NCBI GenBank assembly: GCA_963827235.1
Contig: CAWHAE010000009.1
Span: 288,001-352,000, forward strand
Reading direction: 5' to 3'
Origin: an uncultured bacterium
GTDB taxonomy: Bacteria; Chloroflexota; UBA5177; JANWHV01
Length of the DNA: 64,000 nucleotides
Part shown: positions 1 to 64,000 of the stretch, piece after piece
How the letters are laid out: each line of letters begins with the position of its first letter
How positions within the stretch are numbered: the stretch's first letter is position 1
Notes under the pieces: model-generated
The model's input: the letters and a program-made list of their open reading frames with translations, nothing else
What the model was told of the DNA's origin: nothing
Databases searched by the model: none
Position numbers and translations under genes: made by a program

Positions 1-1
1 G

Positions 2-2200
2 CGTCAGCGTGAGCGTCTCCTCGTCGTAGGGCACATAGATGGTGCCGGAGCGCGACACGGCAAAGCCTGGGAAGTAGCCTCCCCGGGAAACGCTGACCGG
101 CAGCACGCCGGCGGTCGTCAGCCGTCCGTTGCCGTCGATCCGCTGCACCGCCTGGACGCCTGCTGAGGTGTTGAGCACGTAGACATGGCCGGCTCCATCG
201 TCCGTCATTGTGCTGGGTCGCCAGGTATTGTCAGTCGCACTGGCCGGCAGGAAGAAGGCCCAGGCTGGCTGGTAGCCCTGATAGGCAGGCCGGCTTCTCA
301 CGTTCAGATTCGGTTCGTACACCGCCGAGCCGTCGGAGACGTAAACCTTGTCCCCGGGACCGATTGCCACGCTTGTTGGTATAGAGGGCCAGACAATTCC
401 ATCGTCGAGGGCGCGAATCTTGCCCGGCGAGTCGAGCGCGTACAGCCAACCCTGTGCGGAGTCAGCCAGCAGTACCGAGCCTTCTTGAGTGATGACTAGG
501 CCTGTCAGATCGAGATCGGCATCGGAGACGTTGTCCGGCAAGCAGGGTTCCCGCAGATTGAGGAGCGTGTGAAAGCGCCCGTCGGGTGTCCGTTCCAGAA
601 GTCCGTGATCGCCGAGAAGATAGAGGTCGTCGTGCGCATCCACCGCCAGCGCGCGGACGTGGTCGGGCTGGGCAGGCACTATCGCACCTTGCGTGGGTGG
701 TGCCGCGACCTGCGCTGCAGACAATGCAGGCTGCGGCGGCGGTCCAGGTATGACCAGACCCGAGAGCGACGCGGCGATCGCCACGACCGAGATAGTCGCG
801 GCTGCATGGCGAGGCTTCCATCGCAGGAGCGGCTTCCCATCCCGTGCGGCCAACCAGGCATATCGGATGGCGCCTGTGCCCAGGAGAGCGAAGACGAGCG
901 GCAGCCAGCAGGCGGGGGCCTCTCGCCCGGGTACGGCGGTAAGGCCATCCCAGCGGCGCATGAAGAGTCCCGCCAGCCAGGCGAGCAGGGGCGCCAGCCA
1001 GCAGAGTGCGATGATGCCGGCGGCCGTTCTCCGGTGCCGTCTAGCGATTGGCGAGTCGGCCGCCGCGTCGCGGATCGTGGGCGTGCAGAGCGGCAGCAGT
1101 GCCAGTACGCCCGGCGCGAACACCGCAAGCACCCTGAACAGATTGTCCGGCAAGTCCGGTTCGACAAAGGTGTTTGGCATTGAACCACTGCCGGCAGATC
1201 CATACATCGCGCCGTAAATGGCGCCGCCGGTGACGAAGGCGAGTGCCGCCGCCACGAGCACCCGGCCGTACATCGCGCAGACCGACGAACGCACCCAGTC
1301 GCGGCTCCTCTGGCCGGCCAGCGTGGCCGCGACCTCTGCCGCGCTGTGCGGCCGGTCCTGCGGGGCAAGCTGCAGGAGCGAGTCGACGAGGCCGGCGACG
1401 CTGCGCGAGACGTCGGGCCGAAGCTCGGCCACGGGCGGATGGCGGAAAGGCGCCTGCTCGTCCGGATTGTAGCCGGTGAGCAGGCGGTGCATGGTGGCGC
1501 CCAGCGCGTACAGGTCGCTCCGCTCGTCGGCGATGCCCTGGTACTGCTCCGGCGCCGCGTAGCCCGGCGTGCCGATAGCCGTGCCCGGGACGCCATCGAG
1601 GGCGCGCCGCGCCACGCCGAAGTCGAGCAGCGTGATGTCGCCGCCGTGATAGAGCACGTTCGAGGGCTTGAGGTCACGAAAGGTCACGGGCGGCCGCTGC
1701 CGGTGCAGGAACTGGAGGAGCTCGGCCAGCATGGCGCTCCAGCGCACCACCATGTCTTCCTCACACGGCCCGTCCCGGGCGACCAGCTCCTCGAGCGTCT
1801 CGCCGGCCACGTAGCGCATGGCCACGTAGTGGCGATCGCCCTCGCTGAAGCTAGCGATGAAGGCGGGCAGGCGCGGATCGTCGATGGCGGAGAGGAGGCC
1901 GGCCTCACGCACCAGCCAGGTGATGACCTCGGGGCGCTGTTCGGGCGGGAGATTGCCCGCGCACAGCTCTTTGAGTGCGACGTCGCGAGGCGTCACCTTG
2001 AGGTCGACGGCGCGGTAGACGGTGCTCATCGTGGAGCGATGGGCGACGGCCTCGATGCGGAAGCGACCACCAACCACGGTACCCGGCGGCAGCGCATCCT
2101 GTGCAGCCAGAACGGGCAGGGTCGTCTGGACCGGACAGGGCCTGTCGGCCGCGTGCAACAGGCCGCAGCGCGTGCAAGCCAGCGGACCCACGGTTTGCAT
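2..2200 (-). CDS. Ser/Thr protein kinase with several TM helices and a C-terminal NHL-like beta-propeller (runs off the left edge)
   Basis: Manual translation from ATG 2200 (GGAGG upstream): VALKE, FRDLKPSNV, DFG, GTPGYAAPEQ, SDLYALG, then hydrophobic segments and LAVDAHDDLYL / VAIGPGDKVYVSD repeats. No stop seen before the window edge, so absent from the ORF track. Confidence 0.88.
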   Translation of the reverse strand, partial: MQTVGPLACTRCGLLHAADRPCPVQTTLPVLAAQDALPPGTVVGGRFRIEAVAHRSTMSTVYRAVDLKVTPRDVALKELCAGNLPPEQRPEVITWLVREAGLLSAIDDPRLPAFIASFSEGDRHYVAMRYVAGETLEELVARDGPCEEDMVVRWSAMLAELLQFLHRQRPPVTFRDLKPSNVLYHGGDITLLDFGVARRALDGVPGTAIGTPGYAAPEQYQGIADERSDLYALGATMHRLLTGYNPDEQAPFRHPPVAELRPDVSRSVAGLVDSLLQLAPQDRPHSAAEVAATLAGQRSRDWVRSSVCAMYGRVLVAAALAFVTGGAIYGAMYGSAGSGSMPNTFVEPDLPDNLFRVLAVFAPGVLALLPLCTPTIRDAAADSPIARRHRRTAAGIIALCWLAPLLAWLAGLFMRRWDGLTAVPGREAPACWLPLVFALLGTGAIRYAWLAARDGKPLLRWKPRHAAATISVVAIAASLSGLVIPGPPPQPALSAAQVAAPPTQGAIVPAQPDHVRALAVDAHDDLYLLGDHGLLERTPDGRFHTLLNLREPCLPDNVSDADLDLTGLVITQEGSVLLADSAQGWLYALDSPGKIRALDDGIVWPSIPTSVAIGPGDKVYVSDGSAVYEPNLNVRSRPAYQGYQPAWAFFLPASATDNTWRPSTMTDDGAGHVYVLNTSAGVQAVQRIDGNGRLTTAGVLPVSVSRGGYFPGFAVSRSGTIYVPYDEETLTLT

Positions 2201-2994
2201 CCGACCAGCCTCCAGCACGCTCTCTCACGCGCCGCGCTACGCCGAACGTACGTCCTTGGTAGATCGCCGACAGAAGGTAGGCGCCGGCTCACATCCCGCA
2301 TGCCGCGAGCCGATCCCGGCTTTGGTCGTCTACAACCTCAGCTATAACACACTGCCAGATGCCTGTCCAACGCGGCATGGACCGAGGAGCTGAGTGAGCC
2401 GAAACGGCGCATGCTCAGTTTTGCAGGGAGCCGGGGAGCTGGCGATAGCCTCCGGCCACCTAACCCACGGCGTGCTCTTCATTTGTCGCCCTCGCACCCA
2501 ATGCATGGTATCCAGACCACTCGCGGGTCATACCGGACTCTTGCCCACAAATACGTTGGCTCGCTTGCTCAATCTGCAAGTGCGATGCGGTGCAGCCGCA
2601 AGCCTGGCGCGAGGCTGGGGCCGTTATCACACGCGGTGCTGCGCTACCTGGCATACCGTATCTGCCGTGTGCGCTGCCTGCACAGCCCGCCCTTGCACGG
2701 CTGAGTCCGCCGCAGTATGATCGGGCTGCCGCCGGCCGGGTGCGCCCGCGCACTCGTGGCAGCAGGGCAGCGACACAGGTAGCTAGAAGGAGCTTGGCGC
2801 GCAGACTGGGCGGGTCGCACCTGCGGCTGCTCCTTGTGACCTGAGCACGCTCCAGCAGCACATGGCCACCTGCCGAGCCGGATTGCGAGCCCGGCGTTCG
2901 CTGCGGCGAGCCGGGATGCCTCGCGGCGCGGGCCCGCCCGTTCGCAAGGGTGGCGCGAAGGTTGGCACGCTGAATCATGAAACGAGGAAGTACT

Positions 2995-4041
2995 ATGCAG
3001 GCAGTAGCCGTCCTGGAGCCCGGCAGGGTCGCCGTCGTCGTCGTCCCCGCGCCCGCGCCGGGCCCGTATGAAGCTCTGGTCAAGAGTGAGGTCGCCTATA
3101 TCTGTAACGCTACCGACCGCAAGGTGATCCAGGGCCATGCCGCCGCGCTCGGCATCGTGGCGTCGGACTACCCGCTCATCCTCGGGCACGAGACGGTCGG
3201 GCGCGTGGTGGAAGTCGGCCGCAAGGTGACCTCCTTCAAGCCCGGCGATCGCGTGCTTGGCGGGCTTTTCTTCTCTCCCGAAGGATACGGCTCGGCATGG
3301 GGTGGCGACTCCGAGTACGTCCTGGCGACTGACCACGCGGCGATGGCCGCCGATGGCGTTGCCGACGTGCAGCACGGTTGGGACGAAGTCTTCAAGATCA
3401 TGAAGAAAGTCCCTGAGGACATCCCGGTAGAAGCCGCGGGAATGCTCGCCACCTGGCGGGAAGTCTACGCTGGATTCTCGGATTTCCAGCTCAAAGCGGG
3501 TGACGACATTCTCATCTTCGGCGCAGGGCCGGTCGGACTCTCGTTCTGCCGGTTCGCCAAGCTGCTTGGACTGGGCTGGGTTGGCGTCGTGGAGGTCGTC
3601 CCGTTCAAGCGCGAGAAGGCCCTTACGCTGGGCGCCGACGCCGTCTTCGCTCCCAGCGACGCGGCCATTGCCGATCTCGCTCGCACGCGCGGCAAGCCGC
3701 TCGACGCCGTTATCGACGCCGTAGGCTCGGTCACCATCATCAATGCCGCATTACCGCTGATCAAGCTTGCCGGATCGATCTGCGTCTACGGCGTACTGGC
3801 CGACGCGCTCATCACACTCGACAAGAGCAACGCCCCCAAGAACTTCAACTTGTTCCTGCACCAATGGCCCACGCGCGACGCCGAGGCGGCGGCGCAAGAG
3901 CCGCTCGTGCAATGGATCAGAGATGGTAAGATCAGTCACCGGGATTTCAAGACCGCGGAGTTCCCGATAGCCGATGTCGCGCAGGCCCTGGCTATCACCG
4001 AGTTGCCGACGTCGATCAAGACCATGTTGCGATTCTCGTAG
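2995..4041 (+). CDS. Zn-dependent alcohol dehydrogenase (MDR family)
   Basis: ICNATD, ILGHE, GDRV, GAGPVG NAD-binding motif; GAGGAAG before ATG 2995. Confidence 0.9.
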   Translation: MQAVAVLEPGRVAVVVVPAPAPGPYEALVKSEVAYICNATDRKVIQGHAAALGIVASDYPLILGHETVGRVVEVGRKVTSFKPGDRVLGGLFFSPEGYGSAWGGDSEYVLATDHAAMAADGVADVQHGWDEVFKIMKKVPEDIPVEAAGMLATWREVYAGFSDFQLKAGDDILIFGAGPVGLSFCRFAKLLGLGWVGVVEVVPFKREKALTLGADAVFAPSDAAIADLARTRGKPLDAVIDAVGSVTIINAALPLIKLAGSICVYGVLADALITLDKSNAPKNFNLFLHQWPTRDAEAAAQEPLVQWIRDGKISHRDFKTAEFPIADVAQALAITELPTSIKTMLRFS

Positions 4042-4087
4042 CACATGCGTGATCTCGCCGTGCTTGCACTCCCTTGGATTTGTCGCC

Positions 4088-4762
4088 TCACACCTTGCTC
4101 AGCCGGACCTCCAGGCCGATCCCCTGCGTCGTCACCGTACCGGTCCGAAAGGCGCTCTGCGCGACAAGCTGCTCGAACTGCGCCCGTGTGTAGGCGCGCC
4201 GCCGCAGCCACCGCAGCGTCCACCGCACCACGAACGCGCTCATCCGGCTGACCTGCATATGCTGCACTTCCTGGTCGACGGCTGCACCGGTGGCATCCTT
4301 GCGCATGTCCTGGACCACGGCGCTGCCGCCACGGCGCAGGACGCGGTACATCTCGTTGAGCGCCCCCACAGGCTCGGCGAAGTTCTTGAAGGCGGCCTGG
4401 CACACGATCAGGTCGAAGGAGTCCGCCGCGAACGACATGTGCGCCGCATCGCCGCGCTCAAAGTCCACGCGTACGCCCGCGGTCTGGGCGTTCTCCCGTG
4501 CGATATCGACCATCGTCCGGCTGATGTCCAGCCCCGTCACCCGGTAGGGGCCGCACCGCGCGATCTCCACCGCGAGGTAACCCGGTCCCGGCGCGATCTC
4601 GAGCACCGCCGCTTCCGGCGGCAGTGCCTCGGTCAGCCGCACGGCCTCCTGGTGGTACTCCGCGCGCTGGGCCGGCGTGCCCCGGTTCCGCGCGTACCAC
4701 CGCGCCGTGCGTCCTTCCATCTCCGGAATGAGCTTGAAGCGCTTGCTTTCTCTGAGCACCAT
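4088..4762 (-). CDS. Class I SAM-dependent methyltransferase
   Basis: VLEIAPGPG motif I, GLDIS, GDAAHMSF, FDLIV, EMYRVLRRGG. Confidence 0.9.
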   Translation of the reverse strand: MVLRESKRFKLIPEMEGRTARWYARNRGTPAQRAEYHQEAVRLTEALPPEAAVLEIAPGPGYLAVEIARCGPYRVTGLDISRTMVDIARENAQTAGVRVDFERGDAAHMSFAADSFDLIVCQAAFKNFAEPVGALNEMYRVLRRGGSAVVQDMRKDATGAAVDQEVQHMQVSRMSAFVVRWTLRWLRRRAYTRAQFEQLVAQSAFRTGTVTTQGIGLEVRLSKV

Positions 4763-4849
4763 CGGCCTGATCCTCCCGGGCCAACGCCATCGCGTGCGAG
4801 CGGCGTTGGCCCGGCGGACCTGGCCGCCTCGCCGCGCGCCGCTTTATTA

Positions 4850-4863
4850 TTCGATGCATCGAA
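4850..4863. promoter_or_regulatory. Candidate MarR operator palindrome
   Basis: Perfect 14-bp palindrome TTCGATGCATCGAA between the divergent methyltransferase and MarR genes. Confidence 0.5.
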
Positions 4864-4924
4864 CTATACACTGAATGGTACCATCTGTCTGTATCGAGCA
4901 GTACACCGTTGCGGAGAGGCTAGC

Positions 4925-5446
4925 ATGGCTGGAGAGGCTGACAGCCCGAACCGGGCCCTCATGCTTGATCAGATCGGCACCAAGCTCCGGCTCCTGATCG
5001 CACGGGCCCTGGTCTTCAACCATCACGTCGCGGACCAGCTCGGACTACACCCCACTGACAATCAGTGCCTCGGGCTGCTCCAGCTTGATGGGGACATGAC
5101 ACCCAGTCGTCTCGCGCAACGCGTGGGATTGAGCCGTAGCGCGATGACCGCGGCCCTGGATCGGTTGGAGCGCACCGGATTCGTGCACCGCGTGCCGGCT
5201 GCAGTTGACCGCCGCCAGGTGATCGTGCATGCCGACCAGGAGCGACTACAGAACCTGGCTGCACCACTCTATATATCGCGCCGCGCACACATGGAGCGCG
5301 TGTGGCCAGCGTTCACCGACCAAGAGCTGCGGGTGGTAGCGCGGTTCTTCCAGGCGCTGACGGCCGAGGCGGAGGAGCCTGTTGCGGGAGCAGGGCCGAC
5401 TGACGAGGGGCCAGATGAGCCAGCGCCCCCTGGCAGAACAGGTTGA
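4925..5446 (+). CDS. MarR family transcriptional regulator
   Basis: LGLHPTDNQCLGLL, TPSRLAQRVGLSRSAMTAALDRLERTGFVHR, DRR wing motif; GGAGAGG before ATG 4925. Confidence 0.9.
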   Translation: MAGEADSPNRALMLDQIGTKLRLLIARALVFNHHVADQLGLHPTDNQCLGLLQLDGDMTPSRLAQRVGLSRSAMTAALDRLERTGFVHRVPAAVDRRQVIVHADQERLQNLAAPLYISRRAHMERVWPAFTDQELRVVARFFQALTAEAEEPVAGAGPTDEGPDEPAPPGRTG

Positions 5447-5553
5447 CGCATTCTCGCCTGCCGGGTTCGCCAGCGGAAATCTCAGGACAGCCGGATCCGC
5501 CGTATCTTGCAGCGCGACCGGGTGCGCCGGCGGCATGCCCGCACCTGGGCCGG

Positions 5554-6996
5554 TCACGTCGCGCCATACGTTACGGACGAACCCTCGTCGACGACTTCGA
5601 TCCAGGTCTGCCCGGGATTGAATTGCTGTCGTTTGCCGCGACTGTCACGCAGCTCCAACGCAGCATTGGTCGAAGGCTTGCTCCAGGATCCTTGCGCGAC
5701 GTGGCCGTCCTGGAAGTACAGGGCCGATCCCGTGCCTGTCGCGTGAACGTTCACGCCGTCCGGTGTGAAGGCATCGTGGTCCGGAGTGACCGGCGTGAAG
5801 AGCACCACGACGTTGCTCGCGGCATCGGCCAGGCCCGAGATTGAGTCGACTTGTGTAACGCCGCCGATGCTTCGCAGGTACCGGTTCGTCACCCTGTCGT
5901 ATGCCCAGTGCACGTCATACCAGTACCCGGAGAAGCCCACGTCGATCCAGGCAGTTTCTGGTCGGTGGAAGTAAGCGTCCGGCACCCGGTGGGGCAATGC
6001 TGTGGGGAAAGTGTCCGCAACAGGAAAGCCAGCCTGCGCGGCGAACCCTCGTAGCGAGAGCGTGCTGGTATACAGGTTGTGTGGAACGGCTCGATACGGG
6101 GATCGCATAAACGGAGGGCCCAGCGGCCCGGGCGCTGAAGGGAGATTGAGGTCATCGATATTGGCAACGTTCGGCATATTCAACAGTTGGTAGAGCGCGT
6201 CGCTGTTACCCCCGGCGTGGGCATAGATTGCATGCAGTCCCGAGGCCCAGGCATCAAAGTAGATTCGTGCGCTGCGCACCGGTCCCACGACCGGCGCATC
6301 CTTCTCGAGAAATACTGCCATGATCCGCGTCACCCCGCCTTCCGCCAGCGTCTCGAATACGAGGCTCGCCCGGTTGAGGCCGGTTTGCGGTCGTGCGTCC
6401 GGCGCGTAGTTGTCGATCACCACGGCGATGGCGCGCCGATGTGACAGTTCGGGTCTCGTCGGCAGGCCGCTGAGCGGCCCTGCCGGGCCCGGTCCCGTAT
6501 CGTCAAGCGTGTCGTCCGCCCGATAGGCTTTGTCGATTGTCGGCGTGGGCGTGATGGTAGGTGTCGAGGTGATGCTGGGGCTCATGGTCGGCGTGCCGCT
6601 GGCGGTCGCACTGGGCGTTTCCGATGAGCTCGGCGTCGCGGTCGGTTCGGGCGAGGCGGTCCAGGTCGAGGTCGCGGCAGGCAGGGCCGTGCCGGTAGCT
6701 GTGCTGGTCATCGTGAGTGGCAGCAATGTCTCGGTGGGCTGCGGCGCCGGAGTAGCTGTGAACGCAGGGGCGACTGCTGTGGACGAGGGATGCGTAGCGG
6801 CGGCATTCAGATGTCGATGCAGGGGATCCGTGCCGTGAGATCGAACGACGCCGGCTACTGAGACACAGAGCAGTGCCGCCAGCACGCCTGAAGCGACCTT
6901 AGCCCGCGGCGATTGAAAGACGTTCCGTAGCGTCCGCCGAAGCTGCCTGGCGCGCGGACCGCGCAAAAATGCCCACACGCCTGACGTCAGCTGCAT
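5554..6996 (-). CDS. DUF3048 (YerB-like) membrane-anchored protein with Thr/Pro-rich linker
   Basis: AVVIDN..ARPQTGL, EGGVTR, GPVRSAR, PHNLY, GQTWIEV motifs; N-terminal hydrophobic anchor. Confidence 0.85.
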   Translation of the reverse strand: MQLTSGVWAFLRGPRARQLRRTLRNVFQSPRAKVASGVLAALLCVSVAGVVRSHGTDPLHRHLNAAATHPSSTAVAPAFTATPAPQPTETLLPLTMTSTATGTALPAATSTWTASPEPTATPSSSETPSATASGTPTMSPSITSTPTITPTPTIDKAYRADDTLDDTGPGPAGPLSGLPTRPELSHRRAIAVVIDNYAPDARPQTGLNRASLVFETLAEGGVTRIMAVFLEKDAPVVGPVRSARIYFDAWASGLHAIYAHAGGNSDALYQLLNMPNVANIDDLNLPSAPGPLGPPFMRSPYRAVPHNLYTSTLSLRGFAAQAGFPVADTFPTALPHRVPDAYFHRPETAWIDVGFSGYWYDVHWAYDRVTNRYLRSIGGVTQVDSISGLADAASNVVVLFTPVTPDHDAFTPDGVNVHATGTGSALYFQDGHVAQGSWSKPSTNAALELRDSRGKRQQFNPGQTWIEVVDEGSSVTYGAT

Positions 6997-7364
6997 ACGG
7001 GAGCGAGCCCTCTGCGTACTGTGGAATTGTGTCTATCTGGAAAGTACCTGCGAAGCCTTCGCGAAGGCAACAGGTGCCGTGGTGGCGGCGTATCGATAGT
7101 CGCGCCTTGCCGCTATCGACTGTGGCTCATGTGTCCGGTAGCGCAGTTGTTCGCCCGGGTAGAACGGACCAGCGCGAGGCTCGGAGGGCCCAGCGTCACG
7201 ACGTGTGCGTCAAATGTCTCCTTGCGGCGCCGTCTGACCGACCATACTATGAGGGCACACCAACCATCGCAATTGGTGACCAGCGTGGAAATTGCGACAT
7301 GAGCCCGCGTGCTAATGCCAGGCGCGGACGTCGACCACGCAACAATCCAGGCTAGCATCGCTCC

Positions 7365-10300
7365 ATGAGCAGTTGGTTAGGAATGCAACCCAGGCATCTC
7401 AAGCTCGTCACGGTGGGTCGGGTGAAGCTCTGTGTCGATCCAGTGGAACTGGCGGATGCGAGAGATCCGACGGAGCTTCCATCCTTGCCGTGTACGGCGT
7501 TGGGCCAGGATGCCCGAGGCTTCCTTTGGGTCGGCACCCAGAACGGGCCGATGCTCTTTGATGGCTGCTACTGCGGCACTCCGGCCGCTCTATCCGGCAT
7601 GGGCGGCTCCACGATCAACTGCCTCTGCTTTGGTGGGAACGACACCGTGTGGGCCGGCACCGAGGGAAGTGGCATTGCCTGGATTCAGATCGGGCTCACC
7701 GGCCCCCGACTCCGCCGCCTGCTGACACGCTCGGATAGCCTGCCCGGTGACTTGATACACTCGCTGTGCTCCGATAGGCGGGGCCGAGTGTGGGCGGGCA
7801 CGCCAGACGGCCTGGCTCTGCTGGAGCATGGTTGCGTTGCTCGGGTCATGGGCGCGCTCGACGGCTTACCCGCGGCGCGCGTAAACGCATTGGGGTACGA
7901 TACGCGCGATCGCCTGTGGGTAGGGACCGACCGGGGAGTCGTCGTGCTCGTCGATGGTGCCGTCTCTTTCACCGGGGACCAGGCGTGCCCGTTCACCGAG
8001 GACCTGGTTCAGCGGTTCTATTGCGATCCGCTCGGGCAACTGTGGGCCGGCACGCGCGCCGGCAATCTGTTTCGGGCCGAGGTCGGAGCAGACGGCCGGG
8101 TACAGGTAGCCTACGTGCACGGCTGGGGGTCGCCAATCGCCGACATTTGCATGGCTGCCGATGGTCGCCTTTGGGTGGCAACGCTGGAGGGCGTGTTCGT
8201 GCTTACCGCCGGCGTCCTGAGCGATCACCTGGCGGTCGCCGACGGCCTGCCGTCGGCCGACACATCTGCACTCTATTGCGACCGTGACGGCCGCATGTGG
8301 GCCGCGACTCGCAAGGGCCTCGCGGTGCTTCTTGACGTTGATTATCCCGTGCATGTGCTTGTCGGCGCTGATCTTCGCGCGCGGGTGGTGTGGAATATCG
8401 AGCCGGATGCCAACAATTGCATGTGGCTCGGCACGGATAGCGGCCTGATCGCCGTATCAGGTGAAGACTCGCAGGTTCTGCATCTACCTGATCTCCCGGA
8501 GACACTGCGCGACAATGCGATATGGGCAGTGCGCCACGACGGCCTGCGCCAGATCTGGGCGAGCCAACGGCGGAACGGTCTGTTCTGCCTGGACGCCTCG
8601 ACCGGAGCCCCACTGGCCCATATGCTGGCCGACCGCGGCGTGAACGTGATCGCCATGTGCATGGTAGGGCAGCAGGACCTGTGGCTGGGCACGTCGCGCC
8701 ACGGCCTCATCTGTGTCGACATGCGGTTGCGGAAGGTCGTGGGAGAGATTGGCACTGCAGACGGTCTCCCCGAGACGTTGGTGTCTTGCCTCCATCTGGA
8801 CGGCGCGGGTCGTCTCTGGGCCGGTACCCTGTCCGGGCGGCTGGTCTGTATTGACCCCGTGCAACGCGCGATTCTGTCTACGCTCGAGTTGGCCACTCAT
8901 GGCCCTGCCCCCTCGGCTTTGTGCCTGATGCATGACACTCGGAGCGGGCTATGGGCCGGTACCAGTGCCGGGTTGATGAGCATTGATCCTGATCGCAACA
9001 CGATACTCCGCACCATCGGAGCGGCGGACGGCCTCAGAAGCCTGACAGTGCTGGGATGCACCGTCGATGCCCGCGGTCACCTCTGGCTGGGGACGGGATG
9101 TGGCGTGATCCGCTATGCGCCCGACACCGGCACTCTCGCGGTGATCGACCGCAGCATGGGCCTGCCACATGACGAATGCGATCAGAACGCCGTTCATCTG
9201 GACGACCGCGGGAGGCTCTGGATCGGCACCGCCAAGGGCCCGGCGATCATCGACACCAACCGGATCCCCATCGACGTGCCTCCTTGTCCCGTCGTCCTGA
9301 CAGGGTTCCTCGTCATGGGCGAGGAGCGCGACGTGACGCCCGACCTGGAACTGGAAGACAGCGATTGCGACCTGCAGTTCTCCTATGCCGCCGTCTCCTT
9401 CACGGCACCGACGCTGGTCCTTTACCGTGTTCAGCTGGAAGGCTTCGAGTCGGGCTTCTCGTCCCCGAGCACCGAGCGCAGCCGGCGCTACACGAACCTC
9501 CGGCCCGGAGCATATGTGCTCCGTGTTTCGGCGTGCAATTGGGGCGGAACGTGGAGTACGCCACTCGAGATCCCCCTGCGCATCGTCCGCAACCATCAGG
9601 CACAGGAGGCGGAAGAGGCCCTGGAGCACGAGCGGTTCGAGAAGGAAGTCTATCGGGCGGCCGCGACACGGTTGGAGGATCTGAATCAGCGGCTGGCAGA
9701 GGCATCACGGCTGAATGGCGAGTTGCTGGAGCAGACCAGGGCCTCATACGCGGACACGCTGGCACGCCAGGAACGGCTGTCCGCGCTGCAGACCATCTCC
9801 TCGACCCTGGCGGCGACGCGCACGCCGTCCGAGGTCGGCGAGCAGATCATGCGCATTAGCGCCCTCTATCTGGACGCACCTTTCATCAGGATTCGCCTGT
9901 TGAGTGCCGACAGGGCATGGCTCGAGCACGTCATTGCTTCCACTAACGATACGGAAGACCCGCGTTTCCCCAAGCGACGGCCCTATGACGACCAGGTGCC
10001 GTCGGCCGAGGCCGTGCGGACCGGCCGCCCGGTCTGGCTCGAGTCGCCGGAGGAGATGCTGGCCAGGTTCCCAGACTTCGCTCGCAAGATGAGGGAACGC
10101 GGTTTCCTGGCCAATGTGACGCTGCCGCTGCTCACCGACGGCGAGGCGATAGGCTCTATGGGGCTCATGTTCACCGCGCCGCGTCGCTTCCGCGGCGACG
10201 AGCGCGAGTTTCTGCTGGCCGTGGCCAGCCTGGCCGCGCAGGCGGTCGATCGCGCCTGGCTCTATGCGCGGGAACAGAAGCGAGCACAGACGGCGGAGGA

Positions 10301-11060
10301 TCTGGCGCGCATGCGCGGCGACTTCGTGGCCTCTGTCAGCCACGAGCTGCGCACGCCACTCACGGCCATCGTCGGCTATGCAGAACTGCTGGAGGCGCGC
10401 TGGAGCATGCTGGCTGACCAGGCGCGACTCGAGCACGTGCGCCGGATCGTCTGGTCCGCCAACCGGCAGTTGCGCCTCGTACAGGATCTGCTGTTGGTAA
10501 GCAAGCTGGACTTGGGAGCGCCAACCCTTGAGTGCAGGCCGGTGGACCTGGAAATGCAGGTGCAGCTCGCAATCGCCGAGCTGCAGGGCAGCTATCCCGG
10601 CCAGCGCGTGGAGACGGTCGGCCCACCGGAGATCCGGGTACACGCGGACGCGGCACGGGTCAGCCAGATCCTCGTCAATCTCCTGGACAATGCCGCCAAG
10701 TACTCGCCGGAAGGAAGCCCCATAGAAGTGGACTGGAACGTCGTCGCGCCGGAAGCGAGGATACGGGTGCGGGACTACGGGCCGGGCATTCCGGCTGAGG
10801 GACGGCAACGGCTCTTCTCGCGGTTCGGCCGAATCTCCGGGAGCCGGATTCGGGCCGGCCGGGTAGGGACGGGGATGGGCCTGTTCCTGGCCCGCCAGCT
10901 CGCCCGAGCGATGGCGGGTGAGCTGGAGCTCGAAGACACCGGACCGCAGGGGACCATTTTCTGCCTGCGGCTGCCGCTGGTTATCGAAGGGTTCTCTACA
11001 GAGTCGGTCGGTCGGCCAAATGCCGGCACGGCGAACGATGAGCAGGGCAGAAGTCTCTAG
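7365..11060 (+). CDS. Sensor histidine kinase: Reg_prop beta-propellers + Y_Y_Y + GAF + HisKA + HATPase
   Basis: Repeated D..G.LW.GT motifs, YTNLRPGAYVLRV (Y_Y_Y), GAF, SHELRTPLT H-box, NLLDNAAKYS, DYGPGI, GTGMGL. Confidence 0.92.
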   Translation: MSSWLGMQPRHLKLVTVGRVKLCVDPVELADARDPTELPSLPCTALGQDARGFLWVGTQNGPMLFDGCYCGTPAALSGMGGSTINCLCFGGNDTVWAGTEGSGIAWIQIGLTGPRLRRLLTRSDSLPGDLIHSLCSDRRGRVWAGTPDGLALLEHGCVARVMGALDGLPAARVNALGYDTRDRLWVGTDRGVVVLVDGAVSFTGDQACPFTEDLVQRFYCDPLGQLWAGTRAGNLFRAEVGADGRVQVAYVHGWGSPIADICMAADGRLWVATLEGVFVLTAGVLSDHLAVADGLPSADTSALYCDRDGRMWAATRKGLAVLLDVDYPVHVLVGADLRARVVWNIEPDANNCMWLGTDSGLIAVSGEDSQVLHLPDLPETLRDNAIWAVRHDGLRQIWASQRRNGLFCLDASTGAPLAHMLADRGVNVIAMCMVGQQDLWLGTSRHGLICVDMRLRKVVGEIGTADGLPETLVSCLHLDGAGRLWAGTLSGRLVCIDPVQRAILSTLELATHGPAPSALCLMHDTRSGLWAGTSAGLMSIDPDRNTILRTIGAADGLRSLTVLGCTVDARGHLWLGTGCGVIRYAPDTGTLAVIDRSMGLPHDECDQNAVHLDDRGRLWIGTAKGPAIIDTNRIPIDVPPCPVVLTGFLVMGEERDVTPDLELEDSDCDLQFSYAAVSFTAPTLVLYRVQLEGFESGFSSPSTERSRRYTNLRPGAYVLRVSACNWGGTWSTPLEIPLRIVRNHQAQEAEEALEHERFEKEVYRAAATRLEDLNQRLAEASRLNGELLEQTRASYADTLARQERLSALQTISSTLAATRTPSEVGEQIMRISALYLDAPFIRIRLLSADRAWLEHVIASTNDTEDPRFPKRRPYDDQVPSAEAVRTGRPVWLESPEEMLARFPDFARKMRERGFLANVTLPLLTDGEAIGSMGLMFTAPRRFRGDEREFLLAVASLAAQAVDRAWLYAREQKRAQTAEDLARMRGDFVASVSHELRTPLTAIVGYAELLEARWSMLADQARLEHVRRIVWSANRQLRLVQDLLLVSKLDLGAPTLECRPVDLEMQVQLAIAELQGSYPGQRVETVGPPEIRVHADAARVSQILVNLLDNAAKYSPEGSPIEVDWNVVAPEARIRVRDYGPGIPAEGRQRLFSRFGRISGSRIRAGRVGTGMGLFLARQLARAMAGELELEDTGPQGTIFCLRLPLVIEGFSTESVGRPNAGTANDEQGRSL

Positions 11061-11081
11061 AGCTAAGCCTGAGCCTCCGGA

Positions 11082-11318
11082 TTAGCCGGCTGCACCACGC
11101 AGCGGCAAGACGACGCGGGATCCATCGTGCTCGATCGTGACTGCCGGACTGGTCGGCATTGCAGTGTGCGCAGGCTCACCGGACAGGAACAACACGAGAC
11201 GAAATCGCCGGCGGAACTGCATGCCGGTGTAAGAGCCGATCCGCTCGCCGATGCTCAACACGCCCGTTTCGTCATCCCAGTCGAAGCGGACCGACACATA
11301 TGAGCCGCCCTCGTATTT
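11082..11318 (-). pseudogene. 3' remnant of a GH31 glycosidase (DUF5110-like C-terminal domain)
   Basis: YEGGSYVSVRFDWDDETGVLSIGERIGSYTGM..RRFRLVL resembles the GH31 C-terminus; no catalytic domain upstream. Confidence 0.6.
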
Positions 11319-11325
11319 GACGTGA

Positions 11326-11556
11326 AGGCAATGGTTCCCGGACGCTTTTGGCGGTAGCATGGGCAAGCTCATGATGGCGTTGGCCGAAGGGCGCGAGCCG
11401 GCGACAAACGGCGAGGACAATCTGCAATCGCTGGAAATGGCGTACGCGGCAGTGACCAGCTCCGAATCCGGCGGCGTCTGTGCGGTCTCGGGCGGAGCCG
11501 AGACGCAGGGTACGGAGTCGAGCGGCGGATCCACGCACACAAAGAGCAGAGGCTAG
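11326..11556 (+). pseudogene. 3' remnant of a Gfo/Idh/MocA oxidoreductase
   Basis: WFPDAFGGSMGKLMMALAEGREPATNGEDNLQSLEMAYAA directly after an in-frame TGA; no Rossmann domain. Confidence 0.6.
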
Positions 11557-11585
11557 CCGCGCCGCTGGAAGAAAAGGAGGAGTAT

Positions 11586-12707
11586 ATGCCTGCATATTCG
11601 CTGTTCGCAGATGCCGATTGGCCAAGATTGGAGCGCGACTGGACGGCATGGTGGGCGGGGGGGCTCGAACGACCGATAATCGTGCTGGAGACACGTGCAC
11701 CGCGCCCTGGTATCGACTGGAATACGTTCGACCCGTTCCTCACCCAGTTTCCGCCGGAGACGCCGGTCGACTCGATGCTTGATCACAGCCAGCTCCTGCT
11801 CGACGCGACACACTATTACGGCGATGCCTACCCCAAATGGGACTCGAACTTCGGCGCCGGCAACGTCGCCGGATTTCTGGGCGCCGCATGGCAGCACAGT
11901 CATGACGTAAGGACGACCTGGTTTCACGGACCGCCCAGTGCATCGCTGGCAGAGATCGACGTGCGGTTCGATCCGGCCAATCCCCTCTGGCAAACGGTTC
12001 GGGCAGCCACGGAACGAGCCATAGAGCGCTGGGCGGCCCAGTGCACAATCGGCTATGCCGATCTGGGCGGCAACCTGGATGTGCTGGCCAGCCTGCGCGG
12101 CACGCAGAATCTGCTCTACGACCTCTACGACGCTCCTGAGGAGATCGAGCGGCTCTGTCCACGGATCACGAATGCCTGGCTACGCTACTACGACGTGTTG
12201 GATGAGCTCATCGCGCCGACGCCGAAGGGATCGTCGTGCTGGGCGCCGCTCTGGTCTCCCACCCGAGCCTACATGCTGCAGAGCGACTTCTCGTACATGG
12301 TGTCGCCGGCGGTCTTCGAACGCTTCATACTGCCCGATCTCGAACGCTGTTGCGCGGCGATCGACTACCCCTTCTATCACATGGACGGCAAGGGACAGCT
12401 CAAACACCTGGACATGCTGCTCTCGATCGACAGGCTGCGCGGTATCCAGTGGCAGCCCGGCGACGGCGCCCAATTGGCCGATCAGTGGCCGGAAGTGCTG
12501 CAACGTATCCGCGCCGGGGGAAAGCTCTGCCAGATCTACGTCGATAGAGAAGGAGCTTTCAAGGTTGCCCGGGAGCACGGCGGAAAGGGATTCGTGTTGT
12601 CCATCGTGGAACAGCTCAGCGATAACGACGCGACAGAGTTCATGGAGGCCTTCGAGCGAGAGTTCGCGCCCAATAAGCGGGCCGCGGCGATCCGGCCAGG
12701 CATGTGA
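11586..12707 (+). CDS. URO-D/MtaA-like TIM-barrel protein
   Basis: DLGGNLDVLASLRG, LQSDFSYMVSP, YHMDGKGQLKHLD, IQWQPG; AAAAGGAGGAG RBS. Confidence 0.75.
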   Translation: MPAYSLFADADWPRLERDWTAWWAGGLERPIIVLETRAPRPGIDWNTFDPFLTQFPPETPVDSMLDHSQLLLDATHYYGDAYPKWDSNFGAGNVAGFLGAAWQHSHDVRTTWFHGPPSASLAEIDVRFDPANPLWQTVRAATERAIERWAAQCTIGYADLGGNLDVLASLRGTQNLLYDLYDAPEEIERLCPRITNAWLRYYDVLDELIAPTPKGSSCWAPLWSPTRAYMLQSDFSYMVSPAVFERFILPDLERCCAAIDYPFYHMDGKGQLKHLDMLLSIDRLRGIQWQPGDGAQLADQWPEVLQRIRAGGKLCQIYVDREGAFKVAREHGGKGFVLSIVEQLSDNDATEFMEAFEREFAPNKRAAAIRPGM

Positions 12708-12884
12708 CGAGGACATCGAGCACCATGGCGCTACCTGCGCCCCGAGCGAGTTCAGGCCTGGCGGGAAGCCGACGAGCTGGCGGGCAAGGCGCTCATGCGG
12801 GCCGGCCGCTGGATAGTCTGATGCCCGACCCACTCTCCGATCGACGCCGAATCCCGGCCGGAGCTGCGATGAAGCGCAGTCCTC

Positions 12885-14081
12885 TCATGCCCGCCGTGCC
12901 GGCAGCGGCATGTCGACTATCTCGCCTGCCGCCTCGATCTCGAGCTCTATCTGCTCCGAGACGAAGTCAGGCCGGAAGAACGCCTGGGCAATCATGGTCG
13001 GCACCACGGCCGAGAGAATCACGACGGTGACGAGAATGGTGTACTGCGATTGCGTGATCAGCTTGTTGGTCAGTCCGAACAGGGCGGAGATGGTGCCGAA
13101 CGTGAGCCCGGTGCTCATCAGCAAGGTGAGATAGGCACTCTCCCGCGGCGGCATCCGCAGCCTCCGCGCGGTTGGCCACACGCCGACACCCTTGGCCGAC
13201 AGCTTGACGAGCAGGAAGAGGGCAATCAGCCCGGCGCCGGAGAGCACGGCCGGCAGCGACACGTACAGGCCGGCCTTGAGGAAGTAGAACGGCGTCAGCA
13301 GCGAGAAGGCAATCGACCGCATCCGCTCCACCAGCTGGCGGTTCTGCACGAAGACGCCGGCCACCACCAAGCCCACCAGGTAGGCGGGCAACACCGCCTC
13401 GCTGTTGGCGCCCTGGGCCAGCCATCCCAGGAACAGCAGGACGGCAAAAAGAAACTTCACCTCCGGCTCCGACACGCGGCCGCCCACCGAATCGATCACG
13501 AAGCGGGTGGCTCTGGGCAGGGCTATGAGCGCTACGCAGGTCACCGCCGCGAAGAGCGCCAGCCAGCCGTTGAAGTCGGCAAACAGCACGCCCAAGGCCA
13601 GCACGGTACCCAGGTCCGTGACAAAGCAGGCCGCCAGGATCAGCTTGCCGAAATCGGTCCGGTTGAGTCCGGTCTCTACCATCACCGCGTAGACCACGGC
13701 CACGGATGTGGTGGAGAGGGCCACGCCGGCAATCTCCGACGCGTGCACGTTCCAACCGACGACAAACCGCGCCACGAGCAGGGCGCCCACGAATGGAAAA
13801 CTGAACGACACGGCGCCGATCGCCAGCGCGGCTTTGGCGTGCCGCCTGAGCGCCTCGGGATCAATCTCGGCACCGGCCAGAAAGGTGAGCAGTATGGATC
13901 CGAAACCGGCCAGGAAGTCGATGAAGGGCACCGTGTGCATGTGCAGAAAGTTGCCGCCGACCACGCCCACGGCAATCTCGACCAGGGCCACGGAGATGCC
14001 AACTCGAATGGAGATGACACTGGCTACGAGTGCGAGAGCAAGCCAGGCCGATGCGATGAAGTAGATGCTGCTTGTGTCCAC
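12885..14081 (-). CDS. Cation:proton antiporter (CPA2/Na_H_Exchanger family)
   Basis: About 12 hydrophobic segments; FLAGAEID, ALSTTSVAVV, FVTDLGT, MSTGLTFG. Confidence 0.9.
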   Translation of the reverse strand: MDTSSIYFIASAWLALALVASVISIRVGISVALVEIAVGVVGGNFLHMHTVPFIDFLAGFGSILLTFLAGAEIDPEALRRHAKAALAIGAVSFSFPFVGALLVARFVVGWNVHASEIAGVALSTTSVAVVYAVMVETGLNRTDFGKLILAACFVTDLGTVLALGVLFADFNGWLALFAAVTCVALIALPRATRFVIDSVGGRVSEPEVKFLFAVLLFLGWLAQGANSEAVLPAYLVGLVVAGVFVQNRQLVERMRSIAFSLLTPFYFLKAGLYVSLPAVLSGAGLIALFLLVKLSAKGVGVWPTARRLRMPPRESAYLTLLMSTGLTFGTISALFGLTNKLITQSQYTILVTVVILSAVVPTMIAQAFFRPDFVSEQIELEIEAAGEIVDMPLPARRA

Positions 14082-14154
14082 GAGAACCCGCGTCTTTCGT
14101 TGCTAAGACCGGGCGGGTTCGCCGTAGAGTGCCTCGCCAAGCGCTGGCGCACGG

Positions 14155-14199
14155 CACAAAAAAGCTCCCGACCGGCCATTCTCTGACCTAGCAGGAGCC
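14155..14199 (-). terminator. Intrinsic terminator (riboswitch expression platform)
   Basis: Minus strand GCTCCTGCTAGGTCA-GAGAA-TGGCCGGTCGGGAGC followed by TTTTTT; overlaps the aptamer 3' end. Confidence 0.75.
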
Positions 14200-14254
14200 A
14201 TCAGCAGCCGAGCTGCGGTTTCAACACCAGTGTTGGGGCGGTCTCCATCGCCAC
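14190..14254 (-). ncRNA. Fluoride riboswitch (crcB motif)
   Basis: Minus strand GGCGATGGAGACCGCC...AAACCGC...GCTGATGGCTCCTGC fits the crcB consensus, including the GGAG/CTCC pseudoknot; extended -10 TGtTACGAT just upstream. Confidence 0.9.
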
Positions 14255-14409
14255 TGCCCGTATCGTAACAGACCGGGTACGATACCGCCAATGGCGAAAT
14301 AGGGATGTCGGCAGGCGCACGCCGTGGCGTACGCATCAGTCCGTGCTCAGGTAACCCGGCCGCCCCACGCTTCCGCAGGTCGAACATGTGCCGACCAGAG
14401 CGCCGCCCC

Positions 14410-14838
14410 TCAACGCACGATCAGCACGTGGCAGGTGGCATGCCGGCTGACCTTCTCCGCAGTGGTTCCCATGAAGGAACCCCAGATGTGCGAGTGGCCG
14501 GCATGGCCCAGGACTACCAGATCGTAGCCGCCATCCTTGGCCACTTGCACGATCGTCTGAGCTGGGTGCCCCGGCACCACCTTGGTCGACAGGATGAGTC
14601 CATGCTCGGCAGCAACATGGCGGGCCTGCTCCAGCACCGTCCCGTAGAAGGCGTCCCGTTCCTCCTTCACCGCGTCGAACTCGTCAATGGTGCCCACATA
14701 GGTAGGCAGCCCCTCCTCCACGGAGAGGCAACAGAGGTCGGCATGCTGCTCCTGTGCCAGCTGCACGGCGACGCCGAGTGCCTTGATGGATGACGCTGAA
14801 CCATCGCAACAGGCGAGAATGCGGTGAAACACAGTCAC
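14410..14838 (-). CDS. Universal stress protein
   Basis: ILACCDGS, GHPAQTI, DLVVLG, MGTTAEKV, CHVLIVR. Confidence 0.92.
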   Translation of the reverse strand: MTVFHRILACCDGSASSIKALGVAVQLAQEQHADLCCLSVEEGLPTYVGTIDEFDAVKEERDAFYGTVLEQARHVAAEHGLILSTKVVPGHPAQTIVQVAKDGGYDLVVLGHAGHSHIWGSFMGTTAEKVSRHATCHVLIVR

Positions 14839-15036
14839 CTCCTCGATACCGCTGTGGCGCGAGCACCGGTGTAAGTACAGACGCGCAACGTGGGCAATCG
14901 CTGCACGTGCACTGTGTGCGCAGCGCTGTGCGAGTCGGCCGGCATCGACGGACCGCCAGAAGGCCGAGCTTTACGCCAGGTGGCGGCAGGTAAGAGTCTG
15001 CGGCGATCGTCGCGATGCAAGGCCGACCTGGCACAG

Positions 15037-15065
15037 AGCATAGTCCTGTCTCTGGCGGCAGTCAA
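15037..15065 (-). promoter_or_regulatory. sigma70-type promoter of the usp gene
   Basis: Minus strand TTGACT-17 bp-TATGCT. Confidence 0.65.
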
Positions 15066-15133
15066 CGGTGGGCGCACCCTCCTTTAGCGGTCCTCCGTCA
15101 TCTTGCCTCGCCGCCGTCGCGGTGAGCCTACGC

Positions 15134-17335
15134 CTACGCGATCAGCTCTGCCTCGCTCGTGGTATCGCCAGCCTCATCCGAGCCCCGCCCTGCCAGCGCG
15201 TGCTTCAGCTGCTCGCCTTCGATGTCTAGATTCGGCATCGCCCGATCGAGCCATCGAGGCAGCCACCAGGCGCGGCGGCCCAGCAGCGCCATCACCGCCG
15301 GCACAATGGTCATCCGGACCACGAAGGCGTCGGCCAATACGCCGAAGGCGAGGGAGATGCCGACGGCCTTGATGGTGGCATCGCTTGAGAGGGCAAAACT
15401 GCCGAAGACTGTGAACATGATCAGCGCCGCGGTCGTCACCACGCGCCCACTCTGCGCAAAGCCGATTACTACGGCGTCGCGGGCGTCTCCGGTATGCACG
15501 AAGCGCTCGCGCATGCGCGAGACCAGGAAGACCTCGTAGTCCATGGCCAGACCGAAGAGGATGCCGATCAGCAGCACCGGCAGGAAGCTGAGCACCGGTC
15601 CGGTGTTCGTCACGCCGAGAAGGCTGGTCAGGTGCCCGTCCTGGAAGATGGAGACGACAACACCCAGCGAGGCGAAGATACTGAGCAGAAAACCCAAGAC
15701 CGACTTGAGCGGCACCAGTATTGAGCGGAACACCAAGCCCAACAGGATCAGGGCCAGGACGACCACCACCACCGCGAACTCCGGTAAGGCAGCGCTCAAC
15801 TTGTTCGACACATCGATGTTGATCGCCGTGGTCCCGGTCACCATCATGTTCACGCCCGTCTGCAGGCGTGCCGGCACCGCTTTTGCCCGCACCAAGTTGA
15901 CCAGGTCCTCGGTCTGTTGCGTGGAAGGCCCGCTGCGCGGGATAACGGTAATAATCGTCACGTCGCCGGACCGGTTGTGCTGCGCCGGACCGACCTCGGC
16001 CACGTCGGGTAGTGTGCGCAGCTCCTTCGTCACCGCCTGCGCGATCAGCGTGGGGTTCTTCCCAGGACCGTCGACCACGATCAGCAACGGCCCATTGAAG
16101 CCGGGGCCGAAACCCGCGCTCAGCAGATCATAGGCGCGTCGTTCGGTCGAGGTGGTGGGCTGCGTGTTGGCGCCGGGCAGCCCCAGCCGCATATGGAGCG
16201 CCGGCAGCGCCAGCAGGACCAGCGCGGACACGCTCACCAGCACGACCGGCCAGGGGTGGCCGGTGACGAAGCGCGCCCAGCCCAGGGCGAAGCGGGGCGC
16301 ACGGGTCGCCACGTCGTCGCGGCGGAACAGGCCCCGGCCCAGCCGAGCACCGCCGAAGCCGAGCACGGCGGGCAGCAAGGTGACGGCAACCAGCACGGAC
16401 ACGGCCACCGTGCCCGCCGCGGCCAGACCCATGACCGTCAGGAAGGGGATGTTGACTATCGACAGACCCGCGAGCGCGATCACCACGCTCAGCCCGGCAA
16501 AGATCACGGCACTGCCGGAGGTGGCGACGGCACGGCTGGTCGACTCGGACGGCGCCTGCCCCTCGCCAAGCTGCTGCCGGTGCCGGGAGACGATGAAGAG
16601 GGAGTAGTCGATGCCCACGGCCAGGCCGAGCATGATCGCCAGGATTGGCGCCGTCGAAGATTCGTCGACCACGCGGGAGAGCGCCGTCAGCCCGAGCATG
16701 CCGATGCCCACGCCGACGACCGCCATCAGCAACGGGATGCCGGCCGCCAGCAGGGAGCCGAAGGCGATCACCAACAGGATGTAGGCGATCGCGATGCTGA
16801 CCCCGATCGAGCTGTCGCTGGCCGTCCGTGCCGCCACCACCCCACCGCCGAACTCCACCTGCACGCCGGCCGCCCGTGCCGGCTGCGCACTGTTCGCCAG
16901 ATCGGTCCTGGAGGCATCCCTGATCTGGCTGACCGCGACCGGGTAGATCACGCTGGCGTAGGCGATCCGTTTGTCCTGCGACACGGTTCCGCCGCTAAAC
17001 GGATCCATGACGGCCACCACCTGCGGCGCCGAACGGGCTTCAGCCAGCGTGTGCCGGATCGCGGCCTGGTGCGTGGCGTCGGTGAGCGTTTGTCCGGCCG
17101 GCACGGCGAACACGATGGTCGCGGTGGTGCCGCCGGTCCCCGGGAACTTCGCGTTCAACAGGTCGAGGGCCTGTTGGCCCTCGGTGCCCGGAAGCGAGAA
17201 GGTATTGCTGGTCGGCCCCTGAAAGGCGGCCGCGCAGCCGGCGACGATGCCCAGCACCACCAGCCAGAGCAGGAGCATGCGGCCACGGTGCTGGAAGGCC
17301 CAGCGCCCCACGCGATACAAGGCGGATGCCATCAT
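15134..17335 (-). CDS. MMPL/RND family transporter
   Basis: GLAVGIDYSLFI, GFGPGFNGPL, LFGLAMDYEVFLVSRMRE, RMTIVPA; GAGGAGGG RBS before ATG 17335. Confidence 0.93.
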   Translation of the reverse strand: MMASALYRVGRWAFQHRGRMLLLWLVVLGIVAGCAAAFQGPTSNTFSLPGTEGQQALDLLNAKFPGTGGTTATIVFAVPAGQTLTDATHQAAIRHTLAEARSAPQVVAVMDPFSGGTVSQDKRIAYASVIYPVAVSQIRDASRTDLANSAQPARAAGVQVEFGGGVVAARTASDSSIGVSIAIAYILLVIAFGSLLAAGIPLLMAVVGVGIGMLGLTALSRVVDESSTAPILAIMLGLAVGIDYSLFIVSRHRQQLGEGQAPSESTSRAVATSGSAVIFAGLSVVIALAGLSIVNIPFLTVMGLAAAGTVAVSVLVAVTLLPAVLGFGGARLGRGLFRRDDVATRAPRFALGWARFVTGHPWPVVLVSVSALVLLALPALHMRLGLPGANTQPTTSTERRAYDLLSAGFGPGFNGPLLIVVDGPGKNPTLIAQAVTKELRTLPDVAEVGPAQHNRSGDVTIITVIPRSGPSTQQTEDLVNLVRAKAVPARLQTGVNMMVTGTTAINIDVSNKLSAALPEFAVVVVVLALILLGLVFRSILVPLKSVLGFLLSIFASLGVVVSIFQDGHLTSLLGVTNTGPVLSFLPVLLIGILFGLAMDYEVFLVSRMRERFVHTGDARDAVVIGFAQSGRVVTTAALIMFTVFGSFALSSDATIKAVGISLAFGVLADAFVVRMTIVPAVMALLGRRAWWLPRWLDRAMPNLDIEGEQLKHALAGRGSDEAGDTTSEAELIA

Positions 17336-17476
17336 CGCCGGTCCCTCCTCGGATTGTGGGGCATAGTGATCGGGAGCGGCCGGCGTTCCATGAACAGTGC
17401 GTGTGTGCGCGTCACGAGATCGTTCCCTTCGCTGTGGTGAGCTAGGCATTGCCGGTGCCGTTTGGCGGTAGTACAC

Positions 17477-17531
17477 TATGAACAGGAGTTCAAGTTCCTA
17501 TGCCATCAGTATGAACGTGAACCCAAGTTCC
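17477..17531. promoter_or_regulatory. Tandem candidate TetR operators
   Basis: Direct repeat TATGAACAGGAGTTCAAGTTCC / TATGAACGTGAACCCAAGTTCC between the divergent MMPL and TetR genes. Confidence 0.5.
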
Positions 17532-17569
17532 GTCAATGGCTCGTTCGAGTAGTAGGAGAACAGTCGTCC

Positions 17570-18157
17570 ATGAACCCCGCCGGAGCGCACGCTAGACGCG
17601 CCGACTCGACAGCAAACCACGCACGCATTCTCGCGGCGGCGCGATCGCTGCTCGCGGAGCGCGGTCTCGATCTGGAAGTGGACGCTATCGCCGAGCGTGC
17701 AGCGGTCAGCGTCGGTGCGCTGTACAGCCATTTCACCAATCGCGACGCCCTGGTGCGCGCCGTGCTCGGCCAGACGTTGGACGAGGCGATGACTCGCTTT
17801 CGCGCCGCGGCGGCGATCGAGGATCCGGTCGAGGCGCTTCGCCAAATCCCCCTCGCCTGCGCCGCCGACCGGCTACTCTTGGTCGCGTTTCGCGATCCGC
17901 GCAGCAGCAAGATCCAGCCGGATATCAAGGAACAGCGATACGTAGTCGGCACCGAGCTGTACAGGATGGTGGAAGGCATCCTCGAGCGGGGCATGCAATC
18001 TGGTGCGTTTCGTCCGGACCTTGATCCGCGCATCACTGCTTCTGCCATACTCTGGTCTATCAGCGGTGTGGTCGAGACCGGCACCGCGGAACGGTCGCAG
18101 GACGAGCTTGTGCACGCGCTCGCCGATCTGCACAGCCATATGGTCGCCTCCCGCTGA
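17570..18157 (+). CDS. TetR/AcrR family regulator
   Basis: RADSTANHARILAAA, IAERAAVSVGALYSHFTNRDAL HTH, GAFRPDLDP. Confidence 0.92.
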   Translation: MNPAGAHARRADSTANHARILAAARSLLAERGLDLEVDAIAERAAVSVGALYSHFTNRDALVRAVLGQTLDEAMTRFRAAAAIEDPVEALRQIPLACAADRLLLVAFRDPRSSKIQPDIKEQRYVVGTELYRMVEGILERGMQSGAFRPDLDPRITASAILWSISGVVETGTAERSQDELVHALADLHSHMVASR

Positions 18158-18275
18158 ACGTCTCGGCGCGAAGCAAACCAGCTCACGGCACACTGGCCCG
18201 GCGAAGTCGCGCGCCCTCGTGCAAGCGGTAAGACCGTCGAACAGCGTAACCGGCGCGACCATCGGCTACACGGTG

Positions 18276-19175
18276 CTATGCACCGGAGAGGAATGCGGCT
18301 GCCCGTGCGCCCCATGTGCGTACGTCAGCCACGCTCTCGGACACGTGCAGCTCGGCGCGAACGATGAGCCGGGCGAGCTCTTCGGCAACCGAGACGGGAT
18401 GGACAGGGTCCGTGGCCCAGCTGAGAATGAGCGTAGACTGCGCGATGCGCGCCAGCTCCGCACGGTCCGGCACATTCGACCTACCCACTCCCCGGAGCAG
18501 GGTGGGCAGCACGTCCAGTGAGACATCCGGCGTCGAGAGGTAGCCGGAGACGCCGCTAAAGATGGGCGGCGTCGGCAGCCGTGCGAAGGCGGCCGCGATG
18601 GCCTCCGGAGTGCTCGTCTCCACGGTCGCTGCCAGTTGCTCGTACATGGCAGCCTGCCCGGCGCGGCCTTCCCACGATGTCCCCGGTGCGGTCAGCACGA
18701 GCCGCTGGAAACGCCCGGGCGCTTTGACCACGGCGTGCAGGATAGTGGCCGTGCCCATCGAGTTGCCGATCGCGGAGATCGGCTGGTCGGGAGAGAAACG
18801 ATCGGCAAGCGCGAGCAGGTCGTCGGCCAGGGCGGAAAAGGTGTACTCAGCCGGTCGCCGGCTGGCACCCGACTCGCCATGACCGCGTGCGTCGTAGGTT
18901 ATCAGGTGATGCTCGGCCGCGACGGGCGAGAAGTCGAGCAGTCCCAGGCGACGGTCGCCTGCTCGACTGAGCGTAAGCCCGTGCGCGTAGATTGCCGGCG
19001 GCCCGCTTCCGGCTTCTGAATACGCGAGCTGGATGCCGTTTACGTCGATGAACTTGGTTGGCAGCGCGGCTGCGCCGGCGCCGTCGATGTCTTTCGTCGT
19101 GACCGCGTCTCTCCGTGTACGCTGCCAAAAACAAAAAGCCGCCACGGCAACCCGCACGGCACACGATCTATCCAT
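18276..19175 (-). CDS. Alpha/beta hydrolase (start uncertain)
   Basis: YAHGL, YDARGHGES, GNSMG nucleophile elbow, DPVHP. Confidence 0.85.
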   Translation of the reverse strand: MDRSCAVRVAVAAFCFWQRTRRDAVTTKDIDGAGAAALPTKFIDVNGIQLAYSEAGSGPPAIYAHGLTLSRAGDRRLGLLDFSPVAAEHHLITYDARGHGESGASRRPAEYTFSALADDLLALADRFSPDQPISAIGNSMGTATILHAVVKAPGRFQRLVLTAPGTSWEGRAGQAAMYEQLAATVETSTPEAIAAAFARLPTPPIFSGVSGYLSTPDVSLDVLPTLLRGVGRSNVPDRAELARIAQSTLILSWATDPVHPVSVAEELARLIVRAELHVSESVADVRTWGARAAAFLSGA

Positions 19176-19463
19176 ATCTATAGTACCGGCGGTGGTGGAA
19201 GCGTCAGGATCCGGCACGGGGTACCGGGGTACCCTCAGCTCGCGCACCTGTGGAATCATGTATGCTTATGCTCGATTGATGCTCGTGCCTCGATCACCAT
19301 GCGCGGGCCCGACCTGTTCGCTGATATGCCATACGACCCGGACGCTCTCTGCAAACACGGCAGCGTGCGAGTGGACAAGCGCCGGATGCATGACGGGGAA
19401 CTGCGGCGGTGCGCCTCAGACTTGCCAGCTACCGTTCTCGCACATTGATCGGAGGGACTGGCG

Positions 19464-20489
19464 ATGCGCATAGGCATATTAGGGCCGATCTCATGGCGCG
19501 TCCCACCGCGCCATTATGGTGGCTGGGAGTTAGTGACCCACCATTTGGCAGAGGGGCTGGTGCGCCGCGGCCACAAAGTGACGCTGTTCGCCAGTGGTGA
19601 TTCTCAGACTTCTGCAGAGTTGGCAAGCGTCGTGCCGCACCCGCTCTCCGAGGATGCCGGCCTGCAGCGTCTTGCTCGGACTTGGGAGACCCTGCACCTT
19701 GCGGCTGCGCTCGAGCGCGCCGGCGAATTCGATCTGTTGCACAATCACCTCGGCTCGTACCCGGTGGCTTTCTCCAGGCTGTGCCCGGTACCACTGCTGA
19801 CGACGCTGCACGGCTCAGGTGCCGAGGAAGCCAGCCGATTGATCTACGGGCGCTTCCGTGAGGGACCCTATGTCTCCAGCACGGACGCCGAGCGGCGGCT
19901 GGCCCCGGACCTCACATATGCGGCCACCGTCTACAGCGGCGTCGACCCGGCGCAGTTTCCGTTTGCTCCACAGGGCGGTGATTACTTGCTTGTCCTTGGG
20001 CGGATGTCGCCCGACAAGGGCATCCACACGGCGATCGACGTAGCGGAGCAGTGCAACCTGCCGCTGATCCTGGCAGGCATCGTGCCTTCCGAACACGAGC
20101 GCTACTTCAGCGAGCGGATCCAGCCGCGACTGAGCGATCATATTCGCTTCGTCGGCCCGGTAGATCTGGAGACCAAAGCACGACTCTACGGCGGGGCACG
20201 GGCCCTCCTCCACCTGATCGCGTGCGAAGAAGCGTTTGGCTTGACAATGGTCGAAGCCATGGCCTGTGGCTGCCCGGTCATCGGCGCGCGCCGGGGCTCG
20301 GTGCCGGAGCTGATCGCCGATGGCGTGACCGGGTTCATCGTCGAGGGGGTCGATCAGGCAGTGGCCGGCGTGCGGGGGCTGGGGCACATCGACCGCGCGA
20401 CCTGCCGAGCCCACGTGGAGGCGCACTTTACAGCAGATCGCATGGTCGACGGCTACGAGGCGGTGTACCGTCGCCTCATGCGCGGCTGA
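19464..20489 (+). CDS. Glycosyltransferase family 4
   Basis: PPRHYGG, GRMSPDKG, EAFGLTMVEAMACG, ELIADGVTGF. Confidence 0.93.
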   Translation: MRIGILGPISWRVPPRHYGGWELVTHHLAEGLVRRGHKVTLFASGDSQTSAELASVVPHPLSEDAGLQRLARTWETLHLAAALERAGEFDLLHNHLGSYPVAFSRLCPVPLLTTLHGSGAEEASRLIYGRFREGPYVSSTDAERRLAPDLTYAATVYSGVDPAQFPFAPQGGDYLLVLGRMSPDKGIHTAIDVAEQCNLPLILAGIVPSEHERYFSERIQPRLSDHIRFVGPVDLETKARLYGGARALLHLIACEEAFGLTMVEAMACGCPVIGARRGSVPELIADGVTGFIVEGVDQAVAGVRGLGHIDRATCRAHVEAHFTADRMVDGYEAVYRRLMRG

Positions 20490-20741
20490 TATGCATCCAC
20501 CCACACTCCGATCGAAAGTAGTCAGACTTCGATACGTAAGCACTGCTGGTGATGTGAGCATCCTTGACCACGCCTGCAGCGAACCTGCCGGCTCCGACGA
20601 GGAGCGCGGTGTGGCCTGGCATCCCGTGGCTCCTCCTCCGGATCTCGGACGAGCCTGATGGGATGCTCAACCTCGCCGCCGCAGACAGTAGGATAGCGAA
20701 GGCCCGGATTCCACGAGGCTATACGTGTCTACGCGTTGCGC

Positions 20742-20948
20742 CTAGTTTCTTCGCTTCGAGCGGGAGCCTAGCATGCTGGTGCCCATGCTTGCGGTTCGCG
20801 TAACGCGCAGGGACTTTGCCGACTCCACAGGATCCGGCTTGGCCGGTAGCATGACCCTGGCATCAACCGCGGTCTTGAGAAGGTCGATGAGGTCATCGTC
20901 GTGATTTAAAGACACAAAGTCGACGACGAACGTCCTGGTTTCGTCCAT
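20742..20948 (-). CDS. Small hypothetical protein
   Basis: 68-aa ORF with protein-like composition and purine-rich upstream sequence; no motif recognised. Confidence 0.25.
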   Translation of the reverse strand: MDETRTFVVDFVSLNHDDDLIDLLKTAVDARVMLPAKPDPVESAKSLRVTRTASMGTSMLGSRSKRRN

Positions 20949-21350
20949 GGTTCAACCCTGGCCTTTCTCGCGCGCCGCGGATATTTGGTTCTACTATCGA
21001 CTATCCTACTACCTTGGCGGCTGAGCTGCATCTGGTTACCGACCTGAAACCACTGCTTGTCACTTCTTATCAGCCCGATAGTCTTCAAATCCTGCGAAAC
21101 GATGTGGAGGGCTTTTCGCACCGGGAAATGACCCGCGGACCATCTCCGAGATTGGCCGAATAGCGTGCGCTCATGGGTGGCAAGGGACTAGACTTGGGGT
21201 AAAGCGGTCTAGAGCGGCTTGCCCCGAAAACGCTCGGTTCTTACGATGCATAGTTCTCACTGATAGGTACCGCTGTTCAACCTACGCTACTATATTTGGC
21301 AAGACCTCCTCCCCGGCACATGCACGACCAGATACGGCCGGAGGACCGAG

Positions 21351-22517
21351 ATGCATACGTATTACAGCGGGAAGGCAGGGGCACTAGGGTCAATGCCAGA
21401 CCTCGACACAAACCTAACGAAGGCCGCGGTCCTGGACCAGCAGTTCATGCTCCGGCGACTCAGCATTGTGATGCGCCCACGAATAGACGACGCATACGAG
21501 GCATGTGGCGTGCTCAATCCTGGCGGCGTACGTGCCCCAAACGGCGATTACCTGCTCTTTCCCAGGTTGGTCGGTCAAGGCAACTTCTCGCGAATCGGCA
21601 TCGGGAAAGTCGTTTACGACTCGGTAGGGCGGCCCATAGACGTTGAGCGGCGAGGCATTGCGCTCGAGCCTAGCATGCCGTACGAGCTTAATCCGCTGTC
21701 GGGAGGTGGCTGCGAGGATGCCCGTGTTACATACGTGGCCGTTCTCGGGGCGTATGTGATGGCTTACGTGGCCTTCGGGCTTAATGGACCCCGCGCCGCG
21801 CTGGCGCTATCCAGTGATCTCTACGAGTGGCGGCGCGTCGGACCCATCAACCTCGCTCCTCATCGCGGCGCGGACATGAATGTGTACAGCAACAAAGATG
21901 CGATGCTCTTCCCAGAGCCCGTTGTCGGCCCAGACGGCCGCCCCTCGCTGCTGCTCATGCACCGGCCAATGTATGAGATCTTCGTGGAAGGGACGATGAG
22001 CGATCGCGAGCACACACCTTTGCCGCCAGGTGTGAAGAGCGACTTCTGGACCGTGTGGTTGTCGTATTGCGCGCTCGACGATGCCGATTGGGCTTCGCCA
22101 AGCGCGGGCTCAACCACGAAGCCTCCTACATTTGGCAATCACGTTGAGTTGCTGCCTCCAGCGCACGCATGGGATTCGATCCGGATTGGAGGCGGCACGC
22201 CGCCTGTTCGCCTGCCGCAGGGATGGTTCACACTCTACCACGGCATTGGAGAGGTGTCGCGCCCGGGGCCACGGCAGGTCCTGCGCTATGTCGCCGGCGC
22301 GTTGGTGCTTGACACCGCCGATCCGCGGCGGGTCATCTACAGGTCGACCAAGCCTGTGCTCGAGCCGCTCCTTCAGGAAGAGTGTTCCGGCGTCGTCTCG
22401 GACGTCGTCTTCCCGACGGCGATCGACGAGCACGATACGTATCTGGATGTGTACTATGGTATGGCTGATGCCTGTATCGGCGCCGCCCGCATGAATATGC
22501 CGCGGACCGGAGTCTAG
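21351..22517 (+). CDS. Glycoside hydrolase family 130 (mannoside phosphorylase-like)
   Basis: GVLNPG, GCEDARV, NKDAMLFPE, RIGGGTPP, YHG, VVFPT, YYGMAD. Confidence 0.9.
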   Translation: MHTYYSGKAGALGSMPDLDTNLTKAAVLDQQFMLRRLSIVMRPRIDDAYEACGVLNPGGVRAPNGDYLLFPRLVGQGNFSRIGIGKVVYDSVGRPIDVERRGIALEPSMPYELNPLSGGGCEDARVTYVAVLGAYVMAYVAFGLNGPRAALALSSDLYEWRRVGPINLAPHRGADMNVYSNKDAMLFPEPVVGPDGRPSLLLMHRPMYEIFVEGTMSDREHTPLPPGVKSDFWTVWLSYCALDDADWASPSAGSTTKPPTFGNHVELLPPAHAWDSIRIGGGTPPVRLPQGWFTLYHGIGEVSRPGPRQVLRYVAGALVLDTADPRRVIYRSTKPVLEPLLQEECSGVVSDVVFPTAIDEHDTYLDVYYGMADACIGAARMNMPRTGV

Positions 22518-22560
22518 AGCACGCTGCTCGCCAATTTCACGTATTGGTAGGGGGTAGTGC

Positions 22561-25500
22561 ATGCAGGTAGACACCTCATTGGATGCCGGTTTTGGCGCAC
22601 ATGTCGACTGGCCTGAGGCTTCCGGTCCGGTCGATCCTGCCAGACTTGCGGCTGCCCAGAATCAGTTCTCGCGGCTGCCGATAGATGCCATTCCCGGCCC
22701 GTCGCCGCTTCCGCCCGGATCGCGTGTGCCGATTATGCCGAATCCGTTGTTCACTGGGCGCACCGCGGACCTTCGCGTTATGGCCGCGCTGTGCAAGTCG
22801 GCTGCTCCGATCGTGGTAGCACTCGACGGTCCAAGCGGCATCGGCAAGACATGCCTTGCAATCGAGTTCGCGTATCGTTACGCTGGATATTTCGCGGGCG
22901 GCGTCTTCTGGCTGAGCTTCGCCGATCCCACAAACGTTGCGATTCAGGTAGGCGCTTGTGGCGGGCCCGACGCCCTCAACCTATGGACCCAAAGAGACGT
23001 TCCGCCACTGCACGAGCAGGTGCGCCGTGTTCGCGCCTATTGGCGTAGTCCGTTGCCGTGCTTGCTTATCTTCGACGGCTGCTCCGCTGAGACGTCGATA
23101 GAGGAGTGGCGGCCGCCGGACGGTGGTAGTAGGGTTCTTGTAACCGGACGCTTCGGACAAGGCCTTTCCAGATCGATTACCTCGCGACTGCAGCTTTCTG
23201 GTCTCTCGCCTGCCGAAGCATTGGAGCTGCTACACGCCTTTCGCCCCGGCCTTCCGACCGACGATGAGGAGCTCGGAGCCATCGCGAGAGAGCTTGGCGG
23301 CGTACCGCTGTCTCTCCATCTGGCAGGTGGCTCGATGAGCAGCTCACGTCGAGCGATTGCGCCCGCCGAGTACCTTGCCGAGCTACGCAGCATGCCGCCG
23401 GCCGCACCCGGCGAGCATAGAGCCGTGGGGTTTGACGAGCGCGACATGCCGCCGCATCTCGCGCGTGCCATTGAGCTCAGCTACGATCGCCTCGACCCAG
23501 ACGATGCTATCGATGCTCTTGCCATCAGACTCCTGGCACGCGCCACATATTGCGCCGCGGATGCGATCATCCCTTGCAGCTTGTTGTACTCGGCAGTCGA
23601 TAAGCCCGAGGCGAGACGCGATGAAGCGAAGCTCGCGCTGGAGAGGTTGATTCGCCTCGGCCTGTCGACGTCGATGGGGGAGGATTCAGTTCAGACATTT
23701 CCGCTCCTCGCGGAGTTCGGGCGCGCGGCCTTGCAAGATCCGTTGGCTCAGACCGATGTCGAAGTTGCCGTGCTGGAAGAGGCGAACCGGATCACTGGCC
23801 TCGCTCATGCCGAACAGGCCGTTCTCGTGGAGCCGCACCTGAGGGCACTGACGGATGCCGCGCTCCGGCGCGGTGACGCGCATGCCGCAGCTCTTTGCAC
23901 GGCCCTTGGCAACTATTTGATGCTCGTCGGCAGCTATGCAAAGGCACAGGACTACTTCTTGCGCGCGCTCTCGGTCGACGAGACCACCTACCGCGAGCAG
24001 CATCTAGATATTGCCGGCGGCCTGCGAACGCTCGGCGGGCTGCAAAGGGCACAAGGCCGTTTTTCGGAAGCCCGCACGCTCTACGAGCGTGCCCTGGATA
24101 TCCGCGAACGCCTGCTGGGACTCGATCATCCGGACACCGCCGAGAGCCTCAACGACCTTGGAGGCCTCCTTCGCGATCAGGGTGAGTACCCAACCGCCCG
24201 CCGGTACTACGAACGCGCCCTGGCTATCCGCGAGCGGGTGTTGGGGCCCGATCACCTGGATACCGCGGCAAGCCTGAACGACCTGGCAGGCGTATTTCGC
24301 GACCAGAACGAGTACCCAACCGCCCGCCGGTACTACGAACGCGCTTTGGCTATCCGCGAGCGGGTGTTGGGGCCCGATCACCTGGATACCGCGGCAAGCC
24401 TGAACGACCTGGCGGGTTTGCTGCGCGAGCAGAGTGAGTACTCAACTGCCCGCCGGTACTACGAACGCGCTTTGGCTATCCGCGAGCGGGTGTTGGGGCC
24501 CGATCACCTGGATACCGCGGCAAGCCTGAACGACCTGGCAGGTTTGCTGCGCGAGCAGAGTGAGTACTCAACTGCCCGCCGGTACTACGAACGCGCTTTG
24601 GCTATCCGCGAGCGGGTGTTGGGGCCCGATCACCTGGATACCGCGGCAAGCCTGAACGACCTGGCAGGTTTGCTGCACGTGCAGAGTGAGTACCCAACTG
24701 CCCGCCGGTACTACGAACGCGCCCTGGCTATCCGCGAGCGTGTGTTGGGGCCAGACCATCCAGACATCGCGGCCGCACTCAACGACCTGGCGGGATTGCT
24801 TCAGGATCAGGGCGACTATGAGGAGGCCCGCTCGCTCTACGAGCGTGCGCTGGCTATCGAAGAACGATCCCACGGCCCGCAGCACGTCAGGGTGGCTACA
24901 GCTCTTCATAGCCTTGCCAGTGTGCTGCGGGATCAGGCAGACTACGGGAAAGCTCGGCCGCTCTACGAGCGTGCCGTGGACATCCGTGAGCGCCTGCTGG
25001 GGCCCGATCATCCGGACACCGCCGAAAGCATCAACGATCTAGCCTGCCTCCTGCGGGCGCAGGCCGACTACCAAACAGCGCGGCCACTCTACGAGCGTGC
25101 CCTGGCAATTCGCGAGCGCGTACCGGGACCTGAGCATTCAGTTACGGCGGCGAGCCTGAACGATTTGGCTGTTCTGCTCCATGCACAGGCTGATTTCCCT
25201 GCCGCCCGCGTCAAGTACGAGCGCGCTCTTGCCATACGACTGAAACTGCTTGGCCCAAACCACCCAGATATCGCGGCCAGCCTGCACAATCTGGCCGGAT
25301 TGCACCAGGATTTGGGTGAGTATGCACAGGCCCGCGAATACTTCGAGCGGGCCTCGAAGATGTACGAATGTACGCTTGGGCCTGAACATCCGGACATCGC
25401 GACTACCTACAATAGCCTTGCCGCGCTGTTACGTGCCCAGGGTGATTTAGCCGCCGCCTCCCCTCTGTACAGGCACGCCTTGTCCATCCGCGAGCGCAGC

Positions 25501-27531
25501 CTGGGCCCGAATCACCCTACCACCGCAGCCAGTCTCAACGATCTGGCGGGCCTGCTGCAGGACCAGGGCGACTACGCGGCGGCCCACAGTCACTACGAGC
25601 GCGCCTTGTCCATCCGCGAGCGCGTGCTGGGTCCGAATCACCCTGCCACCGCAGACAGTCTCAACGATCTGGCGGGCCTGCTGCAGGACCAGGGCGACTA
25701 CGCGGCAGCCCGCGCGCACTATGAGCGCGCCTTGTCCATCCGCGAGCGTATGCTAGGTCCGAACCACCCTGCCACCGCAGCCAGTCTCAACGATCTGGCG
25801 GGTCTGCTGCAGGACCAGGGCGACTATGCGGCGGCCCGCGCGCACTATGAACGCGCGCTGTCTATTCGTGAGCGGGTTCTGGGTCCAGAGCACCCCGACA
25901 CCGGTCAAACGCTTGCCAACCTCGCCGTCCTGCTTCACAATCACGACGACGACCTACTGCGCGCGCGTGAATGCCTGGATCGCGCTCTGCGCATTGGCAC
26001 CAGGTATTTTGGCGTGAACTCCTCGGAGGTCATCGTCGAGCGCAACTACCTTGCGCTTCTGCTAGGCGCGATGGGCGAGCTGCCCGCGGCGCGGAAATCC
26101 TTCGAAGATCTCGCGATCGCGATTGAGCACTCGGAGGTCCTGGAGCCACCAAACAGACAGCAGTTCCAAGGATATACGCAGCAGTTTGCACGTGAGATGG
26201 AAGCGGCATGGACGAGCAATTCGGAACGGGGCCGAAGCTCGGCACTCGGACGTGCTGCCGGAGTGCTATCAGACGTCACCAGGTTGCTTGCCAGGGTCAC
26301 CCAGGCAGAGCGCGCGGTCCTGGAGCGAATCTCGAAACGTTGGCGGGAAGTCGTCACCCGTGAGTCTGCACGGGCAGGTAGGCTTGCCATTCTGAAACAG
26401 GTCGCCAGTCCCTACAACTTCACGATTCCGGTGGAGGGTCTGGCGCTCGTCGGACGAACAGATGTGTTTGAACGGATCGAATCCCATTGGAGCGGCCCAG
26501 GCGCACGAGACTCCTTGCTCATCCACGGTCATCGCAGAATGGGCAAGACCAGCGTGGCCCAGGCCATCGTGGAGCGGTGCCACCTTGGTGACGATACTCG
26601 CCGGATCTACCGCTCGATGGAGACGGTACAGCTGCGGCACGAGGGAGACCTGCTCTATGCGCTGGCATCGGCCCTTCAGCTCGAGTTTCCCGAGTCACTG
26701 CCGAAGCCTCGACGGCACGCCTATAGGTTCTCCGACGCGCGCACGGCCTTTGACCGTTTCCTTCGTCGCCTGGAGCAGGTGAGAGGGCAGGCCCGCATCG
26801 TCATGGTTCTGGACGAGTTCGAACTGCTTTTCGAACGTCTGGGAGCCGGGGAGGCGGAGGAGGCACTTCAGAATCTGCGCGGCCAGACTAACACCTATTC
26901 GTGGTTGGCTCTTGCCCTCGTCGGACTGAGCGACCTCCAGGATCTGCAGTACTCCTACAAGAGTGCCATTCTCGGTTGGGTTGGCATTCGCGTGGGTTTC
27001 CTCGACCACGGCCAAGTCGCCGATGTACTGGCAAACCCCGCGCGTGATCCCGACTTTCAGCTCGAGTACACGCAGGAGGCCCTGACTCACATCGCAGTGC
27101 TGACAAATGGCCAGCCATACCTTGTGCAGGTCATCGGCGACCTGCTGGTGCAGCGCTACAATCGCATCCGCTTCACGGAACGACGGGACCACAGCGGCAC
27201 GTTTTCGATTGAAGACGTCAAGGAGGTGGTCGATAATCCCGCCTTCTACGAGACTGCGAGCGCCTATTTCACAGGCGTATATGGTCAGGCAACGCGCGGC
27301 CAGCAAGGTCAGATAAGCGTCCTCACTGCGCTTGCCCCGTACGAGAACGGCTTGAGCGAAGACGCGCTGCGGAGTGCGGTCCAGCTCGACGACGATACGC
27401 TCAACGAAGCGCTCACGGCGCTGGAACGACACGCTGTGCTGTACAGGAGTGACTCCCAGCTCCTCTATAGCGTTCCTCTTATGCGGCGCTGGATGGAGAG
27501 GACTTACCTCGGCATGAACCCTCGGGCCTAG
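22561..27531 (+). CDS. NB-ARC/STAND NTPase - TPR array - second STAND/AAA ATPase fusion
   Basis: FTGR, GPSGIGKT, LLIFD, LGGVPL; about 16-17 42-aa HPDTA.SLNDLA TPRs; C-terminal LVGR, GHRRMGKTS, VLDEFE, GQPYLVQ. Confidence 0.9.
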   Translation: MQVDTSLDAGFGAHVDWPEASGPVDPARLAAAQNQFSRLPIDAIPGPSPLPPGSRVPIMPNPLFTGRTADLRVMAALCKSAAPIVVALDGPSGIGKTCLAIEFAYRYAGYFAGGVFWLSFADPTNVAIQVGACGGPDALNLWTQRDVPPLHEQVRRVRAYWRSPLPCLLIFDGCSAETSIEEWRPPDGGSRVLVTGRFGQGLSRSITSRLQLSGLSPAEALELLHAFRPGLPTDDEELGAIARELGGVPLSLHLAGGSMSSSRRAIAPAEYLAELRSMPPAAPGEHRAVGFDERDMPPHLARAIELSYDRLDPDDAIDALAIRLLARATYCAADAIIPCSLLYSAVDKPEARRDEAKLALERLIRLGLSTSMGEDSVQTFPLLAEFGRAALQDPLAQTDVEVAVLEEANRITGLAHAEQAVLVEPHLRALTDAALRRGDAHAAALCTALGNYLMLVGSYAKAQDYFLRALSVDETTYREQHLDIAGGLRTLGGLQRAQGRFSEARTLYERALDIRERLLGLDHPDTAESLNDLGGLLRDQGEYPTARRYYERALAIRERVLGPDHLDTAASLNDLAGVFRDQNEYPTARRYYERALAIRERVLGPDHLDTAASLNDLAGLLREQSEYSTARRYYERALAIRERVLGPDHLDTAASLNDLAGLLREQSEYSTARRYYERALAIRERVLGPDHLDTAASLNDLAGLLHVQSEYPTARRYYERALAIRERVLGPDHPDIAAALNDLAGLLQDQGDYEEARSLYERALAIEERSHGPQHVRVATALHSLASVLRDQADYGKARPLYERAVDIRERLLGPDHPDTAESINDLACLLRAQADYQTARPLYERALAIRERVPGPEHSVTAASLNDLAVLLHAQADFPAARVKYERALAIRLKLLGPNHPDIAASLHNLAGLHQDLGEYAQAREYFERASKMYECTLGPEHPDIATTYNSLAALLRAQGDLAAASPLYRHALSIRERSLGPNHPTTAASLNDLAGLLQDQGDYAAAHSHYERALSIRERVLGPNHPATADSLNDLAGLLQDQGDYAAARAHYERALSIRERMLGPNHPATAASLNDLAGLLQDQGDYAAARAHYERALSIRERVLGPEHPDTGQTLANLAVLLHNHDDDLLRARECLDRALRIGTRYFGVNSSEVIVERNYLALLLGAMGELPAARKSFEDLAIAIEHSEVLEPPNRQQFQGYTQQFAREMEAAWTSNSERGRSSALGRAAGVLSDVTRLLARVTQAERAVLERISKRWREVVTRESARAGRLAILKQVASPYNFTIPVEGLALVGRTDVFERIESHWSGPGARDSLLIHGHRRMGKTSVAQAIVERCHLGDDTRRIYRSMETVQLRHEGDLLYALASALQLEFPESLPKPRRHAYRFSDARTAFDRFLRRLEQVRGQARIVMVLDEFELLFERLGAGEAEEALQNLRGQTNTYSWLALALVGLSDLQDLQYSYKSAILGWVGIRVGFLDHGQVADVLANPARDPDFQLEYTQEALTHIAVLTNGQPYLVQVIGDLLVQRYNRIRFTERRDHSGTFSIEDVKEVVDNPAFYETASAYFTGVYGQATRGQQGQISVLTALAPYENGLSEDALRSAVQLDDDTLNEALTALERHAVLYRSDSQLLYSVPLMRRWMERTYLGMNPRA
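24127..25900 (+). repeat. 126-bp tandem repeats encoding TPR units
   Basis: Near-identical units at 24253/24379/24505/24631 and a second set at 25513/25639/25765. Confidence 0.95.
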
Positions 27532-27549
27532 CGAATTAGGGGCACTACC

Positions 27550-29469
27550 GTGAGCAAGCTCGCGCCCGCTTTGACCATCTCTGTAGGGTCGCCCGATACG
27601 AACGAGCGTATCCCCTTGACGCTCAGCCTGTCTCCGGAAGGAGGAGAGGGCGAACAGTGCACACTGGAGCTGCCATTCCCATTGGCAAGGATTCCACTGC
27701 TGCTACGAGCCCTGAGCGCGCGTCAGAATCCGTACTACCCGACCAATGACAAAATGTTCAGATCGGCTGACGAGCGTGAACAGGCCGCCAACCATCTGCG
27801 GAATCTCCAGCTTTGGGACGACAATGCCGGGCCATCAGGCGCGGTGGTCAGTGACGTTCATATGCGCGTGGGACAGATTCTCGGTGCCGCCATACTGGCT
27901 GCCGGGACTATGAGATCAAGCCTATCGACACTCTATGACGCGGCCATTGCCGCCGGAGAAGGCGAGGTTGTCCTGCACTTTGAGCCGAACGCTACGTCGT
28001 TGGCAGCCTTACCATGGGAGCTGGCCTATGATGGGCCGCGACCTATCTTATTGGCGCGCGGCACACATCTTGCTTGTACCCGGATACTTGCCTTTGGTCA
28101 CGCGCTGGCGCAGCAACACAATGACGGCCAGGAACGGCACATTCTTACCGTCGCGCCACACGCGTACATGGACGACGCTGCACGCGCCTTCGAGCAAAAC
28201 GCTCGCATGCGATTGAGAGAGGCCGTGCGCGAACGCCCTGTGGTCGTCGAATCCCTCAATCCGGCTACCATGGAGGCGCTCAGCACGCGCTTGGAGAAGC
28301 AGCCTCGCATCGATGTACTGGACTACTTTGGCCATGGGCGACTCACGAATGCCGGAGGCGCCTTGCTGTTTGACAGTCCTCAGGGCGGGCCCCACCCTGC
28401 TCTGGCCAGCCAGTTGGCCGCTCTCCCAGCGCTGCCGCTGCTCGTCGTATTGCACGCCTGCCACTCCGCCCAGGTGGATATCGACGAGCCACTCGCTACC
28501 GTAGCGGTTGCTCTGAGTGAGGCTGGAGTGCGCGCCGTCATAGCTATGCAGGTGACCATCCAGATGAGTGCAGCAACGAACTACGTTGTGCCGACCCTCT
28601 ACCAAGCTCTAGCGGACGGACGAAGCGTCCAGCAGGCAGTCACCGACGTGCGACGTTCTCTCTTTACCGCCGAGCCAGGCGGCACGAGCTGGTATGTTCC
28701 CGCGCTATACCTGCGCCAACCCGATCGACAGCCGTGTGTGCCCCTACCGAAGCGCACCGCCGCAGCACCTAATCCGTTCGCGGGCCTCGGCGCGCTCGAG
28801 GATTCATCACAGTTGGTTGGACGCAAGCCGGAACAACTGCGGCTATGGGAGCGCTTGCAGGCCGGCGGTCATTTGTCGATCGTTGGACCGGCCGGCAGTG
28901 GTAAATCGGCCATGCTGGCGCTCATCGACGCGCGACGAGAGTCACTGCTTACGCGGAAAGGTGCAAAGCTCGTCTGGCTGAGATTCCATCCGCGGATGAA
29001 CCTGGTAGGAGCCCAATTCACTCTCGCCACGGCGCTCGGTGGTAAGAAGGTAACGGACTTGACGCGTTTCCTCTACGACAGACATCTCTTCCTGATCCTG
29101 CTGCTGGACGATCTGCACCTGCTCGATAAGGGCTCGATCGGACTCGATGTACGGATATGGCTACGGGGTATTGCTACGCCGAGTGCCGGCGCGAAGGTGC
29201 AGCTCGTGGCAACGAGCACGGAGCCGCTCTCCCGTGTCTTCGAGCAGGATGATCCAGTCATAGCGTCTCCGCTGGCCGGCACGCTGAGCGACGCGATTAC
29301 ATTGGGCCCGTTGGCGAAAGACGAGGCCCGAGAGTATATCCGCTCGCGGCTCGAGAATACTCCACTTCTGAGCAGCCAATTCGAAAGCCTGCTCACGCAG
29401 CCACTGTATCCGGGACCGTTGCAGACCGCGTGCCGAATCCACTATGACAGCCTCTGCGAGGCTCAGTGA
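27550..29469 (+). CDS. CHAT (caspase-HetF-like) protease fused to a C-terminal STAND/AAA ATPase
   Basis: LAALPWE, YFGHG (catalytic His), VVLHAC (catalytic Cys), VIAMQ, WYVPALY; NPF, LVGR, GPAGSGKS, LLLDD. Confidence 0.88.
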   Translation: MSKLAPALTISVGSPDTNERIPLTLSLSPEGGEGEQCTLELPFPLARIPLLLRALSARQNPYYPTNDKMFRSADEREQAANHLRNLQLWDDNAGPSGAVVSDVHMRVGQILGAAILAAGTMRSSLSTLYDAAIAAGEGEVVLHFEPNATSLAALPWELAYDGPRPILLARGTHLACTRILAFGHALAQQHNDGQERHILTVAPHAYMDDAARAFEQNARMRLREAVRERPVVVESLNPATMEALSTRLEKQPRIDVLDYFGHGRLTNAGGALLFDSPQGGPHPALASQLAALPALPLLVVLHACHSAQVDIDEPLATVAVALSEAGVRAVIAMQVTIQMSAATNYVVPTLYQALADGRSVQQAVTDVRRSLFTAEPGGTSWYVPALYLRQPDRQPCVPLPKRTAAAPNPFAGLGALEDSSQLVGRKPEQLRLWERLQAGGHLSIVGPAGSGKSAMLALIDARRESLLTRKGAKLVWLRFHPRMNLVGAQFTLATALGGKKVTDLTRFLYDRHLFLILLLDDLHLLDKGSIGLDVRIWLRGIATPSAGAKVQLVATSTEPLSRVFEQDDPVIASPLAGTLSDAITLGPLAKDEAREYIRSRLENTPLLSSQFESLLTQPLYPGPLQTACRIHYDSLCEAQ

Positions 29470-29779
29470 GCCACTCAGGGCGTCGGCGGCGTAGGCGAAA
29501 GAACGATCGCCCGACTCGGTACTTGACCATCGGTGCCAAGATGAAGGGCCGCCGTGAGCGGCAACCCGATGACGGCCACACGTCTCAGGATCAGGAGATC
29601 TGGCCGAGACTGCAGGGTACAGGCGCTGACATCACGCTCCGCACTACAGTTCCTCCCCGGTCGGCTCGTTTTCAATCCAGCTCGGCAAGAGTGCGTGCGC
29701 TCTTATGTACCGCGGTCCGAGATCGTGAGACGGCCCTGTACATACTTCATACCGATCGAAGCCCCATGCTGATCTCGAG

Positions 29780-30334
29780 CTAAGGCAAAGGCGTCGGTGC
29801 AGTAATGGCTGTCGGCGTGATCACGAGCACCCGTGTAGGACCCGGCTCGGCGGGCGCAGGCAGCTGGGTCACCACGACCAGTAGCGCCAGCAACGCCGCG
29901 AAACTAGCCACCAAGAAGCCATGCGCCAGGTGTAGGAAGCATAGTTTCTCGCCCACGGTCTCGGTGTAGGTCCGTCGCAGCGCCAGCCAAGCATTAGCAT
30001 CGAGATCGTTCGTATTGGAGTCCTTGCGGACACGCGGCAGAAAAGTCAGCGTGGCGAAGAACTGGCTGGTCAGCCACAGCGCCACCGGCAGGAAGAACAT
30101 CAGCAGCCACATGTGGGTGACCTGCTTGCGCAGATCACTGAAGGCGAAGACGGCCAGGTAAAACCCCTGCAAGGTGCCCGTGAGGGTAATCAGTTGTTTG
30201 GCCGCATCCTCGACCCTGCCTAGCTCCTGCAGCGGGGCTTCCGTGGCGATCGCGCGCCACCGCTCTGCGGCCGCTTCAGCTCTGTTTTGCTCTCCTGCAT
30301 TTGGCTCCTGGCCGGAAAACTCAGGCGATGACAT
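29780..30334 (-). CDS. 3-TM membrane protein, PycTM/DUF5706-like layout
   Basis: EDAAKQL-TM1, TM2 ending LPR, EK..LHLAH-TM3; ATG lies 1 nt after the upstream stop. Confidence 0.7.
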   Translation of the reverse strand: MSSPEFSGQEPNAGEQNRAEAAAERWRAIATEAPLQELGRVEDAAKQLITLTGTLQGFYLAVFAFSDLRKQVTHMWLLMFFLPVALWLTSQFFATLTFLPRVRKDSNTNDLDANAWLALRRTYTETVGEKLCFLHLAHGFLVASFAALLALLVVVTQLPAPAEPGPTRVLVITPTAITAPTPLP

Positions 30335-30335
30335 A

Positions 30336-30581
30336 TCAGGCTTGATTTCCCTGCACCACCGGCAGGCCGTTGCTGTAACCCAACACGCCGTCGCCGAGTA
30401 CCGGGTTGCTGACATCCCAGGTATCAGGCAGGTCAACCATATTCAGCCGGTTGCAGGTGCCGCAGTAGAATGGCTTTCGCTTCGTGCTGACCACCGCGAC
30501 CACCTTCTCCGGCACGGATACCTCCGTCTCTGTCTCCGCCGAGCAATGATAGCAGCGGATCACGATCTTCATCTGGGCCAT
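30336..30581 (-). CDS. Small Zn-ribbon protein
   Basis: CYHC and CGTC pairs; GGGAGG RBS before ATG 30581. Confidence 0.7.
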   Translation of the reverse strand: MAQMKIVIRCYHCSAETETEVSVPEKVVAVVSTKRKPFYCGTCNRLNMVDLPDTWDVSNPVLGDGVLGYSNGLPVVQGNQA

Positions 30582-30881
30582 AGTGCGATCCTCCCACGCT
30601 GTCGCCTGCACAATCGAAATATGCTCGCCACCCTGGTGCTACCTCGTTCCCTCAGCCTACGCTCTCCCGCCCTTCGCCGCTACCCGCTCGCCGGCCACGG
30701 GCGTTCATGCGCGACACGAGAAACTGCTCTCCGTGGCCAAGGCCGTCCATGATTTCGGCTTGACTGATCGGCGCCCGACGTGTCGGCACCTAGCGGCGAC
30801 CGCGATCCGTGCGCCCGGGCCGACTGCCCTGGACTGGAGGACCGGAGGGGACACACTGCCAGACAGGCGGATCTCGCTACA

Positions 30882-30983
30882 CTACCCGAGGCTCCCGAGG
30901 ATCTTGCTCTTTGCCTCTTGAAACTCACTCTCGGTTACCACGCCATCCCGGACAAGGTTGGCAAGTTCTCTGAGCTGTGCCAT
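30882..30983 (-). pseudogene. Isolated SHOCT domain, likely a 3' remnant
   Basis: QLRELANLVRDGVVTESEFQEAKSKIL matches the SHOCT pattern. Confidence 0.5.
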
Positions 30984-31020
30984 GCGGCTCGGTGCCGCCA
31001 CCACCTGCCGTATGCGCTCG

Positions 31021-32820
31021 CTACCGGCGACCGGCGGCACGGATCCGGCCGCTCTGCATCGTTGGCTGGCCTTCACTCCCGGTGCCGCGCGGGTATGGGA
31101 TGTCGGCAGCGAGGATGCCGCGTTGGCGGAGGAGAGCAGCCAGCTGCGAATAGCTGATGCCGTGCTCGAGCGCAATCGTGGATGCATAGCTGGCACCCTG
31201 CGGCACACCTGGCCGGATACGGAACGTCCGACGCTCGCACTCTTCTGCACCGTCCAGTACGACCTCTGCAAGCAGGCCACCCACGCGGGAATCCCCCGGT
31301 GTCTGCGCATTGATCTCATCGACCCGAGCCGCGAGCTCGTGCAGGTGCGTCACGTAGATGGCCCGTGCCCCGAGCATCCGCAAACCGCGGACCACATCAC
31401 AGGCCAGGGCCAGGCCTTCGGTCGCGCTGGTCCCGGCGAGCACTTCGTTCAGCACGATCAGGCTGTTCGGACTCGCTTGGTGGAAGATCGCGGCGAGCCG
31501 TGCCGCCTCCTCGTCCAGCCGCCCCATGCCGGGCTGGGCTCGCTCTGGTGTCGGGAAATGGGTGTAGATGCCATCGACGGGACTCAGCCGTGCGGCACGC
31601 GCCGGAACATACAACCCGGCCTGAAACAGCACCTGGGCCACGGCCACACTGCGCGCATAGACCGTCTTGCCTCCCCGATTGGGACCGGTCAGAATCCAGA
31701 CTCGTCCCTGCGTGGCATCAAAGAGCACGGGATTGGTCACGAGCTCGTCCGTCACCGGGCGAGCGGCGGCACCATCAAGCATGCGGAGGGCGAGCGTGAG
31801 ATTGTAGCTCTCGTCGAGGGTACAGACTCGCTGGTCGATGGAGGCACACTCTGGTCGGCACAGGGGCAGCCCCACCGCGCGTAGCTGGCCAAACAGAGCG
31901 GCGCTGTGGAGCAGGAAGGCCAGCTCGGGTTCGATGGCGCAGAACGTCCGGGTCTGTACGCTCAGGTAGCGGTCGAGCGCCTTGCGCACCGGATCCGTCA
32001 CCTGCTCGAGCAAGGCCCGCAGGTCGCGCGCCAACGGCGTATCGCGTCCAACCGGGGCGGCCTGCACGCTCCGCAAGGGTGTGAGCGGCTGCGGCGTGGC
32101 CGCATTGCCGAGGAGACGCTCCAGCAGGGATACACGACCGGTCACCTTCTCCGCGCTGAGGGCAAGGATCGTCGCCGACTCTGGTTCCAGGTCGCCGCCC
32201 AGGTTGATGCCGACCGTGACGCTCCCCACACGAGCGAGAACAGCGTGGAGACCGGGTAGCTCGGCCTGCAATGCCACGAAGGCCTCCGAAGCGATCACTG
32301 CCTCCACATAGGCCCGGAGGGCCCGCAGCCCTGGCGCCTGAGCCGGTGAGTCCGTCACAGCGTGGTGCGCGAGCAGCACCGCTTCGCAGTAGAGGGTCAG
32401 CTCCTTGAGGCGCTGGATGACCTGGTGGACCACCCATTCGCCAGGCTGTGGGCCGGCCGCCTGCAGCAGCGCTGTCAGGCTGGGCAGGAGCTGCTCGAGT
32501 CGGGCGCGCAGCCGCTCATTCTCGAGCAGGTCCGTCAACGTCGCGGCGCGATAGGCGATAACCGCCGGATCCGGGCACAGCGCTTCAAGCACGTCTCGCA
32601 CAAAGCCGACTCGCTGCGATTCCCCTCCGCTCAGGGCCTGCACCAGGCGATCCACGTCAAGATCGGTGACGGTCTCAGCGCTGATGCCGCGTCGTGTCTG
32701 CCGCACATGGCGGCTCCCTGGTGGCCACAGCAAGCTCAGGGGTTCAGCTCCGAGCAGGGTAGACTGCGCCTCCATTCTGCCTACTGGCCTTGATCCGTTG
32801 CCTCCTATCCCTGTTCCCAT
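31021..32820 (-). CDS. MutS-related ATPase (domain V only, no mismatch-binding domain); start uncertain
   Basis: ILTGPNRGGKT, LFQAGLYVPA, GRLDEEA, VLNE, YVTHLHEL, SYA. Confidence 0.85.
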   Translation of the reverse strand: MGTGIGGNGSRPVGRMEAQSTLLGAEPLSLLWPPGSRHVRQTRRGISAETVTDLDVDRLVQALSGGESQRVGFVRDVLEALCPDPAVIAYRAATLTDLLENERLRARLEQLLPSLTALLQAAGPQPGEWVVHQVIQRLKELTLYCEAVLLAHHAVTDSPAQAPGLRALRAYVEAVIASEAFVALQAELPGLHAVLARVGSVTVGINLGGDLEPESATILALSAEKVTGRVSLLERLLGNAATPQPLTPLRSVQAAPVGRDTPLARDLRALLEQVTDPVRKALDRYLSVQTRTFCAIEPELAFLLHSAALFGQLRAVGLPLCRPECASIDQRVCTLDESYNLTLALRMLDGAAARPVTDELVTNPVLFDATQGRVWILTGPNRGGKTVYARSVAVAQVLFQAGLYVPARAARLSPVDGIYTHFPTPERAQPGMGRLDEEAARLAAIFHQASPNSLIVLNEVLAGTSATEGLALACDVVRGLRMLGARAIYVTHLHELAARVDEINAQTPGDSRVGGLLAEVVLDGAEECERRTFRIRPGVPQGASYASTIALEHGISYSQLAALLRQRGILAADIPYPRGTGSEGQPTMQSGRIRAAGRR

Positions 32821-33252
32821 CGGCTTCACCGTCTCTGGCTCGATCCTTGCTCGCGGGACCACCGTGGTCACCCGGTTGCTCCCGTTATAGCGCACAGAAG
32901 CGCAAGGGAACAGTTCGACCGCGCAATCGCCGCATCGCGCGGACCGGCGGTCCGTGGCTATCGCCGGAGATAGCCCGACGCGAGTGCTCCAGGGCGCCTT
33001 TCGACGTTCATACATGTGGTAGCCTTGCCCTCGGGCTCGTTGTCCAGCAGGGCCGCAGCGCCGATGCTGCCCACCGCACGCGGGACATTACCACCACGTG
33101 CCCGTCAAGCCGGGAGCGAGTGACAGCTCGTGCTGCATCCCTGTGGCCGTGCAAACCGTCAGACGGCCTATCCTGTATGGAGCGGGCACGTCGTCTATCT
33201 ACCCGGGAGTGCCCGCGGCCAACAGTGCGAATCCCATGGAGGGTATGCACGC

Positions 33253-34389
33253 ATGAAGATCACGAACGTCGAGACCTACCCCGTCTTCACCACGCGCAAT
33301 TGGCTGTTCGTCACCGTGGACACCGACGAGGGCATCTGGGGCGTGGGCGAATCCAACCTCACCTCGCGTGAGGAGGCGGTTATGGGCTTCCTCAACCACC
33401 TGCGCCCCCTCCTCCTCGGACAAGATCCCACGCGCATCGAACATCTGTGGCAGCTGATGTTTCGCAGCGGCTTCTTCCCCGCTGACCGCGTCGGCGCCTC
33501 CGCCATCGCGGCCATTGACACAGCCTTGTGGGATATCGCCGGCAAGGTCCACGGCGTTCCGGTCTATCAACTGCTCGGCGGTCTGGTGCGTGAGAAGGTA
33601 GTCTGCTATCCGCACAATGCCGGCGAAGACGGGAGCATCGCGCCGCTGGTCGAAGATTGCCGGCAGACGCTGGCCCAAGGGTATCGGTTCGTGCGCTGGG
33701 GACTGCCCACGGCGGACAGCATCCTGGAGCCGCGGCAGGCCGTGCGTACGGCCTTGCGGCAGTGCGAAGCCGTGCGCACCGCGCTGGGCGACGAGGTGGA
33801 GATCTGCCTGGACGTGCACACGCGGCTCGACCCCGCCGACGCAACCACGCTCTGCCGCGAGATCGAAGGCTACCGGCCGTACTTCGTCGAGGATCCACTT
33901 CGCGCGGAGGACACCAACGCCTACCGGGCACTGCGGGCACGGACGGGCGTGCCCCTGGCCGCCGGTGAACAGTTCGCCGGCAAGTGGGAGTACCGCCAGT
34001 TGATCGAGGAGGACCTTATAGACTACGCGCGCCTGGACCCCACCCTGGGCGGGGGTATCACGGAGTGCAAGAAAATCGCCGGCTGGTGCGAGACCCACTA
34101 CCTGAATATCGCCCCGCATAACCCCAACGGGCCGGTGAGCACCGCTGCCTGCTTGCACCTGTGCCTGGCCGCGCCGAATGTCGGGGTACTGGAACTGCCA
34201 CGGCCACCCGGGTCCGTACTGCCGAACGTTTTTCCCGTGGTGCCGCGCTTCGAGCAGGGGTATCTGCTGCCTCCCACGCAGCCGGGCATCGGTGTCGAGT
34301 TTGACCGGGCCGCGGCACGTCAGTACGCCTATCAGCGGAGCGAGCTGCCGCACCTCCACCGCCGGGACGGCTCGCTCACCAACTGGTGA
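33253..34389 (+). CDS. Mandelate racemase/galactonate dehydratase-like enolase superfamily enzyme
   Basis: NWLFV, AIDTALWDIAGK, LDVH, FVEDP, AAGEQ, APHNP. Confidence 0.9.
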   Translation: MKITNVETYPVFTTRNWLFVTVDTDEGIWGVGESNLTSREEAVMGFLNHLRPLLLGQDPTRIEHLWQLMFRSGFFPADRVGASAIAAIDTALWDIAGKVHGVPVYQLLGGLVREKVVCYPHNAGEDGSIAPLVEDCRQTLAQGYRFVRWGLPTADSILEPRQAVRTALRQCEAVRTALGDEVEICLDVHTRLDPADATTLCREIEGYRPYFVEDPLRAEDTNAYRALRARTGVPLAAGEQFAGKWEYRQLIEEDLIDYARLDPTLGGGITECKKIAGWCETHYLNIAPHNPNGPVSTAACLHLCLAAPNVGVLELPRPPGSVLPNVFPVVPRFEQGYLLPPTQPGIGVEFDRAAARQYAYQRSELPHLHRRDGSLTNW

Positions 34390-34591
34390 ACGCCTTGCTC
34401 GACGCGCCTGCGCGCTGCGTTCCAGTTGGCGTCACTCGGGAAGAGATAGAATCCGGTCGCACCAGGTACTCCGCCGGCGCTCGAGCCTTGTGGTCCGGCC
34501 GGAACGGCGGCTTTCCGCCCTGCACGCCGCCTGGCCGCCGCTCACACGGAGTGCGACGGCGGCCAATTTCCTGCGGCGCAGATGCTCCTCG

Positions 34592-36187
34592 CTACCCAGC
34601 GTAGCCCGTCACGCTACCGACCCACTTGATGAAGCTCGGCGCATCCTCGTTCACGGCATGGCCACCGTCCCAGTACATCCACGCGTTCACGTCGTCGCCC
34701 AGGTTCTGGACGCTTGCCACGAGGTTGCCCAGCACGGTGAGCGAGGTGTCGGTGTCGAGGGATCCGGTCCGCAAGAACCAGTGTCGCACTCGCGCGGCGT
34801 TCGGGTTCTGCTTGCCGACGAAGTACATGGGGTTCATCATGTGAATCTTCGCCGGCAGATCGCTGGCGATCTGTACGTTGTTGTTCCCCGTGGCATAGCG
34901 CAGACTGAAGGTCGTGAAGTGCCGGGCATTGGTGGTCGCGTCGCCGAACTCGCTGTTCTCTGCCGCATCCAGTTTGAAGCTGTCGAACGCCGGCAGACTC
35001 TTCAACCTGCCGTCGTAGGCCAGGAACTTGGCGAACGCGAACGTCGCCTTGCCATTGGTCCAGCTTATCCAGGGGCGCTGGGCGAGATAGCTTGCTCGCG
35101 CGCTCTGTGAGAGCGCGCTGAGATACTTGGTGGCTGCCGGCTCGAGATAGGTCCTCAGCAGGTAGTCCGTGTAGCTGCTTGCCGTGATGGTGCCGAAGCC
35201 GTTCAGACCCTGCAGGTTGAGAGCGGCCTGGTACGCGGCGAACGCCGCCGCCAGCTCCTTGGAGAGCGTCTGGTTGACCTTCGTGCCTCCGGAGCGCAGC
35301 GCCGTGCTTCCCAGCATCCACTCGTAGGCCATGTCGGCGTGCTCGAGGTCGGTAATCGGGCTGTACGCGGCGCTGGCAAAGATCCGGTCGCTCGAGTTGG
35401 CCGCGCCAAGCTGCGCCAGATACGCGTCGTAGAGCGGGCTGTCTCCCGAAGCCCCAAGCAGCGCGGAGAGAGCGCCACCCGCGCTGGCGCCGGTGGAGAT
35501 GATCCAGTTCGTGTTCCCGGGCACCACCCCGTGGTTGGCACGCAGGTACCGCACGGCGGCCTTCAGGTCCACGATGGCCGCCGGCGCCTTGCCGTAGTAC
35601 TTGCCGCTCGACGTCACGTTGTCCCGCCCGCGCGCACCGGGCGTGACCACGACATAGCCCGCCCCCAGGGCCAGGTCGGAATTGCTGCCGTTGTCGCCTG
35701 CTCCCGACGGAGCGCCCGCCTGGCCGCCCGGCATGCCGCCCGGCATGCCGCCCGTGGCGCCGCTCGGTGGTGTGCCGCCACCTGGCGCGCCTTGACCCGG
35801 CATACCGCTGCGAGACACGGACGCCGACATGTACCCGCCCACCGTGATGTCGAAAAGGATGGGTGCATTCCTGGCATCGATCGCGGCGCCGTTGATCTTG
35901 ACCGGGACGCTGACATCCATGCTTTGATACGTCACATCCACCGGATGTGCGACGTAGGGGATGGCGTGGTAGTAGCGATACGTGACCGTCTTGGTGCCCG
36001 ACGACGTCGACACGGTCTTCGTCTTGGTCGTATAGCTGTTCTTCGGGAACACCAGGGAATAGGCCTGGCCTGACGTTGAGCTTGCCCACGCCGCACCGCT
36101 TGAGCGCGATGAGTAGTACGCGCCCGCAGCGGAAGCGAGCACTGCCGTGCCCATTGCCTGTTTGAGGAACCCTTGTCGTGAGATCAC
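34592..36187 (-). CDS. Secreted subtype-B tannase-like alpha/beta hydrolase
   Basis: GKAPAAIVDLKAAVRYLR, GASAGG, PITDLEHADMAYEW, MMNPMYF; Tat-like SRQGFLK signal. Confidence 0.82.
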   Translation of the reverse strand: MISRQGFLKQAMGTAVLASAAGAYYSSRSSGAAWASSTSGQAYSLVFPKNSYTTKTKTVSTSSGTKTVTYRYYHAIPYVAHPVDVTYQSMDVSVPVKINGAAIDARNAPILFDITVGGYMSASVSRSGMPGQGAPGGGTPPSGATGGMPGGMPGGQAGAPSGAGDNGSNSDLALGAGYVVVTPGARGRDNVTSSGKYYGKAPAAIVDLKAAVRYLRANHGVVPGNTNWIISTGASAGGALSALLGASGDSPLYDAYLAQLGAANSSDRIFASAAYSPITDLEHADMAYEWMLGSTALRSGGTKVNQTLSKELAAAFAAYQAALNLQGLNGFGTITASSYTDYLLRTYLEPAATKYLSALSQSARASYLAQRPWISWTNGKATFAFAKFLAYDGRLKSLPAFDSFKLDAAENSEFGDATTNARHFTTFSLRYATGNNNVQIASDLPAKIHMMNPMYFVGKQNPNAARVRHWFLRTGSLDTDTSLTVLGNLVASVQNLGDDVNAWMYWDGGHAVNEDAPSFIKWVGSVTGYAG

Positions 36188-36732
36188 TTTCCACTCTCCT
36201 TCGTGTGTGTTGCGCCCAGGGGCCGAGTCCGCCGGCCGGCTTCAACTGGGCAGATCGAGGTCATGCGGCATGGCGCACGTTCGGGTAGATCCGTCTCGTC
36301 GAGGCGTGCTCCTCGTTTCTGCCCCTCTCGTGTCCACCATGGCTCCACTTCCGCGCCGTGGATGCCGGGGCCTTCGGTAGTCGTATCAGACCCGTCTCAT
36401 GGGCCTGATCGCCTATCCCTGCACTCGCCCTGCTCGTTCGGCGCCGTATTCAGACAACCTTAGCGTAGAGCCCGGAGCTAAGAAATCTCTATGCATACGC
36501 TCAGCGGCTAGACAGAGGAACTTCAGAATTCGCTGAGAAGCGCCGCCCTCGCACTCGCTTGCGACGAGAGACGCCTACCGTTACCGCCTTCGTCTCGCGT
36601 CGTAGTTGCCATCGCCGGCATGAATAGAGATACTTTGGGCAACAACGGATCAGGCGCCGCGGCCGGGAGACAGCCGAGTCTGCGATGCTGCCGGAGGCCG
36701 AACGCGATCGTGCGCACCTGGAATCGGTCGCG

Positions 36733-36789
36733 GCCGAGCGTATCATTGACGAGGCCCGTAACCTCGATGGCGGAGCTGTCCTGAGCTGA
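36733..36789 (+). pseudogene. Decayed 3' end of an SDR gene
   Basis: AERIIDEARNLDGGAVLS-stop parallels AEYIVGQTLNVDGGLVLS-stop of the next gene; both share GTCCTGAGCTGAAT. Confidence 0.5.
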
Positions 36790-36847
36790 ATCGGAAACAA
36801 GACGACAGGCCCGCGCGGTTCCGCCGGCTCTCAATGGGAAGGAGACG

Positions 36848-37624
36848 ATGGTGTCCAATCCAGGGGGAAGAACGGTACTCGTCACCGGCGGCGCGACCGG
36901 TATCGGTCGCGCAATCGTAGAAGCGTTTGCCGAGCAAGGAGACCGCACCATTGTGGCCGATATCGACGCGGAACGCGCCGCGGAGGTCGCCGCCCAAGTT
37001 GGGCATGGCTCGTTTGCCATCCGGTTGGATGTCGGTGCGATCGACACGGTCGAGGGTATCATCCACGAGGCCGCGGAGCGCGCCGGCCGGATCGATGTCC
37101 TGGCCAACAACGCAGGGGTTTTTGACATGGCCCCGCTGCTTGAAATCATGCCGTCGAGCTTTGAGCGTCTATTTCGGGTCAACGTGTATGGCATGTTCTT
37201 CGTGCTGCAGGCAGTTGCCCGGCTGATGGTGCGAGATGGTCGCGGCGGTCGCATCATCAACACGGCGTCGCAGGCCGGCCGCTGTGGCCAAGCAGCATCG
37301 GCCGTCTATGCCGCGAGCAAAGCCGCGGTGATCAGCTTGACGCAGGCTGCGGCCCTTGCCTTGATCAAGGATCACGTTCGGGTGAACGCGATCGCGCCCG
37401 GCGTGACCGACACGGAGATGTACGACCGCATCGACGCGCTCTATGCTCTCCAGTACGGCCTCCCGTCTGGAGAGAAGAAGCGTGAGGTTGGGCTCGGGGT
37501 TCCGTATGGACGGATGGCCTCTCCGCGCGAAATCGCCGCTGCGGTGGTGTTTCTCGCGTCCGACGCCGCCGAGTACATCGTCGGCCAGACCCTGAACGTC
37601 GACGGCGGGCTCGTCCTGAGCTGA
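36848..37624 (+). CDS. SDR oxidoreductase (sorbitol/L-iditol dehydrogenase-like)
   Basis: TGGATGIG, NNAG, YAASK, VNAIAPG, NVDGG. Confidence 0.92.
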   Translation: MVSNPGGRTVLVTGGATGIGRAIVEAFAEQGDRTIVADIDAERAAEVAAQVGHGSFAIRLDVGAIDTVEGIIHEAAERAGRIDVLANNAGVFDMAPLLEIMPSSFERLFRVNVYGMFFVLQAVARLMVRDGRGGRIINTASQAGRCGQAASAVYAASKAAVISLTQAAALALIKDHVRVNAIAPGVTDTEMYDRIDALYALQYGLPSGEKKREVGLGVPYGRMASPREIAAAVVFLASDAAEYIVGQTLNVDGGLVLS

Positions 37625-38324
37625 ATGAGAAGCACGGCACCACTCCTCCACCGTTGTGCCCGGTCCCCACTCTCGCAGGTGCCTCTCGAGGTGCGCCGGG
37701 GCCGCGAATAACGCGAGTGCCGATCCCCGCAGCTCTCCGGGATCTCCAGCCAGATCCCGCTGGGTAAAGCCCACCCGGCATAGATAGACGAGCTGTGCGC
37801 CGGCATGCTCGGTGCCGCGCGGAAGATATGCTGCCGCTTCCGGAGAGACATCGCCGCTACACAAGCACCCGACCCGGACACAAGGCGTCGAGAGGCGTTG
37901 ACCGGTCTCTCCGTCACGGGCCGGCGACGGCGGGCACGTAGTCTCGAATTAGGCTCGGCAGCGCGTGGCCAGGCCTGGGAGGTTCACAACGTCGGAGACG
38001 TGTTGCTTCTCTCGGGGGCGATGAGGCGCGCGGCGTGAGCGGCAACGGTTGATGGCTGATGGTTGAGAGCGAGGCATGATGAACGCACGTGAACACGCAC
38101 GCCACCTGGGGGACACACTGCGCCGGGCACATACACGGTGCAGCATTCGGACGCGGGGAACGGACCGTCCGTTACACGCCGCCGTTCATCCCACCGGTCG
38201 TGATGCGGGGGCATCGCGTCGGCCAGCAGCCGCACCGCGGACGCACACCCGCGCTCCGCGGCGCTCAGTGCCCGGCGCCGGCTCGGACGCGCGCCACGCG
38301 CGGAGTGCCACGGGAGGGCCGCTC

Positions 38325-39155
38325 GTGCTGACGCCCCTCCCGAACCTACCGGTTACGTTGCGCGCCAGGATGAAGCAATCTTCTGCGCACCACCTCGTCA
38401 TCGTCGGCGATAGCCTCGGCGCCGGGCACGGCGACCCTGTGCAAGGCCTTGAGCTGGTGGGCTGGGCGGATCGTCTCGCCGTCGCACTGCAGGCGCGTAC
38501 GCCTCCTCTGCGCGTCTGCAATCTCGCCAGAATCGGCCGTACCACGGAGGAGATTGCGCGCGAACAATGCGCCCAGGTGCCTCGGCTGCGGCCGGCGGTT
38601 ATCGTGGTGTGCGCTGGGGGTAACGATATGTTGCAGCGCCGTTGGCAGCCGCGGGTGTTTCGCCAGGTCTACATGGCGCTCCTCCAGCGGCTGATGGCCT
38701 CGGGCGCACGTGTCATTACCACCACCTGGCACGATGTGCCGCGGGTGGTCCCGATGCAACCGGCCTTGGCACGCCACTTCTCAGAACGGCTCGCGGCGGG
38801 CAGTGGCGTGGTACGCGGTATCAGCCGAGAGCTGGGCATGCCCTGCATCGACTTCTGGTACCGGCCGGCACTGCTCGACGCCGGATGCTATAGCCGAGAT
38901 CGCCTGCATCCCAATGCACTGGGGTACCTTCGCCTCGCGGGAGCCATCGCAGCTGCATTGTCGCCGTTCGCCGGGCTGCGTATTCCGCAAGGGGCGCTCT
39001 ATACGCGTCGCGAACGGTGCCAACCTGGTGTCCTGGGCGCGTGGCGGCCTCACAGCGGGTCGCTCGAGTCTCATCTTGGCCGGCCGCTCTCGATGGATGC
39101 GGCCTCCGGTTCATCGGCCGGGATCTCGATCGGGTCGACGGCGTCTTGGCCGTAG
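38325..39155 (+). CDS. SGNH/GDSL hydrolase
   Basis: GDSL, GWAD, NLA, GGND, DRLHPN; GGGAGGG before GTG 38325. Confidence 0.85.
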   Translation: MLTPLPNLPVTLRARMKQSSAHHLVIVGDSLGAGHGDPVQGLELVGWADRLAVALQARTPPLRVCNLARIGRTTEEIAREQCAQVPRLRPAVIVVCAGGNDMLQRRWQPRVFRQVYMALLQRLMASGARVITTTWHDVPRVVPMQPALARHFSERLAAGSGVVRGISRELGMPCIDFWYRPALLDAGCYSRDRLHPNALGYLRLAGAIAAALSPFAGLRIPQGALYTRRERCQPGVLGAWRPHSGSLESHLGRPLSMDAASGSSAGISIGSTASWP

Positions 39156-39286
39156 GCGCCCAGGCTGCCGATATGCTCGATGTCGTCGTGCGTCAGGATG
39201 ATGTGATTGAGCCGGTCGTACGGGGCTCCGGCGTGCTCGCAAGCATCCCGAATACGCACGGCCAAGCCCGGGATGCCCGTGTCCAC
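39071..39286 (-). pseudogene. MBL-fold metallo-hydrolase fragment
   Basis: VDTGIPG and IILTHDDIEHIGSL; both ends missing. Confidence 0.55.
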
Positions 39287-39319
39287 GGCCCGAACCCCGC
39301 GGATGTGACCATACGCAGC

Positions 39320-41827
39320 TCAGCGCGCTGCGCCCTGCCGGTGCATGCGGGCGTGCAGGGCGGCCATCGCCTCATGGAAGGGTCGCTCCAGATATGCCTG
39401 GTGATCCGCTTCACCATGCGCATGCGTGATGCGGTGCGATGGCTCCTGCCGGCTGCGGGTGCGAATATACTCGAGGCTGCCCTCGAGCAGCGTCAGCATA
39501 TAGGTCGCCACCTGGGCATCGTGGAGCCACCAGTCTCCACCTACCGCGATGTAGATCGGTGACGTATGGGCCATGATGCCCCGTTGCCAGCAGTCGAAAT
39601 GGCGGACCGCGTCGACGTAGCCAGGTCCACCCACCCGCGCCGCTAGCCAGGTATGGCTGCTGATGGTGAGACGGGTCCTCAGGCAGAGCCGGCGCGCGCC
39701 GCCCGCCTGCTCGGTCACCGCCACCACGCGACCCTGTTGCACGATCTCCAGTCGGTGCATAGGGAGGATCGACTCCGCCCAGGCCTTTACCTCCACTGTG
39801 CCGCCGTTCCCTGGCAGGGCGATACTGTCGCCAATCTGGTACCCGTCCACCGTGAAATCGAGGATCGGGCCCCCACTGTGGAAGGTGCGCCCGGCCCGCA
39901 GATTGCGGCACCAGCTCTCATAGCTGAACTCCTCGTCGGGGATGCGCACGTACGTGCGATAGAGCCCCACCGGCACGTCCGCCGACATCTTGTCGGTCCC
40001 GCCGACTAGCGGCAGCCGATAGCCGCAATTGAGATAGCGGTAGTACTCCAGGTGCTCGTACAGCCCGCACGTGGTCATCTCCAGCGCATCGGCGCGACCG
40101 GTGGCGATCAGGGCCGCCGGCTCGCCGTTGGGCTCCGGCGCGTGCGGAACGACCACGGTCCCACCCTGCTGGTGGCACTGGTCGGCCCAGTACGCCAGGG
40201 TGGTCTCCAGCGTGCCGCCCATCTCTGCTTCCTCCGGCCCGTCGGAGCACCAGGGCAGCACCGGTTCCCGCAAGCCGAGCAGCGAGAGGTGCCCCAGCAT
40301 GTGCTGACGGTTCTCCTGCGATGCGTAGACGATGGTCCTCCCATCGGCCGAGTGAAGCGGTCGCCCGATAAACTCCTCGGTGCTGGTGAATAGGTGGCCC
40401 CACTGCGACTGCAGGAGGTTGACCACGTTCAGGTCCTCGCCGCGCGCCTCCGTCTGCGCTCCGATCGTCGAGAGGAAGTGTACGTGGGTGTCGCCGCTAA
40501 AGTAGCCGCGCGCGTTCATGTCGCACCAGCGCCGGAGCCGCAGCTGCAAGCGCTGCTGGCCCGGCTCGATGCGCACGGACGTGCGAAGCGGCTCATACTC
40601 GAAGCCGCGGGCGACGTCGACCATCACCTCGCCGCGCGGCAGCCAGCCTTCACAGCGGCCGTCGATGTAGGCGTAGGTCGCCTGCCCAAGCTGGACATCA
40701 CCGCCTATGTCGATGTGCCAGGTGCCCATGCCGCCGTTCAGGTGGGCGTGGTGGCCGTACGGCGCATAGGGTACCCCGTCGGCCGAGCGAAAGTGGATAC
40801 GGCACGGAACGGGTAGGCCGGTGGCATCGTCGACGACTTCGGTCCGCACCCAATTGCGCCCCGCATCCGTGATCGCGACCTGCAGGCGGGGTGACGGGGT
40901 CAGACTCCCTACACGCTCCAGGTCGGCCCAGCACACTCGGCCTAGCTCCTCGTCGCGTAGGGTGACCCGCAGGATAGCGGACGGCGTAGCAGCTACCCGC
41001 ACGTAGGCGGGGCTGCTGCCCGGGTTCACCGGGACCCCAAAGCCGGGCAGCGCGGAGCCCACGGAAGTGCCGGCGGTCTCGGCGGGCAGAGCGTAGGGAA
41101 AGCCGGCGATGCCACGATCGACCTGCACGCCAAGGGCGAACGGCTGCGCGGCATCGGTAGCCTGTGGCAGGGTGATGGTGACTGTAGTGGCGCCACGACG
41201 GCAGAACGGCTCCTCCGCCAGATGCCCCAGCGTCACCGCTGCCAGCAGAAAATCCGGGCCGGCCGGCTCGACCATAAGGCGGCGGATCGGGCGCTCTGGC
41301 TGTGGATTGGACCAAGCCCACAGATAGTACGCGAGTGGACGGCTCTGCTCCACCTCGGTCAGCCGCGCGCCGGCATCGCCCCAGGACCCGGCAGAGCGGG
41401 CGGGCAAGCCGTCGGGCCGATCGGGCACAGCCAGGAAGGGTAGCTGGCCCCAGCGCGTCGGTACCGTGGCAATCTCGAAGCGCTCGCGGATCGGCAGACG
41501 GGTGCTGCCGCCGTCGGCAAACTCGATGACGTAGTGGGCGACGATCTCGCCCAACGGCCCGCCCGCCAACAGGTGCGAAGCCAGTAGTCGATGAACGAAT
41601 AGCACGTGCCGGGCGGTCCGGTCGCCGACCGGGATGGCAAGAGCCGGCGCGCTGCCATCCAGCCGGACCAGGCAAGCGCCGCCACTGCCGCTCGACGGCC
41701 CGATCTGAAACGGGATCCCATGGAAGGCCTGCAGGCCGGTGGGGAGTCTGTCCGCGCTCGCCAGGCAGTCCGCGCCGGCGTTGCAGACGGCTGATAGGTC
41801 AACCGGGGAATAGTCGGCTTCGACCAT
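39320..41827 (-). CDS. CehA/McbA-family (PHP-like) metallohydrolase
   Basis: RGFEY, SGDTHVH, QENR..LGH, GGTD, GRTF..GP, AHTSPIY; GGAGG before ATG 41827. Confidence 0.8.
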   Translation of the reverse strand: MVEADYSPVDLSAVCNAGADCLASADRLPTGLQAFHGIPFQIGPSSGSGGACLVRLDGSAPALAIPVGDRTARHVLFVHRLLASHLLAGGPLGEIVAHYVIEFADGGSTRLPIRERFEIATVPTRWGQLPFLAVPDRPDGLPARSAGSWGDAGARLTEVEQSRPLAYYLWAWSNPQPERPIRRLMVEPAGPDFLLAAVTLGHLAEEPFCRRGATTVTITLPQATDAAQPFALGVQVDRGIAGFPYALPAETAGTSVGSALPGFGVPVNPGSSPAYVRVAATPSAILRVTLRDEELGRVCWADLERVGSLTPSPRLQVAITDAGRNWVRTEVVDDATGLPVPCRIHFRSADGVPYAPYGHHAHLNGGMGTWHIDIGGDVQLGQATYAYIDGRCEGWLPRGEVMVDVARGFEYEPLRTSVRIEPGQQRLQLRLRRWCDMNARGYFSGDTHVHFLSTIGAQTEARGEDLNVVNLLQSQWGHLFTSTEEFIGRPLHSADGRTIVYASQENRQHMLGHLSLLGLREPVLPWCSDGPEEAEMGGTLETTLAYWADQCHQQGGTVVVPHAPEPNGEPAALIATGRADALEMTTCGLYEHLEYYRYLNCGYRLPLVGGTDKMSADVPVGLYRTYVRIPDEEFSYESWCRNLRAGRTFHSGGPILDFTVDGYQIGDSIALPGNGGTVEVKAWAESILPMHRLEIVQQGRVVAVTEQAGGARRLCLRTRLTISSHTWLAARVGGPGYVDAVRHFDCWQRGIMAHTSPIYIAVGGDWWLHDAQVATYMLTLLEGSLEYIRTRSRQEPSHRITHAHGEADHQAYLERPFHEAMAALHARMHRQGAAR

Positions 41828-41985
41828 CGCTGGCACCTCCTGTGGCCTACACGCTACTTCTGCTAGAGTAGCACGTGGACACGGCACAGCCTGCCGCCAG
41901 CGTGTGTGGGCACCTCAGGTTGCAGGGCGGGTGAATCATGCATCACACCACACGCGATACTCCTCAGCCATGGGCGAACCTCGCC

Positions 41986-43532
41986 TCACAGTGCGCCGGC
42001 CTCATCCATGGTCATGGCACGCCCATCCGCCCACGCTGCCTCGAACGCCACGGGGCCCAACGCCGCGCGGAGCGCCGTGACGGCGGTTTCAATGCGGGGG
42101 CGTTCGTTCGGCGGCAGACGGAGTCCGATGATCTCTCGACCGGCCTCGTGCAGGGCCGCTTCCTCGGCCAGCAGGAGGTAGTAGTGCGCGTGCGCGCGTT
42201 GCGCGGCAGCCAGAGCACCGCCGCTATCGAGCCGTTCAAGCCCGAGCTCGCGAATTGTCTCCAGCATGCCGATACGCGTCTCGCCATCGGCCAACTCGGT
42301 GCGCTACACCAGGCTCTTCTCCACCAGGGAGTGGAGTCCCGCCAGCACATCGCCGGTGTGGGCGTCCGTTGCCCTGACCAGCGCGGCGACCGCTTCCGGC
42401 GCGCAGCCGCTGCTGAATACGCTCAGGAGCTGGAAGAGCGTCTGCTCGCCTGGATCGAGTAGCTCGTAGCTCCAGGCGATCGTGGCGCGCATTGTCTGCT
42501 GGCGTGCAGGAAGGTCGCGCGCCCCCGATCAGTACGTCGAGCCGTCGCTCCAGCCGCGCCAGCAGCGCGTGGGGCGAGTACAGGCGGACCTGGGCAGCAG
42601 CCAGCTCCAGGGCCAGCGGCAGTCCTTCCAGACGCGAGCAAACCGCGGCCACCGTGGCGGCGTTGGCCGGAGTGATTGCGAAGTCCGGGTGGTGCGCGCT
42701 CCGCGAAGAGGGCTAGCGAAGGATAGCGCGCAAGGACGTCGAGCGGCGGCAGGTGCTGCAGGTCGGGCAGCGGCAGCGGGGCACCGGAACCTCGCGTTCC
42801 CCGCGCAGACGCAGAGCGGCACTGCTCGTGACCAGCACGTGCAGACCGGTACAGACTTCGAGCAAGCGTGCCAGCTCGGGGCCGGCAGGCAGCAGGTGCT
42901 CAAAGTTGTCCAGCACCAACAGGAGCTGCTTGGCGCGCAGCTGGCACGCCAGCTCCTCGACCACGGGGCCATTGCTTTCCACGCGCAAGCCTACACTCTG
43001 CGCCAGCACGGCCGGCAGCAACGCTGGGTCCTGCAGGCCCGCCAGGGGGACAAACACCACGCCGCCGGCGTAGGCCCGGGCAAGTCCCGCTGCGGCGGCC
43101 AGCGCCAGCCGTGTCTTGCCCACTCCGCCAGGGCCCGTCAGCGTGATCAGCCGAGCTCTCGACGGCCCAGCCGGCTCCAGGAGCAGGAGGTCGGTCAGGC
43201 CCTGAAGCTCCGTCTCGCGACCGAGCAGCGGGGTCAACGGCATCGGCAAGGTATCGCGAGGGCCGTCATGCGTGCCGGAACGCGCCGGTCCCGCGCCACG
43301 CCGCTGGCACTCGGCCACGAACGCGATCTGCTGCTGTCCGGACAGGCCCAGGGCGGCAGCCAGCCGCAGGGCACTCTCACGTTGCGGTGAGCGATTGATG
43401 CCGCGTTCCAGATCGCTGATACCGCGTACGCTGAGTCCGGCCCGTTCCGCCAGCGCTTCCTGAGACACACCGGCCTCCAGGCGGTACCGGTCGCAGCACG
43501 TCGCCGAACGATCCGTGCGCTGTGCCGGTCAT
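41986..43532 (-). pseudogene. Frameshifted XRE-HTH + NB-ARC regulator with the TPR region deleted
   Basis: SQEALAERAGLSVRGISDLERG, GPGGVGKT, LDNFEH, LEGLPLALELAAA, WSYELL and MLETIRE lie in different frames. Confidence 0.85.
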
Positions 43533-43559
43533 GCGCCCAACCTCCCTCCCTCGAGGCGC

Positions 43560-43859
43560 CCGCAGCCCACGTCCCTGGGCAACGGCATGTGCCAGGCGCG
43601 ATCGTTCGCCGACGGGTCCGTGCAGGCACAGATCGCCGTCTACAACACGACCTGCGCCCTTGCCACGGCCACGCTTGGCCCGGGCGCCGACCATGCCCAG
43701 GGCGCGCCGTACACCGTCGCCGGCTTCGTGTGCAAAGCCACCGTCGAAGGTGCCGGCTCCCCCTGGGCCGGGGCCTGGGGCGGCACCTATTACGCCTATA
43801 CCTGTGCCGCCGGCAGCGCTCAAGCCGCCTTCAACTGGGGCCGTCACTACACTTACTGA
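43560..43859 (+). pseudogene. Probable C-terminal fragment of a secreted Cys-containing protein
   Basis: Four Cys and aromatic-rich, with GC3-biased codons; begins immediately behind the XRE RBS with no signal peptide. Confidence 0.35.
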
Positions 43860-43967
43860 GCCGGGGTCACGACGGCCGCTAAATCCGGAGCGCCGCGTGT
43901 GGCGTCGAGGTCGGGCACCGACCAGTGGGGTTGCGGCAAGGACGAGGTCACTTCGAGATAGCTATAG

Positions 43968-44600
43968 CTAGAGTTGCCTGTCATCTCCGGCCATGCCTGC
44001 ACGGTCGTCGCGGCGCCGGTGCCGGAGTCGCTCGACAGCCATTGCCGTCACGATAATACCGAGGAGGATCCAGAAAGCCGCGCGCATGGCCAGCAGCAGG
44101 ACCTGGCTGGCCAGGCGCGGCAGGTTCGTCCAGAACAGCGCGCTAGCCGAGACGATGTGCAGCTGCGCGCTGTCGAAGGTGAGCCACTGCCGGCGAGCCG
44201 GGTAATAGTACTCGACGGTGACCTTGTGCCACCCCAGCTGCTTGAAGCGGTGCGTCACCGCATACCCCTTGGCGACGGCGCCATCGTCGAACACCCAGCG
44301 GAACGGCGTCCGCAGCATCTCGGCCGAGAGCGAGCTCCCTACCTTCGCCACATCCTCGCTCAGGTGCAGGCTGTCGCCCGGTGCTGCCGCCGGCAGCGTG
44401 AACGGCGCCCAGTGAGCAGCATCCACCTGAGAAGGCGTGCCCTCGGTGAGGCTGGCCGTGGTGCCGTTCATCGCGATGGAGGCAATGCCATTCAGGCTGC
44501 AGGCCCGGGCAGTTGCCGCCTGCCCTGCCACCGCCGCGAACGTGAGCAGCACGCACGCCAGCACCCGGCCGGGCGAGAGGCGAGCGACGTGAGCAGTCAT
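43968..44600 (-). CDS. Secreted PKD-domain protein, paralog 1 (with C-terminal TM anchor)
   Basis: Signal ARA|CSLNG, WAPF, FRWVFDDG, THRF..G.HKVTV, C-terminal hydrophobic helix plus Arg tail. Confidence 0.8.
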   Translation of the reverse strand: MTAHVARLSPGRVLACVLLTFAAVAGQAATARACSLNGIASIAMNGTTASLTEGTPSQVDAAHWAPFTLPAAAPGDSLHLSEDVAKVGSSLSAEMLRTPFRWVFDDGAVAKGYAVTHRFKQLGWHKVTVEYYYPARRQWLTFDSAQLHIVSASALFWTNLPRLASQVLLLAMRAAFWILLGIIVTAMAVERLRHRRRDDRAGMAGDDRQL

Positions 44601-44640
44601 GGTCCGAGCTCCTTCGGCGAGGCAACGCAGGTCTTGGCAG

Positions 44641-45132
44641 TCAGGGATGCGTGGCGTGCGGGGCGGGTGCTATGGTGATCGTCACCTGGTCGAAGGCGAT
44701 CCACTGCTTCGTCGGCGGCCAGTACGCCTCGACCACGATGCGCCGGCGGCCCGTGCGGGCATAGGCGTGCTTCACGGTCCAGCCTGTCGCGGTGCTGCCG
44801 TCGCCGAACTCCCACCGCCACGGCCGCTGCATCGCGGCCGGGACGAGTGACTTTACCACCTCGTTCCGAATCTCGGTGAATACGATCGCGCGCTCGGCGC
44901 CGTAGCCGTTTGGTAGCGAGAACGGCGCATACGTCAGGAGCTGCGCCGACGTCGTGGGCGGATCGGTCGTCAGCTGATCGAGGCGGCCGTCGGCGGTCAG
45001 CGAGGGCACGTTGTCCAGCGAGCAGGCGCCGGCGCGGCCAACGGAGAGCAGCGATCCTATGGCCAGGACGGCCGCGATGACAGCCGTAGAGATGAGCGTG
45101 TGTCGCCGGGTGCCGGCTCCCAGGTTCTTCAC
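44641..45132 (-). CDS. Secreted PKD-domain protein, paralog 2
   Basis: GTG 45132; signal AGA|CSLDN, YAPF, WRWEFGDG, KHAY. Confidence 0.8.
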   Translation of the reverse strand: MKNLGAGTRRHTLISTAVIAAVLAIGSLLSVGRAGACSLDNVPSLTADGRLDQLTTDPPTTSAQLLTYAPFSLPNGYGAERAIVFTEIRNEVVKSLVPAAMQRPWRWEFGDGSTATGWTVKHAYARTGRRRIVVEAYWPPTKQWIAFDQVTITIAPAPHATHP

Positions 45133-45136
45133 CTGC

Positions 45137-46279
45137 TCATGCCTCGAGCAGCGCCCGGATGGTGGTGACGACACGCGACGGCAAGAACGGCACGTCATAA
45201 TAGGCGCGCAGCCGGCCTGCCGGGTCGATCAGGAACAGTCCGGCCTGGTGCACGATCGCGGTCGTCGGCTTGAAAATGGGCGGAGGCGCTTCCACGTCGA
45301 CCCCATAGGCGCTCCATATGCGAGACAGCACGGGTCGCGGGGCGGTCAGGTAGTGCCAGTCGCCGCCCGGCCAGCCTGCATCCCGCGCGAATTGCGCCGT
45401 CGCGCCGGGGCTATCCAGCTCAGGCTCCACGCTGACCGCTACGATGCTCAGCCTGGACGCATCCTTGCCCAGGTCGTTCCGCACCAGGGTGAGGGCCTTG
45501 CCCACCAGCGGGCATTGCTCCTTGCACAGTGCACTGATGAACGTCAGCGCCACCACCCTGCCGCGCAGTTGCTCGGGCGTGATCAGCGTGCCGTGCTGAT
45601 CGCGCAGGGCAAAGGGGTGGGCTACCGCGGCGGGCCGATACACCGCGTCGGCGGCGATGGCCGGCGCACCTCGCTGTGCCGGCTGGTCGGCGACCAGCGA
45701 CGGCTGGAGGAGCGTGGTGCAGCTCGGGCACTGAATGGCTCCGATCTGCGCCATGCCGTCGCGCACGGTGCCGGCGTCCAGCGGCCCGACCCACTCCGCC
45801 TGCAGACGTCCTGCCTCGTTGATGAAGAAGCTGGTAGGCCGCGCGCCTACGTCATAGGACCACGCCACGCTCTGTCGCGCATCCACGCCGACGGCATAGG
45901 GGATATGGGCCGCGCGGACGAATGCGCGAGCGGACGCGACTGTGTCGCCGCCGGTGGCCACGCCGACCACGCGGATACCCTCCGCCTGGTAGGCGTGCAC
46001 CGCCTGGCGCAACACGGGCAGCTCGTCGAGACAGTCCGCACACTGCGTGTTGAAGAAGTTCAACAGCACGGGATGACCGCGGAATGCGCGCAGCGAGACG
46101 CCGGCACCCGCACCGGAGGCCTGGGGGAGTGTGAAATCGGGCGCCGGCGGGACCAACGCGGCCGGTGCCTGGTGGGCCGCGAACGCCACCACGCCCCCAA
46201 GTGAGGCCACACAGACGACCATCACCGCCGCGAAAACGCGAAGGCGCGTCCCGCGCAAGCGTCGTAGCCAACCAATCAT
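45137..46279 (-). CDS. TlpA/redoxin - SCO1/SenC fusion
   Basis: APDFTL, LLNFFNTQCADC..ELP, RPTSFFI; SCO CKEQCP, WHYLT, VHQAGLFLIDPAG. Confidence 0.88.
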   Translation of the reverse strand: MIGWLRRLRGTRLRVFAAVMVVCVASLGGVVAFAAHQAPAALVPPAPDFTLPQASGAGAGVSLRAFRGHPVLLNFFNTQCADCLDELPVLRQAVHAYQAEGIRVVGVATGGDTVASARAFVRAAHIPYAVGVDARQSVAWSYDVGARPTSFFINEAGRLQAEWVGPLDAGTVRDGMAQIGAIQCPSCTTLLQPSLVADQPAQRGAPAIAADAVYRPAAVAHPFALRDQHGTLITPEQLRGRVVALTFISALCKEQCPLVGKALTLVRNDLGKDASRLSIVAVSVEPELDSPGATAQFARDAGWPGGDWHYLTAPRPVLSRIWSAYGVDVEAPPPIFKPTTAIVHQAGLFLIDPAGRLRAYYDVPFLPSRVVTTIRALLEA

Positions 46280-46442
46280 GACGGGTCGTCCCTTTGTATC
46301 GGGCAGCGCTTGTGTGGGGCTCTGATCCGCAATATAGCAGGTTCCCGCTTGCTATGCTTGTCATGTCGCGCCGCCCCCGCCCGTGGGGTGGCGCCGGGCG
46401 CTTGCAGCGCAGCCGCTCGTGCCGTAGTGTGAGGTCAGGTGT

Positions 46443-46925
46443 ATGGGTATGGGTGTGCGCGAGAGGAGAGAAGCGTTGGCACGGTCTGCGTGGCAACCGG
46501 CTGCAGTGATTGGTTGTGTGGCAGTGCTGCTGATCGCGTCGGGACTGCGCTCCGTGGCCGCCTGCGACATCGACGGCCTGCCGTCATTGACGGTCGATCA
46601 CACCCTCGTCCTCGTGAACAGCGAGCAGCCGACCAGCCCGGCCACACTCAAAGTCTGGGCGCCGTTCGTCCCGCCCTTCAGCCTGATCGCAACGCGCACC
46701 TATACGTTCGCCGAGATCCGCCAGCGAATTCCCCTGACGCCTGAGGCCTTCGAGAATTCCTGGCGCTGGGCGTTCGGCGACGGGACGCCGCCGGCACGCG
46801 GGGACAGCGTGCGGCACGTCTATCGGCGGCCCGGCGTGTACAGGGTCACCGTCGCTGCCTACTTCCCCTCCCACAAGATCTGGTACACGTTCGACGCTCT
46901 CCAGGTGCGCGTGACGGTGGGCTGA
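46443..46925 (+). CDS. Secreted PKD-domain protein, paralog 3
   Basis: Signal VAA|CDIDG, WAPF, WRWAFGDG, RHVYRRPGVYRVTV. Confidence 0.82.
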   Translation: MGMGVRERREALARSAWQPAAVIGCVAVLLIASGLRSVAACDIDGLPSLTVDHTLVLVNSEQPTSPATLKVWAPFVPPFSLIATRTYTFAEIRQRIPLTPEAFENSWRWAFGDGTPPARGDSVRHVYRRPGVYRVTVAAYFPSHKIWYTFDALQVRVTVG

Positions 46926-47046
46926 CCCCGGCCCGGCCACCACGCCTGAGCGCGCGCGAACCGGGCCGGGTGGGCTCCCGGCGGCGAGCCGGACCCGCTC
47001 GAGGTCACCGGTACGCGCGGACGTTATCGCCTGCGATGAGCGCATC

Positions 47047-50000
47047 TCAGGGATTGTCGACGGCCGCTTCGTTCGAGCCCACGGGCGATGGCACTACGGC
47101 CACCACGCGATTGTCTGCCGTGCGGATGATCGTCACGGCGTTGCCGCCGATGCTGGCCACGTAGACGTACTTGCCGTCCGCCGTCACGTCGGGCCCGTGC
47201 GGCTGTGCCGCCACCGGGATCGTGGCGATCACCTTGCGCCGCGCGGCGTCGATCGCGCTCATCTCGTTGCCGAGCTGGTCGGCCACATACACCGTGCGCC
47301 CATCCGGCGCGGCCACCAGCAGCGCCGGTCCCTTGCCTACCGGAATGGTCGCCACCACGCGCAGGGTGCGCTCGTCGATCACCGACACATTGCCGGCAGT
47401 CTGGTTGGCCACCCAGACTTCGTGACGAGGCCCATCCACGGCCACGCCGTAGGCGCCCGGCGCGGTGATCACGGTGCGCCCCGGCCTGAGCGTGGTGGTG
47501 TCGACGGTGTAGACCCAGGCACCGCCGGCGCAGGCCACATACAGGGTCTTGCCATCCTCCGCGATGTCGATGCCGTGCGGCTCGAAACACGTGCCGTCGG
47601 GGAACTCGATCTGCCGGCTCGTGCCGGTCCTCAGATCGAGCACGGAGAGATCGTTGGAGCGGAAGTTGGTGACGAAAGCGCGCCGGCGATCGGGCGTGAA
47701 CACCACGTGGGCCGGCCCAAGTCCCACGGCAAAGGTGCGCACTACCCGCATGCCGCGCAGATCGATCTGCGTCACCGTGCCGGGATCGGCGCCGAAGTTG
47801 GTGACGAAGGCATACGGTGTGCCGTCGAGCACGTCCACGCCGTGCGCTTGCGCGCCCGTGTGCAGGATGGACCCGCCCAGCTTGCGGACGCCGTTGGAGC
47901 CCATCTCCGTCACCAGCACCGTGTAGGGCAGAGCGCGGGCAACAGCCAGGTTATAGGCCTGGCTCAGATTCGCCGAGCGCGCCGGCAGGCCGGCGGGGTT
48001 CGTGCCGGTTTGCGCTGTGAGCAGGTGCATGGGCCCGCTCAGCGGCACATAGTAGGTGAACTGGCGCAACGTGACCCAGGCACCACTCCGCTGCGCCTGA
48101 ATGGTCAGCCCCCAGCGGCCGTTCATCGGCGCGAACGCGTCGCGCACCACCCAGCGACCGCCGCCGAGCGCCGTGGCCGGATAGGTGAGGACGCCCATGT
48201 CCATATCCAGCGACTGCGAAAGCATTCGCACCGCCGAGGCCTGCCCGATGCCGCCTAGCGTGAAGGTGTTGGGCGCGCTGATCAGCCCGGGCGTGGCGAC
48301 AATGCTCACGGCAGCCGAACCGGACTGGTCGAGAAAGGAGGCGCCTGGTCCGGCGATGAACGTGAACGGAAGATCTCGGTACTCGCCGGGATCGTCGCGC
48401 GTACGCACCATCACGTCGGCGCGCCACTGCCCGGCCTGGACGAGGTCGCCGGTCCCGTTGTAGCCGCCGGCAGCCGGCGTGGTCTCCACGAAGGTGTAGC
48501 CCAGTGATGATTGGCCCGGCACGCTCAATCGGATGCGCACCTGGCCGTCGGTCACCTTCCGGCCGCGCTCGGCCACGAGCACGCGAAACGTCGTGCTGCC
48601 TAGGGCCGGCGGCCTGATCGTCAGCGTCGCCTGCAACACGCCCGCTGTAGCACTGCCCGTGATCGCGCCCGGCACCGGTACCGAGGGCGTGGCCGGAGCC
48701 ACGGGCGTGCCGGTCGTCGAGACCACGCTGCTGAACACCGCGGCCGCCGGGGCCGTCTGCCCCATCAGTGCCACGCACAACAGGATGAGGGCGCCGAGCG
48801 CCGGCTCGATGCGCAGGCGCAGGGCAAGCGATGCATACCCGCGTTCGGCCGCCGGTGAGTCGGCCGGCAACCCGCGCAGTCGGGGACGGGTGACAAACAC
48901 GTGGGAAGCGCTCAGCAGCACGATCACACCGATCAGTGCCAGCTTGACCAGCAGAAACCGGCCGTACAGAGTACCGGCGAGTTGATCGAAGCTACCAAGG
49001 TGCACCTGGGCGTTGAACATGCCGGTCACGGCAGCCGCGGCCACCGCGATGTACGCGGCAGGCGAGAAACGGTCCAGCAGGTGCAGGAAGGCTCGCCGGA
49101 GAGCAGACCCGGCCCGGTCGCCGGCCGCCAATGCGTGGAGCGCCGGCAGCAGGGCCAGGGCGATCGCCGCCATGCCGCCGACCCAGACGGCCATGGCGAT
49201 CAGGTGCAGCCAGTCAAGCAGCACGGAAGTGGCCACCATTTGCTGCACCGATGCGGCGTGCCCGGAGAAGGCCAGAGCCAGCAAGTAGGCCAAGCCCAGC
49301 GCGGCGGCGGTCCAGCCGGCCAGGACGCTTGGCTCACCGGCCGCCGCTCTGCCGGGCACCTGACCGCTCGCCGATCCGCGACGCGCGCCCACGACCTCAG
49401 CACGCAGATAGCGGCTCATGCCGGTGACCAGGCGTGATGCCCGGCCGGCCGGGGCGCCGCTGAGAACCAAGAGCGTCACGAAGGCCAGCAGCATGCGTGC
49501 CAGCCAGTAGGTGCCATAGCGCGCGCTCAGGATGGCGTCCAGCGTGTTCGCCGACACCATGCCGCTCCAGCCGCCGGCGCCGTAGGCCTGCGTCTCCAGC
49601 TCCAGCAGCGACGTCACCAGCGCAGCCAGCAGGCCCAGGCGCGCCGTCAGTACACAGCGACGCCCGGCAGCCCTGCAGAGCGAGGCCACCGCGCCTTGAC
49701 GCGTCGCCCGTGTCGACGGGAACAGCACCAGGATCTGCAGTGCCAGGGCCCCGGTCCAGAGCGCCGACGCCGCCAGCACCAGCCAGTGCGCCAGAGCCGC
49801 GGCCACCGCCGGGCCGTCGAGCGTAGGGTTTTGGGGCGCGGCGATGGCGCCCGAGGCGGCGCTCGGCGCCACGGCGCCGCTGCCGCCGGCAGTGAAGGTG
49901 TAGAAGCCGTGCAGCACGTGGCCGTCCAGCGCCGAGTCGCTGGTCCAGTAGACCGAGTAAACCCCATCGGGGAGCGCTGCCAGCCTCACATCTAGCTGTT

Positions 50001-50265
50001 CGCCGTTCGCCGGATCCACGTGGCCGGTATCGCCGTTGACCTGCCGGCCCTGAGCGTCGCGGATCACGATGCGGGAGAGTGCGGAGTTGAGGGCCTCGTC
50101 GAACCAGAAGCGATAGGTGGCGGCCTTCACCAGGACACGGCTGTCGGGCGCCAGCTCGGCGCGCACAAGGTGAGCGTGCGCTGCCGCCTGTCCGGGCAGC
50201 GCGAACAGCGCGAACAGCGCGAGCGCCAGTGCGCACGCACCGAGTAGCAGGCGGCGGACGGACAT
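47047..50265 (-). CDS. CopC-CopD-YtkA/FixH-like-YVTN beta-propeller fusion
   Basis: AAA|HAHL and DGH (CopC); GHA, HLIAMAVWVGG, YGRFLLVK (CopD); MDMG; repeated IPVG..P...PDG..VYV. Confidence 0.88.
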   Translation of the reverse strand: MSVRRLLLGACALALALFALFALPGQAAAHAHLVRAELAPDSRVLVKAATYRFWFDEALNSALSRIVIRDAQGRQVNGDTGHVDPANGEQLDVRLAALPDGVYSVYWTSDSALDGHVLHGFYTFTAGGSGAVAPSAASGAIAAPQNPTLDGPAVAAALAHWLVLAASALWTGALALQILVLFPSTRATRQGAVASLCRAAGRRCVLTARLGLLAALVTSLLELETQAYGAGGWSGMVSANTLDAILSARYGTYWLARMLLAFVTLLVLSGAPAGRASRLVTGMSRYLRAEVVGARRGSASGQVPGRAAAGEPSVLAGWTAAALGLAYLLALAFSGHAASVQQMVATSVLLDWLHLIAMAVWVGGMAAIALALLPALHALAAGDRAGSALRRAFLHLLDRFSPAAYIAVAAAAVTGMFNAQVHLGSFDQLAGTLYGRFLLVKLALIGVIVLLSASHVFVTRPRLRGLPADSPAAERGYASLALRLRIEPALGALILLCVALMGQTAPAAAVFSSVVSTTGTPVAPATPSVPVPGAITGSATAGVLQATLTIRPPALGSTTFRVLVAERGRKVTDGQVRIRLSVPGQSSLGYTFVETTPAAGGYNGTGDLVQAGQWRADVMVRTRDDPGEYRDLPFTFIAGPGASFLDQSGSAAVSIVATPGLISAPNTFTLGGIGQASAVRMLSQSLDMDMGVLTYPATALGGGRWVVRDAFAPMNGRWGLTIQAQRSGAWVTLRQFTYYVPLSGPMHLLTAQTGTNPAGLPARSANLSQAYNLAVARALPYTVLVTEMGSNGVRKLGGSILHTGAQAHGVDVLDGTPYAFVTNFGADPGTVTQIDLRGMRVVRTFAVGLGPAHVVFTPDRRRAFVTNFRSNDLSVLDLRTGTSRQIEFPDGTCFEPHGIDIAEDGKTLYVACAGGAWVYTVDTTTLRPGRTVITAPGAYGVAVDGPRHEVWVANQTAGNVSVIDERTLRVVATIPVGKGPALLVAAPDGRTVYVADQLGNEMSAIDAARRKVIATIPVAAQPHGPDVTADGKYVYVASIGGNAVTIIRTADNRVVAVVPSPVGSNEAAVDNP

Positions 50266-50311
50266 ACTAACGCTCCCTTCGCGCAAGAGGCGCTCGGTTT
50301 CCATGGAAACG

Positions 50312-50341
50312 CGCCACCAGGAGCGCGTCCTCCTGGTGGCG
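50312..50341. terminator. Intergenic hairpin after copC
   Basis: 12-bp arms CGCCACCAGGAG / CTCCTGGTGGCG; no U-tract. Confidence 0.4.
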
Positions 50342-50356
50342 GCTCCGGACGCTCGA

Positions 50357-50743
50357 TCAGACGACTGAGAAAGTGAACCACCCCCCGGCGTGGTGACCGT
50401 CGTTGGCCGAGATGGTGTACCAGATCAAGGCATACGTGCCCTTGGCCAGCTTGGGCACGGTCATGGTCATCTCCATCGCGTTGGAGAAGGAGACCTGGCT
50501 ATCTCCGTTATCGTCCTGACCATGATCGCCGGTGGTCTCGAAGATGCCCATAAAGCTCCCCTTCGGAGCGACTCCCTCGGCGAAGAAGCAGCTGACTGTC
50601 TTGGGCATGGCCTTGAGCTTGGCGCCGGGCGCAATGCTGCACTTCTGCAGGCTGGCGTGAGCCAGAGCCACACGCGGCGCCAGGGCGCTCATGCCCAGGA
50701 CCAGGGAGGCCGCGGCCAGCCAGCGGGTCAAATGGATACGCAT
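50357..50743 (-). CDS. copC: CopC-family copper-binding protein
   Basis: Signal ALA|HASL, GTY...W...S.NDGH; AGGAG RBS. Confidence 0.85.
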   Translation of the reverse strand: MRIHLTRWLAAASLVLGMSALAPRVALAHASLQKCSIAPGAKLKAMPKTVSCFFAEGVAPKGSFMGIFETTGDHGQDDNGDSQVSFSNAMEMTMTVPKLAKGTYALIWYTISANDGHHAGGWFTFSVV

Positions 50744-50840
50744 GGACGTTTCTCCTGATTTCTGTTCTCGTTCGGCATAGGTTTGTCGCGAGCGTGCAAC
50801 GCGGCCGTTAGTGGTTCGTCAACTATGAATGCTCGCATTC

Positions 50841-50888
50841 CCCGCGACCGCAGTCGCCCAACTGCTGCCATGCGCCCGCGCTCGCAGG
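50841..50888 (+). repeat. Twin-hairpin dispersed repeat, copy 1
   Basis: CCCGCGACCGCAGTCGCCCAACTGCTGCCATGCG...TCGCAGG recurs at 60897. Confidence 0.8.
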
Positions 50889-51072
50889 CCGCGCCTCTAC
50901 GGCAATGATTGGTTGTTGACAGACCACTGGTGCGTGGCATCGTGGCGGGATTTGTGATAGCCAAAGACCGTGCTCCACGCGGGGCAGTCGCGGGCGAGCC
51001 ATGTTCCGGCCTTCCCGCTTGCCTGAACCGTGCTGGCTTATACGCCGCCTCGCTCGTGCGGCGCGGCGACGG

Positions 51073-51846
51073 TCAGATCGGTGGCGGGCGCGAAAGCACT
51101 CCCGGGCCGCCCAAGAGGCCGCTCGGGGCGAGGGGCGGCGCCGGCGGGAAGGCCTGGCCCAGCGGTATCTGCAGCGCCTGGCTGAGCAGCCGGCGCAACG
51201 CGGTGATCGCCGCCTGAAGAGTCTCGAAGCGGCGCTCCAACCGCCAGACCAGCGCCGCGAGTAGCAACGCGACCGCCAGGTGCACGGGCAGCAGCGGAAC
51301 GGCGCTCTGCACCGCCATGGCCATGACTACTCCATGCATGTGTGTGGAGACGGTCATGGGCATCGACTGCTCAGCCAGTGCGTACAGGCCGGCCTGGACG
51401 CCGAGCAGCGGCAGCAAGAGCGCCAGCAGCCTGCCTGGATGGAGCGGCGCTCGTGCCGCCGGCGGCCGAGCCGCGACATGCAGGCACCGTGCCGTCTGCG
51501 TGAGGCGGTGCCGCTGGCCCGCGAGCCTCTGCAGCTCGCGAAACAGCGCCAGCAGCGTCAGCAGGGCGGCGGCGATCACTACCAGGAGCCCGCCTCGAAC
51601 CGGACAATGCGCCAGCATGAAGGCGACCGAGGCGGGTCGACCGTTCACACCGTCCAGGCCCAGATGGTATTCGACGACGTGGACGAGCGCTGCACCGACG
51701 CTGGCCAGCAGCAGCAGCGCGCCGGCAGAGAGGACCGGTCCGGCAGGTCCGCTCCCGGCGCGGACCCGCGGCAACGGCAGCCACGCAGCCGGTACGGCTC
51801 GCAGAGCTGACGGTGGCGGTGCGGCACGAGACCAGTACATACTCAC
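51073..51846 (-). CDS. Membrane protein with His/Met/Cys motifs and C-terminal RPPP
   Basis: About 4 TM segments; HVVEYH, AHCP, MPMTVSTHMHGVVMAM; ends SRPPPI. Confidence 0.7.
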   Translation of the reverse strand: MSMYWSRAAPPPSALRAVPAAWLPLPRVRAGSGPAGPVLSAGALLLLASVGAALVHVVEYHLGLDGVNGRPASVAFMLAHCPVRGGLLVVIAAALLTLLALFRELQRLAGQRHRLTQTARCLHVAARPPAARAPLHPGRLLALLLPLLGVQAGLYALAEQSMPMTVSTHMHGVVMAMAVQSAVPLLPVHLAVALLLAALVWRLERRFETLQAAITALRRLLSQALQIPLGQAFPPAPPLAPSGLLGGPGVLSRPPPI

Positions 51847-51910
51847 AGTATGCTCGCTCGTCCACTATGGACACGGGTGCGCCGCAAGCAGCAGCCAGCG
51901 CCGTCCCGCG

Positions 51911-52741
51911 CTACCCGCGCTTGCGGCCCACGAACAGAAGATGATCCGATGCCCCCATACCCTCCGGCGTCGTTCCCGTCTGCTCGACGAGGTCGAGCCA
52001 CGCCGCCGCATCGGTGTCCGAAAGCGCGGTCAGCGTGTTGCCCCAGATGCCCGTGAACGATTCGACGCCGGTGTATGCCACTTCGTCGAACCACTCGCGG
52101 AACAGCGACCGGAACTCCTCGCACCAGCTCAGGTGGGCGAAGGCAATAGGGGGCGCATGGTCGGGATCGAGGTTGCCGTCCTGCAGGAACTCTGCATGGA
52201 ACTGCCGCAGCTCCGCGCCGCGATTCCCCGACTGCCGAAAGCTATCGCGCAGGTAGGCCAGGCGATTGATCGCCGCGGCGAACAGCACGCCGCCGGCCCT
52301 CAAGATGCGCGCCGCTTCCCGCACCGCCTGCTCGCGGTCCGCCACGGCTGGGAGATGATACAGCGGTCCCAGGAACAGCGCCGCGTCGCAGCTCATGCTC
52401 TCGATATGGTCCAGGTGCGTGGCCGAGGCAAGCGTGGCATCCGCGATGTTCGCGGCCAGCCCTGCCGCGCGGAGCCGTGCGGTCGCGGCATCCAGCAAGC
52501 GCTTCGAGATGTCGACCAGCCGGATCCGGCACCCGTGCCGGGCCAGGACTTCGGCGTAGTGGCCGACCCCGACGCCCACGTCCGCGACCACCGCGTTGGC
52601 CGGGACGAAACGCTCCAGGTAGCGGGTTGTCAGGGCAAGCTCCACGGCATGATCGACGGAAAGGCGCGCGGCTTCGTACTCGAACACGCTCGTGTTGTAG
52701 TTTCGGGCTACCGCCTCTTCCTCAGCAGTCAGCTTCGCCAT
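51911..52741 (-). CDS. Class I SAM-dependent methyltransferase
   Basis: DVGVGVG, LVDIS, LFLGPLYHL, RILRAGG. Confidence 0.88.
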   Translation of the reverse strand: MAKLTAEEEAVARNYNTSVFEYEAARLSVDHAVELALTTRYLERFVPANAVVADVGVGVGHYAEVLARHGCRIRLVDISKRLLDAATARLRAAGLAANIADATLASATHLDHIESMSCDAALFLGPLYHLPAVADREQAVREAARILRAGGVLFAAAINRLAYLRDSFRQSGNRGAELRQFHAEFLQDGNLDPDHAPPIAFAHLSWCEEFRSLFREWFDEVAYTGVESFTGIWGNTLTALSDTDAAAWLDLVEQTGTTPEGMGASDHLLFVGRKRG

Positions 52742-52935
52742 CACATCCCCCTGGTCCTGCAGCGCGCGCCACGCTGCCTCCACGTAGCCACGGGCCCGGC
52801 CCCCAGGTAAGCCGCGCCGGAACACACCGTGACTGCGCGTACATCGAAGGCGCGCACGATGCTCTTCTCTCCTATCCTACGCTTCCTCTACTGCTCTATA
52901 CATATCGAAAGATGCGCGTCGATCTCACCACGCAC

Positions 52936-52980
52936 TTGACATCTTCCTGTCATCGTCCTGTCATCTCAGTGCTCTAGCAT
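52936..52980 (+). promoter_or_regulatory. PhoB/OmpR-type direct-repeat box plus -10
   Basis: TTGACAT-N4-CTGTCAT-N4-CTGTCAT, then 10 bp, then TAGCAT. Confidence 0.6.
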
Positions 52981-53098
52981 GGTCTTGTGGCGGGCGCGGT
53001 TGCTCCGGCAGGGTGTTTGACGCGCCGGAATGCGTCCGTCGTACAGACCATCGATCGCCGCGGCGCAAGTACCGGCAGGCAAGGGAGGGATTGGATTC

Positions 53099-53470
53099 GT
53101 GCACAAGGTTGCTACTGTTGCTTCATCCCTTTTCAGTCGAATCACCCACTGGCTCGTCATCCGGAATGGAGCCCGCTACGTCCTTGCCGGCACGATCGCG
53201 CTCGCCGCGCTGGGGGCCGTGGTCGCCAACCAGGATCTGCCCAAGCCGCCTGCCATCTCCTCGGTCCTGCCGATAGGCGACAACGATCACGGGCACTACG
53301 GCTGGTATGGTTGGCACAGGCACCATCACGGGGGCTGGCAAGGCCGCGACTACTACTTCGGTCACCAGCAGACGTACGACGGCACCTGGTCGCAGGGATC
53401 CTGGGGCGGAAACGGCTACGTCGGTCAGGGCGGCAGCGGCTCAACCGGTCAATCCGGCAGCGGCTACTGA
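53099..53470 (+). CDS. Small membrane-anchored His/Gly/Trp/Tyr-rich protein
   Basis: GGGAGGG RBS + GTG; one TM segment; DHGHYGWYGWHRHHHGGW; downstream hairpin. Confidence 0.65.
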   Translation: MHKVATVASSLFSRITHWLVIRNGARYVLAGTIALAALGAVVANQDLPKPPAISSVLPIGDNDHGHYGWYGWHRHHHGGWQGRDYYFGHQQTYDGTWSQGSWGGNGYVGQGGSGSTGQSGSGY

Positions 53471-53503
53471 CCAGCCGGGTAGGCATCTCTCTACGCCCTT
53501 ACA

Positions 53504-53541
53504 GCAAAGCGGGACGCGTCGTGCGACGCGTCCCGCTTTGC
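53504..53541. terminator. Strong hairpin/terminator
   Basis: Perfect arms GCAAAGCGGGACGCGTCG / CGACGCGTCCCGCTTTGC. Confidence 0.7.
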
Positions 53542-53835
53542 GTTGCGCGGCGGCCCGGCGCGTGCGACGCTGAGAGCCCGCCAAGAGCACGGTCCTATAT
53601 CCAATTGTCTGGAGCAGGAGCGGCTTCCTGCGTACCACGTCGGCCCTCGGACGGTTCGTGTCCGCCGCGCCGAAACCTTGCTGGGCTCCCTTGGCCGCCA
53701 GCCAACAGACCACTGCGTCACGATATCCACGTGCGTCCCACTCGCACGAGCGGCAGGCAAAGTGGCAAGATGAGAGTGTATTCTTAAGTTCAATTGCACG
53801 CGACAGGGGAAGCCGCGGTATCACGGTGGGATGCG

Positions 53836-54327
53836 ATGGCAGAAGACAAAGGCACGGCGTCGATTCAGCCGGGAGGAGCGTACGCAGCGCCGGAGTCCAT
53901 GCTCTCCGCCGTCTCCTTCCTGCGCGACCACGGCTTGCGCGTCACCCCGCAGCGACTGCTGCTGGTGGAAGTCGTGCGCGGTCTGTCCGGCCACTTCACC
54001 GCCGACCAGGTCTACAACAGGGTGCGCGCCGCCTACCCGGGCGTGAGCAAGGTGAGCGTCTACAGAGGCCTCGACACCCTGCGCGAGCAGGGCCTGGTCA
54101 CCTGCACCGAGCTCGGCCAACCGTCTGCCGAGTACGAGTGGAGCGGCGCATCCCGGCACCACCACCTCGTCTGTACCCACTGCGGCTACCAGCAGAACGT
54201 GCCCGATGGCGCCATGGACATGCTGCGGCAGCGCCTGGCCTCCGACTACGGCTTCCAGGCCACCATCGACCACATCGCGATCTGGGGCGTCTGCGAAGCG
54301 TGCCACCAGGCACAGCACAAAGAGTGA
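53836..54327 (+). CDS. Fur family regulator (Fur/Zur/PerR subgroup unresolved)
   Basis: GLRVTPQR, HFTAD, SVYRGL, HHHLVCTHCG, GVCEAC. Confidence 0.92.
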   Translation: MAEDKGTASIQPGGAYAAPESMLSAVSFLRDHGLRVTPQRLLLVEVVRGLSGHFTADQVYNRVRAAYPGVSKVSVYRGLDTLREQGLVTCTELGQPSAEYEWSGASRHHHLVCTHCGYQQNVPDGAMDMLRQRLASDYGFQATIDHIAIWGVCEACHQAQHKE

Positions 54328-54378
54328 CCGATCGGTTGGCCCGGCCATGAGGCCGGCATCGGTTATCAGCGCGACTCC

Positions 54379-54948
54379 CTAATCGGAGCCGGCAAACTCA
54401 GTCGCGACGGCATCCATATACACGTCGTCCCACCGTTGGTCGCCCATCCACCGGCAGGCGCGCCGCCGTCCGTACTCCCTGAAGCCGGCCCGTGCGTAGG
54501 CACGTTGCCCGGCGACGTTCCACGCCGCTACCGTCAGCCCGACGTTGCGCAAGCCGAGGGTGGTAAAAGCATAGGCGAGCGTCAGGCGCGTCGCTTCGGT
54601 GCCATAGCCGTGGCCGCGCGCCACCGGCTCGCCGATCAGGATGCCGAAGTCGGCACTGCGGTTGCTATAGTCAATGTGGAACAAGCTCACCGTGCCTATC
54701 GGTCGCCAGGTAGCGAGCTCGTAGACGACGAAGTCCACGCCGTCCTCGCCCAGCGCGTCACGCTCGTAGCGCGCTGTCCGCTCCTCAAGCGTCTGCGGGA
54801 GCGGCACGCCGATGTTCTGCCGGGCGTCGAGATCGTCGCTCCAGCGGGTCAGCAGGGGTATCAGACCGCGGCGCAAGGGACCGAGGGCAACGTTGTCTCC
54901 AACGAAGTTGACGATCGGCTGCTCTGTGGCATGGGGCTCTGCTATCAT
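54379..54948 (-). CDS. GNAT acetyltransferase (RimJ/RimL type)
   Basis: FGILIGE..RGHGYGTEA, N..GQRAY..AGF..YG. Confidence 0.9.
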   Translation of the reverse strand: MIAEPHATEQPIVNFVGDNVALGPLRRGLIPLLTRWSDDLDARQNIGVPLPQTLEERTARYERDALGEDGVDFVVYELATWRPIGTVSLFHIDYSNRSADFGILIGEPVARGHGYGTEATRLTLAYAFTTLGLRNVGLTVAAWNVAGQRAYARAGFREYGRRRACRWMGDQRWDDVYMDAVATEFAGSD

Positions 54949-55175
54949 CGCTACCTCCGGCTTGATGCTCCCAGGTGGGAGCCGCGGGCCACGTGACATG
55001 CACTACGACTGTGTACCGTACATCATGATGCATCCTGCGCGCGGATCTCGGTGGCGGCCGTGCCTACCGGTCCTGGCGCAGTCCTCTGCCGCGTTCGGAC
55101 CGCTCGACTACAAACCTGGCTGGACCGCCGAGCAAGTCCCACCGGGGCCGTCGAGCGGCGCAGTCGCCAGCTCTG

Positions 55176-56063
55176 CTAAAGGATCGGCGACACGAAGCGC
55201 GTCAGCAACGGCCGGTGGTCCGAGGCGGCCGCCGCCGCCGGTAGGTCCACCACGTCGCACGAAAGCAGCCACGTGCGCAGGGCGGCGGGGGCAAACACGT
55301 AGTCGAGTCGGATGGCCGGGTCGGGCGCCGGAAACGTGTAGCCCGGCTCGTCGGGATGCAGGTAGCGGTAGCAATCGATGTAGCCGGCATCCAGCACCTG
55401 CCGGATCAGGTGCCGCGGCAGCAGCGTCTCACCCGTGAACAGCCCGCTGCGTGCCCCCCGGTCCAGGAGTGCACCGATCGTCATCTGCCGCTCGCGACGC
55501 GGCGCCCCGAGCTCCGCCTTCACCACGCGCATGCGGCTGGCGTAATGCGCCGTCAGACTCTTGAACACGATGCCGTCGCCCGGCGCCAGCGAGTTGCAGT
55601 CGCCGAACATGAGATGCGGCATGGTCGCCCGCGGCCCGATACTCTGCAGAATGGCGTCCATCTCGCGCAGACGCCGCCGCTCGCCGCCGATCGTGGCCGT
55701 GGCATTCAGATGGATGACGAACAGCGTCAGATCGGTCGCGTTGGGCAGCCGAACCTGCACCTCGAGCATGGTCTTGCGCAAGATCCCCGGGTGCGGGTGG
55801 TTGTGGCTGCCCACGATCGGCAGCCGGCTGAGAAAAGCTACGTGATGGATGGTGTTGGCTACGCCGAATACGTAGTCCATGCCCAGGGTGTCGGCCAGGC
55901 GCGCCACGGCCAGCTCGTCGTCGGCTTCCTGTATGCCGAGCAGGTCAGGCCGCACGTCGCGAACTACGCTTGTGATCGGCTCCATGCGCCCGGCGCCGCC
56001 CAGGAAGATGTTGTAGGACATCAACGAGAAACTGGCGGGCTGCTGATCCATGCGGTACGTCAC
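55176..56063 (-). CDS. Endonuclease/exonuclease/phosphatase family protein
   Basis: MSYNI, IQE, GDCN, RLDYVF, SDHRP. Confidence 0.9.
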   Translation of the reverse strand: MTYRMDQQPASFSLMSYNIFLGGAGRMEPITSVVRDVRPDLLGIQEADDELAVARLADTLGMDYVFGVANTIHHVAFLSRLPIVGSHNHPHPGILRKTMLEVQVRLPNATDLTLFVIHLNATATIGGERRRLREMDAILQSIGPRATMPHLMFGDCNSLAPGDGIVFKSLTAHYASRMRVVKAELGAPRRERQMTIGALLDRGARSGLFTGETLLPRHLIRQVLDAGYIDCYRYLHPDEPGYTFPAPDPAIRLDYVFAPAALRTWLLSCDVVDLPAAAAASDHRPLLTRFVSPIL

Positions 56064-56121
56064 GAGCTAGCCAAAAACCTCGCGCCCCAAGCGTAGGAAG
56101 TGCCGGTGCGAAGAAGAAGGG

Positions 56122-56194
56122 CAGGGGTGGCAGGATTCGAACCCGCAACCGACGGTTTTGGAGACCGTTGCACTGCCAATTGTGCTACACCCCT
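56122..56194 (-). tRNA. tRNA-Trp (CCA)
   Basis: AGGGGTG acceptor, ACGGT-CT-CCA-AA-ACCGT anticodon arm, GGTTCGAATCC T arm. Confidence 0.95.
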
Positions 56195-56200
56195 GTGCGG

Positions 56201-56273
56201 TGGAGCTGAGGGGACTCGAACCCCTGACCCCTGCGATGCGAACGCAATGCTCTCCCAACTGAGCTACAGCCCC
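56201..56273 (-). tRNA. tRNA-Ala (CGC)
   Basis: GGGGCTG acceptor with G3:U70, TTGCG-TT-CGC-AT-CGCAG anticodon arm, GGTTCGAGTCC. Confidence 0.95.
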
Positions 56274-56283
56274 GCGCCACAGT

Positions 56284-56311
56284 AGTATACCGCACCGGCC
56301 CGATGCGTCAA
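56284..56311 (-). promoter_or_regulatory. sigma70 promoter of the tRNA pair
   Basis: TTGACG-16 bp-TATACT just upstream of tRNA-Ala. Confidence 0.75.
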
Positions 56312-56399
56312 TGGCGCTGTTTCCCTATGGGGCCGACCGGTCGGTGCGACACAGCGGTTTGTTGTCTCACGACGATGGAAGCAATGGCGCGACTCGGCG

Positions 56400-56466
56400 T
56401 GTCTTCACCCCGAGAGTACATCCCCGGAGTGCCCGCCCTGGTTGCCGAGGTAATCAGCCCATCCCC
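56400..56466 (+). pseudogene. Uma2 endonuclease relic
   Basis: YIPGVPALVAEVISPS motif only. Confidence 0.4.
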
Positions 56467-56645
56467 AAACTGCCGCGGAAGCCTGCCATATGCGAGATCG
56501 CGCAGTCACCGCGACGCAAGCCCGTTGCCAAGCTGATAGGTTACCAAACCTATTGGACTGCTAGATATAGCACGGGTACGCTGGAAAAGGGCCGGCCGCT
56601 GTGGGCCGTGCCGATTATGGAACGACCCAGGAGGGCACACAATAG

Positions 56646-57134
56646 ATGAGCGTCGCCGACGAACTGCTACGAGCCAACGAGACCTACGCCGCCTCGTTCA
56701 CCAAGGGCGGCCTTCCCATGCCGCCCGGCAAGCATGTAGCCATCATCGCCTGCATGGATGCCAGGCTCGACCCCGCGCGCGCCCTCGGCCTGCGAGAAGG
56801 CGACGCGCACGTGATCCGCAACGCCGGGGGACGGGCCGGCGACGCCATCCGCTCGCTGGTGATCTCGCAGCAGCTCCTGGGCACCCGGGAAGTGATCATC
56901 ATCCACCACACGGACTGCGGCATGCTCACGTTTACGGACGAGCAGCTCAAGAGCCAGGTGGAGAGGAACCTGGGCGCGCGTCCCACGCAACCGTTCCTCG
57001 CCTTCGGCGACCTGGATCAGAGCGTGCGCGACGACATACAAGAGGTAAAGGCATCGCCGTACCTGCTGAAAGATGTCACCGTGCGTGGCTTCATCTACGA
57101 GGTGGAGACGGGCCGGGTGCGCGAAGTGGTGTGA
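56646..57134 (+). CDS. Beta-class carbonic anhydrase
   Basis: CMDAR, RNAGG, HHTDCG, YEVETG. Confidence 0.95.
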   Translation: MSVADELLRANETYAASFTKGGLPMPPGKHVAIIACMDARLDPARALGLREGDAHVIRNAGGRAGDAIRSLVISQQLLGTREVIIIHHTDCGMLTFTDEQLKSQVERNLGARPTQPFLAFGDLDQSVRDDIQEVKASPYLLKDVTVRGFIYEVETGRVREVV

Positions 57135-57196
57135 CCGGGACGCCTGGACGCGGCGCGCGAGGCGGCGGCCGTCTGGGTCCAGCGATATGCCTGCCC

Positions 57197-57246
57197 GCAG
57201 CCCGACTTTCGAGCCGCTGAAATAGGCGCCTCGAAAGTCGGGCTGC
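57197..57246. repeat. Long inverted repeat (terminator or REP-like)
   Basis: 17-bp perfect arms GCAGCCCGACTTTCGAG / CTCGAAAGTCGGGCTGC. Confidence 0.7.
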
Positions 57247-57249
57247 CGG

Positions 57250-57688
57250 CGTGTGGCGGGTAGCGCCGCTTCACCCCGATTTGAAGGGGATGGCTAGCAA
57301 GAATGCGTTTAACGGTCTTGTGATCGATCCGGCCATCATCGCGACGCCGACAGATGGCCGCGATCTCATGCGGGTGAAAGGCCGGATACTCGGCCTTCAG
57401 GGCTAGCACCCGTTGCCGAATGTCCGCAGGCACCAGCCGACGATCTTCCGGCGTTCGTTTTGGCTCGGGGAACAGACCGGCCATCCCGACCGCATCGAAA
57501 TGGTCAGTCTTGCGAGCCAGCGTGCGCTCGGCGATACCCGTGGTCGCCGCACGCTCGGCAGCGGTCTCGCCGAACAGGTTGATAGGACGCAGGATCTCAT
57601 ACGCCTCTTGTTCCGGTCAAGACACATAGAGGTTTATCTGGTCCCATACATGCGTCGGTTCACGGCGTGTGCGTTTCGGTGCAGGCAT
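57250..57688 (-). mobile_element. Frameshifted, truncated transposase N-terminus (IS481/rve-like HTH region)
   Basis: YEILRPINLFGETAAERAATTGIAERTL..FDAVGMAGLF..LKAEYPAF..IDHKTVKRIL; no DDE domain. Confidence 0.65.
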
Positions 57689-58387
57689 TGATCACCGCGA
57701 AGTCACTGACCTGGCGTAGTGATCCCTCACGCGGGGTAAGCACTGTGCTACCACGCTGATCCGTACGGTTCAAGCCAGGCTGCAGCCTGAATGATTTGAG
57801 GCGTCTGGCGCGGCCCAGAGCCCGCGACAGTGACCCGTTGTGGACCTGGCCAGTATGATGCGGCGAACGCTGCTGACCGATGATCTATTGCTCAGCGAGA
57901 AACGGTGACCAACGACATTCGCACGTGGCATGCGTTTCCTACGATCTATTGGTTGCGGTATGCCATGGCATCGCGCAGGCGTTTGATGTCGGCAGGTTGC
58001 CGCCCAAAGTGCGTGGGAAGATAAAGCGACGGTGCCAAGATTGGAGGGCCGATCGACATTCCGCAGTAACTTGCTTATCGTGGAGTCTATACCCGTCGAT
58101 GGTGTCGAGCTGGCAACAGCGCTCGGACGGCTGCCGTGCGACAATGGACCTCAAGGCTAGAGTTGAGCCGGACGCTCCACGCTACAGCCGCCAGGGATCG
58201 GTGCGAAGGCACGAACACAGGCAGGGTCCTGCCGTGAACGACGAACTGCTGCGGTGCGGCAGTGATTCTGCGGAGCCAGCCGAGATTGAAGGCCGCAGGG
58301 CGGGAGGCTTCGTGCCACCGGCAGTACGGTCGTGATCAGTTTGCACGGCGCAGCCTGCGCGTATACATATAGTGGAGAATCGGCGCT

Positions 58388-59086
58388 ATGGAAGAGGTTT
58401 GGCTAATCGATGAGTTGATGCACGCTGGGCCGGAGCATCTCGATGCAGCCTTCGTGGCAGGTTACAACCGCAAGCAAGGCTACCCCGACCCGGCCGTAGA
58501 CCTGGCCGTGTTCAGTACCTATGGCCTTGAGACGAGCGCGGTCGTGGTCGATCTCGGTGCGGGCACCGGACGGTTCGCGCTCGCCGCCGCGCAGAGGTTT
58601 GGGCAGGTCATCGCCGTGGATATTTCACCGGCCATGATCGAGCACCTTCGTACACAGGCAAGCGAAGCTAATCTTGCAAACCTCCGCTGCGTGCAAGCAG
58701 GTTTCCTCACGTATGTGCACACGGGCCCGCCAGTTGCCGGCGTCTACACGCGGAACGTGCTCCACCACCTGCCGGACTTTTGGAAGGCAATAGCGCTCTA
58801 TCGGATCGCACGCATTATGCAGCCGGGCGGCATCCTGCGCCTCAAAGACCTGATTTATGACTTCGAGCCTGCCCAAGCCGAAGGCGTGTTCGGGCGGTGG
58901 CTCGACGGAGCCGCCCAAGACCCAGCAAGCGGCTATACCCGCGACGACTTCGCCACGCACATCCGTAGCGAGCACAGTACATTCCGGTGGCTGCTCGAGC
59001 CAATGCTCGCCGCCGCTGGCTTCGAGATCATGGCTGCTGACTTCAGCGGCTCGGTCTATGGATCGTACACGTGCGTCAGGCGCTGA
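58388..59086 (+). CDS. Class I SAM-dependent methyltransferase
   Basis: VDLGAGTG, AVDISPAM, LHHLPD, QPGG. Confidence 0.9.
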   Translation: MEEVWLIDELMHAGPEHLDAAFVAGYNRKQGYPDPAVDLAVFSTYGLETSAVVVDLGAGTGRFALAAAQRFGQVIAVDISPAMIEHLRTQASEANLANLRCVQAGFLTYVHTGPPVAGVYTRNVLHHLPDFWKAIALYRIARIMQPGGILRLKDLIYDFEPAQAEGVFGRWLDGAAQDPASGYTRDDFATHIRSEHSTFRWLLEPMLAAAGFEIMAADFSGSVYGSYTCVRR

Positions 59087-59423
59087 ACATTGGCGTAGGC
59101 GGTCACCAATGGTCACGCGTGAGACATGTGCGCATTCCTGCTATCGGCCGATCGCTCGACTGAATAATCCTCGTCCATTGCGCAGCTAGGTCGGGTGGCG
59201 ACTTCGTGCTCAGCAGTGAAATAAGCTCTTGCGGAAACCGTGAGCGCCTGTCCCATTCAGACACTACGAGACGATGCGACCGCTCAGGCTGGGGGCAGAC
59301 CTATTTGCCAAAATTGCGCCCGGCATGTGTACCCCCTCCTCGAGGTTTGCCGCCGATGCCATGCTTCCCGACGATCCCGCCGGCGGGCACGACGATACCC
59401 CGGGATTGCAGTACCCTTAAGAC

Positions 59424-60248
59424 ATGAGAGAGCTGGATGTAGCCATCGAAGCCGCGGCCCTCGCGGCCGCCTGCGCCGCGCGAGACTGGGCGCAACCGGT
59501 AAGCGTAATGGCCAAGGGCGAGCACGATTTCGTCACGCCGACCGACAAGAAGGTCGAGCGCCTGCTGATTGACCATCTCCGCGCCGCCTTCCCCGGCCAT
59601 CGCATCCTCGGCGAGGAGAGCGCGGCACCACCCTGGAACCTGGGCGACGGCACGCTGTGGATCCTGGATCCCATCTGCGGCACGGCCAACTTTGCCTTCG
59701 GCAGCCCGCTGTTCTGCACCAACATCTTCCTCATGCGGGAGGGAGAGCCCGTGCTCGCCGTGGTCGCCGAGGGTCTGCGCGACGAGATCGCCTGCGCGGT
59801 GCGCGGGCAGGGCGCGTTCCTGCGCGCGGTCGGCGGCGGCACCACCCCGTTGCACGGGCGCCGTACCGGCAGCACCCTGGTCAACTTCGACAGCGCCTAC
59901 GCGCAGTCCGAGAATCGCATGGCGTTTTCCGCCGCCGTGCTCGGCGAGCTGGCCCTGCGCAATCGCTTCATCATCCGCGAGATGGGCACCAGCGCTACCT
60001 TCCCCATGCAGGCGCGCGGCGTGCTGGCAGGCAACATCTTCGAAGCGGCGAAGCCCTGGGACCTCAGCGCGGGCGCTCTTCTCTGTGAAGAGGCCGGACA
60101 CGTGGTCACCGCGCACGACGGCTCCCCCTGGCGGCCGGACGGCAGCCCGTTGGTCGCCGGCTGCGACGCGGACGTTCACGCCGAGCTGCTCGACTGCGTG
60201 CGCGCGGCCCGCCGGGCCGTCGACGGCGCCACCTCGGCCGGAGCCTAG
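59424..60248 (+). CDS. Inositol monophosphatase family protein
   Basis: DFVT..D, ILGEE, WILDPICGTANF, PWDLSAG. Confidence 0.9.
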   Translation: MRELDVAIEAAALAAACAARDWAQPVSVMAKGEHDFVTPTDKKVERLLIDHLRAAFPGHRILGEESAAPPWNLGDGTLWILDPICGTANFAFGSPLFCTNIFLMREGEPVLAVVAEGLRDEIACAVRGQGAFLRAVGGGTTPLHGRRTGSTLVNFDSAYAQSENRMAFSAAVLGELALRNRFIIREMGTSATFPMQARGVLAGNIFEAAKPWDLSAGALLCEEAGHVVTAHDGSPWRPDGSPLVAGCDADVHAELLDCVRAARRAVDGATSAGA

Positions 60249-60381
60249 CGGCATAGCTCAAGCTCTACGCTCCGGCACCCGACACCGTGTAGCGGCGCAT
60301 CAGGCAAGCCATCGCCACACGCAGCCGGGCAACGAAGTCGGAATGAGCTCCGCATCGCGGCGATGAGCCGAGCGTGCCTCG

Positions 60382-60800
60382 ATGTCGGTCGGCGAAGGCG
60401 GTCCGCCCGCGCTGGTGGTGGAGGTGTTGAGTGAGTCGAACTGGGATGCGGACCTGGACGCGGTGCGCGGCAAGCCGTACAGCTATGCGCGGGCCGGCGT
60501 GAACGAGTATCTGGTGCTGGACCTGAGGGGACACTATACGGGAACCGGTGTGACGGCATGGCGACAGGCGGATGGCGCCTACCGGACCTGGGAGCCCTGC
60601 AGGACGGCCGCTGGCACAGCGAGCAACTCCCCTTGGCTATCGCCCTCCAAGGGTCCATGGCCGCCGTGTACCTCGGCGACGGCCGGCGCATGCTGACCGA
60701 AGGCGAGGTCGAGTTCACGCTTGCCCGGCAGGCCGACGAGATCGCGCGGCGGGATGCCGAGATCGAGCGCCTGCGGCGCCTGCTCGAGGAGCGGCGCTAG
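60382..60800 (+). pseudogene. Uma2 family endonuclease, 5'-truncated and frameshifted
   Basis: PALVVEVLSES, K..SYARAGVNEYLVLD; the coiled tail AEIERLRRLLE continues in another frame after about 60595. Confidence 0.75.
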
Positions 60801-60896
60801 ATAAGCGTGAGGGCCAGGGTCCTTCACCTCGAGCTGATACTTATCTTCCTATATGATTCCCGGAAGTAGTTGCGGTGTGAACCTGGCTGCCACTTG

Positions 60897-61099
60897 CCCG
60901 CGACCGCAGTCGCCCCGTCTACTGCCATGCGACCGCAGTCGCAGGTCCGTCCCGCAACTTCTGTTTGGAAGCATATAGCCGGAGGCTCCCATTCCCCAGC
61001 CATCCGGGACCGCAGTCCCCCGTCTGCTGCCACCCGATCGCGGTCGGAGGTACTCTGCGCCCCCATCCATCCGGGACCACGGTCCCCCAACTGCGTCAT
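60897..61099 (+). repeat. Twin-hairpin dispersed repeat, copies 2-4
   Basis: Copies at 60897-60945, 61004-61050 and a partial copy at 61071-61099, with compensatory stem changes. Confidence 0.8.
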
Positions 61100-61145
61100 C
61101 TCGTCCTCTCTGCGGCGTCAGCTTTTCAGCCGCCCCATGTCTTCC

Positions 61146-61196
61146 TTGACCTCGCCGGAATCCGTGCTACGATGGTGACACTCGAACATATATTCC
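61146..61196 (+). promoter_or_regulatory. sigma70 promoter with downstream LexA-like box
   Basis: TTGACC-16 bp-TACGAT (extended TG); CGAACATATATTCC at 61183-61196. Confidence 0.55.
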
Positions 61197-61219
61197 ATGC
61201 GCGAAAGCGAGGTCACCCC

Positions 61220-62551
61220 ATGCTCGACAGGCTGGCCGCTCCCACCACCGCTCGCCACCACACCGGTCCCCGCACCGCCCAGGGCAAAGCCGCCTCCAGC
61301 CGCAACGCCTGCACCCACGGCCTGCTCAGTCCCGACCCCCTCGCCACCCCCTACGAGCAGCCCGAAGCCTGGCTCGCCTATCGCGACGCCATCGTGCACG
61401 ACCTCGCACCGTACGGCGACCTGGAGACCATCCTGGCCGAGCGCATCGCCCTGCTGCACTGGCGGCAGGCGCGCATCGCCCGCCACGAGTGCGCCCTGAT
61501 CACCCAGGACCAGGTGCGGCTCTCCCGGGAGCAGGCCGAGCGGCGCTTCGCCGTGTGCGAGGACCGCCCCTCCACCATGGCGGAGCTGGATGCCGAGCGG
61601 CGGTCCTGCAACGACCGCCTGGCGCTGCTGGAGCGCTGGGCGGTGCTGGAGCCGGAGGACGTGCTCACCGTGGCGGCGGTGCACAGTCTGCTGGAGGCGA
61701 TGCTCGCCCCCTTGGGGCCGCAGGAGGCCACGGTACCGCTGCTGCTGGACGCGACGGCGACGGAGAGCCTGGAGCACTACTGTGGGCGGCAGCGCTGGAC
61801 CCGGTCGCTGGTGGAGGCGGCGCTGGAACCGATCTGCGCGGTTGGCACCAGCGTGGCGACGATGCACGCCGTGGCGGTGCGGCGGGCGGGGGAGGCGGTG
61901 TCGGCGCTGGCCCGAGCCCGGTCCGACCAGGAGATCGGCGTGGTGGCGGCTACCCACGGGCTGGCCGACCTGCGGGTGCTGGAGCGGCTGGCGCGCTACG
62001 AAGCGCACCTCTCGCGGGAGATGCAGCGCACCAGGCGCGAGTTGGCAGAGGTCCGTGCCGAGCGCCGTGCGGCAGAGCACAGCGGAAATTGCGAAACGAA
62101 TTCGCGCCCGGAGGGCACTGCCGCACCCGCCGGCGCTGCCATCATCCGCGCGGCAGAGCATCACGAAAATTGCGAAACGAATTCGCCACTCGTCGGGCCC
62201 GCCGCTCCCGCACTACCACGTCGGCGACGCACTGCAGTGGGTACCTCGGCCGGCCCGTCCCCTGCCAGCCGCCGCAGCTGCAGGCTACTCTTCCCGCGCC
62301 CGCCGCTCCCGCTGGCGCTGCCGTCATCCGCGCGGCAGAGCGCAGCAAAAACTGCGAAACGAATTGGCCACTCGACGGGCCCGCGTATCCCGCCGCTGCC
62401 CTCGCACCACAACCGCGACCCACTGCAGCGGGTACCCCGGCCGGCCCGTGCTCTGCCATGCTGCCGCAGCTGGAGGTACCAAGTGCCCCAGTTCAGTCGA
62501 ACACCGCGGCCAGCGTGGGATCGGCCAGGGCCCGGAAGGCGTCGTGAATAG
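61220..62551 (+). CDS. Hypothetical protein with TGPRT..GK..SSRNA..HGL motif and repetitive C-terminus
   Basis: GAGGT RBS + ATG 61220; LETILAERIA..WR..R, RYEAHLSRE; NCETNS repeats. Confidence 0.75.
   Translation: MLDRLAAPTTARHHTGPRTAQGKAASSRNACTHGLLSPDPLATPYEQPEAWLAYRDAIVHDLAPYGDLETILAERIALLHWRQARIARHECALITQDQVRLSREQAERRFAVCEDRPSTMAELDAERRSCNDRLALLERWAVLEPEDVLTVAAVHSLLEAMLAPLGPQEATVPLLLDATATESLEHYCGRQRWTRSLVEAALEPICAVGTSVATMHAVAVRRAGEAVSALARARSDQEIGVVAATHGLADLRVLERLARYEAHLSREMQRTRRELAEVRAERRAAEHSGNCETNSRPEGTAAPAGAAIIRAAEHHENCETNSPLVGPAAPALPRRRRTAVGTSAGPSPASRRSCRLLFPRPPLPLALPSSARQSAAKTAKRIGHSTGPRIPPLPSHHNRDPLQRVPRPARALPCCRSWRYQVPQFSRTPRPAWDRPGPGRRRE
62066..62476 (+). repeat. Three copies of GCGGCAGAGC..AAAYTGCGAAACGAATT; copies 2 and 3 lie in an ~180-bp tandem duplication
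   Basis: Copies near 62069, 62150 and 62333; 62120-62284 resembles 62302-62476. Confidence 0.85.
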
Positions 62552-63152
62552 GATCGTGGTGGCCGGGCGAAAGGGCGGGCAGCTCGTCCTCGGCAAACCA
62601 GTCCACGCCCAGCGTCTCCTCGGTCTTCACCGGCGTGCCGGCAATCGCCGTGCAGCGAAACACCGCGTGGTAGATGTGATGGGGATGGCGGAAGCCGCGC
62701 TTGTAGCTATCGTAGAAGCCGAGCAGCCGGTCGACGGTGACCACGAGGCCGGTTTCCTCGCGCATCTCGCGCGCCGTCATCTGGGCCGCCGACTCGCCCA
62801 CGTCGGCCCAGCCGCCCGGCATGGCCCACAGAGCGTTGTCGCGCCGCCGCACCAGCAATATGCACCCTTGCTCGTCGAACACGGCGGCGGCCACACCAAC
62901 CTTGGGCGTCACGTAGCCGAGCTCCGCCGCCAGCCGTGTCCGCACCTCGCCCGCGGCGGCCCCGGTGAGGAAGCCGAGCATGGCATCGGCGATCTCCTGG
63001 AGCCGTGCATAGCGCTCCCGGTCGTAGCTGTTCTGCGTGAAGAGCAGGCCGAGGGCGCTCATGGCACGCAGCTCGTCGGCCCACCGGGCCACTGTCATGG
63101 CCGGGTCCGGTGCCGCCATCATCGTTCTCTCATCCGTCTGCGCGTCCGCCAA
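62493..63152 (-). CDS. Nudix hydrolase with Nudix_N domain (YjhB-like)
   Basis: YDRERY, GYVTPKV, Nudix box GGWADVGES....AREMREETGL. Confidence 0.92.
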   Translation of the reverse strand: MADAQTDERTMMAAPDPAMTVARWADELRAMSALGLLFTQNSYDRERYARLQEIADAMLGFLTGAAAGEVRTRLAAELGYVTPKVGVAAAVFDEQGCILLVRRRDNALWAMPGGWADVGESAAQMTAREMREETGLVVTVDRLLGFYDSYKRGFRHPHHIYHAVFRCTAIAGTPVKTEETLGVDWFAEDELPALSPGHHDPIHDAFRALADPTLAAVFD

Positions 63153-63196
63153 CTCGCCCGCCCTTCACGCACAGCATGAACATGAAGCAAGGGGGA

Positions 63197-64000
<804 letters not shown>

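Follow-up and report, generated by a model that had tools for sequence, protein, structure and literature searches.

The design of the gene pair analysed here has its closest precedents in the predicted nSTAND2 operon and in CARD-NLR systems that have been tested by mutation. In the available portion of its description (Kaur, Iyer, Burroughs, Aravind, eLife 2021, PMC8195603), the nSTAND2 operon is a mobile two-gene unit predicted to counter invaders. Both of its proteins have a STAND NTPase core, and arginine fingers are predicted to join them in a toroidal hetero-multimer, while one of the NTPases is eroded and carries a GT4 or HEPN effector. The CARD-NLR systems, as described in the accessible parts of two sources, comprise the type II gasdermin system of Lysobacter (Wein et al., preprint, PMC10312443) and LypABC of Caulobacter (Nat Microbiol 2026, PMC13236601), in which the protease LypA bears a C-terminal ATPase-like domain and LypB is an Orc1-like AAA+ NLR with TPR-like repeats. 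According to the same texts, a recruitment domain can follow the NLR repeats, and the systems are rare and not always located in defence islands. A further two-gene arrangement, the EACC1-caspase system (Kaur et al., eLife 2020, PMC7159879, available portion), has a 3′ gene encoding an N-terminal caspase-superfamily protease and variable parts that may include STAND NTPases. On single polypeptides, the accessible text on Avs and protease-effector modules (bioRxiv 10.1101/2025.11.14.688446) has repeat-sensing STANDs driving a fused protease on binding of phage proteins, and that of a STAND survey (bioRxiv 10.64898/2026.01.04.697583) describes caspase-like N-termini on Apaf-1-like bacterial STANDs.

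Here, we analysed two forward-strand genes, A (22561–27531) and B (27550–29469), in a 64,000-nucleotide stretch of DNA (the window), taken from a genome bin with 9% estimated contamination. We propose that A and B make up a single NLR/apoptosome-like signalling unit of two proteins and three NTPases, with a hetero-oligomeric NTPase core, in which an immune-type trigger leads to proteolysis; we give this reading an even chance of being correct. As the initial annotation had described, the genes are co-oriented and encode three P-loops (A residues 90–97 and 1323–1330, B residues 446–453). The 18-nt spacer (27532–27549) contains an AGGGG ribosome-binding-like motif a few bases ahead of the GTG start of B. 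Both genes are real rather than chance open reading frames, because each has clear full-length homologues.

Gene A encodes a 1656-residue protein with a short leader, an NB-ARC-like NTPase, a TPR array, a linker and a second STAND/AAA+ module. The leader (residues 1–85, 22561–22815) has no recognisable effector domain, in agreement with the annotation; it is conserved in the L029 homologue from residue 8 onward, and a Pfam scan gave no family match for the ~60–85 residues ahead of the first P-loop. The NB-ARC-like NTPase (residues ~64–420, 22750–23820) has the Walker A motif GPSGIGKT (90–97, 22828–22851), followed by LLIFDG (168–173), which lies at the Walker B position and is missing the second acidic residue, VTGR (194–197) and GVPLSL (247–252). 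Pfam NB-ARC scored 21.9 bits on A, under its cut-off of 23.5. The NCBIfam profile FxSxx_TPR (NF040586) scored 538 bits over residues 61–775 against a cut-off of 300, a score that owes much to the TPRs. The putative NB-ARC assignment rests on the VTGR and GVPLSL motifs together with the FxSxx_TPR match. In the FxSxx-COOH peptide-maturation system the companion genes encode a precursor peptide and a radical SAM enzyme; a scan of 15 neighbouring ORFs gave no match to a radical SAM or related family.

The TPR array (residues ~440–1190, 23878–26130; Pfam TPR_12/TPR_10) contains 15 exactly phased 42-residue units between residues 508 and 1137. Two blocks of tandem repeats lie within it, at 24081–24800 (126 bp, 5.7 copies, 90% identity) and 25476–25886 (3.3 copies, 89%), and the TPR repeats appear to have been amplified recently. 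A linker with no family match (residues 1191–1269, 26131–26367) connects the array to the C-terminal module (residues 1270–1656, 26368–27528), which consists of an NTPase, a helical domain and a winged helix, the latter with weak ArsR/IclR-type matches. This module is a second complete ATPase, as annotated, with Walker A GHRRMGKT (1323–1330, 26527–26550), Walker B LDEFE (1417–1421, 26809–26823) and a Pfam AAA_22 match of 32.3 bits (cut-off 27); Pfam ATPase_2 scored 22.2 bits, under its cut-off of 33.2. The predicted structure of the module (pLDDT 89.8) was most similar to the archaeal ATPase_2-type STAND ATPases 2qen (whole length, TMq 0.65/TMt 0.71, E 3e-12) and 2fna (E 1e-9), followed by Orc1/Cdc6, ZAR1 and CED-4. 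Sequence-profile comparison also gave 2qen/2fna-type ATPase_2 proteins as the best matches. In contrast to the A module, 2qen and 2fna are stand-alone proteins, of unknown function. We take the branch that they share with the A module to be the one named 'SWACOS/MNS', after Leipe et al. 2004.

Gene B encodes 639 residues that divide into an N-terminal domain, a CHAT protease and a small STAND-type NTPase. The N-terminal domain (residues 1–124, 27550–27921) has no Pfam match, is common to CHAT homologues of the B subfamily and is predicted to form three strands followed by helices; sequence comparison found no similarity between the N-termini of A and B. The CHAT caspase-like protease (residues 125–400, 27922–28749) matches Pfam PF12770 over residues 125–374 (62.4 bits, cut-off 24). 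Its dyad, annotated as intact, lies within GHG (261–263) and HAC (302–304), and both His262 (28333–28335) and Cys304 (28459–28461) are invariant in 15/15 aligned family members. The small NTPase (residues 401–639, 28750–29466) spans roughly 230 residues without repeats, consistent with the minimal, repeat-free ATPase of the annotation, and has Walker A GPAGSGKS (446–453, 28885–28908) and LLDD at 518–521. In the predicted structure of B (pLDDT 82.9), the CHAT half resembles Csx29, SAVED-CHAT and separase, and the NTPase half Orc1/Cdc6. Foldseek aligned the protease with 8eex, 8eey, 7zoq and 7y84 over 410–426 columns, and also matched 8tl0. Csx29 (Craspase) is switched on by an RNA-guided complex and SAVED-CHAT by cyclic nucleotides. 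B matches their protease fold and conserved His/Cys dyad, whereas its regulator is the fused NTPase, and B has no SAVED, TPR or Cas partner.

We compared the arrangement of the two genes in close relatives. An A-type module lies directly upstream in 5/5 B-like copies with readable upstream DNA, namely those of the window, L029 (two copies), L031 and the second copy of L032; L030, which duplicates L029, and the first L032 copy, which is cut, were left out of the count. In L029/L030 the module continues into B in the same reading frame, uninterrupted by a stop codon, a single fusion, and the genes overlap by 4 nt in L029 and 8 nt in L032. Diverged copies form tandem B-A-B arrays in both L029 and L032, and in L032 a SEFIR/TIR-module protein, with a module 48% identical to that of A, is found upstream of a B-like gene. 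The NB-ARC-TPR-module build of A is repeated in a 47%-identical L029 protein, and at least five further representatives join the module to TPRs and a STAND P-loop. An assembly chimera or chance neighbourhood, a concern raised in the annotation, is rejected by the same A-B arrangement in other genomes.

The module extends well beyond these relatives, being present in 44/401 genomes of the phylum at E≤1e-20. We surveyed all 44 module matches beside the window's own from the 401 genomes (E≤2.2e-40). A second small P-loop NTPase gene lies within 2.5 kb of the module gene in 37/44 and, in the remaining 7, a contig end cuts the relevant side; thus, no module gene lacked a partner NTPase among the 37 evaluable loci. 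Walker A is kept in 38/38 modules and 37/38 partner NTPases. The attached domains, by contrast, vary. N-terminal fusions to the module include NB-ARC-TPR, SEFIR/TIR, WD40 and NUDIX, and those to the small NTPase include CHAT, DNA-binding and EAD domains. NB-ARC-TPR is therefore one of many swappable N-terminal parts, and the ATPase module that bears them is what stays constant. Most module proteins bear ligand-binding repeats (TPR, WD40, FG-GAP, HEAT, FGE), and other parts include RelA/SpoT, REC-sigma54, PAS and HAMP. The DNA-binding outputs on the small NTPase are Trans_reg_C in L125, L135 and L141, and HTH_3 in L115. Relatives also fuse the module to bSEFIR (1e-46), CBASS-type NUDIX and caspase/CHAT-STAND-TPR, the Sa_NUDIX-fused module being more distant (37% identity). 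Pfam nSTAND2 matches were found in the small partners of L107, L111, L113, L125, L135, L141 and L143.

The two NTPases appear to have evolved together. Trees of the module and partner mirror each other (Mantel r 0.80, 38 pairs, 0/2000 permutations as high), a test that overstates the correspondence because related genomes are not independent samples; the major clades recur in both trees, and L104 is the single row that disagrees. The C-terminal parts of A and B gave no match in ordinary sequence comparison, and hhalign of the two P-loop cores gave 95% probability, which points to paralogy. The complex model of the A module and B NTPase, built with our own alignments, has an ipSAE of 0.77 (0.75, 0.79, 0.77; best of three controls, 0.00), a mark reached by 116/157 solved complexes and 2/215 mismatched pairs, and the score may reflect likeness to solved AAA+/ORC interfaces. 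The runs have at least 76% of contacts in common, with a partner pLDDT of at least 79. The predicted interface comprises Walker A/B residues of the module and B residues 536–546. Arg539 (29164–29166), the equivalent of which is kept in 38/39 partner NTPases, lies inside this interface, and in the model the conserved 536–546 helix packs against the Walker A/B site of the module. The model thus pairs the ATPase_2/Orc-like module at the A C-terminus with the small nSTAND1-like NTPase at the B C-terminus, two distantly related STANDs, as prospective partners in a hetero-oligomer. Adjacency, the in-frame fusion, the mirrored trees and the complex model all point to coupling through the C-terminal ATPases, in support of the ATPase-coupled pair suggested by the annotation, in which A would be the putative sensor.

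Comparison with the precedents indicates both shared and distinct features, within the portions of those publications available. Like the nSTAND2 operon, the A/B family has adjacent STAND NTPase genes as a constant core with variable fused domains (37/37 evaluable loci), and Arg539, at the Walker site of the module in the predicted complex, may correspond to the arginine-finger feature. However, PF20702 is absent at E≤1 from the A module and B NTPase, while more distant pairs have nSTAND2 partners; the window pair keeps Walker A and Walker B in both NTPases; and CHAT and an entire NB-ARC-TPR receptor make up its attached parts, with no GT4 or HEPN fusion seen. The CARD-NLR systems, compared by description alone, share the partnership of a protease-ATPase with a TPR-bearing NLR, equivalent to B and A. 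Their protease is trypsin-like, whereas that of B is a CHAT cysteine protease, and their coupling is via CARD-like domains, with a CARD-like helical bundle at the protease N-terminus that binds the NLR-like protein, rather than the NTPase-to-NTPase contact predicted for A/B. In the accessible descriptions, the LypA ATPase has no Walker motifs and the CARD-NLR receptor no second NOD. The 5′ gene of the EACC1-caspase system encodes a small single-pass membrane protein, as far as the available text goes, where the window has the 1656-residue A, and no transmembrane partner is present in the A-B operon. Avs, as outlined in the accessible account, are single polypeptides that have one NOD between an effector at the N-terminus and sensor repeats at the C-terminus; A lacks the N-terminal effector and has two NODs, and the protease resides on a separate protein that has a NOD as well. 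The annotation did not recognise the architecture as a named system. PADLOC v2 has no model for it and gave no system-level match on the window, just generic 'chat' and 'TPR' matches, but the nSTAND2 operon and CARD-NLR/LypABC are precedents.

The genomic setting bears on whether the unit is immune. The window's flanking genes encode GH130 (just before A), GT4, a hydrolase, MMPL and a MutS-V-like protein; none is a known defence gene, and the flanks look housekeeping. GC3 is 0.70 in A and 0.67 in B versus 0.75–0.86 for most neighbours. The same two-NTPase chassis might instead serve a housekeeping or developmental switch, with regulated proteolysis on a cellular cue, as for HetF-type CHAT or MalT/AfsR-type STAND proteins, a possibility to which we assign a modest chance. 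This would suit the flanks, the Trans_reg_C/HTH domains on small NTPases, the RelA/SpoT, REC-sigma54, PAS and HAMP parts on module proteins, and a weak HetF match on B (1.3e-8, far under the cut-off), as well as the presence of clear defence neighbours at just 7/39 pair loci, a count made without a control set. However, the closest relatives bear immune-type effectors (bSEFIR, caspase/CHAT-STAND-TPR), with Sa_NUDIX on the more distant module, and BREX loci enclose the pairs in L100 and L101. The distribution is also patchy, in that searches of 4 same-genus genomes recovered neither A nor B, and both the diverged tandem B-A-B copies and the recent TPR amplification speak against a housekeeping switch. 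A defence role is plausible, by analogy with the BREX-embedded relatives.

The linkage, co-evolution and interface evidence would equally fit an inhibitory pairing, guard- or toxin-antitoxin-like, in which the A module holds the CHAT of B off through its NTPase until a trigger releases B, since none of it gives the sign of the interaction; a recruitment domain after repeats can also serve as a brake. We consider this rather doubtful: the in-frame module-B fusion suits a permanent complex better than release, and Walker A and B are kept in both NTPases, as expected of an active assembly switch. Quite improbable, in our view, is an account in which the module and small NTPase are the true sensor, for example of nucleic acid via the winged helix (compare Orc/Cdc6), and NB-ARC-TPR and CHAT are cargo in an 'effector position'. 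The module does end in a winged helix with weak ArsR/IclR-type matches, its fold matches DNA-bound Orc1, and plain effectors (SEFIR, NUDIX) hold the N-terminal position in other members, but most module proteins bear classic ligand-binding repeats (TPR, WD40, FG-GAP, HEAT, FGE), and the winged helix, a standard element of all STAND NODs, does not imply DNA binding. That A and B are two independent single-gene systems, merely adjacent, as the separate NTPase of each and the null result of ordinary comparison might suggest, is unlikely to the point of being barely credible given the comparative data, namely adjacency in 5/5 close and 37/37 evaluable wider loci, an in-frame fusion, overlapping stop/start codons, mirrored trees and a complex model above controls.

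In the apoptosome, a repeat-bearing NOD receptor (Apaf-1/CED-4) oligomerises and activates a caspase-type protease, while plant sensor/helper NLR pairs divide labour between two NOD proteins. Recruitment occurs via CARD-CARD contacts in the former and helper-NLR networks in the latter, and neither is known to rely on mixed contacts between NODs that engage the protease subunit directly. For A and B as one immune-type signalling unit, we propose that the TPR array of A would bind a trigger, most likely a protein of a phage or another invader, and that the NB-ARC domain would oligomerise and so cluster the C-terminal modules. The clustered modules would assemble with the B NTPase in an ATP-dependent manner, in which Arg539 may play the part of an arginine finger in trans. 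This assembly would draw the CHAT domains into proximity and switch them on, in the way that the apoptosome activates caspase-9, and cleavage of their targets would lead to growth stop or cell death. Since the operon encodes no substrate gene, the protease would act on host proteins or on A.

The ATPase pair probably links sensing to proteolysis in a candidate immune-type system. Across the family, sequence comparison indicates that the conserved core of the pair is the two C-terminal NTPases, while the attached parts swap. Since relatives carry DNA-binding, RelA/SpoT and REC-sigma54 parts, the pair family would be a general signalling chassis rather than a purely immune one.

We first describe genes A and B, two adjacent co-oriented ORFs that fill positions 22561-29469. 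Gene A (22561-27531, +) encodes 1656 residues. Its first ~60-85 residues match no family and precede an NB-ARC-like NTPase (GPSGIGKT at residues 90-97, LLIFDG at 168-173, VTGR at 194-197 and GVPLSL at 247-252), a TPR_12/TPR_10 array of 15 units at an exact 42-residue spacing (residues 508-1137), a linker without family assignment, and a second complete ATPase (GHRRMGKT at 1323-1330, LDEFE at 1417-1421). Residues 61-775 match NCBIfam FxSxx_TPR (538 bits, cut-off 300), the Pfam NB-ARC score of 21.9 bits falls slightly under its cut-off of 23.5, and the second ATPase is assigned to Pfam AAA_22 (32.3 bits, above cut-off), with ATPase_2 and AAA_16 under theirs. Gene B (27550-29469, +, 639 residues) starts 18 nt past the stop of A and is preceded by an AGGGG motif. 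It comprises an N-terminal domain without family assignment (residues 1-124), a CHAT domain (residues 125-374, 62.4 bits) and an NTPase of ~230 residues (GPAGSGKS at 446-453, LLDD at 518-521), for which the AAA_16 and nSTAND1 matches are both under cut-off. The initial annotation had described two co-oriented genes 18 bp apart carrying three P-loops, the first almost without an N-terminal effector but with a second complete ATPase past its TPRs, and the second joining an intact His/Cys CHAT dyad to a minimal ATPase. This description of the locus is correct in every particular.

Two blocks of 126-bp (42-codon) tandem repeats with 89-90% identity lie inside the TPR array (24081-24800 and 25476-25886). 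The amplification looks recent, with a copy number that could be mis-assembled since the bin derives from short reads. The window covers 288001-352000 of contig 9 in a genome bin of 8.0 Mb and 21 contigs (95.9% complete, 9.1% contamination). Four same-genus genomes measure 4.4-5.4 Mb, and the bin may be mixed; this has no effect on the gene pair because A and B share one contig. Promoter and terminator scans at the locus gave chance-level results. An ORF overlapping the stop of B (29466-29783) was rejected as a third gene, being Arg-rich, of low complexity and without a family, and having no counterpart downstream of B-like genes elsewhere. A shared EAD-type adaptor on A and B was also rejected, as their N-termini have no similarity.

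The B family is small and well conserved: a search of 5.8 billion proteins yielded 18 relatives, which are 37-50% identical to B. When B is aligned with 14 of these, the four shorter ones being excluded, neither His262 nor Cys304 varies, and the Walker A Gly and Lys are likewise invariant. Close relatives are found on four metagenome contigs. On L029, the C-terminal STAND/AAA+ region of A (residues 1270-1656, the module) is represented by a tail fused in frame to a B-like gene, followed by an A-like protein of 1465 residues and a second B-like gene, which overlaps the preceding gene by 4 nt. The 1465-residue protein is 44-47% identical to A over its whole length, including the second ATPase. 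L030 repeats the first part of L029, and in both the module tail runs into the B-like CHAT-NTPase in the same frame without a stop (L029 1-2391, L030 2-2398). This is a natural module-B fusion, present in two metagenome records. L031 carries an A-type module tail, a stop and a B-like gene. That B-like gene (239-622, 567-2135) changes frame between its N-terminal domain and its CHAT-NTPase part, owing either to a sequencing error or to decay into a frameshifted pseudogene. L032 has a cut B-like gene, a 188-residue ORF, a 548-residue SEFIR/TIR protein, and a B-like gene overlapping the SEFIR/TIR gene by 8 nt; the C-terminal 383 residues of the SEFIR/TIR protein are 48% identical to A 1274-1654.

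The initial annotation had conceded that its proposal would fail if the two genes were unlinked elsewhere or if the fusion within A were an assembly chimera. An A-type module lies directly upstream of B-like genes in all five copies with readable upstream DNA (the sixth is cut), and the NB-ARC-TPR-module build recurs in an independent 47%-identical protein, so the fusion is not an assembly chimera. Beside B, the constant part is the C-terminal module of A rather than its NB-ARC-TPR receptor. With B as query, 401 genomes of the phylum gave no second full-length copy, just CHAT-only or NTPase-only matches, and a scan of genome contigs with the B alignment gave eight loci with distant CHAT-only similarity (27-36%), none of use for linkage. 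A search for longer proteins containing B recovered a single unrelated CHAT-propeller protein and none with B joined to the module, which is weak evidence. Elsewhere, CHAT relatives of B include a CHAT-EAD2-SAVED protein (L108 5137-7674) and a CHAT protein beside a NACHT-FGE-sulfatase protein (L109 7652-12180). The longest contig is 34,861 bp for the NACHT-TPR-module protein P0036 (1720 residues) as well as for the B-family protein P0022, and the two may lie on the same contig.

A search of 1.84 billion representatives with the module (A 1270-1656) retrieved 2718 proteins with E ≤ 1e-3, of which 232 reach E ≤ 1e-30. Among the 149 relatives listed, of 169-2025 residues, the match is at the C-terminal end, as judged by eye and from the best stretch only for four proteins with two. 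Pfam annotation of the 53 top-scoring relatives, five short ones excepted, revealed diverse N-terminal parts: STAND P-loop plus TPR (P0033, P0035, P0036), TPR with a longer unassigned N-terminus (P0028, P0039), CHAT-NACHT-TPR (P0027), Caspase-NB-ARC-TPR (P0030), SEFIR/TIR (P0031; PADLOC bSEFIR, 1e-46), REC plus sigma54 AAA (P0038), WD40 (P0058, P0080) and a SMODS-associated NUDIX (P0068; PADLOC match to CBASS-type effector models). Further relatives carry HAMP, PAS or VWA, and many N-terminal regions have no match. The best fold matches to the AlphaFold model of the module (pLDDT 89.8, pTM 0.88) are the archaeal ATPases 2qen and 2fna, which align along its full length, then Orc1/Cdc6 and RuvB, with the ZAR1 resistosome and CED-4 ranked lower. 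The sequence profile agrees (2qen at 1.5e-5), and these matches indicate that the module is a full STAND NTPase unit (NOD) of NTPase, helical domain and winged helix. An Atlas search returned generic clusters only (AAA_22, nSTAND1, AAA_35). The module was absent from searches of the four genomes behind loci L001, L003, L004 and L007, and was not found at E ≤ 1e-30 in 301 sampled genomes from the phylum of genome G402.

Within the phylum, searching with the module alignment matched 44 of 401 genomes at E ≤ 1e-20, including that of the window. We fetched the surroundings of all 44 matches besides the window's own (E ≤ 2.2e-40), nine in a first batch, some of which were chosen for an already known nearby B-like match, and the other 35 later. 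Loci were scanned with custom HMMs from the B alignment (N-terminus, CHAT, NTPase) and the module alignment. A second, smaller P-loop NTPase gene lies within 2.5 kb of the module gene at 37 of the 44 loci, and at the other seven (L101, L102, L114, L116, L123, L124, L128) the module gene runs into the contig end on that side. Thus, no evaluable locus lacks the partner (37/37 paired). Partners encode 190-690 residues, mostly 280-530, and are called by Pfam as nSTAND1, nSTAND2, AAA_35 or AAA_22. They are usually upstream and co-oriented, sometimes downstream, and divergent in a class of 1600-1700-residue FG-GAP proteins. Some are fused to CHAT (L098, L126, L127, L130), Trans_reg_C (L125, L135, L141), EAD7 (L143), HTH_3 (L115) or NNH2 (L097), while the module proteins of these loci carry FG-GAP propellers, TPR, FGE-sulfatase, WD40, HEAT, TCAD9 or RelA/SpoT-TGS-ACT. 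In the last case (L145 1489-4749), the module follows a RelA/SpoT-type unit (HD, synthetase, TGS, ACT) in one protein and a small NTPase gene adjoins; this fusion could link (p)ppGpp metabolism to the NTPase chassis.

The module and partner histories run in parallel. Their distances correlate (Mantel r 0.80, 38 pairs, 0 of 2000 permutations as high), and their maximum-likelihood trees have the major clades in common, with one discordant row (L104). Since related genomes are not independent, these comparisons show co-inheritance as a unit and are not formal proof of co-evolution. In both trees the proteins of the window group with those of L029 and L032 under full support. This clade neighbors the CHAT-less pairs of L096, L097 and L100, and the label "CHAT-fused" needs three changes on either tree. 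The NTPase cores of the module and B are, by profile comparison, distant paralogs (hhalign 95%, 122 columns), a likeness that only this comparison finds, as BLASTP of the two C-terminal ATPases against each other gave no match.

The multimer prediction proposed at the outset for the two C-terminal ATPases favors binding. The module (387 residues) with B 396-639 gave an ipSAE of 0.77 (0.75, 0.79, 0.77), against a best value of 0.00 in three controls. Among solved complexes 116 of 157 attain this mark, as do 2 of 215 mismatched pairs. Part of the score may be likeness to known interfaces, since the solved structures include many of the AAA+/ORC type. The runs have at least 76% of contacts in common, with a partner pLDDT of at least 79. 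On the B side the predicted interface comprises residues 536-546 and 559-582, and on the module side the Walker A region, module residues 81-87 and the Walker B Asp/Glu (A residues 1418-1419). Throughout the family, 38 of 39 partner NTPases keep Arg539 of B, which in the model resembles a putative trans arginine finger at the module ATP site. In a full-length model of B (pLDDT 82.9), the first 400 residues match Csx29, SAVED-CHAT and separase, and the last 250 match Orc1/Cdc6. The initial annotation had proposed a split sensor/executor pair coupled by ATPase-ATPase hetero-oligomerization. The core of this idea holds well in the linkage, the mirrored trees and the complex model; the CHAT and NB-ARC-TPR parts proved to be swappable. 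The two C-terminal NTPases form an ancient pair that co-evolves and is probably hetero-oligomeric, and on it CHAT and NB-ARC-TPR are plug-in modules.

We compared the pair to known systems and rate it as a variant of a known, mostly predicted, kind. The closest tested analog is CARD-NLR (PMC10312443, from Lysobacter; PMC13236601, LypABC), in which a protease with a C-terminal ATPase-like domain acts with an Orc1-like AAA+ TPR protein; its two proteins couple by CARD-like domains, its protease is trypsin-like and its receptor has one NOD. The nSTAND2 operon of Kaur 2021 (PMC8195603) is a predicted mobile two-gene operon whose proteins are both nSTAND2 NTPases forming a toroidal hetero-multimer, with one NTPase eroded and fused to GT4 or HEPN. 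The A-B pair would work alike, yet lacks three of the features that define the operon. The EACC1-caspase pair, Avs proteins, Craspase and SAVED-CHAT each have one element only in common with A-B. A literature search found no paper that pairs a CHAT-NOD protein with an NB-ARC-TPR receptor bearing a second NOD, although the figures and supplements of catalog papers, which lay outside the search, may list one.

A defense role for the A-B pair is plausible. In its favor are the immune-type effector domains fused to the module and the 126-bp repeats of the TPR array at ~90% identity, which recall fast-evolving NLR sensors. A flank scan covered 120 ORFs from 39 loci (134 candidates, trimmed by size) and found clear defense neighbors at seven of the 39 (HEC-06/SspE-like, BREX twice, ThsB, ShosA, AbiEi, and a DUF1156 methylase with a PLD helicase), a raw, uncontrolled count; seven more had ambiguous matches to kinases, mad genes, pVip or RtcR. 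At L100 (1754-14778) the NTPase pair sits between PglZ and PglX/BrxC of BREX, and at L101 (2472-9709) the module gene adjoins PglZ and BrxL. Against a defense role, transcription-factor and stringent-response modules are found on this chassis too. The initial annotation had suggested running PADLOC on the pair, and no system model of PADLOC v2 matches it, which also counts against defense.

The ordinary character of the window neighbors is a further point against defense: GH130, GT4, an alpha/beta hydrolase, MMPL, a MutS-V-like ATPase and a mandelate-racemase-like enzyme. The MutS-V-like protein (31021-33015, -, 664 residues) has the MutS domain V ATPase only (95.6 bits), without mismatch-binding domains, and a 1231-residue sensor histidine kinase with Reg_prop propeller repeats, Y_Y_Y and GAF lies at 7365-11060 (+). 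In favor of defense, A and B are each single-copy in their own genome and neither was found in the four same-genus genomes searched, against which synteny was confined to scattered 63-87% DNA matches with flanks not conserved. Also in favor, GC3 is 0.70 for A and 0.67 for B, against 0.75-0.86 for most neighbors. The stretch 21351-30436 (GH130, A, B and a 218-residue ORF) has a GC of 0.61-0.63 and GC3 of 0.67-0.73, under most surrounding genes. The 218-residue ORF (29780-30436, -) is convergent on B, has hydrophobic stretches and no family match, and shows a GC of 0.613, lowered like A and B; an equivalent was not seen after B-like genes at other loci. Marks of an island (tRNA, integrase, flanking direct repeats) were looked for and not found, another point against defense.

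We tentatively propose, as a reading we consider possible but rather unlikely, a sensor-NLR/executor-NLR pair in which the protease is recruited as a subunit of a mixed NOD ring on a reusable two-NOD platform. The caspase-like protease would be recruited by joining this ring, not via death-fold adaptors, and the second NOD of the receptor would alternate with the protease's own NOD. The protease subunit would give a trans arginine (Arg539) to the receptor ATP site, and if so, receptor ATP turnover, and hence the lifetime of the death signal, would depend on the executor. The two-NOD chassis would then be a general plug-in platform for transcription-factor, EAD, TIR/SEFIR, NUDIX and RelA/SpoT modules.

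In the usual description of NLR-type immunity, each receptor has one NOD, and death-fold or TIR adaptors recruit the effectors. The A-B locus suggests a different arrangement: an NB-ARC-TPR receptor hard-wired to a second NOD and, as the dedicated partner of that NOD, a third one that carries a caspase-like protease. If the predicted NOD-NOD contact is real, this is a simple two-gene system, expressible in a laboratory host and well suited to a simple two-gene experiment, and would be of use for the study of hetero-oligomeric STAND assembly, protease switching and the origin of sensor/helper NLRs. More broadly, about one in ten genomes of the phylum sample carries paired NTPases that co-evolve and whose input and output domains can be exchanged, a family that is not captured by current defense-finding models (PADLOC v2).

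Follow-up and report, generated by a model that had tools for sequence, protein, structure and literature searches.

Three paralogous secreted PKD-like proteins with a predicted N-terminal cysteine in a copper gene cluster of an uncultured Chloroflexota bacterium

RESULTS

Organization of the locus

The window analyzed here is a 64,000-nt stretch (forward-strand positions 288,001-352,000 of contig CAWHAE010000009.1, assembly GCA_963827235.1) from an uncultured bacterium (Chloroflexota; UBA5177; JANWHV01) whose genome is 95.9% complete. Within positions 43968..51846 of the window, three paralogous genes, called pkdA, pkdB, and pkdC, lie among genes for copper-handling proteins (Table 1). The gene for a TlpA-SCO fusion is followed by pkdB and pkdA on the same strand, and pkdC is divergent from it, with copC, a CopC-CopD mega-fusion, and a protein ending in RPPP on its other side. 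ORF strands and coordinates, together with Pfam matches, bear out this arrangement, which had been described in an earlier sequence-only reading of the DNA. The start of pkdB is probably the GTG at 45130-45132, giving 163 aa rather than the longest ORF; the public gene call (P0183) also has 163 aa, and this GTG lies 4 nt past the SCO stop codon.

Table 1. Genes of the copper cluster (positions in the 64,000-nt window)
Feature	Position	Strand	Length (aa)	Description
pkdA	43968..44600	-	210	Signal peptide ...ATARA|C, PKD-like domain, C-terminal membrane anchor, basic tail
pkdB	44641..45198	-	185 (longest ORF)	Soluble paralog; signal peptide ...GRAGA|C
TlpA-SCO fusion	45137..46279	-		Membrane-anchored; TlpA/ResA-like thioredoxin domain (CADC) and SCO1/SenC domain (CKEQC + His)
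pkdC	46443..46925	+	160	Soluble paralog; signal peptide ...RSVAA|C
YcnJ-like fusion	47047..50304	-	1085	CopC, CopD membrane domain, YtkA/FixH-like domain, C-terminal YVTN beta-propeller
CopC, stand-alone	50357..50743	-	128	
RPPP-ending protein	51073..51846	-	257	Multi-pass membrane protein

The TlpA-SCO fusion matched the Pfam families AhpC-TSA (residues 45-160, 2.1e-27) and SCO1-SenC (221-356, 1.4e-20) and a ResA-like NCBIfam family, and its CxxxC motif and His are invariant across 16 aligned SCO domains. The YcnJ-like fusion matched CopC (43-138), CopD (409-514), and a YNCE/Lactonase propeller in Pfam and the YVTN repeat in NCBIfam (5.5e-32); its YtkA match (554-630) scored 22.9 bits, under the cut-off. 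His43 of this fusion immediately follows AAA|. The Pfam CopC match of the stand-alone protein (7.6e-13) begins at residue 29, which corresponds to profile position 1 and is a His immediately after an ALA| cleavage site. No Pfam or NCBIfam family matched the RPPP-ending protein, which carries the conserved motifs VHxxEYHLGL and MLAxCP and a conserved Met-rich stretch, PM...M.M.G..M.M. Two other genomes of the genus also encode it beside CopC, and its atlas neighbors are all unnamed hypothetical proteins.

Signal peptides and the first cysteine

Alignment of the three paralogs showed all four of the motifs previously ascribed to them: A|C-[SD]-[LI]-[ND]-[GN]-x-x-S, [WY]APF, [WF]RWxF[GD]DG, and YxPxxxxWxxFD. 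The accompanying claims that one paralog is membrane-anchored and two are soluble, and that residue 1 is the sole Cys of each mature chain, also held: a hydrophobic C-terminal anchor is found in pkdA alone (mature residues about 134-155), and the Cys codons lie at 44499-44501 (pkdA), 45022-45024 (pkdB), and 46563-46565 (pkdC).

We then compared the N-termini of 42 family ORFs from 16 genomes, leaving out one further ORF that is cut by a contig end. An Ala|Cys junction ends the signal peptide in all 42 and is also kept in metagenomic members having an N-terminus, down to members at only 22-30% identity, so the pattern is more than chance. In 37 of the 42 members the mature chain has no Cys other than Cys1; of the five exceptions, three carry their additional Cys in the anchor or tail. 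Position -1 is Ala throughout, and position -3 is Ala in 27/42 and Leu in 1/42. Position -2 is variable (Q in 8, R in 8, and Q, R, K, N, or W in 21 of 42), and a polar c-region of 5-8 residues separates the h-region from the Cys. The strict lipobox [LVI][ASTVI][GAS]C fits just 3/42 N-termini, that of pkdC (VAA|C) among them. Because position -2 is free and the strict lipobox fits so rarely, these patterns suggest cleavage by signal peptidase I at Ala-x-Ala, which would leave a free N-terminal Cys.

Fold and conserved residues

The AF2 model of mature pkdB had a pLDDT of 93.5 and a pTM of 0.86, with a mean pLDDT of 84 over residues 1-10; the residues just after Cys1 are conserved as well as modeled as ordered. 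The full-chain pkdC model (pLDDT 78.4) matched the ColG PKD domain in Foldseek (E = 4.5e-5). For the mature pkdB model, VIA-align gave Z 9.3 for 2c4x (rmsd 2.5, 85 aligned), Z 8.9 for the ColH PKD-like domain s2a (rmsd 2.4, 81 aligned), and Z 8.8 for an archaeal S-layer PKD domain (rmsd 2.9, 80 aligned). The structural matches were PKD/Ig-like, and the best 50 listed included no cupredoxin, although a more distant likeness may exist. Against Pfam cut-offs of 27 bits for PKD_4 (PF18911) and 23.5 bits for PKD (PF00801), pkdC passed both (38.3 and 37.4 bits), pkdB passed that for PKD_4 (30.6 bits), and pkdA fell under both (23.7 and 20.2 bits); the PKD matches span profile positions about 29-66 only. 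The models thus show a PKD-like beta-sandwich with a WxFGDG...HxY...GxY core in this family. pkdA scored 168 bits with the family HMM and groups with a clade of TM-anchored short forms.

Six columns are invariant across 37 aligned mature domains: C1, E51, W71, D75, G76, and H86. W71, D75, G76, and H86 correspond to the canonical PKD core, described as structural in PMC4356367. Cys1 and Glu51 are therefore the sole invariants beyond what PKD architecture explains, and conservation of Met or His across the 37 domains is limited to the structural His86. Residues 3-120 of the pkdB model align on residues 689-770 of the ColH s2a chain. Judging from these alignment ranges rather than from coordinates, Cys1 would lie 1-2 residues from the positions of the N-terminal Ca2+ ligands of s2a, Asn685 and Ser686, and Glu51, at the end of strand B, would fall where s2a has Asp713, given as a Ca2+-binding residue in the same text (PMC4356367). 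Cys1 and Glu51 may thus be close in space.

Distribution and gene neighborhood

We asked how often the family accompanies copper genes at the 13 places with enough flanking DNA, 7 other contigs being too short to judge. Short forms lie next to SCO1 or CopC/CopD at eight of them (the window itself, G001:C61+C332, G002:C353, G003:C234, G003:C475, G004:C8, G005:C12, and G012:C95), representing three families of one class. The absence of a link to copper genes, named beforehand as a finding that would count against a copper role, is thus not what we observed; adjacency to sco, copC, or copD is conserved, as in a Sco-associated accessory class. Six of the linked places belong to one genus and hence are not independent. 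The other two are the sole copies in their genomes: that of G005, in another family, overlaps the end of the SCO gene, and that of G012, in a third family, lies beside two CopC genes, CopD-YtkA, and a cupredoxin gene. As the source genome has about four sco/cop loci in 8 Mb, a gene placed at random would fall within 10 kb of such a locus roughly 1% of the time.

No sco or cop gene was present at the other five well-flanked places. Neighbors there include an amidase and an InhA-like protease (G000:C16), Fur, CbiM, and KatG (G004:C11), and an FMN_bind-ApbE-RnfD-like module (G002:C8 and G003:C518); the fifth place is G004:C15. Long forms, in which the Cys-first domain is followed by three PKD domains, then a TM helix, and finally a tail rich in Arg and Pro, are encoded once each in 9 more of the 401 phylum genomes sampled. 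These multi-PKD relatives have no copper context, their neighbors being housekeeping genes such as YbeY, DAGK, PAP2, NUDIX, and GNAT. Since their clade retains Cys1 and Glu51, the N-terminal Cys is older than any copper association. Of the 37 aligned members, 25 have a C-terminal membrane anchor: every one of the 14 long forms and 11 of the short forms.

Among 21 genomes of the class, SCO1 was found in 19 and the PKD family in 7, so a PKD partner is missing from most SCO loci of the class. A profile search for PCuAC (PF04314) found none in the 21 genomes, and neither PCuAC nor DUF1775 was detectable in the source genome. Because it is absent from 14 of these genomes, the family is no simple substitute for the missing chaperone. 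Genomes of the genus contain 3-7 PKD family matches each, one of which lies beside a transposase.

Predicted SCO-pkdB complex

A complex with SCO had been suggested as a check, and we co-folded the SCO domain with mature pkdB. The score of 0.57, compared with 0.23 for the best of three controls, weakly supports an interface; contact agreement between runs was at least 84%, and partner pLDDT was at least 87. In calibration, the mark was reached by 116/157 solved complexes and 2/215 mismatched pairs, with 18 of the 157 complexes and both passing mismatches reaching it at scores of 0.60 or under, counts that apply only roughly to our prediction, which used its own alignments.

DISCUSSION

The three genes are best explained as members of an undescribed, lineage-restricted family of extracytoplasmic proteins built on one PKD-like beta-sandwich, and they are good candidates for a new kind of extracellular copper or thiol helper. 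We tentatively favor the reading that the short forms assist the Sco / YcnJ-like copper route as accessory partners, using Cys1 in this role. Signal peptidase I would cut after Ala-x-Ala and yield a mature chain starting with a free Cys, normally its only one, and this residue would form the functional site together with Glu51, which is invariant and lies where strand B ends. Short forms, either soluble or tethered by a C-terminal helix, would have been recruited to the Sco / CopC-CopD-YtkA copper supply in this Chloroflexota class. A lone thiolate is a poor Cu(I) site by itself. Copper would most likely be taken up at the N-terminus via the alpha-amine, the thiolate, and perhaps Glu51, possibly in a site to which a second chain or the CxxxC of Sco contributes, and would then be passed to or from Sco and CopC, with the fused TlpA domain keeping thiols reduced. 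A more specific version is doubtful: a "mono-cysteine brace" of Cys1 alpha-amine, thiolate, and Glu51 that would bind copper on a PKD scaffold, having evolved from an N-terminal Ca2+ site, and would work with Sco in a PCuAC-less lineage. If true, this would be a new type of extracytoplasmic metal site, giving the first metallochaperone with a PKD domain and a parallel, with Cys in place of His1, to the braces of CopC, YcnI, and LPMOs.

The sequence-only reading had likewise proposed that the Cys-first proteins are Cu(I) carriers or clients or assemble into a thiol-linked complex. The gene linkage and the signal-peptide patterns, which disfavor lipidation, support this proposal in part. A Cu(I) carrier function stays conjectural because of the five unlinked places, the long forms among housekeeping genes, and the many SCO loci that have no PKD partner, and a thiol-linked complex would be equally possible.

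The proteins could instead be thiol-redox partners or clients, Cys1 forming intermolecular disulfides (with itself, a paralog, or Sco) that are reduced or isomerized by TlpA-Sco. In that case an extracytoplasmic thiol system, to which TlpA-Sco contributes two thioredoxin folds, would have the PKD proteins as its substrates or adaptors. A single exposed Cys that has no intramolecular partner would suit this role, as would the tight gene coupling to a TlpA-SCO fusion with intact CxxC and CxxxC motifs, and the weakly supported SCO-pkdB interface fits equally well. Two of the unlinked paralogs, both TM-anchored and from two genomes, are moreover divergent from the FMN_bind-ApbE-RnfD-like module, an extracytoplasmic electron-transfer system. 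However, Sco proteins are primarily copper chaperones, the sole G012 copy adjoins its copper genes with no thioredoxin-fold gene, and invariant Glu51 would be left unexplained, and we consider this reading unlikely.

About equally unlikely is that these are structural or adhesive envelope proteins that use Cys1 for attachment or oligomerization, as the long forms would too, and have no copper role, their position in the cluster being historical. PKD domains usually serve in binding or as spacers, the long forms lack a copper context, and the several copies per genome of the genus suggest that paralogs disperse readily. Nevertheless, three families of the class have members adjoining SCO or CopC/CopD, the SCO paralogs concerned include both fusion and stand-alone ones, genes at linked places overlap or are spaced by 4 nt, and chance would account for linkage at only the low rate per gene given above.

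Least probable, and indeed improbable, is that they are ordinary lipoproteins whose Cys is diacylglyceryl-modified by Lgt and cleaved by LspA and whose PKD domain is a generic surface module: the source genome encodes two Lgt and one LspA, a lipobox demands exactly an invariant +1 Cys, and ALA|C, VLA|C, and AGA|C of several members suit relaxed versions, but the rarity of -3 Leu and of strict lipoboxes, the frequent Q, R, K, N, or W at -2, the polar c-region, the ordered post-Cys residues in place of a G/S-rich tether, and the C-terminal anchors already present in most aligned members all argue against it. Clear lipoproteins of the same genome look different (LAG|CGGSSS or VAG|CGGGQSS), and 66 of 71 SBP_bac_1 proteins examined there have no candidate Cys beyond the hydrophobic stretch of the signal peptide. 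Lipidation, set beforehand as a condition that would undo the proposal, is thus disfavored by pattern, and we do not place the family among Lgt/LspA lipoproteins.

PCuAC/ECuC (PF04314) donates Cu(I) to Sco and CuA sites. Its operon position is comparable to that of the PKD proteins, but pkdA, pkdB, and pkdC have no PF04314 match and no sequence relation to it, and they lack the His/Met ligand set of PCuAC. Like them, PCuAC is a small secreted beta-protein whose gene neighbors sco and copCD, as PMC8424229 also mentions.

The PKD proteins would be analogs of YcnI or PmoD yet stand outside both families. YcnI (DUF1775, PF07987), which partners the CopC-CopD-YtkA importer YcnJ in Bacillus subtilis, has a signal peptide, a beta-sandwich ectodomain, a C-terminal membrane helix as in pkdA, and copCD neighbors (PMC8424229; see also 10.1101/2025.05.23.655588 and PMC13344008). 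In YcnI, and by prediction in the PKD proteins, the functional residue is the first after signal-peptide removal and an acidic residue partners it (Glu50 in YcnI, Glu51 here); a CopC-CopD-YtkA fusion gene adjoins in both systems. YcnI differs in starting with His and in its cupredoxin-like DUF1775 fold. None of the three paralogs matched the DUF1775 profile at E up to 0.1, and a His + Glu + Trp copper site of the YcnI kind does not fit a first residue that is Cys in 42/42, although Glu51 is invariant.

PmoD/AmoD of methane and ammonia oxidizers, as described in PMC6189053, likewise combine a signal peptide, a beta-sandwich ectodomain, and a C-terminal helix and have many paralogs per genome; PmoD genes neighbor copCD and PCuAC, and a single functional Cys per monomer forms an interchain copper site. 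PmoD differs in being a cupredoxin with the ligand motif Cx7MxHxnC and an internal Cys41. In the PKD proteins neither a Met nor a His is conserved within 10 residues of Cys1, which is itself the only conserved Cys, and they do not belong to this family.

The Ca2+-binding PKD-like domains of the clostridial collagenases ColG/ColH share the fold and the WxFGDG...HxY...GxY core. There, according to PMC4356367, a metal ion links the N-terminal segment with acidic residues that follow strand B, and Cys1 and Glu51 would fall in these metal-site regions. The short forms lack the DxD and strand-F Asp ligands, however, the first 60 residues show no detectable sequence similarity to these domains, and the collagenase domains are internal modules that have neither a free N-terminus nor a Cys. 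CopC (PF04234) belongs to another fold and family and uses a His1 brace; in both CopC domains of the cluster, cleavage at an AxA| site likewise exposes the copper-binding first residue.

The copper gene cluster

Seven genes lie within positions 43968-51846 of the window, and three of them (pkdA, pkdB and pkdC) encode paralogous secreted PKD-like proteins whose mature chains begin with a cysteine, Cys1. In the TlpA-SCO fusion, a thioredoxin-SCO1 protein, the CxxC of the TlpA domain is intact by sequence, and the SCO domain retains its CxxxC and His, both invariant in 16 aligned sequences. The CopCD fusion has the CopC-CopD-YtkA order described for Bacillus subtilis YcnJ in the available text of PMC13344008, with the propeller as an extra. 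Both CopC domains open with a His directly after an Ala-x-Ala site, where the Pfam CopC match begins. There is a 62-nt overlap between the longest pkdB ORF and the SCO gene, and the public gene call of the same protein (P0183) is 163 aa long, starting at a GTG 4 nt past the SCO stop; from this spacing TlpA-SCO, pkdB and pkdA look like one operon. No operator-like inverted repeat was found in the pkdC/TlpA-SCO intergenic region. The genome itself, in which the window spans C9:288001-352000, comprises 8.0 Mb in 21 contigs and is 95.9% complete, and its public-record relatives are labelled Ktedonobacterales or Chloroflexota.

The gene for the 257-aa membrane protein ending in RPPP, a conserved multi-pass protein, stands upstream of CopC in three genomes of the genus. 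The protein's invariant motifs (VHxxEYHLGL, MLAxCP and the Met-rich PM...M.M.G..M.M) are plausible candidate copper ligands; it matched nothing in Pfam or NCBIfam, and the ESM Atlas returned unnamed clusters only. Just beyond pkdA lies an HTH_3 plus AAA_16/NACHT (STAND-type) regulator that seems to run on in two other frames and would thus be either frameshifted or a pseudogene. An adjacent 855-aa ORF scores strongly as coding and gave no Pfam match at E up to 0.01. On the other side of the cluster, a 146-aa membrane-anchored protein with a His/Trp/Tyr/Gly-rich tail and without a Pfam family is encoded directly upstream of a Fur-family regulator; the pkdA ortholog in another genome of the genus, G004, also adjoins a Fur-family gene, along with CbiM and a KatG-like peroxidase (L113).

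Genes of the window cluster, related features, and the genomic places of the PKD family (G, genome, with G000 the genome of the window; C, contig; L, fetched locus)
Feature	Location	Strand	Details
RPPP protein	window 51846-51073	minus	257-aa membrane protein; relatives at L119:586-1194 and L123:5069-5755
CopC	window 50743-50357	minus	Pfam/NCBIfam
CopCD fusion	window 50304-47047	minus	1085 aa; CopC, CopD, YtkA/FixH-like, YVTN beta-propeller; Pfam/NCBIfam
pkdC	window 46443-46925	plus	
TlpA-SCO	window 46279-45137	minus	TlpA/ResA-like plus SCO1/SenC; Pfam/NCBIfam
pkdB	window 45198-44641	minus	
pkdA	window 44600-43968	minus	
STAND-type regulator	window 41986-43468	minus	ORFs 42713-43468, 42236-42652, 41986-42294
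855-aa ORF	window 39320-41887	minus	
146-aa protein	window 53030-53470	plus	
Fur-family regulator	window 53794-54327	plus	
Fourth paralog	G000:C16:218721-219116 (L006 9686-10123)		
Fifth copy	G000:C16:221493-221645 (L006 12374-12700)		
Linked 1	the window		
Linked 2	G001:C61 and C332		two contig ends sharing one TlpA-SCO gene; pkdA-like, RPPP, CopC, CopCD fusion, TlpA-SCO, pkdB-like
Linked 3	G002:C353		stand-alone SCO surrounded by four copies, three full and one partial
Linked 4	G003:C234		stand-alone SCO, 8 nt, TM-anchored copy; TlpA-like gene 5 kb off
Linked 5	G003:C475		RPPP, CopC, CopCD fusion, convergent copy
Linked 6	G004:C8		CopC, CopCD fusion, TlpA-SCO, pkdB-like copy
Linked 7	G005:C12		second family; YtkA/FixH-propeller protein, SCO, then the only copy, overlapping the SCO end
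Linked 8	G012:C95		third family; cupredoxin, CopC-CopD-YtkA, CopC; divergent from the only copy
Cupredoxin and propeller	L115 1777-2190 (G012:C95)		
Unlinked	G000:C16		Amidase_2, InhA-like protease, resolvase
Unlinked	G004:C15		transposase, AXE1, aldehyde dehydrogenase
Unlinked	G004:C11		KatG-like peroxidase, CbiM, ABC ATPase, Fur-family regulator, Ser/Thr kinase
Unlinked (two places)	G002:C8, G003:C518 (L116 10538-13143, L122 2897-5075)		aldo/keto reductase on one side; divergent FMN_bind, ApbE, RnfD/NqrB-like on the other; one G003:C518 flank only 1.7 kb
Long form	L007 7902-9344		

The Cys-first proteins are PKD domains with a family-specific N-terminal region

The three paralogs align end to end at 29-34% identity. 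The sequence-only reading had described them as sharing four motifs, with one protein anchored and two soluble, and the alignment bears this out: all four motifs are present, the residue after the cleavage site is the sole Cys of each mature chain, and a C-terminal hydrophobic helix with a basic tail occurs in pkdA alone. Full-length pkdC modelled with AlphaFold2 from 17 sequences gave a pLDDT of 78.4, with low confidence near the cleavage site, and mature pkdB modelled from 37 sequences gave a pLDDT of 93.5 and a pTM of 0.86, residues 1-10 averaging 84. Foldseek matched the pkdC model to the PKD-like domains of ColG/ColH (best E 4.5e-5). VIA-align against 48,161 chains ranked first a CBM-associated module, 2c4x (Z 9.3, rmsd 2.5, 85 aligned), followed by ColH s2a, 4u7k (Z 8.9, rmsd 2.4, 81 aligned; model 3-120 on chain 689-770), and an archaeal S-layer PKD domain (Z 8.8, rmsd 2.9, 80 aligned). 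We conclude that the family is a PKD domain by fold and motif. Solved PKD domains match it by sequence in the core only, at profile positions about 59-109, and by the same sequence comparison the first 60 residues are family-specific.

Six columns are invariant among 37 mature domains: C1, E51, W71, D75, G76 and H86. A W/F-G-D-G turn and a His are structural elements of PKD-like domains according to the available text of PMC4356367, which also describes how in ColH s2a Asn685 and the carbonyl of Ser686, both in the N-terminal linker, are joined through a Ca2+ ion to two residues directly following strand B (Asp713 and Asp715) and to one within strand F (Asp754). In a sequence search of solved structures, Cys1 and Glu51 could not be aligned to known Ca2+ ligands, the match being confined to the core. 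From the structural alignment range, in which model residue 3 falls on chain residue 689, we infer that Cys1 would lie one or two residues from the N-terminal Ca2+ ligands of ColH s2a. Glu51 ends the strand before the WRW strand in the model secondary structure, which corresponds to the Asp713 region, so that by homology Cys1 may be adjacent to Glu51. The acidic residue of strand F is present (E/D) in the long, multi-PKD relatives of these proteins but not in the short, single-domain forms.

Processing at the N-terminal cysteine

The sequence-only reading had noted that lipidation of Cys1 would undercut its proposal, since VAA/C (the slash marking the cleavage site) resembles a lipobox. The signal peptides of the three paralogs end in ARA/C, AGA/C or VAA/C, and the last is indeed among the fits to the strict pattern [LVI][ASTVI][GAS]C; the genome also encodes two Lgt proteins and one LspA, and a crude genome-wide scan turned up a few textbook lipoproteins, e.g., LAG/CGGSSS, LAA/CSAGG and VAG/CGGGQSS. 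However, the lipobox pattern fits only 3 of the 42 ORFs having an N-terminus. Ala precedes the Cys in all 42, position -3 is occupied by A (27), V (9), T (3), I (2) or L (1), and position -2 by L (10), Q (8), R (8), A (3), W (3), C (3), G (2) or, once each, N, I, K, M and F. A polar stretch, often with Pro or Arg, separates the hydrophobic core from the cleavage site, the pattern expected of signal peptidase I. Metagenomic members with an N-terminus show the same junction, with Ser at -1 once. Unlike in a lipoprotein tether, the residues after the Cys are conserved (C-x-[LI]-[DN]-x-x-[PA]-[ST] in short forms, C-G-L-x-x-x-x-T-M-x-A-N in long forms) and confidently modelled. Because of the poor lipobox fit, the polar stretch and these ordered, conserved residues, lipidation of Cys1 appears unlikely. 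No Cys besides Cys1 occurs in the mature chain of 37 of the 42 ORFs; of the five exceptions, three have a second Cys in the anchor or tail, one (from the second family) has it at position 53, and one is a broken fragment.

In the same genome, 66 of 71 SBP_bac_1 proteins (from 73 matches) have no candidate Cys past the signal-peptide hydrophobic stretch and carry AxA-type sites or Tat-like signals. Such Cys-poor signals despite Lgt and LspA are unusual for a presumed monoderm lineage, and bear on how binding proteins are retained in the envelope.

Distribution of the family

A family HMM recovered a fourth full paralog and a truncated fifth copy on contig C16 of the same genome. The fourth sits between an Amidase_2 gene and an InhA-like protease, away from copper genes, and the fifth, which keeps the signal peptide and first 30 mature residues before an unrelated Cys-rich tail, is probably a broken gene. 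A 676-aa ORF downstream of the C16 paralog was rejected as an antisense artefact, the real gene being the InhA-like protease on the other strand. Within the class, 7 of 21 species genomes match at E up to 1e-10: besides the genome of the window, all four further genomes of the genus (3-7 matches each), one of four in the second family and one of 12 in the third. In the phylum sample, 16 of 401 genomes match at E up to 1e-12, and the nine outside the class have one copy each, in an open frame of 395-593 aa. A scan of genome contigs kept 80 loci, five of which (L007, L008, L009, L012 and L013, all from Ktedonobacterales MAGs) are family members and the rest generic PKD; none of the 80 loci kept from a metagenome-contig scan with query P0010 was a member by the family HMM. 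A profile search of 1.84 billion representatives with a 17-row alignment was dominated by giant multi-PKD proteins matching only positions about 90-123.

The nine out-of-class copies and the five MAG loci make up the long forms, in which the Cys-first domain precedes three PKD domains of the ordinary kind and a membrane helix, and the chain ends in a cytoplasmic tail rich in Arg and Pro. Other Ktedonobacterales-like genomes (loci L007, L009, L012, L013, L124-L132) carry a single copy of this form. A maximum-likelihood tree of 37 mature domains (the 42 N-termini less four fragments and one near-duplicate), rooted at the midpoint only, divides with 100/100 support into 14 rows of long forms and 23 of short forms. 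Among the short forms, TM-anchored proteins (11 rows, 84/87) and a pkdC group (6 rows, 87/82) are recovered, and the pkdB-like rows fall into no resolved group. Public records name family proteins only "PKD domain-containing protein," "PKD repeat protein" or "hypothetical protein."

Linkage to sco and cop genes

The sequence-only reading had proposed an HMM-based check of linkage to cop and sco genes. We searched all fetched loci by tblastn with the window's proteins, annotated called genes with Pfam, and found eight linked places, six of them in one genus and hence not independent, versus five unlinked ones; seven further places on 2.0-4.1 kb contigs without a copper gene stand outside this tally. 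The association turns up in three families of the class, and the SCO genes involved are of two kinds. Since tblastn finds about four sco/cop loci in the 8 Mb genome, the chance for a randomly placed gene to fall within 10 kb of such a locus would be about 1%. The family is thus non-randomly tied to Sco/CopCD genes in one class. That much of the copper-trafficking reading stands, and the family is real and in all likelihood not one defined by a lipobox, but it also has relatives without copper context: long forms are flanked by an unnamed 480-aa gene and by YbeY plus DAGK, with NUDIX, GNAT and PAP2 close by, or have housekeeping surroundings of another sort.

Two genes come directly after CopC-CopD-YtkA at the linked place of the third family, encoding a small cupredoxin of the plastocyanin/azurin type and a propeller that resembles BNR/YCF48. 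At two unlinked places, TM-anchored paralogs are divergent from FMN_bind, an ApbE flavin transferase and an RnfD/NqrB-like gene. This module serves extracytoplasmic flavin electron transfer, and its position hints at a redox role for Cys1.

Relation to known copper accessories

YcnI and PmoD, as far as the available texts describe them, are the nearest functional analogues, with a layout and neighbourhood in common with the pkd family. Signal peptide cleavage of YcnI leaves a conserved His as first residue of a cupredoxin-like ectodomain, followed by a C-terminal helix, with CopC/CopD as neighbour; its Cu(II) site comprises the amino terminus, His27, Glu50 and a stacking Trp (PMC8424229). It swaps Cu(II) with the CopC domain of YcnJ (10.1101/2025.05.23.655588). 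PmoD has a YcnI-like layout, many paralogs and copCD and PCuAC neighbours; two of its chains each contribute one Cys to a CuA-like site formed between them (PMC6189053). The pkd family differs from both, again on those texts, in fold, ligand motifs and any sequence signal, and therefore belongs to neither. No link of a PKD domain to Sco or CopCD was found in literature accessible without subscription, and among the matches listed on N-terminal cysteines and copper chaperones the visible text concerned lipoproteins or unrelated topics. By analogy, the family may be akin to those beta-sandwich accessories of CopCD/Sco systems that are marked by an N-terminal residue or a single Cys, with a putative role in copper handling.

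Extracytoplasmic copper supply to oxidases relies on small accessories that vary by lineage, such as PCuAC, YcnI, PmoD, CtaK and YebY. A small, soluble family with Cys only in first position, coupled to Sco and a YcnJ-like importer, is a directly testable candidate. If it binds copper, it would provide a new ligand set among N-terminal-residue metal sites and show a PKD domain acting in metal handling; even without copper binding, it defines a conserved, unannotated family in Ktedonobacteria-like Chloroflexota.

A putative add-on rather than a simple chaperone substitute

Neither PCuAC nor DUF1775 was detectable in the genome of the window. Across the class, in tallies that include one unpublished genome (G018), PCuAC occurs in 0 of 21 genomes, DUF1775 in 1 of 21 (G003, which carries the PKD family too) and SCO1 in 19 of 21. 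A complementary distribution was rejected, as these counts hold regardless of PKD family presence, and with both chaperones nearly absent class-wide the family counts as an add-on in those genomes of the class that have it and does not simply stand in for a lacking chaperone.

The sequence-only reading had also called for AlphaFold complexes with SCO. A single complex prediction, pairing the SCO domain (from 16 aligned rows) with mature pkdB (from 37), scored 0.57 (runs 0.57, 0.46 and 0.60), versus 0.23 for the best of three controls, which weakly suggests an interaction. Of 157 solved complexes, 116 attain the mark for this score, as do 2 of 215 mismatched pairs; at 0.60 or under it is attained by only 18 of those 157 and by both passing mismatches. 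These counts are rough guides here because custom alignments were used. The runs agree in at least 84% of contacts, with partner pLDDT values of at least 87.
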